Source: Anthoceros angustus
Taxonomy: Eukaryota > Plantae > Anthocerotophyta
Direction: 5' to 3'
DNA: 64,000 nt
NCBI GenBank assembly: GCA_010909165.1
Contig: MU008152.1
Location: forward strand, 62,001-126,000
Shown one piece after another: positions 1 through 64,000 of this stretch (positions are counted from its first letter, which is position 1; each line of letters starts with the position of its first letter). The notes under the pieces are model-generated. The model worked only from the letters and a program-made list of their open reading frames with translations. It was not told the DNA's origin and ran no database searches. The position numbers and the translations under genes were made by a program.

Positions 1-1404
1 TTTGTTCCACAATTGCGTAGTCGTACACTCCGAAAGGGAGGGAAGTGAATGGGTGTGCTAATTCGGTGATGTTCCAGAGGTAATATGCCTCACCAGTGGG
101 CGGCCGCACTGTATTCGGTGTCACATCGATTCTGCGCCTGCCTCACACAAGCTCAATCACTCGTCAGATCCCTCCAAATCCGGAACATTTCAAACGAAGA
201 TGCCAACCGAACTTCAGGGGTGCGCCATTACATACTTGGTTCCTGCTGGGAGAGTGGCGTTTAGCTCGCAAAAATAAACGTAGCCATAGATTCGCTTGAC
301 ACCCGCGAGAATCCCTTTGGAATAGCTGATTCGAGGACCTGTAAGCGCAGACTGCATGACACGGCTTGGAGGCAAGTCGGCTGCAAGGTTATTCTCAATC
401 TTCTGGTTCGGATAACGTGGTGCATAGATGCTCCTGGTGTTGGAGCCAGGGCTTGCAACCACAGGGTTCCACATTCGATCGTAGTAATCGTGCGGGAACC
501 TGGATGTGAGCAGCAGCCATCAGGACTCAACACCCTGTCACAGCTTGTCAGCAATCTGGAATGAATGTTGGACATTGCAAGCAGGTACCTGAGAGCCCCA
601 CGTTCTTTGGCTCCGAAATTCTCCCTGGCCAGCGTCCTGAGCAGCACGGTGGCGGGCTTCTTGAAACGGTCTACGTAAGTCCCATTCGCCTGCGGCCGAA
701 GCTCCAATGCGTTGATGAAAGGAGTGCTGCGGTCGTCTATCCTGATGAGGCAAACGCTCATCCTGGTCCTGGATGTCTCCGTCCCCACGACCACCTCAGT
801 CCAGACGGGGTCATCCATTCCCGTGTCGATGCTCACTTCGGTCCAGACCGTGCTGTCCACGCCCAGCTGCAGGCAGCGGGGTTCGACATTGCTCAGCTTT
901 GATGCCTGGAGCTAGAATTCTGGACGTGCCAAATGTTTGAGAGCATACAGCACCTGAAATCGGATGAAGGCATCGGCAGGATTCGTTTGATTCGTGTAAT
1001 TGCCGAAGTAGAACCAGGCGCGGACGAGGTAGACGGTAGCCGGGAGCACCGAAATTTGGAAGCAATTCTTTCTGGGAGTGGACGATGGCGGGAAGTGGCG
1101 CAAGGTGAGCAAGTGGTGGCTCCGGTTTGCAGCCTGGCTGACGACGGATGCTCTGAGGCCAGTGGAGATGTAGCGCTCGTCGCTGGTGTAGACGAGGGTT
1201 GTGTTGAAGTCACGGGACGTGGAGTTTGCCATAGCGCCGCAGTCGATGTTGATGAAACTCCCTGGATATGGAGACATTCAAGAATTCCAAAAAGCTTGCT
1301 TACAACCTTCAAGAGTAGAAATAAAATTGTATGAGAAGGGTTCGCGACAAACCTCGTGTTCGCTGAGCAAGGAGGGCAGCAACAACCAGAATTAGCTGCC
1401 ACAT
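1..1404 (-). CDS. Malectin-like-domain receptor-like kinase (RLK1), 5' part only; runs off the left edge
   Basis: Signal-peptide exon 1404-1353 (MWQLILVVAALLAQRTR). Next exon SFINIDCG...LRHFP...KNC...[12 protein letters not shown], then DSTVW...SVCLIR...PFINALELR, then FPHDYYDRMW...LPPSRVMQSA. GT-AG introns lie at the same positions as in the paralogs in this window. Confidence 0.9.
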
Positions 1405-2336
1405 TGTTGCAGGCGAAGGAAGAACGGCCTGCAATGTTGCCGAGGCAACTCGAATTCACGTCCGGGGCAGAGAAGGCATGCATGCCTAGGCTGGGATTCG
1501 GATGGCCTGCAGGAGCTGCCGAGCAAATCCTGGTGTGGAAACAGATGACCATTCAAGACTTGAGTCAAAAGCTTACGCGCGGTTGTTTTGTTATTAGTCG
1601 AGGCTGTGACGTTGTGCCATGACGCTGCTAATTCCCGTGTGTTGGAATATCCATCATGAATTTTCCCAATGCGGCCAGTGAGCTTAGATTCCAGGATTCT
1701 CTTCCCCGGTGAGCCTCGAGCCAGACAGACTTCGGTGCAGGTGCTGCCTCTGCTTCTCTGCTTCTTCAGGTGCGTGAGTTTCACTGCATATGTCTTTGGG
1801 ATTTGCAATGTGCAAGCTTATATATATCCCAACTTTGCAATGTTCCTCTACATGACTTCTATATCCCTCGGTTTCTCTCTGTCTTGGAATCCAGCATCCG
1901 CGCTTTCTATCCGCCATTGGTGAACGAGACTGTTTGGCTTGCCGTGTTCGAGATCCTCTGGTTTCGGGTCTTCAGCACCAATGATCCGTTAATTCAGGAC
2001 GGCTGGAAGACACTCAAAGGTTGTTTCTGTCTCAAATTGATTACGGTCCAGCCTTGTCCCATTTACCATCCCTCTAGGGTTTCACGGTCCCCAGAACCTG
2101 CCAGTCCTCTTACACCAACATAATCAGGAGACTTTATTGTGAAGAAGAGATGGGAAACCCATCTTACACCAACATCGTGGTGTGACATACCCTGATGAAT
2201 AAAATTCAAGCACACATACCTAGGTGATGTAGTGTAGAATGAAATTGAATGATAGAGTGAGCTTGCTTAAAGTAAGATAATCAAGAAAAGTAGGTTGGGT
2301 TTGCCCCACTTATCATTTGTCTTGCTCAATAAAAAT

Positions 2337-2795
2337 GGGAGGGATTTTATTGAGGTGAAAAAAATGATGGGAAGAGCCCATCCAGGAGGGACAACCAAAA
2401 GGGACCCGGGGGTCGAGGTGGAGAGGAGCGACTGAGCTCCCTACCTAAAGTCACCTACTGTACCCACAATGTCATATGCAGGAAGAATAAAACGGCCTGC
2501 AAACCATGGAGGTAGAGGAAGATGAGTCACCTACTTGTCGCCGCCTTGTGGAGGATCGCTGTTGAGAGCGCTCGTTGAAGGGCAATTGAAACCCGTTGTC
2601 GGAAGTATGCTGTGAAGTACGAGAGGGATAGCCCCGCAACGTGTCTGCGTGCATGGTAAGCTTTAGCACAGGACTTGACAAATTTGTCAAAGTCCTCAGC
2701 CATTTCCCTATATGTTTCTAGTGCAAGCGGAATAAAGAGGTGGCCCGCTTGCATCCCCTATATTTGCGAACCTTGAGAGCCGCTGCTCTAGCGAG
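2337..2795 (-). mobile_element. 5'-truncated CRE-like non-LTR retrotransposon tail (family A)
   Basis: Encodes ALKVRKY.GMQAGHLFIPLALETY...FRQRVSIALQRALSTAIL, the C-terminus of a restriction-like endonuclease. The 3' UTR is about 90% identical by eye to 37925-38060. Confidence 0.85.
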
Positions 2796-3059
2796 ACCGG
2801 GGACAAAACGACCCCAGCCTTTACCGGACATACGAAGTGTGAGCTCCGTATGGCGAACCCCAAAAGGCCGGCCAAAGAGCGCTACCTAGAGGGACTGCAA
2901 CCCAAAAAACCATTGCCGACCCACCAAACTAGCGCCCGCACCTGCAACTCACAACCAAAAGCTGGGGGCAGGATTCCCCCAGCTGGCGGAAAGAAACTCA
3001 ACAAAATCAAGGAAAAATAAATTCCTACCGCCACTGCATCAACACACGCACGGCTCACC

Positions 3060-3545
3060 TGGCGGGCCGCCTCTGGGCCGTGAGCAAGGAGGGCAGCGGG
3101 GCCCTGCACCATCTACGACTCAGTGCCGTGCCACCTACCTCCACACACCAAAGCCCGGCCTCCGCCCACGGAAGGCTACATGGCGCCCGCCGTCCCGGGC
3201 AGCCCGGCCTCGCGCCGGGCCGCACCCAAAGCTGCCTCCGCCCACGGAAGGCTACATGGCGCCCGCCCGCCTCGCTCCTCCTCACAGCACCGCCACGCTC
3301 CGCACACCGCAACGCGCCCACTCATGCGCCTGCGCCACCTCCTGCGCACGCGCCCACTCTGCGCCTGCGCCACCTCCTGCGCACCGCGCCCGGGCCCGCT
3401 CCTAGTCCCGCGCACACCGTTCGCTCCCGCGCACCGCCCGTGCCACCTCCAGCGCATCGCGCCCGCGTCCACTACCACGCACCACCCGCGCCCACTCATG
3501 CGCCCGCGTCCGCTTCCGCGCACTGCCCGCGGCACCTCAAGGGCC
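3060..3545. repeat. GC-rich imperfect tandem repeats, probably TE-derived
   Basis: cccacggaaggctacatggcgcccgcc occurs twice (~3164, ~3241). cgcccactcatgcgcc/gcgccacctcctgcgcac motifs recur. Confidence 0.6.
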
Positions 3546-3669
3546 CCATCGATCCTGAACTCCCATTTATCCTTCATTTTGAAACTAAATCAATTTCATT
3601 TCCAAAATGATTCAGATCTACAATAGTTCGGTATAGAGAGGATTGATAAGGATGAGCCTATTAGAGAAT

Positions 3670-3850
3670 GTGGAGACTCAATAAAATAAGCACAAATGGG
3701 AAGTCCCATCTATAACGAGGCAGTGGAGAATAACCCACAAAAAGCCCCCCAAGCAAAAAAGGGAATACCCCACGAGTGTCTACCCTGGGATAGGGAAGGA
3801 CCGACTTACCACAGGAGCTGAAGATGCAGCATCTCCTGCATTCAAAGTCG
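3670..3850 (-). mobile_element. CRE-like retroelement 3' tail (family B)
   Basis: The reverse complement reads ggtaagtcggtccttccct...gggttattc...tagatgggacttccc...ttttattgagtctccac. This matches tails at 52675-52839 and 53820-54070. Confidence 0.65.
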
Positions 3851-5563
3851 TCCTAAAAATAGCGATGGCAAAAACAACATATATACTATAGAATATCCTA
3901 GTCCATTAAAAAATGATAATATATATATAAATAAATAAATAAATTAAATTACTCATAATCCTTGGATTCCCAATCCAAAGCGAATCACAACCGCAGTTTT
4001 AGGCTTACTCCAAGTAATCAGTCATCAAGAACCCAACCATTCTAACTTTGCATATATCCATTTTATTGATCCCTACGCTCAGTAGGGAGCGGGGGGGAGC
4101 GGGAGCGGGAGCGGGAGCAGGCGGCGCGGACGGGCGGTGCGGGACTGGGAGCGGGCGGGCGAGCGTTGTGGCGCGATAGCGGGCGGGCGGTCCGGTGCTC
4201 GAGCCAGACGCGGGCGCGGGACCAGATATTCAGCATTTCAAGGCTGCTCAGGACAAGGACTGCAAGCAGAACTTTCTGCTTGCATTCTTCTTGCTAAGAA
4301 AGAGACTGGGTGCGTGTGCCTTTGCCATCCACCTTACACACCATGCGCCAGTGGCTTAACACCATGGATTAGGGGGCTGGCCAAGTTGCCGGTCTGCCCG
4401 AGCTTGTTGCCACCAGAAGTTTTAAGTTGGGAGGTCTCTGGACCTTGGGCCAGCGCTGGGTTTTCCCACTTTTTTTTACCCCTCCTCTTGTGTAGGACTT
4501 CGCTGTTCATTCTATTATATCTAAAAAGTTCAAAATTACCATAAAGCAAGAAATTTATATGAAAATAAGTTTTAATATGTTTATATATGTATAATAAATG
4601 TAAATATTAAAAATTATATATATTTATAATAAATAAATTGAAACTTTATCAACTAAACCTTGAACAAATATAACCAAGTGAAATAAAACTGGATTGACAT
4701 GAGTTCATCGGAACTCCACAATCAAACGGGGTAGCCTCATTTATGGCCTTACCAAGTGAAACCGAGGTATCCCCATCCCAATCCCTGTTTCATGACCTTA
4801 GGGATTGCCTTCAGGTGGATCATATGGTATTTCATTCCCTACGAGGATGAGATACTCCAACTCCCTATTTCATGGCCTACATATCACTTGTTGTAAGATC
4901 ACTTGTTTTAAGATCGTCTTTATATTGTACAATGTGTAGGGTTGCCTATTGAATAGGCCTGTAAGACCACCTATAGATGAATCCCTTGAGTACCTATGGA
5001 TGAATACCTTATGGATGAATACCTTGAGTGCGGCTTGAATGTAATGTTGATATAGTTATAAAGTCTCCAACGTGGATTAGAGCTCCTGCTTACCTACTTC
5101 AGGTCCCCCTTCCTTCAAACACCAAAAGGTTACCCGAGCTAACATGGTTGTATCACACAACGGCCTTTCAAAAAGAGTTGCCTTGCACAAGTATGTCCTA
5201 ACTACTACACAAGTACAAACGCTCTTCTTTTTTAGCGGTCTTGCTACACATGCTCGTAAAATTTCTGGTCGCTTGCTGTCGACCTGATTTTCTGGCACGC
5301 ATGGGTCGGTGGAGAAATTGGGACAACTGGGCCTCCCGGTGCACCGCTAACGCAGGGATGAGACGAGAAAGGGTGACTACGTGTCCATAATTAAATCGAG
5401 CTCATCCCGGCCAGCGAGAAGGAATTCATGACTGTGGCAGAGAACATCCAGTTCGACGAATTCACCGACTCCAGGACTGGAGCTCCAACACCCCGATAAT
5501 GCCCTCCCCACTCGCTGTGGGCGGTGCGCGTCTTGCCCAACGGTTTCTGCAGTCCCTCCGAAA

Positions 5564-7592
5564 ATGACCTGGGGTGCGTCTGGATCCTTTCTGGGACTCT
5601 GTTTCCTTGCCCTGTCGCCGCTTCTGTGCTCCAGAAGCGAAGCTAAGCTTGAAGGACTTGGTGAGCTCTCATTTGGGAGGCTGCAGCTGGACAGTCTGCC
5701 CCTCGGGTTTCTTGTTTTCAAGTTGTACAACTCTGCTTGGGAGTTTGAGGCGCTACAGGAGGAAATCCGGATATTGCAGGCCTGCAAGTGCGCATGCCTA
5801 GCCGGATTCCCCAGACTGATGAAAATTTGTCGTGTCTGCAGACAAGCAGCAGCTGCAGCAGTTCGAATTTCAGCCGTGGGAGTTGGCCAAGCTGCCATGG
5901 GTCGGTGGGAGATTTGGGTCGAGGTCGTCCCAGGCGGGATTCGTCCGGAAATTGGTGGCAGACAACTCACCCATCTTGACGTCCCCGGACTGGAGTCGCT
6001 ATGAGTGGGTGAAAGAGACGGTGCGCAGGAGTAGGACCCGAGCTGACCAGATTGGTGCCCTTTACGACACCAGGGCAGGGGCTTTCTGTGCCTGGCTGAA
6101 ATCGAAGGACGTAGCTCCGGGATCCAGCACCGCCGAGTTGGTTAACGAGTTTGCAGCATCCAGTCCGGTCGTCTCGCTGGGCTTTGGCAGCCCAGAGTAC
6201 TACCTCACTCTCAAGGCACGTAAGATTTCACAATTGTCAAGCGCTTTGTGTTCGGCATAATCTGCAATCTGCAGACTAGTACAGCACATGACAGCCTAGG
6301 GCGTTCCGGTTCTAATCGATGTGGGAGCTTGTGTACAGGTTGGGACACCAGCACAAGAAACACTGCTCATCATAGACACTGGAAGCGAGCTGACATGGGT
6401 GGAGTGCAGGCCGTGCAATACGTGCCTGAGCAACATGACTTTCGACCCAACGAAGTCGTCATCTTACTCGGTGGTGTCATGCTCTGATGCCCTCTGCACA
6501 AACCTAACGGGCGCACACTCGGGCTGCGATAAGTCAGTCCAGGAGTGCCAGTTCCAAATTGTGTATGGGGATGGCAGCGCCACTCTTGGGGATGTGGCAA
6601 CGGACGTGGTTGCCACCCAGCCTGATGCCGCTGGAGGTACTCACTTCAAAGCTTTTCTGTCATATACATGTTTCCATAATGTCATCACGTGATCATTGCT
6701 GTACTAGCCTTCAAAAGCGCTCTCAATCCAGCACCAGTGCCTTGCATGCAATCGGCGGCACAACTGACAATGAATCCGGAATGTTGCAGTCACCGAGGGA
6801 GCCTCAGACCAGAAGCTCGTACTGGGATGCGGCCAGTACACACAACCAGGGATGGAGCTGGGAGCATCCGGCCTAATGGGGTTAAACAAAGGGCCTCTCA
6901 GCTTTGCCAGCCAACTGGGCGTCAAGAAATTTTCTTACTGCTTGCCGGACCGCTTTACACAGAACGCAAGTACTAGTCAGGGCTACATCTACTTCGGCGA
7001 TCTACCAGAACAGGTGAACGCCAGCACTGGGCTGGAGTGGGAGCGCACTCCTATGGTCACCAACACCCTTCTGAGTAAAAGTTTCTACTTCCTCGGCGTC
7101 ACAGGCCTCAGTGTGGGGGGCAAGCCGGTGGACATCCCGCAGTCTGCCTGGTCCATCGACAATGTCACGGGGAGGGGAGGTGTGCTCTTGGATTCTGGAA
7201 CTACCATTCAGTTTTTGAGGACGGACGTATATGCCCCGCTCAGGACGGCGCTTGAGGCACAGACGGTGGGGCTGGAGCTCAACAGCTCGGCTGAGGCGGA
7301 GTTGGGCATCGGCCCCTGCTACCACGTTGCTGACGCCTCCAAGTTGTCGTCCTCAGTGCCCAACATCACCGTCCATTTGCAGGGCGGCGTAAATTGGGAG
7401 CTGCCGATTGGCAACTACCTCTGGCCCTTCTCCCGCGAGCGCGCCGTCTACTGCTACGCCTTTATTTCTTCCTCACGCTCCTTTTCGATCTTTGGCAATC
7501 TGTTTCAGCAGAACTTCGTGATCGAGCACGACTTAAGTAGGAGCATGTTCTCCATCTCCGGCGTTACAGACTGTAGTTTGCAGGCGGATTAA
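5564..7592 (+). CDS. Secreted A1 (pepsin-like, nepenthesin/CDR1-type) aspartic protease
   Basis: Exons 5564-5660, 5842-6215, 6339-6636 and 6790-7592 join in frame. Signal peptide, EYYLTLKVGTP, catalytic IIDTGS and LLDSGT, Cys-rich insert, FSYCL, IFGNLFQQNF. Intron 2 requires a GC donor. Confidence 0.92.
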
Positions 7593-7704
7593 CGGTTAGT
7601 GCTGTGTAACATGGTTCTGAAGTGTGAACGCCGTTCACTTTTGGTGTCCCTTTGTTTTCATCCTTTGTCAGATCTTTCGGTATGGGTTTTAGACCTTGCC
7701 GACG

Positions 7705-7830
7705 TCAGATGAAAGCAAGGACAGGATTCGTGTGATTCGTGTGATTGTCGAAGCTGATGAAAATCCCTGGACATGGAGGGTGCAGGCATTCAAGAATTTC
7801 TAGAAAGCTTAAGCTTGGTTCAAAATTTAG
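7705..7830 (-). pseudogene. Deleted remnant of malectin-RLK exon 2 (paralog of RLK1)
   Basis: gacaggattcgtgtgattcgtgtgattgtcgaag matches 975-1008 and is joined directly to tgatgaaatccctggacatggag...cattcaagaattt, which matches 1250-1290. About 250 bp between them are missing. Confidence 0.7.
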
Positions 7831-8029
7831 GAGTGGATACCCATCGCCCGGCACTGACAGCCTGCAAGCTCCTTACGCTGAGGAGTTCTTATCTCAACAT
7901 AGCTCTAGCTCTAGGATATTCTAGGTTCATTGAGAAGAGGAGTTGCAAACAGCGCCTTGGACAAATCAGTATTGTTACATATGCTCTTGTGATTCCCCGC
8001 TGCTTGCTTATGCATCAGGCACGCATTAG

Positions 8030-8805
8030 GCACTGGACAACTGGTTGTAGCGGTGCACGCAGACGCAAGGATGAGAAAGGGGCATTTACGTGTCCATGAT
8101 TAGTCGAGCTCATCGCTCACCCCGGCCTGTTGCTGGAACACAGAAGCGAGGCTAAGCTTGAAGGACTTGGTGAGCTCTCATTTGACAGAGGACCTCTCAG
8201 CTTTGTTTCCCAGCTGGACGCCAAGCAGTTTTCCTACTGCCTGCCGGACCGCTTTGCGCAGAATGCAAGCCAGGGTTACATCTACTTCGGCAATCTACCA
8301 GAACCGGTGAGCGCCAGCACTGGGCTGGAGTGGGAGCGCACTCCTATGGTCACCAACACCCTTCTGAGTAAAAGTTTCTACTTCCTCGGCGTCACAGGCC
8401 TTAGTGTGGGGGGCAAGCCGGTGGACATCGGGCAGTCTGCCTGGTCCATCGACACTGTCACGGGATCGGAGGGTGTGCTCCTCGATTCTGGCACGACTAT
8501 CCAGTTTCTGAGGACAGACGTGTATGGCCCGCTCAGGACCGCGCTTGAGGCACATACGGAGGGACGCACGCCCAACAGCTCGGCTGAAGCGGAGTTGGGC
8601 ATTGGCCCCTGCTACCATGTTCCGGCAACTACCTGTGGCCCTTTTCACTCTAGCGTGCCGTCTTCTGCTACGCCTTCTTCCTTGGTCACGCTCCTTCTCC
8701 ATCTTTGGAAATTTGTTTCAGCAGAACTTCGTGATCGAGCACGACTTGAGTAGGAGCATGTTCTCCATCTCCGGCCTTACAGACTGCAGTCTGCAGGCGG
8801 ATTAA
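8030..8805 (+). pseudogene. Aspartic protease pseudogene, internally deleted duplicate of 5564-7592
   Basis: Retains the upstream motif and the SEAKLEGL exon end. It then jumps about 1.2 kb to GPLSF...FSYCL...LLDSGT, lacking the ATG and the DTG lobe. A second ~80-bp deletion causes a frameshift. The terminal gcaggcggattaacggtt is identical. Confidence 0.9.
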
Positions 8806-9229
8806 CGGTTTCTCAGTGCTACAAATTTGAGATGTACAGGAGTGTGGTGTTTATGGTTCTACAGTTGTGCAGCGTGAATGCTGTCCCCGGAGAGCTCTGA
8901 GCCTGTGAGGAACAGAGGGCTTTGAGATTCTTAACGAATGATGTGGCAACGGATGAAGACCAGGGTCAAATCTGGCTTTGGTTGTTTACCAAGGAAGAGA
9001 CCGTGACGTAGTCATGAACAACGTTTGGATTGGAATTTCAAGGCTGAAGTTTCCCAATGCGAGCAGTGAGCTTTTCGAGCCTGCAGATTCCTAATTTCCT
9101 CACCTGATTTCAACGGCCACGGGCCCAACCGGCTGTGCAACAGCTGCTGGGACTGCATGTCCGGCTGCAGCTTGATTTTGTCTTGGGCTCGTCGGGAAAT
9201 CCTGCGTGGTATGAAATGCACACGACACA

Positions 9230-12200
9230 ATGTGGTGGCCTCTGCTATCTCTTGTAGCAGCAGCTCTTGCCTTGGAGAGTTCGCAATCCATCTGTGCTCA
9301 GCAAGGTGACAATGCAATCGTAGAAAGCCGTCGTCCCAAGCAGAGCTGCAGAAGTAGACCTGTGTACAGAAGAGCTTGTAAGTTGTATTACGTACTGGAT
9401 GCTGACGGAATTCATGTCTCTCCACAGTGCTTGGGAACAGGGAATTTCTGAGCTTGGACTGCGGCGGAAACAACAGCAATGGCTTCATCGACGACAACTT
9501 GCCTGACATACGATGGCAAGCAGACAGCGATTTTGTGCCCACGGGGAGTGTCGGCAAGGTAGCAGATGCCACACAAGTGTCAGCTCAGTTTCAGAGCGTG
9601 AGGTACTTTCCAGCAACCTCATCGCCAACCAAGAATTGCTTTCTTCTGCCGACCACTCCGCCCAACAACTATCTCATCAGAGCTGGCTTCCTATACGGGA
9701 ACTACGATGGGCAGGAATCCTCCGACATTCACTTCCAGGTGAGCTCGCCCATCGCCCAGCAGACTGGTCCAGGAGCTGACTCCCGAGTTCCAATGCATGT
9801 TGGGTGCACATGAATCTTCAGCAATCCATCTGCAACGTACTTGCCAGATTTCTCTTGACAGCACGCCGTGGGTGGACGACGTGGCCATCAATGGGCTATT
9901 GGCCACCACCACCAGCACGGTTTCCTACTTCGAGGCCATCACTGCTCCCACTCAAAACTCTACGCTGAGTGTCTGCCTCATCAGAACAGGCCCCTGCACT
10001 CCCTTCATCAACACGCTGGAGCTCAGGCAAATCGGGATAGGGGGTTACACCGGCAGGCTTGGCGACCTACGTGCCAACTTGCGGCTCGTGAGCAGGATCA
10101 ATTTTGGGGAACGGCACGCCCTCTCTCCATTGCGGTGTGCACAATTGGAACCTTCAATACCTTAGTCCTCACCATGTCGCTCAAGAAACACGCTTTCATC
10201 ACTTCAGCGAACGTTGCTGTGGTGCCAGGTACCCTGCTGACCCAGTGGACAGGATATGGCCCTCGGATGTGGATTCACTTCCGGGTGTGGGAGGCATCCC
10301 TGTCACAGCTGGGCCTGGATATTTCAACACCAAACCACTACCCGAAGTCATTCCAGGTGCCATCATGCGGTCAGGCATCATGAGCCCCAAGGTGACCTAC
10401 ACTCGCCCTGTAGAGATCGGAGCAGACATTTTCACCATTTGCGGCTGCCAGGAGCTGAATTCCTCCTTGGGGCCTCTGGACAGGTGACAGGAACCCGTTA
10501 GTCATGTATCGAATGGAAGATTTGTCCGTGTTGGAACTCTCCTGCTTAAAGGCTGTCGTTGAACGATGTGCAGAAGGGTAATCGACATCGAATTTTCGTC
10601 GGGCAGCTTTCAAGATCGTTTTTCTAACCAGTTGCTCCATCCTTACTCGGATTTCACCATCAACGCCTGGGGATACACAGTGGGGGCTCCCACAGGACAA
10701 GGAAACTCTTCCTATTCTGTTACTGTGACAAGAAATCCCAACTCCACACTAGACGCACTTGTGAACATTGACGAGTTGTATTATCTTCAGAGGCACCAGA
10801 GTGGTACAAATCCTGTAGATGGTAGGTTGATTCCAAGGCTTCCTTCTGAAGACCTGCATCTGCGTCATCTGGCAAGTTGTTGTTGTTTTGTCGCAAATGT
10901 TGCCTCCTGTGCCGTGCAGTGCATGCTTTGGCTGTGATCAAACGCACCTTCAACTTCAGCTACTGGGTCGGAGATCCCTGCAAGCCGGTTCCATGGGACG
11001 AGCTTTCCTGCTCAACCTCGGATGGCGCTACAGATGTCAGAGTTACTTCTTTGTGAGTTCACGAGCGAAGCCTGCCTCATGAAGCTTAGAACTCGGCCTT
11101 CAGACTCTGAACGAAGCGGGGATGATAACTTGCTTTGCAGGAACCTGTCAGGGAAATATCTCACGGGCCTTATACCTGTGTCCAACTTTACAGCCCTCAC
11201 TTCCTTGACAACCATGTGAGTAATGTTCCCTGTATGCTTGGCAAGGGAGCTCCAATGCAGACTGCTCATGATACAGTAGTGGATTGACCAGTCTGAGCGT
11301 GGATTCGATGTGCAGCAATTTGAGCAACAACAGTTTTTCAGGACCTCTACCACAAAGTTTACAGAACCTCACGGATTTAACAGTCTTGTATGGCCAGCTC
11401 TGCCATACATGCCCTCATGAGGGACCAGCGGATATTGTGTTGCATTTTCGCTTGAGAATATCTGGTGGTTCCTAGCTGGGGAACCATAACTCACATGAAA
11501 GTACTGCAGGAATTTGGCAAACAACCAACTCACTGGATCGTTGGAACCCTGGCTGCAACATCTCACAAATCTGTCAGTAACAACCTCAGGACTACATCAT
11601 TTGGTGCAGCTGCTTTTTTTGGACACTGTTTCTTTTACTGACGAGTCTTCTAGCACTGACCAAAGAGATGTCTTGAGCAGAGACGTCTCAAACAACCTGC
11701 TGGATGGGACCTTCCCAGCTACCCTCGTCAGCAATTTAGGATCGAAATTCAGGTTGGTGCCCGTTGAGACAATCCTCTAGACTTCGTGTACCAGAGCTTC
11801 CATGGACTAAGATGCGTGTTGTGTCCTACAGGTACTCTGGAAATCCACTTCTACAATGCTACCCGGTAAACAATGCTGTGTGTCCCGTTCCTGGACTCTT
11901 TCCCCCAACCCCGCAGAACACTCAACCCACGAGCCCCCAGTCCAGCAAGTTGAAAATTGTGCCTATTGTGGCCTCTGGCGTTGGTGGAGTTGCCGTAATC
12001 GTTGTCATCGTAGTTGGAGTGACCTTGTGGTACACCAAGATGAGGGACGGCCGATGTGCCACCTTTAATCGCCATAGTGGCTCTTTCAAAAGAGGTATCT
12101 GTTCAAAGACTCTCACACTCTCATCGTCTAAAGTCTGTCAGGAAAATGATGGTGAGTTGCTACACGTCGCTGGGGAAGCAGCTGAGATAGTTTGTAAACC

Positions 12201-13729
12201 AGAAGAAGTTGATGTCAACGTCGTTTTAGTTCCAGGTCACATCCTTGTGCGAGGAAAAGAAGTGGGTAACCACTTCACTCCAGAAGCTGTGATAAAGGCT
12301 ACCAACAACTTTGCACAAAAGCTTGGGGAAGGGGGTTTTGGCCCTGTTTACTATGGCATGCTTCAAAACAAGCAAGAAGTGGCAGTAAAGACTCTGTCAG
12401 GAAACACTCGTCAAGGATCGAAGGAGTTTTACAATGAGGTGGGATCTGTTCTCTGGGTTATATATAGGTGCAGCCTGGGTTATAAATGCCAGGCTACTGA
12501 ACCTTTCCTCCTATGTAATGTGTAGCAGGTTGCTCTTTTATCTACTGTTAGCCACAAAAACCTGGTGAGCCTGGTTGGCTACTGTAACGACCCACCTGAA
12601 CTGAAACTCTTGTATGAGTTCATGCCTGGAGGTGACCTGCGGCAGAGATTGTACGGTCAGTGAAATCTCTTTGATAAACGTGTGGCTTTATGTCTCTAGA
12701 GGGTCATTCGTGGAAAGAACTCACTGACTACAAACGTTGTTGACATGTGAAGGTACAACTTGTGCACCTCCATTGAGCTGGCAGCAGAGGTTGAACATTG
12801 CCTTGGATGCTGCCAATGGTAAGCAGCTGGGTACATCCACATGGTCTTTAGGTCAAGGCTGTCCTCTATTGCAGCCGAACATCCATGAGCTGCTGGCTGC
12901 TAATGATCATAACTTGATACATGGATTCCAGGCATCCTGTACCTCCACGAGGGATGTAACCCCTCCATCATCCACAGGGACGTTAAGACAAGCAACATTC
13001 TTCTCACCAGTAGTATGGAGGCAAAGTTGGCAGACTTTGGGATCTCGAAGTTGAAAAGCGAGGACAAGAGTCATGTCACCACCAGAGTGATCGGGACACC
13101 AGGGTACCTGGATCCTGAGTAAGTAGTGCGGCATCCTCATATGTGCCATCATGTTGCTCACAAGTCTACCGTTCTCCTGGATTTCACACTCCGATGCGCT
13201 TGCAGGTATCAAGTATCAGGTTTCCTAACCCACAAATGCGACGTTTACAGCTTCGGGGTAGTACTCCTAGAAATTCTGTCTGGGCGGCAAGCTTTGCTTC
13301 CTGATACATTCTCCACAGCCGATCGCTTCATTGTGCAACGGGTAAGCATGAAAACATTGTCACTGACGATGGGGACCCACTAGTATCTCCAATTCGGATT
13401 CGGCACTACATTTGATTGTTAGAACCTGACCTTTGGCTGTGCAGGTGAAGACTGCGATAAATGCTGGAAGCGTGGACATGGTGGTAGACCCGAATCTGGG
13501 AGGGCAATACCCGGCAGAATCTCTGTGGAGGCTTGTGGAGCTTGCCATGCGTTGCACAAGAACTACCGGGTCAGCAAGACCTAAAATGCGATGGGTAGTG
13601 AAGGAACTATCCCAAATCGTGGAGAAGGCTCGCAATCCGCGTCCCACGTCCTCAGACTGCTCCGCTGAATATTGCGGTGATGAACCACTTTCGCCTGGGA
13701 CAGAAGATGACCAACCCACAGCTCGATGA
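9230..13729 (+). CDS. Malectin-like/GDPC/LRR receptor-like kinase, LRR-I type (RLK2), about 17 exons
   Basis: Signal peptide [27 protein letters not shown], four LRR exons and [23 protein letters not shown]. Kinase motifs [37 protein letters not shown]. Stop at 13729. Confidence 0.93.
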
Positions 13730-13779
13730 CAGCCAATTGCTTCACTGTGAAAGGCAAATGGCGCCAGGAATACAGCTCA

Positions 13780-14270
13780 TGGATGTTCGGCTGACCTCCA
13801 CACCGACTTCACCTTGAAGGATCCTTGCAAACCCGAATCCACCACCGCTAACAAGGTTCCAGTGTTTCGAGACGAAGGCAAGAGAAGACGAGGACTCTCA
13901 CCCTTTCCACGATGAACCTGTATGGGCCTCAAGCTTGCGGAATAGGCGGCTGTCAACACAAGATCTCCGACACCACCACTCCGAAACTGTAGACATCGCT
14001 CTTGTCGGTGAGCATGCCAGTTGTCTCGTACCTGCGACCACCCGTCACCATTAGCATCTGCAGAAACCTTTCCTTTTGTTCCCTGTATGTAGCCACCTTG
14101 AAGACAGAAACTCACTCGGGATTTAGGTGTCCAGCGTACCCTTGAAGGCACCATGGTCATCACGCTTGTTTGTCCATCGTGTGTGAGCTTAGACAATCCA
14201 AAGTCCGCCACTTTGGATCCTTGTTTGCTGTTCCAGACATTATTGCCGCTCTTCACATCCTCATCCATGA
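13780..14270 (-). pseudogene. Degenerate RLK kinase fragment (subdomains VIb-XI, introns retained)
   Basis: [35 protein letters not shown] and the following [17 protein letters not shown] exon align to 19490-20040 of RLK3. Frameshifts and deletions are present. Confidence 0.85.
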
Positions 14271-14524
14271 AGGAATTTTGATTGCTGCTGCTCTTGCTGT
14301 GTGGGCTGAAGCTTAGAGGACCAACTGATTGTCCCACCACTGAGGGAGTATAGACATAAGTAGACCGCTTGGTACCATTATTACCCCAAGTTACCGTTAC
14401 AAAAGCCAACAAGTTGAGCATCATAACATAAAGCATAATCATAGCGTAAGCCCATGTTCACCACAAAAGTTGACAAACATAGTAGAAGACATCATGTGGA
14501 AGATTGCCACATTGCAACCATGTG

Positions 14525-14960
14525 TTGCAGCCGTGTTATGGACTTCTAGGCGAATCTCCATGACGATACAAGGACCTATACATTGAATCTTACGACTAGA
14601 GTGACTCCCTACGGTACTTACCAGTATGGATACCCAAACCAAACGATTCCGGCGGATCTTCTGGTAATGACATTCACACAATGTACTGATCCCGCATGGA
14701 TTTGCCCCCGCTTCTCAAGGCCGTCGAGGCTTACCAGATTGTCCCGCTGGCTTCGCCAACCAATCCCCCAAATGGTGAGTTCTCGGTAGAAGGTCGCCAT
14801 CCTTTGCTCATTTTCATGGGAGTTGGTCCGCTAACAATATGGTACACTAGTTGTCTTGCTCACTGCGCAGTCATTGCGCTGGCTGCCGTAAAGCAAGCTC
14901 TCAATTGTAGTCGGTGGACTGGGTATCCGTGCAATCCCGTGCCCTGGGATGAAACCGTCT
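14525..14960 (+). pseudogene. Degenerate malectin/GDPC-region exon pair of an RLK
   Basis: RVMDF*AN...DLPPLLKAVEAYQIV, an intron, then VIALAAVKQALNCSRWTGYPCNPVPWDE. Contains a stop and a frameshift, and is cut off at ~14960 by repeat/TE sequence. Confidence 0.85.
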
Positions 14961-15274
14961 TATTAATAATGTAGTGACATCCTTGTAAGGCTCTACCCAG
15001 CACAATTTGGCCTGCATGCATGTTATGTGCAAACAACATGTTTGACTTGTGAATTTGGATATCCAACATGTGCAGGGACTGAAAGATATCCAACATGTAA
15101 GAATGCTCAGCCATCATCACCATCACCCGCGTTACTGATTGCTTCAGCCCTGTCATTCTATTGGAAGAATCACCTTCCATTTTCTTAATCCATGAATTGA
15201 GATCATGGGCTCCGATTTGTAACAGTTCTTGAGGCAAGGGGAAGCCATCACCAAGCCTCAAACCATTACGAGCC

Positions 15275-15575
15275 ATAACAAACATGTATTCTATTGTCCA
15301 CACAACAAACATGTAATCTACCATGAATAACTGCATAAATATACATAACAAACTTGTATTCTATTGTGAACAATATGCACAACAAACTTGTATTCTATTG
15401 TGAACAATATGCACAACAAACTTGTATTCCATTGTGAACAAATGCATCACTGTGCACAACAAAAATAACATACATGTTACACTACTCACTGCGCACAACA
15501 AAGACAACATACATGTTAGAGTAATCTACTATGAACAACTGCATCACTGTACAGAACAAAGAAAACATACATGTA
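15275..15575. repeat. Minisatellite with ~34-bp units and longer related units
   Basis: aacaaacttgtattctattgtgaacaatatgcac occurs about three times at 15348-15450. Related units resume at 17887-17930, on the far side of the TIR element. Confidence 0.85.
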
Positions 15576-17893
15576 ACATCATAATTTTTGAAGGGGGTGA
15601 ATAATCTCGAAGGGGGTTTTCCGTAAATAATCTCTGAAGGGGGTTTTTGATGGGCCCTGGAATGGGCCATCCTACTGAGAAGAGGGATCTAGATGATCCC
15701 GACCATGGCAAGATGGTTCTTAGCATGGCTCCTGTTCTGGAAAGACTCAATATTCTTCCGTTCAGGGTATGTTGACCACCCTTCACCATGGACTACAGAA
15801 GGCATTCCGGAAAACATCTCCGAAAAAAAGGGTGTCACCCACTAAAGTTCCTACTTTCCATCCAGCAATGTTTCTGTCGAATGGTGGTCACAAACTCGAA
15901 CCTATGGGATTAATGCAAAGTAGGCAGTGAGAAGGCGTTCCTTAGGAAGGGCCGACTGTAAATTCAGTTTTGGGAGGAAAATGTGGTTTAGTAAGGACAC
16001 AACAAAAGCTACGGACAGGGTATTTCTAAAACACAGTAACATCTGGAACCAGACGTACAACGTTCATTCTGGGACCCCGGGACAAACCGTGATTTCAGTT
16101 TCATCCATCACCAGAGTTCAATCCTTCGTCATCACTTGGTCCAGCTTCTCCATCATTGTCATCACTATCTTCAGCGGCACTTTGACTCGCAGGCTGTATG
16201 AAGCCGCGCAACTCGCAGAGCTTATCCCTTATCGCTTTTTTGTCCACCGCATACACATGTTTCCGTGCGTTCAACACAAACCCGTAATACAAGATGGCTG
16301 TTTCATTCACAAACACCTCCTGTGTGTTTTTTGGGTAATGGACCTTATTCCCTTTTTTCCTCGGCATCAAACCAGATGGGGTAGCACTCTGACGGACTAT
16401 GTATTCCTACACATATCTCCCTTCGTACGCATCTGTGTGCTCGATCCGATACCAGTGGATAAGAAAGTGAGGTCGTGGTGCATCTAGCTTCGTGTCAATG
16501 ACTCTCCCCAATCCAGAATGGCCTGTTATGCGTGTCTATAGTGCACGGCACTGCCAGAAACATCCCCTTCCGGATTTCCATTATGTCTCCATTGATCCAC
16601 GTCATTCTCACTGTTGCCTTCCGGCATTTTGATAGTCAGGCTGTATGATCCACTTCTGCACGTGAAAACCACTTCCAAGGACGCTGTAGCACTAGCCCAA
16701 TGTTATTCTCCACAATGATAACAATCTCCTTCCGGTCCACCCAAAAGGCTTCCCACCACTTGTACTCTTGATCACCTATGGACGCAAATCTTTTAACCCT
16801 TCTGCAAATGGGCCACACCTTCCGTCGGTGATAGGATACCGTTCCTTCTTATCCCCTAGCTCCACCCGCATGCGGGTGGTGCTAAGGGAGGGCGTCGGCC
16901 GGCGCCCTCCCTTTGCACCACCCATCGGTGCATGCGGGTGGAGCTAGAGGACGGCGCCCTCCCCCAGCATGCCCTGCTCATGCCGGCCGGCGCCCTCCCC
17001 ATGGGCTCCTCATAGGGGTCTTGAAGAAAATGAATTCTTAGCAGTTCAAAAGCCTTGGAAATGTTGGTCAAGAGGTTGGGAAAAAGGTGTAGTAATGAAT
17101 AGGTTTAGAGTTCGAATCCTACATCTTCTTGATAACTCAACTTTGTTGATTTTAATTGTTGATTTTAAGGACGCTTGCATGGGCGCATGGGCAACCAACT
17201 TTGTTCATTTTAACGACGCTGGCATTGCCTTAAAGCCCAAGTAGTTGCATTGAGTGCCAGAAGGCTGAAGACCACGATTGGCGAGCTTTTGGATGAGGGT
17301 CAGCAGACCCTAAATGTTGTGTGGCAGTCGACACCGTCCGAAGCTCAGCCCAAGGATTATACTTATGAATACGAGCACGCATTGGAGGAGAATGACAGCT
17401 TTGACGCATAGGATATGGACCGCCTTCAGAATTTGATGGTGGTCCTTGACTCAGTATCGGCGCAAGGCATAGACGAGTCGCTCGGCCGCACTCTTGAATG
17501 ACTATTGTCGATCGATGACCACTTCCTCCTTTAGCGCTTGTTTGTTGAAATGTTCTCACGACCCTTTGAAATAAGACTCGCTAATGTCTGATTGTTTTCA
17601 TTGTCTTCCACCACTTGAAAGTAAAAGTTTTCGGTTGTAATAAACATATGAAAATGGCAGCCCTCTATGCATTCTACTAAAACGCAGACGGGCCCACACC
17701 CTACTGTGCTCTAGTTCTGGAGTGTAGACTTGAAAGTGCGTCTTTTATCAAAGGTATGGGATAAGAAAGGGTGTGCGCATTATCAAAGTAGGGCAGATAT
17801 GCTGTTGCAGGAAGAGTGTACATCGTGACAAGGGGGTGCTGTCTCGACCGAAGGGGATTACTATATTCCCCCCCTTCAAAAATTATCATGTTA
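15574..17893. mobile_element. Degenerate DNA-transposon-like element with terminal inverted repeats
   Basis: ATAATTTTTGAAGGGGG[T/G]GAATA at 15581-15603 is inverted at 17864-17886 (22/23 identical, extendable to ~30 bp). Broken minus-strand coding-like segments lie inside (MFLAV...PFWI...HFLIHWY, acidic tail). Confidence 0.6.
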
Positions 17894-17934
17894 TGTAATC
17901 TATTGTGAACAATTGCATCACTGCCTTGCAGCCC

Positions 17935-18700
17935 GCAAGGCACCAAGACAAAGGGAATTAGATATCAAGGTACACATGAAGCCCAAGACAAACCCATAGG
18001 CTGCACAGACGCGGACTGGGTAGGTGATCCTAACTCCAGAAAGTCAACAAGCGGCTACATATTCTTACTTGCCGGAGGAGCTATAAGCTGAAAAGCCTAC
18101 ATATTCTTACTTGCCGGAGGAGCTATAAGCTGAAAAGCCAAGAAGCAAACATCAATCGCACTTAGTTCCGCAGAATCGGAATACATGGCAACCTCTGCAG
18201 CCACCAAGGAAGGCTTGTTGCTGCTACAGCTGCTTGAGGATCTTGGCTACCCACATGAAAGACCGATCGAATTACGTTACGACAACCAAGCCACCATAGC
18301 GCTATCTAAAGACCTCAGATTTCACGAGAGATCGAAGCACGTAGAACCGCGCTACCATTTTCTCCGGATGAAAGTGGAGACTGGCGCGCTACGTCTTACC
18401 TACGTGCTGACCGAAGACCAAGTGGCGGACATCTTAACGAAACTGCTGGGAAAGATCAAACATTCTTCAGCAGGAGGTCTGATAGATCATTCATGATCAT
18501 TTCATCGGTGTTTGAGCTTAAGGGGGTGTGTAAAGAGTGTGTGAACGATTTAGATAAGCTGCAAACCGTCGAGGCATATACTAGCGTAAGGTCGTGACCG
18601 ACGTTAACCGTCGTGACTCTTGGACAAACTCTCCTAACCTAATGCTCAAAGGAATACTGGACATTGTACAATGAGAAAAAAAGATTTCAATTCACAAACT
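17935..18700 (+). mobile_element. Ty1/copia LTR retrotransposon remnant (RT end, RNase H, PPT, probable 3' LTR start)
   Basis: CTDADWVGD..SRKSTSGYIFLLAGGAIS*K.KKQTSIALSSAESEYMA...YDNQATIAL...HERSKHVEPRYHFLR...DQVADILTK. A polypurine tract aagggggtg is followed by TGT at ~18528. A 42-bp internal duplication lies at 18055-18138. Confidence 0.92.
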
Positions 18701-18805
18701 TTGTTAATTCTCTGTCTCCGTATATTATCTCATATACGATCTGCAATGTCATGATCAGGCTAATGAATAGCATACACACATTTAGACCAACTGCCCATGA
18801 GTCAG

Positions 18806-18887
18806 GCTAGGACATGGAAAGCAGTTATGTGTACCCTACCACATTAGCTAGGACATGGAAAGCAGTTATGTGTACCCTACCACATTA
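18806..18887. repeat. Perfect 41-bp tandem duplication
   Basis: gctaggacatggaaagcagttatgtgtaccctaccacatta occurs twice. Confidence 0.95.
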
Positions 18888-19215
18888 GCAAGCTCGGAGC
18901 CATGCCAACTTGTGTCTGCGCTAGTTGGTACGGTTTTTTGGGGCAACTAGTCATTAAACTAAGATCGTATTGTGCTCCAACTGTGAGTCTAAAGAGGTCC
19001 TCAATTAAATTGGGTACGTTACCTTTACAAAAGAATGACTATCGCCCTTTGGAGCTCGCTCTAAAAACAACAGAGAGGGCGCAGGACCCGTTGTCTACTT
19101 TCAGGAGAGGTTCGCATATCCGTAGACAATTGTCTGTGAGGTGCAATGGTGGCATCCTAGACGATCTAGTGAAAGAACAGGCAATAGGGCAGAGGAGAAC
19201 CTACGCACAAGAAGC

Positions 19216-22200
19216 TCAGTAAGCACGGGGAGCTTCATCCGCATGGAAAATTTGGGAAGGCTGGTCTGTGCTGTATTTGAAGTAGCCGGAGTTGCCGGAG
19301 TGGCCGGGCCTGACGTCCGTGGGATTTAGGGTGATGTTGTCGCTGTATGTCCCGCCGCTGGACTGAGCCCATTCTCCTCTTTGTTCTCCGAACTCCAGTT
19401 CCAGAGTTTGGGTGATATCGGTCACCACTTTGCTCATGCCAGGTCTGGCAGAGGCAGCAATTGGCACGCAGCTCATGGCGATTTCCGCAAATCTCCACAC
19501 CGACTCTACCTTGTAGTCTCCTCTGAGAGCCGGGTCCACCACCGCTGCAAGGCTTCCAGTGTTCATGGCGGCTCTCACCTGTGACTCAGATTGGCACGCA
19601 CAACCATGAGTTCCTGTTGTAGATGTTGGAATGGCAGGCAAAGAGAGGATGAGGACTCTCACCCTTTCCACGATGAACCTGTGAGGACCTTCCGGTAAAA
19701 TGGGCGGGTGCCCACACATCATCTCTAACAACACCACTCCGAAACTGTAGACATCGCTCTTGTCGGTGAGCATGCCAGTTGTGTTGTACCTGCGAACACC
19801 CCCACCACCCACCATTAGCAGCTGCAGAGGGTTCCCTCGACTTGCGCAACCGGGTATGTCGAGCAGGTGAGGAAGCAACTCACTCAGGGTCCAGGTATCC
19901 TAGCGTGCCCTTCACCATGGTCATCACGTGGGTTTGTCCATCGTCTGTGAGCTTGGACAACCCGAAGTCTGCCACTTTGGCTTCTAGTTTGCTGTTCAGG
20001 AGGATGTTGCTGCTTTTTACATCCCTATGAAAGATTGCTGGACGGCAACCATGGTGCAAATATTCCAGACCTGCCCACGTAAGGCAGTCAGTACCAGCTT
20101 TTATCTCCCAGGATGCAAGGCAAGCCCAGCGGGAAGGTTTGGATAGTCCAATGGATTACCTCTGGCAGAGTCTAGGGCTATCTGCAGTCTCTGTCTCCAG
20201 TTCAGTGGAGAGTGCTGTGCGGCTTTGCTACCTGCAAGCATGAGGGAGCACCACGAGAACAATGAACTCACAGCAATTGATGCACTGAATTGAGAGTTCG
20301 AAGCAAAGAAAGGTGGTTGCGAAGTGACAAGCAATGGTTGAGGGCCAAAGCTGGCACTTACTGTACAGGCGGGCTCGAAGATCTCCTCCAGACATATACT
20401 CGTACATAAGAATGAGTTCCTCCCCTTCCGCACAGTACCCAACAAGTGACACCAGTTTTTTGTGGTGCACCGTGGACAGAAGATCGATCTAGGAAACGAT
20501 GATGAGAAAACCGTCAGCCCTCCTGGAAATGCATCTTGAAAGCAAGCTTCAGTCTGGATGTCTTCAGGATGCCTGCAACATGTTGAGTACAAGGTACCGT
20601 CTACACCAGTCTGAAATACCTCGTTGGAGAACTCGTTAAGCCCTTGCTGGGACTTCCCGGACATGACTTTTACGGCAACCTCTTGCTCCTTGAGCAGCCC
20701 ATAATACACTGGTCCAAATCCGCCCTCCCCGATTTTCCTTGCAAAGTTGTTTGTAGCTTCCTTGACGGTGCTCAGAGCATATGGGTGAGCTTTCCTACGA
20801 GGATGATGTGATGGGGTCGACTGTGGATAAACTGGAGAGGCTGCAGCACAGTTCACATAGCAAAATACAGAATGTGACATCGATATCCACGAGTCGCAAC
20901 CTGTTGTCAGTTCGGCCGTGCTACTTACCACCGTCTGAAAAGGTAGCTAATGGTGAAGGAGGATTGGTCCCTTGGGTGGTCGGTTTCTTCCAGCAGCAGC
21001 ACCAAAGGACGACGAAAAGTATCAGGAGGAGGACCAAGACCCCAGCCACAACGCCACCAATGGCCGGCCCAAGGGAACTTTTGCTCTTGGACGTGGTGTC
21101 GTTCCCGTTCCCTCCTGGTGTTATTGCCGGTGGTGGTGGAGGGCTCGTTGTTGCAGCGGGTGGTGTACCTTGCGGGCAAATTGCATTCGCTGAAGGAACA
21201 CACTGAAGCTGAAGATTACCAGAATACCTACGAAGGAACAACCAACCTTTGTTTGGCGATCAACAGCACAACCGACCTGGACGTGGACGACGTGTGTTCA
21301 CAACTGAAAAATGTCTAAAGCCCAGCAAGCTTGAAGGTTGGAACTGTTACACTAGTTAGCCCTCACCTGAAGTCACCGATCTTGGCGAAGTAGGTGGCAG
21401 GGAAGGAGCCACTCAGGTTGTTGTTACTCACATCCCTGGACCACGGGGGAAGCTCGTTCATCAATTTGCCAAACTTATCATAACAAAAGTCACATTCGTG
21501 AAGACATTCCACATGGACACGAAGTCCAAGTCGCACTTACAGAGAGCTCAAAGAAGTAAACTGTGCGACCCAAGTGGGCAGAGGGCCAGAGAACTGGTTG
21601 TCCGATAGGTTCCTGTCAGTTGCAACCAGACAACATCATCAGTCTGGGCCACATGCCCTGGCTTCCAAGCACAATTATCAAGCTCCCGTACAGCAGTTCC
21701 CTTTGCCTGTTGTTATACAAACAGACTTGGCAGAGTCACAGGGCATGGCTTACAGGCTTTTGAGACCTGCCAGGCCTGAAATGGCTGTCGGAATCGGGCC
21801 GCTGAGACTTTTGCCCGAAAGATCCCTGCAAATATTGGCAACAATGTGACACAGTCAATTGCTGTCTTGTGCACCAAATTACATGCTGGCAGAGCAGGAT
21901 GAGCTGGGTAGGACTTTACAAGGCTGTGACTGCATTGTTGACACACGTGATTTCATCCCATGGCACAGGACTACACGGATCCCCAGTCCACCGGCTGTAG
22001 CTGAGAGCCAACTTTACCGCAGCCAGCGCAGTGACTACAGTGTAGCACCCATATCATGAGCAGACTAAGCCATGGGAACGAGCAAACAGAGGGCCTTGTG
22101 CAGGAACTCACCATCCTGCGCATTTGTACGCGAACCCAGCCCGATGATCTGGTACAGCTCAAATGCATTCAAAAGCGGGGGCAGATCCGTGCTAGCATCA

Positions 22201-23693
22201 GGAAGCAAAGTGAACACCAGTTCAGACTTATCCACAGGAACATGGTAGGTTTTTCCTCCAAACTGGAATGTAGTGAAAGGAGGGACAATGGCAGTGATAT
22301 TCAGAACATAGCCCGGTGGAGCCTTGGAGAGGAAATTCGGCTGGAAGTCTATTACCCGACTGCAAAACCCCACACCAGGCATCAGCAGCTAGCAATGGTG
22401 AGTTGCAGAAGAGAAAGAAGGAGCCATGGTCCGAGCTGAAGGCACCTGAGTCCTGAAGTCGCAGTGTTGTTGATCTCGGCAAAGAACAAGAAGGCGTAGA
22501 TTACAGGAGAAGGCGTGTCGTAGACATTCACGGTGACCGTGTAGTTGAGAAGATTGGGATCGGTGACAGCTGACTGCATAACAATGGCGGGAGGATAGTC
22601 TGCCTGATAGCTCCCATTGTTGATTATCTGGTCAAAAGAGTTAGGATACCCAGGTGCAAAAAGGCTGGTGTACGTGGCTCCAGAGCTCTTGGGCAAGGGC
22701 GGCCATATCCGATCGAAGTTATCAAAGGGAAACCTACAAGCACACATACCGTCCATGTGTCAAGGCCGGCCAAGCTGCAGACTGCACTTTCATGCTCATG
22801 GGGATCCTTAAGCTTGCATCGATATCCCACCTGAACGTGGTTGTCTCCTCCCCGAAATTGCGCCGCCTGAGCAGGTTCAAGAGGTTTCTCGAGTCATCCA
22901 AGTTGGCGATGTACGAGAAGCGATTGACCGGCCTGAGCTCCAGGGTGTTGATAAAAGGGTCGCTGCCGTCCAGCCGGATCAAGCACACACTCACGCTGGG
23001 CTTGGTGGTGAGCACCAGGACCTCGTACGTGGAGTACGTGTTCGGAGTGGTGTCGATGGTGACATGCGTCCACACCGTCTCATCCACAGAAAGCTGCCGC
23101 CACACACTCTATCAGATTCCGCACTCCTGCAAAGTGCAAAGCCAAAAATGCGCCTCTCCCAAAGCCGCGGAACATGGACGCAGTACCTGGAAGTTGATGC
23201 CCCCTGCAGGCACCGCGGTGTAGCCCCCGAAGTAGAACCAGGCTCGCACCAGGTACTGCGTGTCGTTGGAGACATCCAGGTCGTAGCAGTTCTTGGCGGG
23301 CGATGAGGCGGGGAAGAACCTGAGCGAGGTGAGATCCGTGACCAGGGCATCTCCCGTGGACGCGGCCACCCCGGTGGAGATGAAGCTCACGTCGCTCAGG
23401 AAGGTGAGATTGGTGTCGGGATGCTTGTACGAGAATCCCGCAGGAGCGCCGCAGTCGATGTTGATGAACCCTGCACACGCCCATTTCAGAATTCAGGGAC
23501 CGGATCCTGCCTGCTGGGCTTCTGGCACCACTGGTGCTGGGCAGCGCGGAAGGAAGGACTGGAGGTTCCAGGAAGCGGCAGCACAGCACCCACCTCCGGT
23601 CTGGGCATCGGCAGCGCGGTGCAGGCTTTGCAGCAGCGCGATGCCCACAACCCACAAAACACCCAGCCTCCGGATTCGAGCGCGAGAATCCAT
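19216..23693 (-). CDS. Malectin-like/GDPC/LRR receptor-like kinase, LRR-I type (RLK3), about 16 exons
   Basis: Exon 1 is 23693-23594 ([21 protein letters not shown]). FINIDCG, WTGDPC, three LRR exons, [23 protein letters not shown]. Kinase motifs [31 protein letters not shown]. Stop at 19216. Confidence 0.93.
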
Positions 23694-24408
23694 CGCCGGG
23701 AGCTGGAAGACCGCCACAGCCGCCTCCTGGTGTCCTAGATCCTGAATCCCGCAATGCCTGATCCAGAAGCAGGCGCGATTGGGGAAGCTTTCACCCAGCC
23801 CCAGCCGCCATGCTTCCCGCCGTTGCTACAGCAGACGAAGTCGCAGCCTTGCAAAACATCCGTCTCTCCTGGCATTGGCTGGCCATAATGCGCGTTCTCT
23901 CCTCTGCGGCCTCCGCGACGTTGCTGCTGAATCATGGCGGGTGGGCGGTGCGTTGACCCCGTAAACCAGGCGGGACAATGCGAGTTACAGTGGCGGACGC
24001 ACATTGCGAGCCCGCTTCCATGCCTAAAACGAATTTTGCAAGCCTGGCATGGCTCGCCGACGCGGCGACCGTCGGTCGCCGCCCATCGGTCGGCGCAGCG
24101 CGGAGTTGGGGACTGGGTCGCAGAGTCTCGAACTGGGAAAGGGCAGGTTTGGCGCGTGCTTGCGCGGATTTTCAGATGGGGTTGTGCAGATACCATATGC
24201 CCACTTGCTCAATCTGCAGTGCTGCTTGTACTGCTGCTGTTCGTACAACTTCTGTGTAAAAGCGAGGTGTTGGCCACTTTGTACTATATCCGGAAGGAGG
24301 AAGGAGTCAGGGCTCCATGACACCAGCTCATTGGAAGGTCCGCTGCATCGTTTGCAGTTTTCTAATACGATAGTGATGGCCGGAATGTCTGTCATATCGG
24401 CACTTCCG

Positions 24409-27400
24409 TCACTTGCTGATGTCACTTGAGTGGTCAGGAGGGGCCTCATCTGCTGCCCCTGACGCCAGTGCCAGAGCCTCCTCCAGACCCACCACCACCT
24501 GGCTCATGCTGGGCCTGAGGGACGGGGCCACTTGCACACAGCTCATGGCTACCTCGGCAAACCTCCACACTGAACCCACTCTGTACTTCTCGAGAAGTTT
24601 GGGATCTACCATCGCCTGCAGGTTTCCGGTGTTTATGGCAGCTGGCACCTGAGGGAGATGGGCGAGAAGCAACCGAGAAGCGTACGAGTGTGAGAGAGGT
24701 CTCAGTGAACATGAGAGAGTGGTCGATGATGGGTCAGTTCGTGTGAGGGAGGTCTGGGCAAGAGAAGGACGATAGGGTGGAACCTGGAATTTCTTGCCTG
24801 TTCTGCGAGCACGTAGGTGGCGTCGTCCTCGGATATGGGTGGCCGCCCACAAAGGATTTCCAGAAGCACAACCCCGAAACTGTAGACGTCGCTCATCTCT
24901 GTCAGCATTCCACTCGTCCTGTACCTGCACGGAGCCGTGAGGCTTTAGGGCATCGTACAAAGATTCCTGTTTGACAAGGATGTTGGTTTGATCCAGGGGA
25001 TGATCCTACTCTGGGTCCAAGTATCCCGTATTTTCCTTCACCATGCCATGGGTTCCTCCGTTGTAACCCAGGTTGGTAAGCTGAAAGCCAGCTAACTTAG
25101 CCTCGAGTCTTTCGGTAAGAAGAACCTTGCTGCTGTTCACCCTCCCGTGGAGAATGGCTGGGTTCCAACCATGGAGGTGTTCCAGGCCTGCTCACAAAGT
25201 TTGAAAGAGTGCATAAGAAAGTGGAACCCGTGCTGTCGCCCTACCTTCCAAGAGCCAACTTAAAAGAAGCGGACAGTTTACCTTTTGCAACGTCGATGGC
25301 AATCTTCAGCCTCTGGCTCCACCTCAGAGGAGCTCGTGTAGTCTTGTCACCTGTATGTCGTTCACCAAAGCGAGCTAGAACATTTAAGCCCCTACATTTC
25401 ACAGACCTAGCGAAACATTACTCAACCGAACAATATCTAATCCACCTCCCCTTCACCGATGGATAAAACATTGGCCCCAACCTCTGGGACAAAACTGACA
25501 AATGAATCCATAGGACAGTTGTCTGGAGCAGGGGGTCAGTTTGCAGGACATACCATATAGATGATCACGAAGATCTCCTCCCGACACATATTGGAACAAA
25601 AGCATAAGGTTCTCGCCTTGTAAGCAGTAACCAATGAGGGATATCAGCTTCTCGTTGCAAACTGTAGCCAGAAAATCAATCTGGCAAAGGCCGTAGTTGT
25701 CCATTAGTCAGCAAACACTTAGTTCCTGACAGCCTCGGCGAATACGCCTAGGCAGCTAAAGGTGAATGGTGATTCCTTACCTCCTCTGAGAACTGAGTCA
25801 GGCTTTCATCGAGCTTTCCTGATAGTATCTTCACTGCCACTTCTTGCGAACTGTCTTTCAGGATTCCATAAAAGACAGATCCAGAGGCACCTTCTCCAAC
25901 CTTGTCAGCAAAGCTATTCGTTGCTTCCTCAATAATTTGTAGACTAAACGCTTGAGCCCTTCCTCTGATTTTAGAAGTATAAGTCATCCTCGAGTCTGGA
26001 GAGACCAGGAATGGACACCCACACGTTACGACTCATGAGAAAATAGTATACCAGCATTCACTTGCTGACAGAAGCGCCCCCCATGACCCATGACGCAGGA
26101 AGGTAAGAGGTACCACCTATGTGCACTTGCGGTATTTCTGACGGATCAGGAGCTTGTAATTTACTCTGGCATGACAGTTTATAAAAACTGAACCAGAATA
26201 CAAGTCCGCCAACAGCAAAAAGGACAAAAATGCCTCCAGCAATGATACCAGCAATGACCCAAATATTGGACCCTAGCTTTCTGACGCTGGACCCTGGTGC
26301 TGAATTTGATGGGAGAGGTAGTGGACTTTGTGTGACTGAAGACGGTGCTGGAGGTGCTGGGGGTGCTGGTGGGCAGGTTGCATTATCTGAAGGCACACAG
26401 TTGAGCTGCAGGTTACCTGAGTACCTGCAGTTTTTCGGTTTCGTAGGTGAATAACCTACTCATTTTTAACAAACGGACTCGTGAAATGACAACCTTATCA
26501 CCTGAATCCAGGGATGTGAGTGACATATGTTGCAGGAAAGCTACCACTCAGCTGATTGTTGGAAACATCCCTGTCAGAGACAACAACGGCTTCAACCACC
26601 AGAGTAGCAAGTTTGATGTTAATGGCACACTCTGAAAAAATAAGAAACAAACAGAAGCCCTACTCACAGGGTCCGCAAGGAGTCCAGGTCTGCAACCCAA
26701 CTTGGGAGGGCACCGGTGAAAGCATTATTCGACAAGTTCCTGGGCTCAGTACAAACCCAGCAACAAGCCCAGCAACGTCAGACTTTCGGAGTTGGACTAT
26801 CAACCTCCCATCACAAGATGAATTTCAACAGCAATAACCAAGCACACTCACAGCAGGGTGAGTGCTCCTAGACCAGAGATTTCCGAAGGAATGGAGCCGT
26901 TGAGGCCCTTGCCTGAAAGATCCCTGCAAGCAAATGCCAAAGAAGTGAGGCCAGCAACAAGCAGAGATACGCCTGGTAACGTAACATCACTTGCCCCCCA
27001 GGAGCCAGAATGAAGCTACTTACAAAGATGTCACTCGATCACTCATGTTACAGTTAAGCTCATCCCACGGTACAGGGAAGCAAGGATCACCAGCCCAGTA
27101 CTCGAGTCCAACAGCAGACTTAAGAGCAGTCAGTGCCGTTACTGTTATGAAGCGAACTGCTGTAAGGAGCAGGAGATGCATAAAACGCAGAACAGGCTAA
27201 AAAGCAGGAACTGTTGAGAAGTCCACCTCACCATCTCCTGCATTTGTACCCGAAACCACATCCAAGACCAGGTAAGCCTCAAAAGCATTCACGATGGGAC
27301 CATCAGCTGAGTTGCTGCTTTTCGTTAGGGAAAACGTCAAATTGTCCATCCTAGCAGGTCCCTGGTAATTTCCCCCAACTTGCACAACAGTGAAATCAGG

Positions 27401-28716
27401 TCCATAAGCAGCTAAGTCCAAGGGGTTGACAAGCTTGGATTCAGCTATGAAGTTGGCCCGGAAGTCCATAACACGCCTGCACCATCCAAGATGGGTGTGT
27501 GATGATAAAACGTGCAGATCAAGGTGCAGGATCCCCGTCATCAAATGCCCCCTATCCCAGATTCTCCATACCTTGTTCGTTCTGGGAAAGAGACAATCTC
27601 AGCGAAGAAGACGCTAGCGTACAGCCTTGGAGCAGCAACATCAGGTGGTGAAGTCAAGAACGTGAGGTCGTTCGCAGCCGTAGCAGCAGATTGCATGACA
27701 ATGCTGGGAGGATTATCCCATTGGCGAGAGGAATTGTAATAGAAGACTTGAAATTCGCTCGGATAACCTGGCACAAAGACGTCATCTCTGACCACGACGG
27801 GCTGCCATTTTCGATCATAGGCATCGTCAGGAAACCTGAAATTGTCACACCAGCGCTGGTGTCAGCCCGGCAAGAAACGCACCAGCCTCTGCAATGTCAC
27901 ACACATGTGTCACACGTACCGGAAAGTCTTGGTTGGCTCACCAAAGTTGCACCGCTGTAACAAAGAGAGGAAGACACTGAACGGGTCTGGGTCTGTGTGC
28001 CGGGCAAGGTAGGAGCCTGGACCGAGGGGCCTGAGCTCGAGAGTATTGATGAAAGGAGCACTGCTTTCCTCTGTGCGGATCAGGCAAACGCTGAGTCTCG
28101 TCTTGTTCGTGAGTATGATGGCTTCCGGCTCTTGCAGCAAGTTCTCGGTTGTGTTGATGATCAGTGTGGCCCAAACGGCGGAGTCCAGGGCCAGCTGGAA
28201 GGTGAGGACTGAGGAGGCAGGTGGGTTGACGTAGTAGCCGAAGTAGAACCGAGCTCGGATGAGGTACTGTGTGTTGATGTGCACAGGCAACACGTAGCAG
28301 TTCTTCGTGGGAGTGGAACCTGAAGGGAAGTGCCTGAGTGTCCTGAGATCGTCTTCCGTCCGGTATCCGTCTGTCTTCACGAGTGCTGCGAATCCGGTGG
28401 TGATGTACTTGTCGTACTCGTAGATAATCCCTGTCTCTTGGCTGACGAAAGGCACGGTGCGGCCTGTGTCCCCGGGGTCAGACCCACAGTCGATGCTGAT
28501 GAAGCCTACACATTTCAGATCGTTGTGTGTGAGTTGCATTGTTGCACAGACCCTGAAATGCCACAAGACTTCTCCGGATCGCGTCCCATCTTGCTTACCT
28601 GCTGAGGCGGAGGGGCGAGCAGATGCACAGAAGATGGGCAGCCGAAGGACCAGCATCCACAGGACCGATGCAACCAGGAGCTGGTCCCGGCTGAGAAAAA
28701 GATTTGGCTTCTCCAT
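24409..28716 (-). CDS. Malectin-like/GDPC/LRR receptor-like pseudokinase (RLK4), 15 exons, ~941 aa
   Basis: Exons 28716-28599, 28505-27920, 27835-27572, 27476-27232, 27159-27024, 26923-26852, 26739-26668, 26570-26502, 26424-26117, 25995-25781, 25680-25554, 25350-25282, 25187-25010, 24924-24798 and 24648-24409 sum to 2826 nt and stay in frame. The catalytic loop reads HGRVNSSK and the DFG position reads GFQ. Confidence 0.9.
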
Positions 28717-29149
28717 GCCTCAGGAAGCTGACGTTCTCGAACTTCTGGGAGCAAGCAATCTTGAAAACAGGCCAGCAGTGTGAGCCTGGAGACGCCATGG
28801 AATACCAGCCTCTCGGCAGCCGCGATGTCATCCTGAAGTGGGAAGTGGCGCCCACAGCATCTCATCGAAGACCGCAAGCTTGAGGGTGTGTGTGCCAGCC
28901 GATGCTAGTTGGGAACCGGGCTTCACTGTCGTCCTGTGGAAGGCTTCGCTCCTCGGGTCACGCAACCCATTGCTGGATGCATTGTCAGGTGCCTCAAGGC
29001 ACAAGAACGGACTTCGCGTCAAACCTTTTGATGAAGGTCTTTACCAACACTGCTTTGTGCCAATGTTTGCAAGCTCGGAAAACGAGGGGATCAGCTAGTG
29101 TAGATTATCTGCTGGAGAAGGATCTCCCTGCGGCAAGTTGGATACGGTA

Positions 29150-29390
29150 TTCAGTCTGATTTACCACGAGGAACGTCACCAGCATGAAAGATTTGGGAAG
29201 GCTGGTCAAGCGCAGGCATCTTTACCGATGATTTCCGGCTCATGTTAACCAGTTTGGCTCTCCCAACTCCGTCTCCAACGTCTGAGCTCTGCCACTGCTT
29301 TCTTCATGCCTGGCCAGAATGCATTTGAGAGTTGCCAATCAGCCCATCTTGCTCCTCAACTCTAACTGGTGTGACATCAACCACATCAAG
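29150..29390 (-). pseudogene. Remnant of an RLK last exon
   Basis: RPGMKKAVAEL...TLETELGE and [15 protein letters not shown] resemble the RLK3 C-terminus ([35 protein letters not shown]). Frames are broken. Confidence 0.65.
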
Positions 29391-29399
29391 ACCCTTCCT

Positions 29400-29620
29400 C
29401 TTTCACCTCCTTGTAACTATCGCTGCAGACCTCATCAGCAGCCTCCTTCCCAGTTCCAGTAACGACCCTGGCGAAGGCTTCAAGTGCTGAAGCTCCATCT
29501 TCCAACTTTCGGAATGACCGCGGGAAAAGTGATGACCATGCGAATGTTTCACGCGGGTCGGTGCGGCTGCGGTGTAAAACCTGGCCAAGTAGAAAGAGAG
29601 TTGCCAAACCGACTTCCATC
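29400..29620 (-). pseudogene. PPR-like motif fragment
   Basis: PRETFAWSSLFPRSFRKLEDGASALEAFARV resembles a PLS-class PPR motif. Confidence 0.4.
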
Positions 29621-29639
29621 ATACGTAGTTCGTGCAGAA

Positions 29640-29960
29640 CACGAGGTCACATGGCTCAAGCCTCAAGGCCTGCCGTGGCGTTGGCCCTTCTGTATGGGTA
29701 CTTTCAGAGGGAGAAACCACTGAACCAACCAACGATGTGCAACAGGCCAGGTTTCCTGGGGAGGCACACCGAGATCGGCGTCCACCCATAGCATAGCAAG
29801 CCAAAGCTATGGACATGTGCATTTTGTGGTCTTTGACAACTTGGCCATAAAGGATGTGGTGACATGGAATGCCCTGTTTGCTGGGTATGCACAGCAAGGG
29901 CTCGGCCAAGACGCTCTTGTGCTGTATGGACAAACGGTGCAGGAGGACCTGTTTGCCTGC
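29640..29960 (+). pseudogene. PLS-class pentatricopeptide-repeat (PPR) gene fragment
   Basis: SSLKACRGVG and VFDNLAIKDVVTWNALFAGYAQQGLGQDALVLYGQ are typical PPR motifs. No intact long ORF. Confidence 0.75.
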
Positions 29961-30510
29961 CTTCTGTGGTCCCATTCAGTGATAACAACACAAACTGCAA
30001 GCCGAAGACATTCAAGAAGCGGTTGTGTGGAAGATACATCCAAACAAAGGTTCTGTGAATTCTCGAGGTCCGGTTCACATCAAAACGCTGCCAGCAAGGA
30101 GGCGAGCTCATCCGCGAGCTGTGAGAGGATGACCTGCCCAGACACCAACATCCCCTGTCACCACCGTATTACCCATGGCCCCCCACGTGACGCATGACAA
30201 CGAATGTATGGCCATGACTTGTTTCCTTCACACACATCTTTCATTGTCTGCGAACTGTTCTGCTTTTCCTTCAGTCCGCAACTGCCGTTGCTCAGAATCT
30301 CTTACCTTGCTTTCCAGGGCAATCACCCTGCTCAATGACAACTGATTCCCAGCTTACAAGTGCATCCTCTAGTCCCCATGTATGTTAGCACCACTGGTAC
30401 TCTCCACTCTGCTGGAAAGAACATCCGTGGGTAGCAACCGAGGTGATTTTCTTGATGGGTGGCTGAGGAGCATGCGCAACCCGGCGAGAGACTGGGTACT
30501 GCAAGTAGCG

Positions 30511-33500
30511 CTAACGGGCAGAAGGATCTTCACTGGCATAGAAGATTAAGGACGGCTGGTCGGGAGTTGGGTCTGGGTCATCTCCGCTGAAATCCGTCCC
30601 TCCAGCTGTTTGTCTTCGCGACTCCAGGGCCAAACTGCGGAGCTCACTCACCACCGTCTGCATGCTTGGCCTAGACATGCTGGAAGGCGACACGCATGCC
30701 ATCGCGATGTCCACGTATCTCCACACTGATACCGCAGGGATGTCGGCTTCTCGAAGAACCGGATCCACCACTGATAGCACCGCACCATTGTTCATTGCAG
30801 ACTTCACCTGCGCAGCCGATTCGGAAAAGTCCACGTCTCAATGGCTTTCCACTTCCACAAACCGTGCATTGCTTGCAACTGGTAACTTGCAAGTTTGGAT
30901 CACCTCGTCTACAATGAACTGGCTTTGTTGGATAATGGGCGGATGTCCGCACAGGAGTTCCAGCAGCACAATCCCGAAGCTGTAGACGTCGCTCTTGTGA
31001 TTCAACAGCCCAGTTCTGTTGTATCTGTCACGCTCCCAATATGCCAGCTCAAGACACCAACACAAATCCTAGCCAGCGTTGCTAAACTCTCAGTGGCCAG
31101 TCTACTTACTCAGGATCAAGGTATCCGCAGGTTCCTTTCACCACTGTCACCAGGTTTGATTGCCCGTCTGTCAACTTGGAAAGGCCGAAATCAGCCACTT
31201 TGGCCTCCAGATTCTGGTTCAGCAGAATGTTGCTGCTCTTCACATCCCTATGAATGATGGCTGGATTGCACCCATGGTGCAGGTACTCTAGACCTGCTCC
31301 CACCACGTACTGGCCATGTTCAGACGCCATCCAGTCGTTGCAGAGCTGGGGAAATGACATACTTCCATGGACTCATGAGCTCACCTTTGGCAGCATCCAA
31401 GGCTATCTGCAGCCTTTCACTCCAGGTTAGCGGGTGCTGGAGACCTGGAAGTCACACACTCGTCCGGAGTGAAGTTGTTGATCCCTGTAGTCAGGAATCA
31501 GTGTGCCCAGAATGCCCGCGCATTCACTTACTCTGCAGATTCATTTCTGGACAAGTGCACATAGGATTACCTTGCAGGCGATTCCGAAGGTCCCCTCCTG
31601 ACATGTATTCATAGAGCAGAATAAGCTCCTGTCCTTCCTCGCAGTAACCCAAAAGGTTGACCAGTCTCTTGTGATGTATACTTGACAAAAGGTCAATCTG
31701 TTGGAAACGCAGCACTGAGGAACATGCCTGAAGACGCTCAAAAGGACCACTTTGTTCACACTGTTAATCCAATGGTCCGCTCACCTCGTTGAGGAACTCG
31801 CCAAAGCCTTGCCGTGTCGTTTGAGACATGACTTTTACGGCAACTTCTTGTTGGCCGTCAAGAATCCCATGGTAAACAGGTCCAAATCCACCCTCGCCGA
31901 TTTTTTTTGAGAAATTGGTGGTGGCAACCTTTATAGCTTGCAGCGTGAAGGGTTGAGTTCTGTTTCTTGGTACACGGTGAGCATTTGTTGTTCTGATGAG
32001 ACCTGCCACACTCAAGCCTCAACATCTGTTAAAACTATGCCAGAAAGTGGAGGCTTCTAAAGAGGGATGCAGTATAGTAGTGATTACCAACGTCCATCAA
32101 TGGGGATGGCGGAGTTCGAATTTTCACTGATTTGTCTGCTGTCGCACACATATACCATGTCAGGAGTCCACCTGCAACAAGAAGAACCACAATTGCCCCA
32201 GCCACGCCACCAATGATTGGCCCAGTGGATGTTTTTCCACTTGTCTTGGATGGGGGCGGTGGAGAAGGTGCTGGTGACTGTGGGCAAGCAGCGCTGCTGG
32301 TAGGAACGTCAACGCAGATAAGCAGAGGATTACCAGAATACCTGCGGTGACCACAAATAGGAGCTCCAGGCAATTACAAACAGATGAAGTCTTGCCGAAT
32401 TTGCTCTGAACAGGGGGAAATTGGCTCAAGCTACCATATGTGCTGACCTGAAATTAGAGATCGTAAGGAAGTATGTGGCAGGGAAGGAACCACTCAGGTT
32501 GTTGTTAGAAACATCGCTGCGGACATCACCAAAGACCACGTCAGGCCAAATGGCTAGAATGACAGTGGCAACTGAGCCTTAGCTACTGCTGAAAGCCAAT
32601 GAGAGTTTAGGGGCAACTTACAGTGCCTGCAAGTACAGGTTCCCCACCCAACTCGGAATGGGGCCGACGAGTTGATTCTCTGATAGGTTCCTGAGTCACA
32701 TGTACGTTTGAATGAGGCTAAGAACAAGACACATAACATTCCTGGGTGAAACACTCCGTGTGGAGGTTGGAGTATTTGTACAGACAGGCTGGTGAGTGCT
32801 GTAAGGTTTGAGATGTCTGACGGTATGGAGCCGGTGAGATTCTTCCTGGAAAGGTTCCTGCAGGAAACGGTGACCCAAGAGCCCTTTAGTAGGAGTTGCA
32901 ACAGTATTACAGCGTGTACATCTTTTAAACGTGCTTTTCTGCTTCAAGAGTTCCTCTACTCGTTAATGAGCAACGTACAGTGATGTCACTCGATCCTGAG
33001 TGCAGCCAAGCTCATCCCATGGAACAGGGTCACATGGATCGCCAACCCATTGAGTGTAGCCAAGAGAAGTCTTCAGAGCCGTCAATACAGTCACTGTGTA
33101 CAAAAGCCAAACACAATATTACTAACTGCAAGGAAAAACAACGCTAGCAGAACTGGGAGGAGACGTACAGTGTAAGCAAACGTGGAACAGCATACCATCT
33201 TCAGGATCTGTTCCTGGAAGCACATCTTGGATGATGCAGAACTCCAATGCATTCATGATTGGGTCGTAGGAAGAACTAGGATCCCTGCTGAGGTTGAAAA
33301 GCAGTATCAGCGAGTCACTGGCAGCCATCTCAAAGTCATCGGTTCCAGATTGCAGGACAGTATAGAGGCCATATGCTGTCAAGTTATATATCTCGATCCC
33401 CAATGTAAGAGGCATGAAGTTGGAAATGAGGTCCATAACTCTACTGGCAGCCAACACCCGGTGAACAAGGTGAGCACACCTAAGACATCAATTAGACAGT

Positions 33501-34822
33501 GTACAGCAGGGAAACGATGGAAACTCCAGGAATCTTGCAAATCTCACAACCATTGACCTGCTTCCTGCTGGCAAACCTTCAAGCTCCGCAAAATAGAGCC
33601 GAGAATAGAAACGTGAGGCAGGAAGGGGATTAGTAAATTCAACAGCGAATAGGAGCCAGCCGGGTGAGGTGACAGCGGATTGCATGACCACGCTGGGAGG
33701 AAAGTCGCTGGAAGTTTGCGACGTCGCGGTGAAGTTCATGACTTGATTGGGGTAATTGGGTGCGAAGATGGGCTTCCAATCCTCTCCAGGGGAATCCATT
33801 GGCGGCCATATCCGGTCAAAACTGTCTTGAGGATACCTGCAATCTTGCCAGACGTTTTCACCATTACAGCTTTTCAATCTTGAGCTGAAGACCTGACAAT
33901 GAGCTAGCAGGCCATGTTTAGTTGCAAGCTTGCATGACCTGTACCTGAAAGTTTTATTCTGAAATCCAAAATTGACCCTGAAGACCATGTTGAGGAAGCT
34001 AGAAGAGGGATAGGAGGCATTGATATTCTCAATGTAAGACTGTATCATGATTTCTCTGATCTCCAGGGAGTTGACGAAAGGAGCGTCGGTATCTGCTGTC
34101 CTGATGAGGCAGAAGCTGACACTGGGCTTGGCTGTCCAGACCATAGCCTCCTTCCAAGAGATCGAATCTGGGGAGGTGGTGTCGATGGACACATTTCTCC
34201 ACACCGTGGCATCCAAAGCCAGCTGCCAGAGTGCGGAAACTTGTGAAATCCTCACAGCCACAAACTGAACATTCACAGCTCTGCCCGACCAGAATCGCAA
34301 GGATGCACACACCTGAAACGAAATGGTGCCAGACAACGGAGCAGGAATGTAATTGCCGAAGTAGAACCAAGCTCGGAGAAGGTACTGCGTCTCGTTCTGC
34401 ACGGGAATCACATAGCAGTTCTTGACAGGGGTGGAAGACGCTGGGAAATATCTCAGCGTCTTCAAGTCATCGGTGACCAAAGTGCTAGTGGTTGTGTTTG
34501 CGATTTCTCCTGTCGTGATGAAATTGTCGTTGATGAAGACGTAATTGGTGTTGGGATTGGTGTACGGTGTCGATCCAGGAGCAGAGCCACAGTCGATGCT
34601 AAGGTCTGAACAAGCCCGAGCACAATCACGCGCAACATTCGCCCATCTTCAGCGCCAGATTACTCGTTAATAACAAAATGCAACCAGCAACGATCTCATC
34701 TGCTGCAGACCTGTCGGGCGCACTTGCGCGGAGACGAAGGGGCCGGGGCCGCCTTGAAACAAGCTCTGCCACGAAACGCAATTCCAGAAAAGAAGGAGAA
34801 TTCGAAGCAGTCGAATCCCCAT
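30511..34822 (-). CDS. Malectin-like/GDPC/LRR receptor-like kinase, LRR-I type (RLK5), about 16 exons
   Basis: Exon 1 is 34822-34711 ([18 protein letters not shown]). LSIDCG, WVGDPC, three LRR exons, [23 protein letters not shown]. Kinase motifs [31 protein letters not shown]. Stop at 30511. Confidence 0.93.
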
Positions 34823-35380
34823 GCCTCCTCGCCGCAATGGGCTTTCCTTCCGCCCACAACCCAGAAATTCTCCCAAGCTGGAGAAGAATGTCGACCCGCA
34901 AGCTGATTCCAAGCCAGACGCAAGATTGGGCTCCGGCCGATTATCCTACAGGGTGCTGGAGTCACTGCGTGGAAGGTTACAAAAAGCAAGAGGCTACAGG
35001 AAATGCAGCGGCCTGGCAGCTTCCAGCTTCACAGCTTGGGTACACAGAGATGTCAAATCGTTCTCTGATTCGTCCCTGCGACGGAAACCAGATTTCGGCA
35101 GATAGTGCCGACATTGCGTGCACATGATTTGCAAGCTCAGAAATTTTCCAGGGGAGGTGGCATGAGCATCGTACCGACTTCAGCAACCCACGTCCGAGAA
35201 GGCTGGCGCGAACCTTATCGTGCGTTTTGACTATCGCACTTCCAAGATTTATGCATGCACGCTCCATGTTTTTAAGCAATTTCATCCATCACGCGGTTCG
35301 CGTTGTCCCGCCATTCCCTTTTTATAATAGAATTATTGATTACATATCCTCTAATAATATAATATTTTAAATATTATCAT

Positions 35381-38060
35381 GTCACTCCGTAGGACATACG
35401 CTGGGAATCGGGAAGTTGGTAGCCGTCTTCGGCGCTTTCGGGCCGGTGACTGGGCATCCCTCTAGGAGGAGGCTTTGCGTGCTGCCAAGGCTCGGGCGGA
35501 ATCCGCACAGCAGTTGGAACAAGTCCCGGGTAATGCAACAAACCTTCGTCGTTGCAAGCTGCTTGGCCAGGCAGGTGAGTATGTTCGCGCTGCCAGGGCT
35601 CTTCGACCCCTCCCCCTGGCCCCCACCTCTGAAGAGACCATTATTGCCCTCCGTGCCCTCCATCCAGTACGCAAGGATGCCATCCCCCAGACATATCCGA
35701 CTACGTCCCGGAGGATCCCTTCTCCCTGGATCGGGCAGCTTTTGCTCTGGCACTCTCTACGACCCCACGTCTTTCATCTGCCGGGTTGTCAGGAATGGTG
35801 TTTGAACACCTCAGGGACCTTTTTCTCCCCGAAGATCCATCTAGTGGCTTCCCAGAGCTCTTTTCTCTGGCCGCTGCGGTGGCTCGGGGTGAGACGCCTC
35901 ACCGGATTTCCCATGTTCTTGCAGCTAGCAGGCTTGTCGCTATGGACAAGCCTGCCCCAGGCTCGGGCGTGCGCCCACTCGCGGTCGGGGAAGCCTTCAT
36001 GCGGCTACTCAGCCGCACTATTGCCCTTGATGCGCTCTCTTCTCCGGCACCTCAACCCCTTCAATTTGGCATTGCCACTCGGCGTGAGTGCATGGTGCTT
36101 GGAGTGAAGGCATGCCTTGATACCCACCGGGTGGGTGGTCTTCTGAGTTGATGTCGAGAACGCCTTCAATACCATTTCTAGGGCGTCATCTTGAGGAGCT
36201 TAGGGATCTTGGCGGCGTCGGGAGCCTTATACCTTTTGTCCGGTGCTTCTACGGAGGTCCTCCAACCTCTACTACCGGCTGAGCGTCTCTTGAGTTCTTG
36301 TCTTTGTCTTGGAATCGACAGTACGGGCAAGCGACCCCTAGGCGGTGCTCTCGCCATTGCTCACTATAGGGCCCTATCTAGGGCCGCCTTCTCCAGCGTG
36401 TCTTCCCTGTGACGACTCTCACATCCTCGGGCATGGGGACAAAGTTAAGGAGGCCTTTGAGCTCTTCTCTCATGAGCTTTCTTTGGTGGGCTTGAAGGTC
36501 AAGTTGTCCAAGTTGCGTCCCGGTCTCAGATTCTACCTACTTTTGATTTCCAGGGGAGATTGCTCGGCTTTGGGATCTGGATTCTAGGGGTCCCCTTGGT
36601 TCCCACTTCATCGGGAGCTTCTGGACGGGCTCTGAGGACCTCTCCCATGTCGAGGACCTCCTTTCTTTGGAGGATACAGGTGGCCTTTGGAATTCTTTCC
36701 TCTGTTTTGCTAGGCGCCCGGTTACCTCATCCAGACGCCTCCATCCCCGACACTTTTGTCCATTGCGGTTTGATAGGAAGATTATGGATACTCTTGGGAC
36801 ATCACAGGCTCGGGGCTTTTGAGTGCCCTATGGGCGTCGGCCCGGCAAGCGTCCCTACATGCAATTTGGAGGCAGTGCGCTCTCATTGGAGGTCTCTTCC
36901 CGGCGGCTTTCACAGGCGATTGGGCCCTCTGCCCCTGCTTGGCTTCTCGGTTCATCCTCCATGACAGCCCTTTCGAGGATCTCGACGTGTGGAGGAGGAA
37001 CCTTCTCTCTCAAGCGTCCTTGAGGCAAGCTAGGGACATGTTATCAGTGGATGCTCGGAAGGACTTCCCTCCTTTCTCGACATTTATTACTGATGGTTTC
37101 AGGGGTTGCAAGCATCTGCTCGGCGAGCTCGGCGAGCTTTCGATCGCCCTCCGGGACCCTCCATCCCCAGGTCCACAAGAGCGCGGCTCCGCTCTTGTTC
37201 TGGGAAGGGCGCAGGTGCTTGGCTATTGGCCCGCCCATGCATACGGGGTTTTCACATCGCACCAACCACCTTCACTACTGCGATGCGATTCCGTCTTGGC
37301 CTGCTCCAGCCTGTGGCTTCTTCGCTCCTTACTTGCGAGTGCGGCTCTGCCCTCGATGATTCACGGGTACACCTTGCTCGTTGTCCCCACGGGGGTCATC
37401 GCATTGCCACTCATGCCATCCGCGATGTCATGTTCGCCATCGCCGCGAAAGCGGCTACATGGCATGGAGGGGCGGATGTATACTCTCCGTACAGGTCGTT
37501 CAATCGGTGACCTATATCTTGTCCGTGGCGACCGGTTTGATGGCGGATGTGGTGGTTACCGATCCTACACGAGACACCATCTCGCTCGGTCATCACTAGC
37601 GAGTTGGCTGCTAGGGCGGCTCTCAAGGTCCATAAATATAGCGGGATGCAAGCGGGCCACCTCTTTATTCCGCTTGCACTAGAAGCGTATGGGGCAATGG
37701 TGAGGACTTTGACAAATTTGTCAAGTCTGTGCCAAAACTTACCATGCTGCGTGAACCTGATGCATGTCCCTCTTGTACTTCACAACATACTTCCGACAAC
37801 AGGTTTTAATTGCCCTTCAACGGGCGCTCTCAACGGCGATCCTCCACAAGGCGGCGATTGTAGGTGACGCATCTTCTTCTACCTCCGTGGTTTGCAGGCC
37901 GTTTATTCTTCCTGCATATGACATTGTGGGTGCAGTAGGTGACTTTAGGTAGGGAGCTCAGTTGCTCCTCTTCACCTCGACCCCCTGGTCCTCTTTGGTT
38001 GTCCCCTCGTGGATGGGCTTTTCCCATCGTTTTTTCACCTCAATAAAATCCCCTTCTCAC
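35381..38060 (+). mobile_element. CRE-like non-LTR retrotransposon (RT + CCHC + restriction-like endonuclease), 5'-truncated and degenerate (family A)
   Basis: RT motifs RPLAVGE, QFG, DVENAFN, DPL, DD (36411), GLKVKLSK and ILGVP. Zinc knuckle CECG...HLARC, RLE motifs ADVVVTDP and FIPLALE.YG. Many frameshifts. Flanked by the 11-bp direct repeat AATATTATCAT (35370-35380 and 38061-38071). No poly(A). Confidence 0.9.
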
Positions 38061-39607
38061 AATATTATCATATATATATACCTATATGTATGTGAACTGA
38101 GTACCTACAAACTCGGCCGCATAGTATGCGTACAAATAGGGGTCTTGACCTTAAGGTCCTAGGAATATAGAGGAGCCATACTTGCTATGTATCCAAAGGC
38201 TCCTATGGCTTCTTAGGTCTCATGGCCAGGGAGATGGAGGGGCTACCTACCATTGATGATCATCAAAGATACGTCTCCTATTGTCGTAGCCGTTTTATCC
38301 CATACTTTTCAAAACCCGTTCGTTTTATTCATGGCTTTCCAAAGCCCTTTGAAGTGTTGAGGATATGTCCTCGGGTTATTATGGAGTCTAGAACTTCACA
38401 ATCTATCCTAAGCAAGTCCTTGGTGTGGTAATAAGTTGGATCAACAATAACATTATATGAACTCACTTTGACATTAGATAAATGAATCGAATATGATTGC
38501 ATAACAGAATGAGTCAAAAAAAAGGTACCGCATAATAGAATATGACAAAGGAAGCTACTGAATGCACATAACTCCACTTCAAACCATGCATTCTCAATGA
38601 ACAGCACATGAGAGCTTGCAGCTTGAACCCCAAATTGACTAGGTATATTTTCAAGTCCTGATTGGCACTATTGGAGGTTCTTTAGGGTATTCATGGCCCC
38701 AATATTTTTATTATCTTGAAAAACTTCATGCCCGTAGTTTTCAGCACTGTTATTTAAGGATAATACCTTGTGCAAGCATTCTGGGTTAGATGAGGAGATC
38801 AAAAGACCCAAACTGGGCTGTATGGAGATTATTGGTGCCTTAGTAATAAAAAGAGCGCAAGACATGATACCAAGGTTTTGTAGAAGAAGAAGTTTATTAT
38901 AGACGACTTTTTTTTTTTTAGGATTTAGGGTTTAGAGTATACACTCGCATATACTCTTAAGGAACACTCGCATATACTCTTAAGCGAAGTTCATAGGGAA
39001 TTTCGGTAGAGCCTAAAGTTACGAAAATATGAAATTTGTGACATCTTGAACTCGCTTAAGAATCGGATATGGAAATAGAAATCTATGGAAGACATCATTC
39101 TCACGCTAGGCTATCTAGGGTGAGTGCTTGCTTGCGACAGTCTTTTGTGTTCGCCAACACGGGCAAGTGCGCAGGACACACTACTCTGGCCACCCCATCC
39201 TTCAGCCAGATGCGGCACTAGCCTCAACAAAACGGAAGAAGAAACGTAAGGAGCATATTCCCAGCATTTCTTCTGCGAACAGACTTGTGTACTGCCGCCT
39301 GCGAATATTGTATTTACTTGCGAACACCTGAAGGCCAACCCGAGAGAGTGAAAGAGGTAAGAATTGAGGAAAGCTTGCGTCCACAGCATAAAAGCAGAAA
39401 TAGGCACCTTCATGAATCTCCCACCGATGTGCAGGAAGCTTGGAGCGTTCTCCTCTCTCCTTGTTCATTTCAGCAACACAACCGATGGCCAGGTAGCTAC
39501 AAGGGTCTGCTAGACAGGGGCAGCAGACCCTACGAATTGATCTAGGTGAATTGAAGTCGTTACAGCCAGGAACAGCCTCCGTCCAAGGGCCTCTGCAATC
39601 ATCTCTT

Positions 39608-42600
39608 TCAGACAAGTCGTTTGAGATCTTTCAACAAATCCAGAAGGTTGGGCCCGTTTTGCCAAAGAGCAAAATCTGTAGCAATTTTCTTTAGTTGCGA
39701 GGCTGCAGTCAACATGGAATCCTTGTCCTCGCTGGCCGCCCTCCGTTGTGGTAGGGCAAAGAGAACTCGATTAACATCCTCGTCAATTTTCAGCTCGTAG
39801 ACCTCCTCGTACAGCTGTAGGACATGACATCTCCCGGGTTAGACACTCTGCAAGAAAATGGAAGAAAACGCTGCAGACCTCTAACTGAAAAGAGAAAGGG
39901 CGAGGCCCACCAACCTCTTTCAGTGAGGCAACAGCAGCAAGGCATGGAGCTTCGATTCGAGAGACTACGTTGATAACCAGTATGCCTCCTTCCACAAGCG
40001 CTGATTTAGCAGCTCGTAAGAATGATTCCTCAAGGAACCCAGGAGGCGGACAACTAAGCCCAGTGCTGCACATGAGTGAGAACGAGATGTTTTGTTAGGC
40101 ATACTGTACACAACCCACCGTGAACCTCCTGCAGCTCTTTCTAACAGATAGCAACAAGTCCATCTATGATCAGCGGTTTCACAAAACTCTACCTTGGATT
40201 TTCTGAGTCCGCATCCACAAGAAGCATGTGAAGACGCCTGTCCTGACCCACTGTAAGGTTTTTCAATCCTGCTATCACCGAATCGTGGCTTGACTCTTTG
40301 GCTGCAGGCTGATCCGGAATAACTGGATGGTCCTTTTCAATGGCTTTGACTGCTGCAATCCCATCTCCAATTTCCAGCTGCAAAAAGTCAACAGACTTCA
40401 CAGTTAGAACAGTTATCATCGACACAAAGAGGAGACACAAGGTCCTTGAGAAGGCAGATGCACACGGTACAGTGCATTACCTTCATCCGATCGCTCTCGA
40501 TGAAGCCAAAGTGCCGTTTTGCTAGATCCCCCACTCCTTTATCCAACTCTACAATCTGGTACAGCAGGAACGAGAAGATTAACTTCTTTGCAGCTACCAA
40601 AAACACAAGTGGTCTCAAGGGACTGGAACGCATCAACAGTACCCGAATTTTCTGAACCGGTAAATGGTTGTGGACAAACATTGGCAAAAGCCCAGCTCCA
40701 AGCCCCACAACCATCATGGTCATCTGTTAAAATCCAAATAGTATCATGAGTCTGATATAACCATGAGCTCTAGAACAGTCAATCCTCTAGTCAACTATGC
40801 ATGGATATGGCAGCCTGATGTGTACTTACCTGACTGTGAAGAGAAAGCCACTCATCAATCCTGTCAGCAATCAAAGCAAGCCCTGCGATCATCCCAGCAT
40901 GATAAGGACTTGCCAAATAACTGTGATCCACCTTGAAGTCAGTCGTCGATCCTGGATTCAAAAAACAGAGTCAATTTTCATAAGGGTGGTATTGTGAAGC
41001 CCATACACAAAAGCATCCATTAATCAGGCTGCCAGTTATTATACCTGCAGAGTCTTTTGAATGTTTGTTCTTCTTCTTCCCATGTGTAGGTCGCCTGCTC
41101 TTCCCAGTGGCACTCTTTTCAGTCTTGATAAGCAAAGCCTCTGACTGTATAAGGTTTGGATTCCTTCTGAACACAAGGCGCCGGAAGAACTTCCTTTCTG
41201 ATGGTTGGTTACCATTTTTCTCCCCTTCATCAACCTCAACATCTTCGACAAGCATTGTGCCAGTAAGAGTAGAATCTTTCTGCAAAGACAGGTTACTGCT
41301 CAGTTATTTTACAGAACAATGAGGGCGTTGTGAACCACAAAGCCATTGTAGCTCGAAATTCTACTACAGATAACAAGCAACAATCTATACCTCTTGTAGC
41401 ACAACTCTGTTGGCAACACCATCACCCATGGTCATGTAACTGCAATGATGCCAGGACAAAGGATGTTAAGTGCACCATACCTTGTCCACCCATCATTGCT
41501 GCCAAGACACAGTTTTTTCACCCAGATTCACACGTCACCCTTGGAGGGGCAAGGCATTAGGTGCAGAAACAAATGACATCACATACGGTATATCGTTTCC
41601 TTCTCGGCAATCTTCAGGCAATATCATCCGCACAAGTGGAGAAAAATCATCCTGCAAAATTAAGAAATGTTTTCAGTTACTGACCCCTTGGTGGAGTCGA
41701 CCAGCCCAACACCAGGTCAGTCTCAAATTGACCTGTATAACTTGGAGGTCATCTGGGTAGTGTTTCGTATCCAGGAAAACCTGAGAGAAAAAGCACATTC
41801 CACATCAAGCTTGGCCAATCAGAGTGGTACCAAACCAAAGACACATTTTTTAACCTACCAGGATGAGTCGACCAGCTTCTGCACTTGCTGCAACCTGCCA
41901 ATGTCCTTCCTCTGATGAGAAGAGCCACTCATGTGCTCGACCCTGCAACAATGAGTGAGCAGATGATGACTCCTAATAAACTGCGTGAAAAGTTACTCTC
42001 ATATCAGCATCAAGGTAGCCTGTCATCTGCCTGACCATGAACTGACGGTGTTTCTCACCTTAGGCACAAGGAACACAGCAGCAGCATGTGCCAGCTTTGA
42101 GGAATCAGGCTTTGCATCCAGCACCCAGGCTTTGTACACAAACTTTGACAGGCCTTCGCCACCTAGCATGACCATAATCCTTCGACCAGGGTGCCGGGTT
42201 TTGAAAATGTCCTCTGACACGTGATCAGGTCCAAATAGTCTGCTTCCTAAGGTGCGAAATTTATTCTCCTTCTCTAACACTTCCAACAGTGGCTTCAGCT
42301 GGAAGAAGGACCCAAAAACATCATACATGAGAAAGACCTTTCCAACATCCACAGCAATGACGGTGCCACCGCAGAAACAAACAAGACAAATATTTACCTG
42401 CTTCTCAGGAACTTGGTCCATTTGACTTGCATCAAAACTTGCTTCAACTGCATGCATCTTCTTGGAGCCCTCCTTTCTACCAACGACCAGGAAAGGCACC
42501 AGTGACACCGGGACATTCTTCTTCCCAGAGGCCACCTCTGCAGCTGCATCTCCAGAGGTCGGTGGCACAAGATACATACTCAATCTCCACCCTTCCCTGA

Positions 42601-43469
42601 ACTTCGACAACAGCAGCTCTGAAAGGAGAAACCAAAAGTTACAACCTACAGATGCATGTAGACTCAAACTCAAGACCATCACAAAGAGCTTCTGAACCAG
42701 CCAGACACATGGAGGCGACCTCCAGGGAGTTCCACTTCAAGCTACCAACCAATCACATGTTTCTGGGCCAACGTAATGCAGGCAAATCTCCCACCCTTCG
42801 TCAATACTCGTCCCACCTACACATGTAGTCGCATTCACCCCATTAAGACCACAACGACCACTAACCAACCAGAACTAGCACACACTCCTTCCTCTCACCT
42901 CCGACAGGAACAGACGGCCTGGTCTCTCGTCGTCCCCCATCAAGGCATCCAACCCTCCCTTGTCAAGTACAAAATCGTAAGACTCGTCGGGAAACTGCCA
43001 AACTAGAGAGCACAGTCATCAGAAAGAGGAGCCACTGAGCCACATAGCATGGCAAACTTCCAGACAAGTACTGAACCGCAACACCCACCTGCATCCGAGT
43101 CATGTCCATCACCAGCCACCGCATTTTCTGCCGCGCCCGCACGTGCAGTCGCAACATCTCAGCCACCACCACCCTGGAGAAATCAATGTTGGTGATATGC
43201 AGAAATCCGGCATCATACATGGATGCCGACAGCGCAGAATTTCCACACCCCGGCACCAAAATCCTGGGATTCTGCTCCGCTTTCAAGTCGCAGTGCTTGA
43301 GCAAGGGGCGGCCCAGGTCCGCCCATTCCCCGTACCACTCGAAGGCCTCGCCGTCCCGCATCTGGAAAAAGGAATCCCAGAATTTTTCCTCCTTGAATTC
43401 CGATAAATCCTTCGGCAGCAACGCCCCCAAGGGCACTGATTCTCCCGCAGCAACCTTCGCCCGCTTCAT
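39608..43469 (-). CDS. METTL13: eEF1A lysine and N-terminal methyltransferase (methyltransferase-like 13)
   Basis: N-terminal MTase FWDSFF...FEWYGEW...ILVPGCGNS..S..MYD.G...ITNIDFS and LDKGGLDAL. C-terminal spermidine-synthase-like MTase VVGLGAGLLPMF, LLVDADS, GGILVINVVSR. Multi-exon; stop TGA at 39608-39610. Confidence 0.9.
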
Positions 43470-43810
43470 TTCGTTGGACCATCCAACCACCTTGAGCTCA
43501 GCCCAACTCTGTCCTGCTATGTGCATCCTACTGTCCGGCGCCCACGAAGGGTTTTACGGCTAACCAGTGATTTCAAATGGGGTTTAAGGTTAATCTGCCT
43601 GAGTTACGAACAGTCCGTTTGAATTCCCTCCACTGCGGGTTTCGCCACGGCGAAAGCCCTCCTGGCTCCCAGGCATGGGCGAATCGTCAGGGAAAGTGCA
43701 GACGAAGAAGACGAAGCTGCTGCAAGCGCTACTGCTGTTGCGTCCGCCCCGCCCTCTCGGCGCTTGCTCTCGCTGCTGGTGTCCCGGTTGCAGAGAACTG
43801 GCTTGCAGCG
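43470..43810. promoter_or_regulatory. Probable short bidirectional promoter between METTL13 and the first non-coding exon of AN
   Basis: The METTL13 ATG is at 43469 (minus). A plus-strand donor cagcg|gtatgt at 43811 leads to acceptor-bearing leader exons upstream of the AN ATG. GCCCA and GGGTTT-type motifs lie at 43540-43590. Confidence 0.5.
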
Positions 43811-44773
43811 GTATGTGAAGTCTGACCCTGTTCCGGGGCAATGTGAGTCTCCTGTGACTTATTGTATTTTTCTGGCAATTTTTTGATTCTGATGCGGTCG
43901 TCCCGAGTGCCTCTGCAAGCCACAGCCCTGTGTGATTGACAGAGCTTGTCAAAATCCGTGGTCTGGGACGTTTGCCTGGGATCTATTTTTGAAGCACACA
44001 TTTTGGAGCAGTGGCTGCAGTGGCTCAGTTCACTTGGTGTAGTGTGCATTCGCACATCCGTCTTTTCTCTCTATCGGCTTGCTGGCCTGTTCGTTGTTTT
44101 GGATCCGGCTTCAAGCTGTTTGGAATGCTTCTGTGTGGTTTGTGTTGTGTTTCTTTTTTACTGCTCCATTTTTGTGTTGCTCAAATGTAGGTATTTGTGA
44201 GGCGGTTGTGCATTGGAGAGCTGTTTGGTTTCTGCGCTGTAGTTATGAGTCGCGGAATGGTCGATTTGTTCTGTGGTTGGTCTTGGAACGGTTATCTTTT
44301 AGTTCCTGCAGGTGTCGGAGATGAATCACAGCTTTTGTCCCCCAGAAGCTTGTGTTTATTTCTCTTGCGGTCGCGTGATTAGAAGTTCGGTCAGAAAGAC
44401 AGTTCCTGTTTTGCGGCTGCTGTACTTGTGTCTCTGTCATGGTGGAGGTACTGAAAGGTTTGAGATTCCTCGGTTCCTAATGGAAAGCATTTGTTTTTCA
44501 CATCGCAGGCCTGCTTAACTACTTTCCTTGCCTCCTTAAGTGTACTGGTAAGGACGTTACGACATCTGTGACATTGATGCATGTTGGAGAAGGCGGACCA
44601 TCATGGTGCAGAAGAGCCAAGTTTTCATCGCAGGCATGACAAGGTTTTTACGCAGGAGAAAATTGGGAGTCTCCTAGGGGGAATCTTAAAGCTGAATGTT
44701 CAAGATGACTCTGGAGCTGTGTGTATTGGTTGCCAGTTGACACTTGGTGAGCATTTGGCTAAAAGTAGCTGGG

Positions 44774-47700
44774 ATGGCGAAGGGACTTCTTGACAAAAGC
44801 TCTGAGTCCAGAAAGAACGACCCTACCAATGAGAGGAGTAATGGGAAGTCCCAAAGTGGGTATGTGGCTGATCATCTTGGGGATGCCGCCTCCGGGACTG
44901 CAGAACCCTTCGTGGTGAGCAGAGCGACGTCCAAGGTTGGCAGCAATGTCAAGGGACCCAGCAACAGTGCTTCCAGCAACCAGCGGGAAGGCAAGACTAT
45001 ACTGAATGAGCAAGACTCGGACGAGGGAGAAGTGCCATCTGTGTTTGCACATTATGCCAATAGTAACCATCAGGCTAGCATGACGAGACCATACGATGTG
45101 GTATCTGATGAGGAAGATGTGGTGCTGCCTAGAGTTGTTGCCCTCAACTGCTTAGAAGACTGTCACCTGGAAGCAGAAGCATTGGCTGGCGTTGCTGTGG
45201 TGGAACATGTCAGTCTTGCGCAACTATCACAGGGCAAGATCGAGGCAGCAGCTGCTGTTTTGCTTCACACTTTGGCTTTTCTTCCCCGCACAGCACAGCA
45301 GTGTCTACACGCGTGGCAGCTCGTGCTGTGCTTGGGATCAGTGGACAAGGGGGTTGACTCTGCTGTGGCGAGTGATCTTGGGCTCCAGCTTGTTCATGTG
45401 GATGTGAGTCGAGCAGATGAGGTGGCAGACACTGCGATGGCCCTAATATTAGGGCTTCTAAGGCGCACTCACTTGTTGGGCGGCCAAGGGTTTTCCAACA
45501 CTGGATTTCTAGGCACAGGGCAAGTTGCCCTTAAAGGTATGAGAAGGTGTCGTGATCTTGTTCTTGGAATCGTAGGGGTTTCTTCTTCAGCGTATGCACT
45601 TGCTGCAAGAAGTCTGGCCTTTAAGATGCGAGTTCTATATTTTGAGACGGATGAGGTGCGAGACTTTACTTTGTAATTTGAGTGGTCTTTTTTGTATTGT
45701 GGTTGGGCTAAGCTGAGTTTGGCAGGCAACTTTTTTCTGATTGGATTAAGCTCATGTTTTCCCAGATTTTTTGCTTTAGCATTTTGTTAATTCCTTTTGC
45801 CGGTACAGGAAAGAACTCACATTGGTCGGAAGGCCTTTCCTTCCTCAGTGAGGAAGGCTGGAACTTTGAGGGAGTTGCTTGCCTTCAGTGATGTGGTATC
45901 ACTGCACTGTCCGCTCACCAATGACACTGTACAGATGATCAATTCGGAGGCCCTGCAATACATCAAGGAAGGTTTGTGTCTTTAATGTTTTGCGAACACC
46001 CTACCTGCACTTTGGTGTCACTAGTTATGAAGGTTCATGTCTCGGACCTACTGTTCTGCATAGCTCGTGAGGGTAGATGCAGGACTGATTGTCCGTGATT
46101 GTGTTTGCACAACCTGATAGTGTAGTGGATGCGGGTGCCCAGGAGCGCTCCTTGTCAACACAAGCAGCTGCCACCTTCTCGATGACTGTGCGGTGAAGCA
46201 AGCCTTGATAGACGGCACAATATCAGGCTGTGCGCTGGATGGAGTGGAAGGGCCGCAGTGGGCAGAAGCCTGGGTGAGACTCACAACAGTCACACTTTGC
46301 TGATTTTGGGACACTTTTGAACATGATCTTGCTAACGGGCTGAAACATTATTCTGGTGGTTCGAGCATTGATTACTGAACACCCGGTCCGGAAAGACTGC
46401 TGACTGTCAGCATGAGTTTGTTTGTATCAGATGCTCTGGTGCGATGCATTCCTGTGTCCCACTTTTAAAAGGTCTCATCATGATCATTGCAGATCAGGGA
46501 ACTGCCAAATGTTATACTGCTGCCTCGGAGTGCCGACTATAGCGAAGAAGTTTGGACTGAAATTCGAGCTAAGGCGGTGGTAGTTCTTCGATCATTTTTT
46601 ATTGACAATTTCATTCCCTTGGCCGACCTTTCTGATGAAGATAATGAGGAGTGGGATCCTCCGTTGCCGTCGAAGGAGAAGCAGGAAGCATATGAGAAAG
46701 ATAGCTCAGGGAGAGATAGAGATGAGGAGCAGCAATATGTTGATTCTCAAACCAGCACGGACTTCAAGCACAACAAGCAAATGTATTCTCAGGCAGATGA
46801 CAGGAGACATGCACAGGAAGGTGGGATTTCCAACTCCGTGGGTCACAACGAAGGCAGGAGCCAATATGCAAAGAGTGGGAGGAAAGGCAGGAAAAGATCA
46901 GGGCGGAGGAAGGCACATCATATTTCCGAGGCCTTCCCAGTGCCTGGAAGGGAAGCCAATTTGGGCGCACTGGAGCGCGATGACCATGCTACCAGTGTAA
47001 GTGGTTGCGATCAGGTCACAAACCCTAATTCGCGGTTCGCTTCACCTGTCGATGTCCAATGTGAAAGAGAAGGGGACCTGACGACCGTGGGGAGCATTGC
47101 TGAGAGTCTGGATAGTATAGAGCCCATTAACACTGCTGGTTTGGCAATTGACCAATTGAAAGATGGGCTTGTTATTGCACTGCGGACAACAGGTGAGGCG
47201 GGCTACTATGTGGCTCGACAACGAGGCCCGGGTCGAGGCTGGTCCCTGGATACCAGGCTGGACGTGACCAATCGAGACCCTGCCGCCCAGTTCCTCCTTG
47301 TGATCCGGCATAAGGTAAGGTCTCAGTGCAAGCCTGGTGCCGTATCTTGAGTGCTGTAGTTTTTTGGCCTGTGTGGCCAGACGGCCCTGACAGTGGTTAA
47401 AGCTATCTGAAGTTGCAATCTGGATGTGTCTGGCGTAGGATCGAGTCGGCCTGCGCTCACTTGCTGCTGGAGGCAAATTGTTACAGGTAAACGAGAGTAG
47501 TAATCCTCGATAGCTGCTAGTGTGTATCTCTATCAGATCAGTCGTGCACTTAAACAATCCTGACGCTCCTGGACGGCCCCTTGATCTCATCGCTTCCTGC
47601 ACTCTGAATCCAGGCAAACAAGAAGCTGGAGCTGGCATTCGCGAACCACACATTTGACATATGGGAGACCTGGGTGCTGGAGGGGCCAACATTGCTCTAC

Positions 47701-47888
47701 TGCAGGCTGACCAACACCAAGTTTCGCAGAGTAAGCCCTAGCTCACACATCCCAGCTTGCTGACTGGTGGCGTACGGGGTGGACACTGACGTGGTGCCCT
47801 GCCCTCTCTTTGGCAGGTAAGACTGGAGGCTCGCATCGAAATCGTAGCGGCAATGCACGAGGACGGTGTAGTCCGGTGGCTCAATTAA
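44774..47888 (+). CDS. AN: ANGUSTIFOLIA (plant CtBP/BARS-like protein)
   Basis: VVALNCLEDC...AAVLLHTLAFLPR...HVDVSRADEVADT.MALILGLLRRTHLL, GMRRCRDLVLGIVG, LLDDCAVKQ.LIDGTI.GCALDG.EGPQW, ELPNV.ILPRSADYSEEVW, RDPAAQFL and GLRSLAAGGKLLQ. C-terminus EDGVVRWLN*. Confidence 0.95.
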
Positions 47889-49562
47889 CGCTCTGCATTG
47901 TACATGATTAACTTGTGTTTAATTCAACTGATTTAACTTGCTGAGAAACCAGTTGTTATTTTCCCCGCCTCTAGCCCCCGGCCTCGCTTTCCTCCTCCAG
48001 CCCCGGCTGCAAGTTTGGGGAGTTGAGCTCCGGGGCTGTAGTCATTGGGCACCAGCAAGTTAGGACTTACTCAGTTCTGCCATGGTAGAGATTAGACGTG
48101 TAATGATGCCAATGTTATGTTTATTTATTGCAATCGCTTGTGGTAACACCAATCCGTCGTTGTGATGATGATGCCATCCTGCAGGAGGCATTGCGCAGGT
48201 ACCAGCAAGGTACGCAATAAATCCCCTCTCTCCCTTCCCAGGCTCGGGCTCGCTGGAGCTGGAGCTGGAGCTGGAGCTGGAGCCCCAGTCCCTCTCCTTC
48301 CCTGACAGCTTTGTCTGCATGCATCATCATGAACATGGTGCATCATGCGTGAAAGTGGTTGAGAAATGTCCAGTGTCAGGTGATGCCGGGCTTGGATTTG
48401 TCCAGCTGTGATCTCCGGGATCCACCCAGGATGGAGGATGGAGGAAGGAGAGGGATCGGGCAGCGGCTGCAACCACTACAGGGTAGTAGCTGGTCGGCTA
48501 CATTCCTTCGAGGAAGCAGAAGCCCGGGCCCTCGAGCCGAATACGATCCTTGGGGATGAAGCAGCAAGACTGATGACCCGGACCCAACTTCTCCAACTCC
48601 CTCCATTCACCCAGTGAGGGCGAATCGAAGGCGAAGCCAAGCAAGCAAGCCAGGAAGCTCCCAAGGACCGCATGCAAGCAAAAAAAACGCATCCGAGAAC
48701 GTAAGTCTGTCGGCTTTCCATCCCCCCTGGCGTCTGGTCCTGCATCTAGCCAACATGATGTGTCGTCGCTTGCGGAGCCTTGTTTGTTTCTCTGGAACGT
48801 GGCCCACCGGTGACGTGATCAGATTCCGCGGGAGCGGGAGGGCAAGTGGCAGCCGCCCTGGCGAACCCGGCAGGCAAACCCCCGGTGGGCTGCTTGGGTT
48901 GCGCTCCGGCTCCGCGCTGCCGCAGCGCTGCCATGGGGGCCGGCCGTGGTAGGTTTTGGAGTGGAGTCTTTGACCCGGGTCGTGCGCGCTGTCTGCCCTC
49001 TAGGCGCGAGGGAGCGGTCCCACCGCACCGCCCCACCGCACCGGGAGAAGAAAGAGACAAAGTTTAACCTCGGAGTCGCAAATTGACGCCACGATTCACC
49101 CACCTTCACCTCACGACTCGGCCTTCCCCCGATCCGTAATCCGTAATCCGTAATCCGTGATCCGTCCTGTTCCGTTCCTTTCCCTTCCCTTCCCCGCCAC
49201 TCCTCCGCTCGGGGAGTCGGGACCGAGACCTTCTAGAAGCACGTGCAGCAAAGGGAAGGCGCCAGGAAGTGAGAGCAAGCACGTGTCGCGTGAACGACGG
49301 CTGGCCACACAATCGGTGCCCACCCACCGGCTGCACCTGCTCCCGAAACCGCCCACTTCGGGTCTGGGTCTGGGTCTGGGTCGTAGCTGGACCGACCTTT
49401 ACTCGCAATACGCTATGCTTTATCCAAATATTATACACACGTACATACGTTCCGCTTATCAGGTACTCCATAAGTTCCTTTCCACAAGGCTTGCAGAGAA
49501 GGGAGGGTATGAATGATAAAGCAAAATAATGTAAGGGTATCAAATCAGAATATAGTTAATAT

Positions 49563-49593
<31 letters not shown>

Positions 49594-50334
49594 CAAGTAG
49601 AAGATAAATTAAAAATATGCTAATTTCTTATCAACACTATTATAGGCATGTAGAATAGAGTGAAGTGAAGTCTTTATAAGAAATTAGCATTTTTTACTCA
49701 TCTACTTTATATTTTATTTATTAGTTAACATATATTATTTATGGCATGCTACTTATATTCTACAAAAAGAAAAAATGGTTTTTCCACCCTAAATGGGTTA
49801 TGTCATGACTTGATGGGTCATTGATGAGTCACGTTTAATTAACTTAAGATTGTTAAACAACTTATAAGACCACATGAAAAGAGCTCCCATAGCTCTTATC
49901 TCGTTAATATGTGCAGTAAAACACATAGTTAATACCATGTGTGAAAGGAGCACTTGAAAAATACAATTCAATGCACACAAAACCAAACAGTTGGTGCCCG
50001 AGCTAGAAGTTTTGAAAGAAGAACAGACCTTCAACAAACAATTACATGGAACTCAAATATTCACACAAAGCCCAAGAACTAACATGAATATCTTTAACAT
50101 ACAAGCTTTCATGTTTTGTAACCTTTCAATATAAGATTTTAAGCATGGACTAAGCAATTCAATCATGTTTCTTGTGTTGTGAATTTGTATCTTGCATGTT
50201 TTAGAGTCAAAAGATAAGTCATGAAAACAAAGTGTAAGATGTGCATAGCCACAAGACGGCCCGCACATATACGAGTTGACATAAGAACTCCACAATTACG
50301 TAGCCTATGGGCAAGTTAGTGCCGGGATAAGGTG

Positions 50335-50505
50335 CCATCCTCTTGGTGGTTTGAAAAAAAAACAATTGTAAATTGATCCCTATTGGTGGTTTGAAAAAAA
50401 AAAAAAAACTTGTAAATTGTGCCACCTCATCCTCTCGGTGGTTTGAAAAACACTTGTAAATTGGCCCCTCTTGGTGGGTTGAGGAAAAAAAACTTGTAAA
50501 TCGTC
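50335..50505. repeat. Four imperfect ~40-bp repeats
   Basis: cctcttggtggtttgaaaaa(n)acttgtaaattg occurs four times with variable A-tracts. Confidence 0.8.
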
Positions 50506-50551
50506 CTAGGATTCTCTTCGTTGATGATGATCATCATCAGCATCATCATCG

Positions 50552-50693
<142 letters not shown>

Positions 50694-51204
50694 GAGGTAG
50701 CTAGAGCAGCTTTAAACTTCTTACTATCAAAAGAGTGATATTTATGTGTTTTAAATTTCAAAAAAAAGGTGTTTAAGCTGTTTAACTTTTATATGACGTT
50801 TTGTTAACTAACCTCAATGATGATAATAGCGTAGCATGAGTGCAAGCCAAGACGATGCATGTTGTGGCAAATTCCATGTCATCCTAGGGCCAATGTTCAG
50901 TGGTAAACTAGTAGTTTGCTAAAGTGGATGCAAGGATACAAGAAAACGAATATATGCTATATAGAACATATTACACCAAGGTTGCATGAAGTTTTTACTC
51001 TCAACAGTATGGTGGTTATGCAAGCTTTTTAAAGAAAGGAACTTGAGTGTATGACCGTCGGCTCCATATGTAAAGCATACCAACGCTCCCTCCAAGCCAT
51101 ATAACCACTTTCACAAGTCATTGCAAATATAACGTCATGAATGGCATCCTGGGTGGTAATACGTTAGGTAATAGATGCACAGATACTTAAGCAAAGATAC
51201 TCAC

Positions 51205-51325
51205 CTTATTTCGGAAAATTGACTATACAATGATACAAATTGAAAATGTAATTTTCACGACCAAGTCTTATTTCGGAAAATTGACTATACAATGATACAA
51301 ATTGAAAATGTAATTTTCACGACCA
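51205..51325. repeat. 62-bp-period tandem duplication
   Basis: cttatttcggaaaattgactatacaatgatacaaattgaaaatgtaattttcacgacca starts at 51205 and again at 51267. Confidence 0.95.
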
Positions 51326-52369
51326 CTTGGTTTGATTGGCACAACTTGTCCAACATTATCATAGTTGGCCAGAAATTGATGAAGCAACGAGGCTTGGCAA
51401 TCATAAAGAAGGTAAGAACAGGCGTGGGGGCAAAAGTGAGTAACATTCGACGCGAGACACATCCCGACCCGAAGCCATCTTAAACAGCATGCAGAGACAT
51501 CGTGGCCATGGCAAGCAAGAAGAAGGGAGTCACGTTGAAGGGCAGCGCAAAGAAGAGAAGGAACTAGGGCGGATTTGATGAAGATCGTAGCTGAAAAGGA
51601 GGAGGAGCTCATGCGGGTGAGGGAGGCGAATAGCTCAGGGCTGAAGTAGCGAAAAGTGTGTTGTCTGACCTCGAAGACAAAGGTAGCGGTGGCTACGACG
51701 GTGGTAAAATTAACATCATGGTACTTGCATGGTATTTTGGTGGGATGATATGCAAGCCCTCTGCTAGAAATGTGTGATCGTATAGACTACTATCTCCTGA
51801 TGATGCCTCAAACCAATTAGTCAGCCCCTTATTTCCAACAGCACTTGGAGGATTCATTCCTTCATCCTCGCTAATGCCATCCAAATTCCTGATGCCCAAT
51901 TCTATTTTGGGACGTCGTGTGGAGTTACTTAGCTCATAGTCAATGATGTTGTCTCCCTCATTGTCAAGTTGGCATACCCTAGACATCTTTGCACAATTGT
52001 TTCTTTCGCTTCTCCAAGGCTCATTAATGATGCCTCCGACCAATTAGTTGCAGCCCTCTATTTCCAGCAACACATGGAGGATTCATTCCTTCTTCATTCT
52101 TTGATGATTCCTTCAACCAATTAGCTACTACGCCCTTTTCCCAGTCTACAAATGAAATCATGATGTGCGAAACCTTTCGATGGAGTATTATAGGATGCCG
52201 AGATTTCTCATATGTGACATTGTTGTGCATGTAAGACCTTCTTTTATTATTTAGTCACCGCACTTCCATCGATTTTATAAATTTGTTTTTGCATAATATA
52301 TTAAATACGGGTTGATATTTTAAAATATTTAACATCATAAGTTAGTATTTTATAGAACTAATTAGTAAA

Positions 52370-52839
52370 ACCAACCCTCCAGGTTGGGCAGCGGAAGGGA
52401 CTGCAACTAAGAAAATTTACAAGTACAAGCCCATGCAGCAAGGTCACATTTTCATCCCCTTGCAATTGAAACCCATTGGTCTTGGGTAAGGAGTTTTCTC
52501 GTTTTGTCACGGAGTGTGCAATGGCCTACCACAACGACAGGGGCGGGGTTGGCCTCCCCCTTTCCAATATCATGGCATATTTCAGGCAACAGGTTTCCAT
52601 CGTCCTGCAAAGTGCGTTGGCTAGCGCCATCCTTAGGACACGAGTGCAGCAGATGTGGCATCGGCGGCACCAATGGTAAGTAGGCCCTTCTCTCTCAGAT
52701 GGCGACATCTTTGGGACGGTTGGGGGTTATAGCATAGATTAGTGTGGGGGCACGCCCCCTAGTGTCCCGTCGTGGGTTGTTCCCTTTCGCCTCGGGGTAG
52801 ATGAGATTTCCCATCCCGTTCCTTTTATAAAGTCTCCAC
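52370..52839 (+). mobile_element. 5'-truncated CRE-like retroelement tail (family B)
   Basis: KIYKYKPMQQGHIFIPL...MAYFRQQVSIVLQSALASAIL. The 3' end is ataaagtctccac, followed by attatcat. Confidence 0.85.
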
Positions 52840-53219
52840 ATTATCATGAGTAAAATATGATGATGCTTGACTTCTCAAACTTAAAATTTCTTCTTCTTCT
52901 TCTTCTTCAAAGAATCAAAAAAATGAACTAAGATTACTTAGCTATGTTATATTATTCATTTATTAAATATATAGATAAAAATAAGAAAAATACAGTATTA
53001 CCTACTTTAAAACAAATAATATTTGAATGATTAAGCCTCAAAACTCAGCCACAAAAGCTCACAAACTACTGACCTATGTACTTTAATATGTAGATCCATT
53101 GTATTTTATTATAAAAATAAATTTAAAAATTACAATGAATAATATTTATGATAACTAACTCTTTCCTATAATATTTTAAAGTTATCTAGAAAAGCATTAA
53201 TATTTTCAACTCCTATGCA

Positions 53220-54070
53220 GGTTGGATGTACCCAAAGCCTTTTTAAGTATTTACATAGATACTTATGTAATTGTCGAATAGGTCTGTGTTGCAGATGTGG
53301 TTGTAACAGACCCTATGGATGTACCTAAAGCCTTTTTAAGTATTTACATAGATACTTATGTAAGTGTCGAATAGGTCTGTGTTGCAGATGTGGTTGTAAC
53401 AGACCCTACTTGGGATACCGCATTGAACATGTCATCATCAAACCGTACTCGGGATACCGTCTACAAGCATGTCATCATCAACCCCTCCAGGTTGGGCAGC
53501 AGAGGGATGCACTACAGGGTTCACAAGTGGTTCACAAGTATGCAGGAAGGCCATGCTTTCATTCCTCATTGAGACACATGGGGCTATGGGCAAGGACTTC
53601 TCGAGGTTTATCAAAGGCTTGTACAAAGCATACTACATCCGCAAGAACGAGGTAAGTCTTTTTCTTTCCTTTGTGCTGGCTTTCTTCTGGCAATGAATAT
53701 CCAGTGCTCTGCATAGGACGTTGGCAAACGCAACGAATATTCATTGCTTTGCATAGGAGGTTGGCAAACGCAATTCTCAAGCCAAGTTTGAATGCGAGAA
53801 CGTAACATCTTCCGCTCCGGTGTTAGTAGGCCCTTCCTTATTCCAGACTATGACATGCTGGGAGCATCAGGTAGGTTCAAAGTAAACGTTCGAGGAGACA
53901 TTCGAGGAGCTAGGTAGGTTAAAAGTAAACATTCGAAGAGACGTTCGAGGAGCTGGGTAGGTTCATAGTAAACATTCGAGGATAGTTCCAGGAGCCTAGT
54001 CCCTCTTGGCCTGGGACCCTCTAGAGGGTTATTCCTATCCTATCGCTCCAATGTAGATGGGACTTCCGGA
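53220..54070 (+). mobile_element. CRE-like retroelement 3' fragment (family B) with internal duplications
   Basis: ADVVVTDPT occurs twice through a ~93-bp tandem duplication (53224/53317), followed by ETHGAMGKDFSRFIKGLYKAYY. Three 43-bp repeats lie at 53869-53997 in the 3' UTR. The tail gtagatgggacttcc matches the other family B copies. Confidence 0.8.
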
Positions 54071-55647
54071 TGTCTACACGTTTACCTATGTAGGTATATA
54101 TGTATGTATATAAATATATACGTGCGACATACATTTAATGCGCCTGCAATACCCATCTACGGATAAAGCAGAAAAATGAAAACCCCAAAACGGGGTCACG
54201 CGTGCCATCGAATATGAATCCACTCCACATCACGGGGCCGTCGGCCTAATCACGGGCTCTGTGACAGGACCCCGGTTTGTACAAAGGCCGCGCATTGATG
54301 CGCCCTGCTTAAGCCCAATTCTAACAGAACGGAGCGGGACAGAGCTGGACGGGACGGGACGAAAAACAACGGAACGGGAAGGAACGGAACAGCACGGGAC
54401 GGGACGGGACGGGACGGGGCGCGAGAAAGAATCATCGGGGCGCCTGCGCAGAAAATGCGTGCCCCTGTGCTTGCGCCTGCCTTCACGCTGAGCACTGAAG
54501 CTTATGGGCTGCCAGGCTCCAGGCAGATGAGAGTGCCATAGAACCCTCTCTCTCTCGCCTCGCACAGCATCGGCCTCGACGCCAGCGGCGAGGTCTGGTT
54601 GCTCTTGCTCTCTCTGCTCAGCATCAGCTCAAGCCCAAGTGCCCATCAAGCTCAGGCTTCAGGTTAGCAGGCAGCTTGTGCAGCCCCTCCCCGACACTCT
54701 GCTGCTAATCTGGGCTCCCCCTCAAGCGGACAGAGAGCAGGCTTTGAGGCGGCCCGAGCTCGGGCTGAGATGAGGTCAAGCGGCAGTGGACTGGCTGACT
54801 GACCGCCCCCCTCCCCCTCTCTCTATCGTCCCCGCCTCCAGACCAGCAGCAGCAGCGGCAGCCACGGCAGAGCAGGGCAGCGCACACAGGCATCGCCAGC
54901 GGCACCAAGTGGTTCCTCCAAGGATTAGCTGTAGCCCAGGCCCCTCTCGGCTCCCCCCAGCACAGTCCTTCCTTCCCTCGCTTCTTTCTGCTCTCTTCTG
55001 CCTGGCTGCATGGTGAGGCGGGCTTCGCTCCTGGGGCCGCCGAAGGCTTGGGTTTATCGCCTCTTCCATGCTCTCGGGCTGGGCGGTGGTTAGCGTTGGG
55101 TAGCCTTGCCTTGCTTCCATTGCTTTTGTTTCCCTGGAAGTGTGCGACGCCCGCTCGGCTCGGCGGGGCTGACGGAGGAACTCCACGAGTGGAAGGGAAT
55201 TCCTGCCCTCCCAGGCCGCCGCTGCTCTGCTGCGCCCGCTCCCGGATTGTGGTACCGTATTCCTCCATCCCCCGCCCTCGGGCCCTGGCAATTTCGTTGC
55301 TCTTGCATCTGCTGCTGCGTCTCTGCCTCTGCCTCTGCCTCTGCCTGCCTGCTGGTGTGAACGTGCACTCCCGGGGATCCAGATCTTAGCAGGGAGGCAG
55401 CCGCAGACAGGTCCTGCTGTCCTGTCCCCCTCTTCTTTCCTCTCTCCACTGTAGATCCCGATTACCCTAAGGTGTTTCACAGCTGGGCACGAGGCGGTGA
55501 ATGTGCCAGTGTGTCCATCTTGTGGGAGGCCTGTGGGAGCGCGGGGGCAGCGCCATTCCTGGGGGTTGTTGCGGGCTAATGCGCAAGAGGAAAGCGTGAG
55601 GAGCAGGAAGAGGAAGAGGAGCAAGGGCGATCGGGGATTTGGCGGCG

Positions 55648-58349
55648 ATGATGCTCAACGTGGATGCCGGGTACAAGGGGTCGTCGGGGGAGAGCCCCAG
55701 CTCTATCATCTCCGCCTGTGTGGACTCGGAGTCAGACCTAGATAGCGGTAGATCGTTCCAGCACATGCTGGCCACGGAAGACGATGAGGACGCGGAGAGG
55801 CGGGCCGGGCTCGATGACATGGCGGTGAACAGCGTAGCCGCCCGCAGCGGGTTCGGGGCCAGCGGGAGCTTCGCAGAGAGACTGGCCAGGAGGGTGGACG
55901 GTGTAGGCTCTGCCCGCCAGTCTACTGCCCGCTTCAAGACTGTGCCGCCCTCTCGCCTCCAGTCCATCTCACGGGCCTGTGTTACTATTCCTCCTGGCCT
56001 TAGTCCCACCACTCTTCTTGATTCACCGGTTCTCTTGCCTTCATCGCAGGTGTGTCTTTTTTCTGCAAAATGTCCCTTCCTTCCTTCCTTCCTTACTTCC
56101 CTGCCTTGCCTTGCCTTGCCCTTAGGGACCCGTGGGAACCCGCCCTTCTTCTTCCTCTTCTCTCGCCCCTTCCCTGCTTGTCGTTGTGTCCGGGCTGTGT
56201 CAGATTGTGTGCAGACGTAAAGGTTGCTGCTTTTTCATCTTGGCTCTCGGTTTCTTTTCTAACTTTGGGTGGCCGCTAAATTTTTTTGACTGAGGGAAGT
56301 GTCTCTTTGACGTCCGGTTGTCGCATCTGTTTAATGTCAGCAGGCAGAGCCGTCTCCGACAACAGGCAATTTTCCCCTGCCCCCCTTTCTGGATGGGGCT
56401 GTTGCACCTATCAATGCCAAGCCAGCACCTCCGCATGTCCAGGATCCTCCTCTTAAGGAGCGGACTTTAGATCATACGACTCCTCTTGGGCTGGGTTTGA
56501 AAGCTCTGTTGAACAAGCTGATTCCTCGGAACTCGCCACTTGCTGGCCCAGTTGGGCTTCCGCCCTCTTCTGCTATCGAGGTAATGAAATGGCTTGTCTC
56601 TCTGTCTCGCTCTGTGCCATACAGATAAATGTTGGACTAGTGACAAGGTCGCCTCGATTTTACAGGCACCATATTCCCTTCAACAGAAGCTCCTGGAGTC
56701 TTCCGCACAAGTGTCTGCGGCAGCGCTGCCTCCCACACCACTTCCATTGGCCGAACAAGTTCAGCCTCTAGGAGCACCATCCACGGCCGCAACATCTTCT
56801 CCGCTGACTATTGAGGATACTGCATCGTCAGTACCCCTTGACGATTCTGTCCCAATGGATGTTCAATCCAAGCCTCAGGAGACTGATCGTCGCATGCCTG
56901 AAATCGAGCAGCAAGGAACAATTGGTCAGTCGTCTGTCACTTTTGTGGAAAGGCCGTCGGAAGATGGTTATAACTGGCGGAAGTATGGGCAGAAGCAGGT
57001 GAAGGGGAGCGAGTTTCCTCGTAGCTACTACAAATGCACTCACCCGAATTGCCCTATGAAGAAGAAAGTGGAGCGCTCGCATGATGGCCAGGTTACAGAG
57101 ATAATCTACAAGGGCGACCATAACCATCAAAGACCCTTGCCAACCAGGAGGTTGTCTGTAGCGGTGGGAGCTGTGCATATGTTGAACGACGGGGACAAGG
57201 GTGATGGATCTGAGGCATGGGGAGGTTTTCAAACTGGTGCACCAGATGTTCTCGGCAAGCATGACAGGCTTTCAGATGGAAGAAACTCGTCAATCTATGC
57301 AACCGGTACACCTGAACCATCATCTTCATCCACTAGTGATGGGGACGATGATGAGGATGGCGATATCAAGGATGAAGGCAATGAAGAAGAGCGGGAAGCC
57401 AAACGAAGGTAAATCTTCTCCTGATTTCGGTGGCCCACTTTGGGGAACTTACCAGTCCAAGGTTCTCACATGGTACGGGCACTGTCTATTGCAGACGGAG
57501 GGAGAGGAGAGCAAGGGAAGCTGCTGCACAAGTTGCGGCAGCTCCTCCACCCAGAATCAATCGTGAACCTCGCGTCGTGGTGCAAACAACCAGTGAGGTT
57601 GACATTCTGGATGATGGCTATCGTTGGCGCAAATATGGACAGAAGGTGGTTAAGGGTAACCCACACCCTCGGTGAGTATATCTTGAAGATCCGCACATAG
57701 CTTTTTGCAGGCTCCTGTATGGATTGCTCACTCCTGCTGTATTCTCATTTGCAGGAGCTATTATAAATGCACAAATCTGGGCTGCCCTGTCCGGAAACAT
57801 GTGGAGAGGGCTTCAAATGACCCCAAGTCTGTGATCACAACATATGAGGGCAAACACAACCATGATGTTCCAGCAGCCAGGAACAGTGGTGGTGGCCATG
57901 AGCCAGCTGTTATAGGTGGTGCTTCAGCACCCTCTCAGAGTGCGAGCATCAATTCCATGTCTTCGGCAGCTACGTCGTTGCAGGATCAGGGATCCCGCAT
58001 TCCTCGGCGTGGGTCTATCTTTGGCGGGATGCTTGAGGATCGGTCCAAGAAGATGGATAATGGCCGCAGCATATTGAGTATGGACCTTAGGAACCAGGAC
58101 CATGGTGGCAGTGGAGATGTACCTCTGATGTCCATCCCCATGAGCCTTGGTTCCCGACCAAGTGGTGAACTCGGGAGGCCGCCCTTTAACATGGAGTCCT
58201 TGGCTGGAAGGGTGGATTTTGCTAGGCCAAAGCAGGAGCAGGCAGAGGAGTACAATCGTGACAACCCGAACGCTCAGCAGCAAAGACTATCTGCGTCCAA
58301 TCCATCCTTCCACCAAAATTTGCCTCCCAGATTATTGCTTGGTCCTTGA
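55648..58349 (+). CDS. WRKY: Group I WRKY transcription factor (two WRKY domains)
   Basis: Five exons. [22 protein letters not shown] and AEPSPTTG; WRKYGQK + CTHPNC...HNH; second WRKYGQK with the PR intron + CTNLGC...HNH. Stop at 58349. Confidence 0.96.
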
Positions 58350-59164
58350 GTTGTTGTAACTAATTATGTTGGCCTAGTTGGTATGCTGTACCAACTTGTG
58401 GAACCCCGAAGTCCGCTTTGGGAGTGTGGTGGGCAGCACCCTTCCAGACGTTGATGTTATTGCTGCTCTTGACGGCGGAAGTCTTCTGTAGAGTTGTAAG
58501 GGAGCGCTGATCAAAGTATGTAGTTCTGCATAGGTGTTGGCCAACACGCTCCATGTAAATTACGTGGATAAGGTTCAAAGCTGAGGACCCCTTTTGTCGT
58601 GGGCCCATTTGTACCGTCCTAAACACATGCCCATAGTTTACTTGAACGACTTCTGTCTGTTCTTTCATCCACATGATATAGCTGTAGAGTCTGCATGCTC
58701 CTTCTTTCAATGTTTACTGTTCACCTCTATCTATGTTTGGTGTTCAGAGCAGTAAAGCCAGGCAGGATGCACAGTCAGAACTCTCATCAGCATTGTGGCA
58801 CCCTCAATTCAGACATGTCAATTGCCAATAGTGGACTGCATTCCAATTGTAAAGCGGTGGACTGTGGACTTTTTTATGACCTGTTACATGCTATCAATAC
58901 ACGAAACTCATAATGTCTATCGTATGCACATATATACAGCGCAGTCGTTCAACAGTTGGCAGGTCCAGTGCCAGCAAGTAGTGCCAGACCACGCTCAGGA
59001 CAAACAGAACAAGAAGTAAGCACACAGTGCTGGGCGTTTCCGCAGGCTGTAGGCTCTGCATGCCTTGATGAATCTAATATGTGTATGTAGGTTGAATTGT
59101 TTGACGGCTAGCATACTACATAGATACGACATGAGACTTTGAAACCGGTCGGCACTACCAGAAG

Positions 59165-59867
59165 ATGGAGAGCACGTACAGCGTGTGGGCCGAGGTTCCT
59201 ACAGAGGAGACCCGCTTAAGGGAGGCCATGGCGGCTCTAAGGGGCGAGTTCGGGGGCCCCGCTTTCGAGCCCCATGTCACAGTCCTCGGGGCGCACCGGA
59301 TGCCGCTGCAAAAAGCCTCCGAAGCTCTGCAGACACTCTGCGCCTCCCTGCCACCTTACCGCTGCAGCTTCCTCCGAGTAGATTCCGGCCAGGACTACTT
59401 CCAGTGTGTCTACCTGCTCGGGGACCCTTCAGAACAGGTGCTTCTGCACGCAACCTTACTGGATGCATTTCCTCATACTTTTCCTCAGGCAAGGAAGTGA
59501 TCAGAATTCTGGTGATGGAGCAGGTCGTGAAAGCAAATAAGAAGGCCAAGCTTACCTTCGGCCAGGAGGCTGGCAAGTCCAGTAAGCTTCCCACCTATTT
59601 GTGTTAGGCACCCTTGAGCATGCATGCGTCCGATAATAATTTCTCGTCCTGTTAGCAGCTTACATGCCGCACCTGAGCTTGCTGTATGGCGATCTGTCCA
59701 AGGAAGAGAAAGAAAGGGCCCAAGCTCGAGCTGCTGAGCTTCTTCCGCAGTTGGAGGCAACAGAGTTTGACGTGCGACGTCTTTCGTTATGGAAAACAGA
59801 TCCACAGGATAAGCTTTTAGGTAGCTGGGAGAAGGTTGCTGAGCTTCCACTTGAATGCAGCAAGTGA
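59165..59867 (+). CDS. Cyclic phosphodiesterase (2H phosphoesterase, plant CPDase type)
   Basis: YSVWA...FEPHVT and YMPHLSLLYGDL (paired HxT/S motifs), YFQCVYLL, LSLWKTD. Three exons, the second intron with a GC donor at 59573. Confidence 0.92.
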
Positions 59868-60450
59868 GATGAATGTGCACCGACCACTGAAGGTGTGAAA
59901 GCTTGCTTGCTTGCTAGGAAACAACCGTCTGGAGAGTAACATGTACAGTATATCACAAACAGTATCAGAGGCCTGTGATCTCCAACGTGAACAACAATTG
60001 CTTTCAAGCGTCAAAGAATAAAGTTTTCCACAGTCTGTCTCGCCAAGCCTTCAAAGGACAAGAAGCATATATGATACACCATAGCAGACCAACAACACGG
60101 CTCCATGATCGTGGATGACCACGGTAAGCTCGGGAGAATAGAACAGCACCTCACAGAGAACGGACAGCAAAACAGTTCACGGCCGACTGAATCTCAGAGC
60201 AAGAGGAGGGAACTGGAGGACCTTATGTTACACTCTTAATGACAATGAACACAACCAAGAAACCCTAGCACAGCTGAGCTGGGCTGAGCTTGTTGTCAGT
60301 ACGATACGCCTTGTTGGACAGGTTGAATTCGAGGCGATAGGAAGCTCAAGCTGGTTGCCTTTCCAACTGACTGTACACTTGTGCTTGTGCAGCTCGCTCC
60401 CGGCTTTCCCCGGATTGACTTAGTGTACAACAAATCCGTCGAGACTCCGT

Positions 60451-61149
60451 TCACAAGGCAGGCTCCTCCAGAATCGCAGTCACCAGATCATTGATCCGGG
60501 GAAAGGCAGCTCGCTCACTTAGCTGATTCTGCGTCCACAACAAGAGCTTAAGCAGGCTAGGGAGCTTCGGATCCTTCTCGTGGCTCTGGCTTGTAAGGAT
60601 GGCCGCGTTGAGCTCACTGGCAGTCTTCTGCCGCTGCGACATATCCAGCAGATCTCCCACGGGGCAGGACGCGGTATCCTCGAAGGCGAGCAAGGCCACA
60701 GTCCGCTCCAACTCCTCCAAGAAGGCGTGATTCTCCTCCCCCCGGGGCGCCAATTCCTCCTGCGCGAACTCCAGGGCCTCCTCCACCTTACCCCCTCGGA
60801 TAAGCTCGATAAGGCGCTGCTGCTGCAGGTGGAAGAAGAGGTGCGGGTTGGTGTCCAGGATCTCGGGGTTGAGGTCGTTCACGCGCTCGATGGCGTCCTG
60901 GACGTTCCCGCACTGCACAGCCTTCCGCACCGCCATGCGATCTGTGATGGTGGCCAGATCGATGTCGGGGTGCGTCCCACTCTCCTGCTGGAACTTCTGC
61001 GCTGCCTCCACGAAGCCCTCGGTGACCAGGTAGTTCATCACCAGCTTATTGAGATCCTCCTTGCGCACGCGCACCGCTGCCAGCTTCTTCTCCCATTCCT
61101 CACGCGTGATCACCTTCTTGCTGCAGGACGACTCCCCGCCCCGCCCCAT
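60451..61149 (-). CDS. GID8: GID8/TWA1 homolog (LisH-CTLH-CRA subunit of the GID/CTLH E3 complex), intronless
   Basis: Single 232-aa ORF: KKVITREEWEKKL, LNKLVMNYLVTEGFVEAAQKFQQESG (LisH), LFFHLQQQRLIELIR (CTLH), LEELERTVALLAF, QRQKTASELNAAIL (CRA). Confidence 0.95.
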   Translation of the reverse strand: MGRGGESSCSKKVITREEWEKKLAAVRVRKEDLNKLVMNYLVTEGFVEAAQKFQQESGTHPDIDLATITDRMAVRKAVQCGNVQDAIERVNDLNPEILDTNPHLFFHLQQQRLIELIRGGKVEEALEFAQEELAPRGEENHAFLEELERTVALLAFEDTASCPVGDLLDMSQRQKTASELNAAILTSQSHEKDPKLPSLLKLLLWTQNQLSERAAFPRINDLVTAILEEPAL

Positions 61150-61399
61150 CCCTCGCGCCTCCCCAATCCTGCCCCTTGCTCCGACTCCTCCGCCTCCTCA
61201 CGTCCTCTAACCCGGCCTTGCTACCCGCCAACAAGGTTCAACAATAAAACTTGCTTGGATGTTTTTCCAAAGCACTACTCTACGAAATCCTCCCGGTAAT
61301 GGTTGCCTAAGCACATTCCTTCCAAAAAGTGTGCCACGCTATTCCTAGCGCTACGCCTTCACCTACCTACAAAAGAAAATTGTACTATCACAAGTTAGC

Positions 61400-62109
61400 T
61401 AGGTACTTAAAAACAGTTTCTTAACCCGAGAGTGATCACGGAGCTTACTTGGAGACTTTTAGCTCCAAGATCCGGAATTAAAAATTTTGTGAGCAGCCAT
61501 AATTGTTGAGACCCCACATAACGGTGTTCTTCATCTCCGTGTTTGGATACCAATTCACAATAGAAGCTAGAGAGGAGTGTTAGAAGCGGCTGACTCCGTA
61601 ATGAACCCATGGTCAAGTTTGAAGTGCCTTTCGCAATGTGCAGTTCGCACGACTGTATTGTGATGCGTAAAGAGCGGACATATGTCTATTCCTAGTATTT
61701 CTTTAAGTAACTTATCACTTACCGTGTTTGCAGTATTGGTTGCCATTTGTCCATTATAAGTACTTTTGAAAACTCGTGACTTAGCCTGGTTCCAAATAAG
61801 CCTAACGCCAGGCAAGCCATGCTTGGCTTCAAAGAATGCTGTCGAGGATCCGATGCACGTTGCCTGGGACCCAACCCGAATATGGTGCTGACAACGAACA
61901 GCAGCCGCAGTTTCCCTCTCATCGCCGTTCGCATGGAACGGCACCGTTATCTTGCAGTCGGCCACAATGATATTCTTTTCAGGTAGTCCAAAAGATACTA
62001 CATGGGTAAGATGCCTTATCGTATGCATTGTGAAAGGTACTTGAGTTCTAAGGGTGTCTCTCTCTCTACCACCAGTTTCGCAACGGAGGTACGCTGCAGC
62101 ATCCGGCAA
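61400..62109 (-). other. Unclassified degenerate coding-like sequence, possibly a TE remnant
   Basis: A 180-codon open frame without an upstream ATG continues in a shifted frame. It contains CERH and GLP motifs but no family I can name. Confidence 0.3.
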
Positions 62110-62299
62110 GGGCTAGCAGGGGAAGGCGCGCAAGCATGTGTCGCAATCCTAGGTCCTTAACACGTCACCGAGTGCATACCTACGCCTTCCCGTACCTCAT
62201 GGTTTCATGAGCACGAGATAAAGCCCCAGCTCTATTCTGTCGGTCAAGGCGAAATACATTGATAATCAATATACACGTTGATTGTCACAATCCAATCCC

Positions 62300-62610
62300 C
62301 TGTTGTCGTCGCTGCTTGCATGTGGTTGTGCTAATAACGATGTGAAGGACCTTTTTTGCTTGCCGATGCCGCTGGGAACATGCAGCTCTGCCAATGGCAC
62401 TATCACGGTTTGTAGCTACCCCTCTCCGATGTCACTGCTTGCATGTCGCTCTGCCAACGGTGTTGTGCCAGATCTCCCTTGCTTGCCGATATCACTGCTA
62501 GCAACGAGTTTTGTAACTGATGTTGTGGCTAATCTTGCCCCTTTGTCGATGCCGCTACGAACACCTGGTTTTATTAATGGTACTGTAATGGCTTTTACCC
62601 CTCTCCAATG
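62300..62610. repeat. Five degenerate ~60-bp repeats
   Basis: Units end in ttgccgat, tccgat or gtcgat and start with gtcactgcttgca, gccgctg or similar. The plus frame is open across them. Confidence 0.65.
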
Positions 62611-63488
62611 TCACCATCATCATCTAGGTGACAAGTTGTTCACTGCTTTAGCTGCCCTCCACTTGCACTTCTACCAAATCCTTTGTATTCACACAGTCAG
62701 CTACATCACCTTATCATTTCTCCTTGTCATTGCTAGGTAACCCTACACCAAGCATCGGGCTTCCTTTGTAGCTTTGAGTGTGTCTTCTCAGCAAGCTAAG
62801 AATGTCTCGCACCAATTTGGCATAAAAATAGTTATGAAACTTAATGACGATTTCTATAGAGTTGCGTGAAGCTGCTGTTGCGTCATCGTTTTACAAGCAT
62901 TCTTCTCTATCTAGCTGCGGTTCTCAATTTGGTTATTTCCCCCTCGCTTGATTCATCCTGCTAGCTTGGATTATGTACTAGCCTCCATTTGGCTTGTTCT
63001 TTCAGCTTCTTTTGCTTAAACAACTCGGAAATTAATATTTCAATATTAGAAATAATTGCTCCTATATTATGGCCCAATAGTGGGTGGCATAACACTTATT
63101 CAAATTGTTTGTGTGGTGCCCCTAGCCTCTTCACAAGCACCCACACTTTTGGTAACAAAGGGGAAACCTGGATCAAACCGCCCATTCCCGAAGGCAAGAT
63201 GAAACCAAAAGCAAGCTTTAAATAGGAACCGACCTTTGCGTTGCCCATGGATTTAGCAACCAAGCCTTGCATATTGTGCGTGGATAGGGATGTCGCATGA
63301 GGCAAGCATTTGCATTCATGTAAGCACTTCCTCAACAGACAACCAAGCAAAACAAATTTAATACGCAAATATAAGTGCAAACCAATAGCAATAGGAGAGA
63401 GTAGCTCACACATCGTGGTACAAACACACTCTCTCCACGAGAACAACACGCAAATTTCTCACATCGCTCTCGGAGCCATAGCTTTGGC

Positions 63489-63636
63489 CTCCTCACAACA
63501 CTCTTGCGTTGCATATCTAGAGGGCCTCCTCACAACACTCTTGAATTGCATATCTACAGGCTCTCCTCACAACACTCTTGCATTGCATATCTAGAGGGTC
63601 TCCTCACAACAATCTTGCATTGCATATCTAGAGAAT
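63489..63636. repeat. 37-bp minisatellite, four copies
   Basis: ctcctcacaacactcttgc.ttgcatatctagaggg. runs head-to-tail at 63489, 63526, 63563 and 63600, with no spacers. Confidence 0.95.
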
Positions 63637-64000
63637 GATATGAGCTTGTCCTTTGTGAAAGGGTCTATATATACTAGCCCTTGGCATCGGCATATTCCTA
63701 AGATATCATATTGGCATCAGTATATACCAAAAATATCCTAAAAATACACTATAATATGCAAGGAATATGCTAAAGCATATTACTTGTGCTTATCCACTTA
63801 GCTATTGTTAACCATGTTTAATTACCATTAATCAATGCTTAATTAACATAAGCGCTTTAGCATTTGCGCGATATGCATTTGAATTATGGATGCTTCTAAC
63901 ATGTAGCTTAAGTAGTGGCTCTCATTACGCCTTTGCAATTGGACCCGTGTTAGTATGGAACATTAGATAATTTAACCATAGGTTGGGATCTTGGTTTTAT

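Follow-up and report, generated by a model that had tools for sequence, protein, structure and literature searches.

Receptor kinases of the SymRK family have links with the accommodation of microbes and the sensing of cell walls. The members of this MLD-LRR family (LRR-I; SymRK, IOS1, SHRK1/2) have a signal peptide, a malectin-like domain, a GDPC motif, three LRRs, a transmembrane helix and a kinase fold. A lineage-specific expansion of the family in Anthoceros was described as clade IX in a preprint (10.64898/2026.05.08.723708), which contains no analysis of catalytic-motif loss. Receptor pseudokinases as a class are well known and abundant in plants (PMC13519141, PMC10317173, PMC11259431). 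For example, the LRR-X receptor pseudokinases BIR2 and BIR3 hold BAK1 inactive (PMC10317173, PMC10868138). According to PMC11572979 and the discussion of PMC7158045, ligand-binding receptors with a dead kinase signal via active partners, namely NFR5/LYK5 with NFR1/CERK1 and MDIS1 (LRR-VI) with MIK1/2.

The gene studied here, RLK4, lies within a stretch of 64,000 nucleotides (the window) and has all the components of an MLD-LRR receptor kinase, as well as the tandem clustering and, like its paralogs, the multi-exon structure of the family. It departs from typical MLD-LRR kinases in lacking the HRD Asp, the loop Lys and Asn, and the DFG Asp. We regard it as probable that selection has maintained RLK4 as a receptor pseudokinase of the LRR-I/SymRK family, alongside active paralogs in an old head-to-tail array. 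Both RLK4 and BIR2/BIR3 are transmembrane LRR receptors with a pseudokinase, and by analogy RLK4 is a plausible regulator of active complexes. However, BIR2/BIR3 belong to LRR-X and have five LRRs, whereas RLK4 belongs to LRR-I and has a large malectin-like domain with three LRRs, and their active-site lesions differ. RLK4 has no five-LRR, SERK-binding ectodomain of the LRR-X BIR type; the likeness is limited to the likely mode of action. NFR5/LYK5 and MDIS1 have ectodomains of other classes, and the partnership demonstrated for them is conjecture for RLK4.

We assembled the joined model of RLK4 from the window and used it for frame checks, alignments, trees and comparison with fetched sequences. 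The gene, its exons and one unusual splice site are as follows.

24409-28716, minus strand: RLK4, receptor pseudokinase gene of the malectin-like/LRR type, with 15 exons from ATG to stop (model rebuilt from the window; Pfam domains)
28716-28599, minus strand: exon 1, with the start codon and a hydrophobic N-terminus resembling a signal peptide (translation, judged by eye)
28505-27920, minus strand: exon 2
27835-27572, minus strand: exon 3
27476-27232, minus strand: exon 4
27159-27024, minus strand: exon 5, carrying the GDPC motif (translation, paralog alignment)
26923-26852, minus strand: exon 6
26739-26668, minus strand: exon 7
26570-26502, minus strand: exon 8
26424-26117, minus strand: exon 9
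25995-25781, minus strand: exon 10
25680-25554, minus strand: exon 11
25350-25282, minus strand: exon 12
25187-25010, minus strand: exon 13
24924-24798, minus strand: exon 14
24648-24409, minus strand: exon 15
24796-24797, minus strand: GC donor of intron 14, CAG/GCAAGA; the other 58 of 59 introns in the four genes have GT donors

As originally predicted, the 15 exons join in frame to 2826 nt (941 codons), with the sole stop at the end. Exon boundaries and intron phases agree with those of three intact paralogs, RLK3, RLK5 and RLKA; exon 2 is without the extra intron seen in all three. The proposed splicing holds for the frame and needs amendment in exon 5, where the acceptor at 27159 adds six residues absent from every paralog; homology to the paralogs favours 27141, giving 2808 nt. 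Furthermore, all but one of the 14 introns have GT-AG borders, and the in-frame model relies on the GC donor of intron 14. Leaving position +2 aside, this donor outscores 53 of the 58 other donors. An alternative in-frame GT-AG pair exists for the same intron (donor 24783, acceptor before 24700), and a nearby GT donor combined with the normal acceptor would shift the frame and bring in a stop codon at residue 871.

The extracellular and membrane-spanning parts contain the following features.

27232-28505, minus strand: malectin-like domain, exons 2-4 (Pfam PF12819)
27091-27080, minus strand: GDPC motif in exon 5, in the context WAGDPCFPVPWDELNC at 27097-27050
26502-26923, minus strand: three LRR units, exons 6-8 of 72, 72 and 69 nt (translation, paralog alignment)
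26117-26424, minus strand: exon 9, with a Pro-rich stalk, a transmembrane helix at about 26264-26181 and a juxtamembrane segment (translation, alignment)

PF12819 matched exon 2 with E=8.4e-32 and exon 3 with E=7.8e-9. The GDPC context follows the malectin-like domain, precedes the LRRs and fits WxxDPCxPxxWxxxxC, the consensus given in the preprint 10.64898/2026.05.08.723708. The LRR region shares 57-66% identity with the paralogs, and the transmembrane candidate is a hydrophobic stretch of 28 residues in the translation of exon 9. The order of domains, from a short LRR block through a single putative transmembrane helix to an intracellular kinase fold, is that of the MLD-LRR family. In trees of the ectodomain and of the kinase, RLK4 groups with RLK3, RLK5 and RLKA, with support of 98-99 and 95, respectively, and both trees nest this clade among family members of liverworts, a lycophyte and angiosperms. 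RLK4 is a member of the MLD-LRR (LRR-I/SymRK) receptor kinase family. Its paralogs in the window are:

19216-23693, minus strand: RLK3, catalytically intact, directly downstream of RLK4
30511-34822, minus strand: RLK5, catalytically intact, upstream of RLK4
9230-13729, plus strand: RLKA, catalytically intact and more distant

All three have intact open reading frames with GEGGFG, VAVK, HRDVK(S/T)SN, DFG, GYLDPE and DVYSFG, which agrees with the earlier claim that RLK4 is surrounded by active kinases.

The kinase region of RLK4 combines lost and retained motifs.

24409-25995, minus strand: pseudokinase domain, exons 10-15 (Pfam, conserved-column comparison)
25880-25897, minus strand: G-loop GEGASG, GEGGFG in the paralogs, still GxGxxG (translation, alignment)
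25829-25840, minus strand: VAVK, beta3 Lys kept (translation, alignment)
25659-25642, minus strand: CNEKLI
25126-25149, minus strand: catalytic loop HGRVNSSK for HRDVKSSN (paralog alignment, IRAK1 6bfn)
25081-25089, minus strand: GFQ for DFG, the Mg-binding Asp gone (paralog alignment, IRAK1 6bfn)
25026-25010 and 24924, minus strand: GYLDPE, the last base of the Glu codon being the first base of exon 14
24890-24873, minus strand: DVYSFG

Comparison of exon 13 with solved kinases by phmmer (IRAK1, 6bfn) pairs HGR with HGD, N with the loop Lys, K with the loop Asn, and GFQ with DFG. Thus the catalytic Asp is replaced by Arg, the loop Lys by Asn and the loop Asn by Lys, and HGR at 25149-25141 is without the catalytic Asp found in HGD of IRAK1 and HRD of the paralogs. 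The alpha-C Glu (of FSEE) is kept. Further changes affect the hinge (YEYM to FQYV, with loss of the hinge Glu), the P+1 loop (GT to EN) and HHGC (now H-GW), and the C-terminal P[ST]AR tail motif, which is present in the window paralogs and several family members, is absent from RLK4. In an exon-by-exon Pfam scan, kinase profiles matched exons 10, 11 and 14, and exon 13 had no kinase match at E<=0.01. The original prediction had placed HGRVNSSK and GFQ where we find them, had named CNEKLI and had VAVK, GYLDPE and DVYSFG as kept, all of which is confirmed against the sequence. It had also listed the G-loop as changed; the loop does differ from that of the paralogs, but its glycines are not lost. 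A pseudokinase is defined by sequence as a kinase fold in which the VAIK Lys, the HRD Asp or the DFG Asp is missing, one such loss being sufficient. RLK4 retains the Lys (VAVK) and has neither Asp. Judged by these residues, it is a pseudokinase and is predicted to be inactive.

The acceleration of RLK4 is confined to the kinase, specifically the N-lobe and the catalytic/activation segment, and the C-lobe is without excess given the RLKA outgroup. In Tajima relative-rate tests of the ectodomain, RLK4 had 34-53 unique changes and the paralogs 43-49 (p>0.3), whereas in the kinase RLK4 had 47 against 16 (p=9e-5) and 61 against 12 (p=1e-8). When the kinase was partitioned, unique changes numbered 25 versus 5 in the N-lobe, 17 versus 0 from the catalytic loop to APE, and 7 versus 4 in alphaD-alphaE. 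In the C-lobe after APE, the RLKA outgroup gave no significant difference (10 versus 8 and 10 versus 11), and the RLK5 outgroup gave 12 versus 3 (p=0.02). The end branches tell the two parts apart as well: RLK4 and RLK3 both have 0.65 in the ectodomain tree, compared with 0.78 and 0.14, respectively, in the kinase tree. Further, none of 55 family-conserved columns was changed in the ectodomain of RLK4 and 20 of 72 were changed in its kinase (Fisher p=3e-6); the figure was 0/60 for RLK3 and likewise for RLK5.

As single-omega IQ-TREE codon models are uninformative for a single branch, we wrote our own two-omega GY94 model for the branch test. Four-fold sites differ by 51-73% between paralogs, and omega values are rough because of this synonymous saturation. 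Omega was estimated at 0.19 for the RLK4 kinase (omega=1 rejected, p=9e-6) and 0.24 for the ectodomain (omega=1 rejected, p=8e-5), both rough averages over a very long branch, and the kinase-branch value was not significantly higher than the background (p=0.26). RLK4-specific changes at sites conserved among the paralogs amounted to 16% at codon positions 1+2 versus 44% at position 3 (p=7e-6). In a neutral simulation, producing the 31-49 excess kinase replacements took a drift of d=0.05-0.09, at which the frame stayed open with P=0.014-0.001, indels ignored. The rates, conserved columns, omega and simulation support selective maintenance of RLK4. They support the core of the original argument, from an eroded active site in an undamaged frame to selection for a non-catalytic role; the original interpretation as a whole is supported in part.

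Alternatively, RLK4 may have been an ordinary active receptor kinase during most of its past and only lately have been inactivated, with decay just beginning and the open frame a matter of luck. Such a course would suit a cluster with birth-and-death evolution, whose relics (13767-14274 and 14496-14953) are truncated fragments unlike RLK4, and it would agree with the lost tail motif, the change of the intron 14 donor from GT to GC, an omega that is a long-branch average, and the fact that no RLK4 transcript was found in the databases searched. We nevertheless consider it unlikely. The excess replacements would require about 5-9% neutral divergence, a distance over which the 941-codon frame rarely stayed open in the simulation even with indels ignored, and over the same period no conserved ectodomain column changed. 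There is no rate excess in the ectodomain, nor in the C-lobe with the RLKA outgroup; changes at codon positions 1+2 are three times rarer than at position 3; and the consensus around the GC donor is otherwise very strong. RLK4 might also still be a phosphotransferase that uses an unconventional mechanism, like atypical kinases once classed as dead. It has kept VAVK, the FSEE Glu and GxGxxG, and the change from DVKSSN to RVNSSK swaps Lys and Asn, which puts a Lys at the end of the catalytic loop. Against this, the catalytic Asp, loop Asn, DFG Asp, hinge Glu and P+1 Gly-Thr are all gone together, exon 13 matches no Pfam kinase profile, and constraint is released across the N-lobe and activation segment, so that retained activity appears very improbable.

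Finally, the product in the cell could differ from our model, the locus being silent or otherwise spliced and a portion of the kinase or the whole protein missing. The non-canonical donor, the two possible acceptors of exon 5 and the frameshifting GT donor all leave room for this, and no matching protein or fragment was found among about 15 billion predicted proteins. This search, with exon 2 (194 aa) as query against 1.84 billion cluster representatives and 5.8 billion word-indexed proteins, found no RLK4 ortholog; the top-scoring protein was 37% identical and no match exceeded 48%. Such absence says little, however, as the source genome and its close relatives seem to be missing from the protein collection: the active paralogs, too, reach only about 35% identity with any of the 150 proteins fetched by the RLK4 query. 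Given that exon boundaries and intron phases equal those of the three intact paralogs, that the GC donor is strong outside +2 and that a second in-frame GT-AG solution exists, we think a wrong model improbable. A selectively maintained receptor pseudokinase is the reading we prefer.

Under this preferred reading, the RLK4 protein would reach the membrane, and its ectodomain would still bind its usual partner or partners, whatever these are. Its residues predict that it cannot transfer phosphate, and it may act non-catalytically as a ligand-binding or complex-organising partner. An active kinase, for which a SERK-type co-receptor or another family member is a candidate, might be the docking partner of the pseudokinase domain, be modulated by it allosterically or phosphorylate it. 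The suggestion that RLK4 is a decoy, or a brake paired with RLK3 or RLK5, is speculation from adjacency.

Other predicted pseudokinases with intact open reading frames exist in the same receptor family. One is the Marchantia protein Mp2g17500 and KAG6550962 of M. paleacea (P0151 and P0020), 94.5% identical between the two species and with identical degenerate motifs. Another is the gene on Logan contig SRR33208241_16421 (L001), in which a guessed exon 1 gives a stop at the junction. This contig and L002, both from SRR33208241, had been fetched as ortholog candidates, and the L001 gene was rejected as such since it branches as sister to the window clade as a whole and not to RLK4. P0020, whose HG motif had suggested a relationship, was likewise rejected, being no closer to RLK4 than active kinases are (35% identity in the kinase, trees). 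Their kinases have end branches of 0.89 (Marchantia) and 0.91 (L001), compared with 0.78 for RLK4, and changes in 16/72 and 17/72 conserved columns, compared with 20/72. The lesions differ from those of RLK4 (VAVI/HGD/EFG in Marchantia, HRN/HYG in L001), and the positions in the trees, L001 as sister to the window clade and Marchantia elsewhere, make neither an ortholog of RLK4; the origins are therefore independent. A literature search on Mp2g17500 and SRR33208241 returned nothing, and we found no description of a pseudokinase layer of the MLD-LRR family in the literature searched. We tentatively raise the possibility that RLK4, L001 and Mp2g17500 represent a recurrent, selectively kept class of bryophyte MLD-LRR pseudokinases that arises repeatedly in tandem arrays, where its members would partner or regulate the active receptors without catalysis of their own.

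To our knowledge, the workings of few of the many plant receptor pseudokinases are understood, and hardly any of these few come from plants other than angiosperms. The description of RLK4 as an undescribed system was overstated, given the abundance of receptor pseudokinases in plants and the others predicted in its own family; it reveals no new kind of system and is of a common, known type. It is a clean case in which the sensing half is conserved and the enzymatic half specifically eroded, with adjacent active paralogs as built-in controls, and it could help to study how receptors function without catalysis within a SymRK-family expansion peculiar to one lineage.

RLK4 is a complete malectin-like-domain LRR receptor kinase gene, and the original prediction, an open frame around an eroded active site, was confirmed with minor corrections. 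The gene belongs to a receptor cluster in which RLK5, RLK4 and RLK3 are arranged head to tail, and the following genes and relics were recognized in the window:

11-1289, minus strand: partial family gene, N-terminal malectin-like part, running off the window start
6852-7589, plus strand: TAXi-type aspartyl protease gene (E=4e-32)
9230-13729, plus strand: RLKA, gene model with open frame
13767-14274, minus strand: truncated relic, kinase C-lobe piece, just past the end of RLKA
14496-14953, plus strand: truncated relic, malectin/GDPC piece, just past the end of RLKA
19216-23693, minus strand: RLK3, gene model with open frame
24409-28716, minus strand: RLK4, modelled from three-frame translations and splice signals
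30511-34822, minus strand: RLK5, gene model with open frame
56594-57409, plus strand: WRKY DNA-binding domain gene (E=6e-28)
60454-61149, minus strand: LisH-CTLH protein gene (E=4e-38)

Three-frame translations and splice signals reproduced exactly the predicted 15 exons of RLK4 and 2826 nt in frame, with the terminal stop as the only one. The claim that all exons splice in frame thus holds for the open frame, but is qualified at two junctions. Intron 14 has a GC donor (CAG/GCAAGA), while the other 58 of the 59 introns in RLK4 and its three paralogs have GT. With position +2 ignored, this donor scores better than 53 of the 58 others; functional GC-AG introns usually have a strong donor score outside +2. 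An in-frame GT-AG alternative at this intron would add 22 residues. For exon 5, the three paralogs favour an acceptor at 27141, giving 2808 nt, and the originally predicted acceptor at 27159 adds six residues absent from all three. In Pfam, exons 2 and 3 matched Malectin_like, and exons 10, 11 and 14 matched kinase profiles; exon 13, containing the catalytic loop and DFG region, had no kinase profile match at E<=0.01. Furthermore, exon 5 contains the GDPC signature typical of the receptor family in full context, exons 6-8 encode three LRR units, and exon 9 encodes a stalk rich in proline, a hydrophobic helix of 28 residues and the juxtamembrane region.

A phase-0 intron of approximately 90-110 nt, inside the malectin-like domain after '..FQ', is common to RLK3 (23186-23094), RLK5 (34312-34223), RLKA (9739-9847) and a family member on a second contig of Logan run SRR33208241. 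It is precisely missing from RLK4 exon 2 (28505-27920), as it is from the gene on contig SRR33208241_16421. The position of RLK4 in the tree suggests that it lost this intron cleanly; such losses are often ascribed to recombination with reverse-transcribed mRNA.

The motifs of RLK4 were found where predicted, namely HGRVNSSK at 25149-25126 and GFQ at 25089-25081, together with GEGASG, CNEKLI, VAVK, GYLDPE and DVYSFG. When exon 13 was independently aligned to solved structures, HGR fell opposite HGD of IRAK1 and GFQ opposite DFG, with the loop Asn of IRAK1 facing a Lys and its loop Lys an Asn. By this alignment, RLK4 has lost the catalytic base, both the Lys and the Asn of the loop, and the Asp that binds Mg. 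The kinase retains the beta3 Lys and alpha-C Glu, and GEGASG still satisfies GxGxxG. Aligned with the paralogs and a further 17 active family members, RLK4 is also changed, at columns that are at least 90% conserved, in the hinge (YEYM to FQYV), at HHK (CNE) and HHGC (H-GW), in the P+1 loop Gly-Thr and at the Lys before SDVYSFG. Its short tail (24409-24480) is missing the C-terminal P[ST]AR of the receptor family, a motif that ends RLK5, RLKA and several family members of other plants; RLK3 ends in the variant PRAY. RLK3, RLK5 and RLKA are catalytically intact, with canonical GEGGFG, VAVK, HRDVK(S/T)SN, DFG, GYLDPE and DVYSFG.

Several independent measures agree on kinase-specific erosion of RLK4 and on selection on the gene. 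In Tajima relative-rate tests, lineage-specific replacements in the ectodomain were on par with RLK3 or RLK5 (34-53 vs 43-49, p>0.3); in the kinase they were 47 vs 16 (p=9e-5) and 61 vs 12 (p=1e-8) against paralogs. The excess fell in the N-lobe (25 vs 5) and the segment from the catalytic loop to APE (17 vs 0), with none in alphaD-alphaE (7 vs 4). For the C-lobe after APE, the RLKA outgroup gave no excess (10 vs 8 and 10 vs 11) and the RLK5 outgroup a lesser one (12 vs 3, p=0.02). Maximum likelihood end branches of RLK4 and RLK3 were both 0.65 for the ectodomain, and 0.78 vs 0.14 for the kinase. Family-conserved columns were changed in RLK4 at 0 of 55 ectodomain and 20 of 72 kinase positions (Fisher p=3e-6), and at 0 of 60 in both RLK3 and RLK5. 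Where the three paralogs are identical, changes specific to RLK4 affected 16% of codon positions 1 and 2 vs 44% of position 3 (p=7e-6).

A recent death of RLK4 could also be considered. In a self-written two-omega GY94 branch model, omega of the RLK4 branch was 0.19 for the kinase (0.13 in the background) and 0.24 for the ectodomain, and omega=1 was rejected for both (p=9e-6 and p=8e-5); these values are rough averages over a long branch because synonymous sites are saturated, and this averaging leaves some room for recent death. The rise of kinase omega over background was nonsignificant (p=0.26). When neutral drift was simulated over the whole coding sequence with substitutions only, the 31-49 excess kinase replacements required d=0.05-0.09, at which the frame was still open in 1.4% to 0.1% of runs. 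Any two cluster copies differ at 51-73% of their four-fold sites, so the duplicates are old. The two relics suggest that the cluster turns over by birth and death and, being truncated, indicate that its genuine dead copies are quite unlike RLK4. We regard recent death as improbable. Taken together, the relative-rate, tree, column, codon, omega and simulation results show that selection kept the frame of RLK4, its sensing domain and the greater part of the C-lobe of its kinase, and that the parts for ATP binding and catalysis were released or reshaped. The proposed selection for a non-catalytic role is thus backed by the rate, codon and simulation tests.

No RLK4 transcript turned up in the databases, nor did an ortholog when exon 2 was searched against 1.84 billion representatives (top-scoring match 37% identical, maximum 48%), and a word search with exon 2 gave no match closer than the best of these. 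The active paralogs likewise reach only approximately 35% identity to 150 proteins fetched with the exon 2 query, so the collection seemingly includes neither the Anthoceros source genome nor its close kin. Two further predicted pseudokinases were nevertheless found in the receptor family. One is Marchantia polymorpha Mp2g17500 (KAG6550962 in M. paleacea), with VAVI, HGD and EFG replacing VAVK, HRD and DFG; the two species share these motifs at 94.5% identity, and a 931-residue ORF on a 4.3-kb Logan contig is a further occurrence. Both Marchantia proteins are annotated 'hypothetical protein', and neither is mentioned in the searchable literature. The other is a 15-exon-type malectin-like/LRR receptor:

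1273-5491 of Logan contig SRR33208241_16421, plus strand: gene reading HRN in the HRD position and HYG in the DFG position

From exon 2 on, the frame of this gene is intact, and the gene is sister to the entire window clade (support 99). Both genes have long kinase branches and changes at 16-17 of 72 conserved kinase columns; trees ruled out either as the RLK4 ortholog. In the family member on the second contig, the visible kinase start (G-loop, VAVK) is canonical, and the contig stops there.

These finds make the pseudokinase state recurrent rather than singular in the receptor family. Pseudokinases are reported to make up 12-17% of plant kinomes and to be notably expanded in the IRAK/RLK group (PMC13519141). 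Established receptor pseudokinases that work via active partners include BIR2/3, NFR5 and MDIS1. Lineage-specific tandem expansions of SymRK-family receptors, the Anthoceros clade among them, have been described in a preprint whose scope does not extend to their catalytic motifs (10.64898/2026.05.08.723708). The label of an undescribed system was not supported, nor was the suggested pairing with RLK3 or RLK5. From its sequence, RLK4 is best filed as a well-characterised receptor pseudokinase of a known class, most likely one that binds ligand or serves as a scaffold alongside an active kinase partner. What is new is its place in a subfamily and a lineage for which such members had not previously been discussed.
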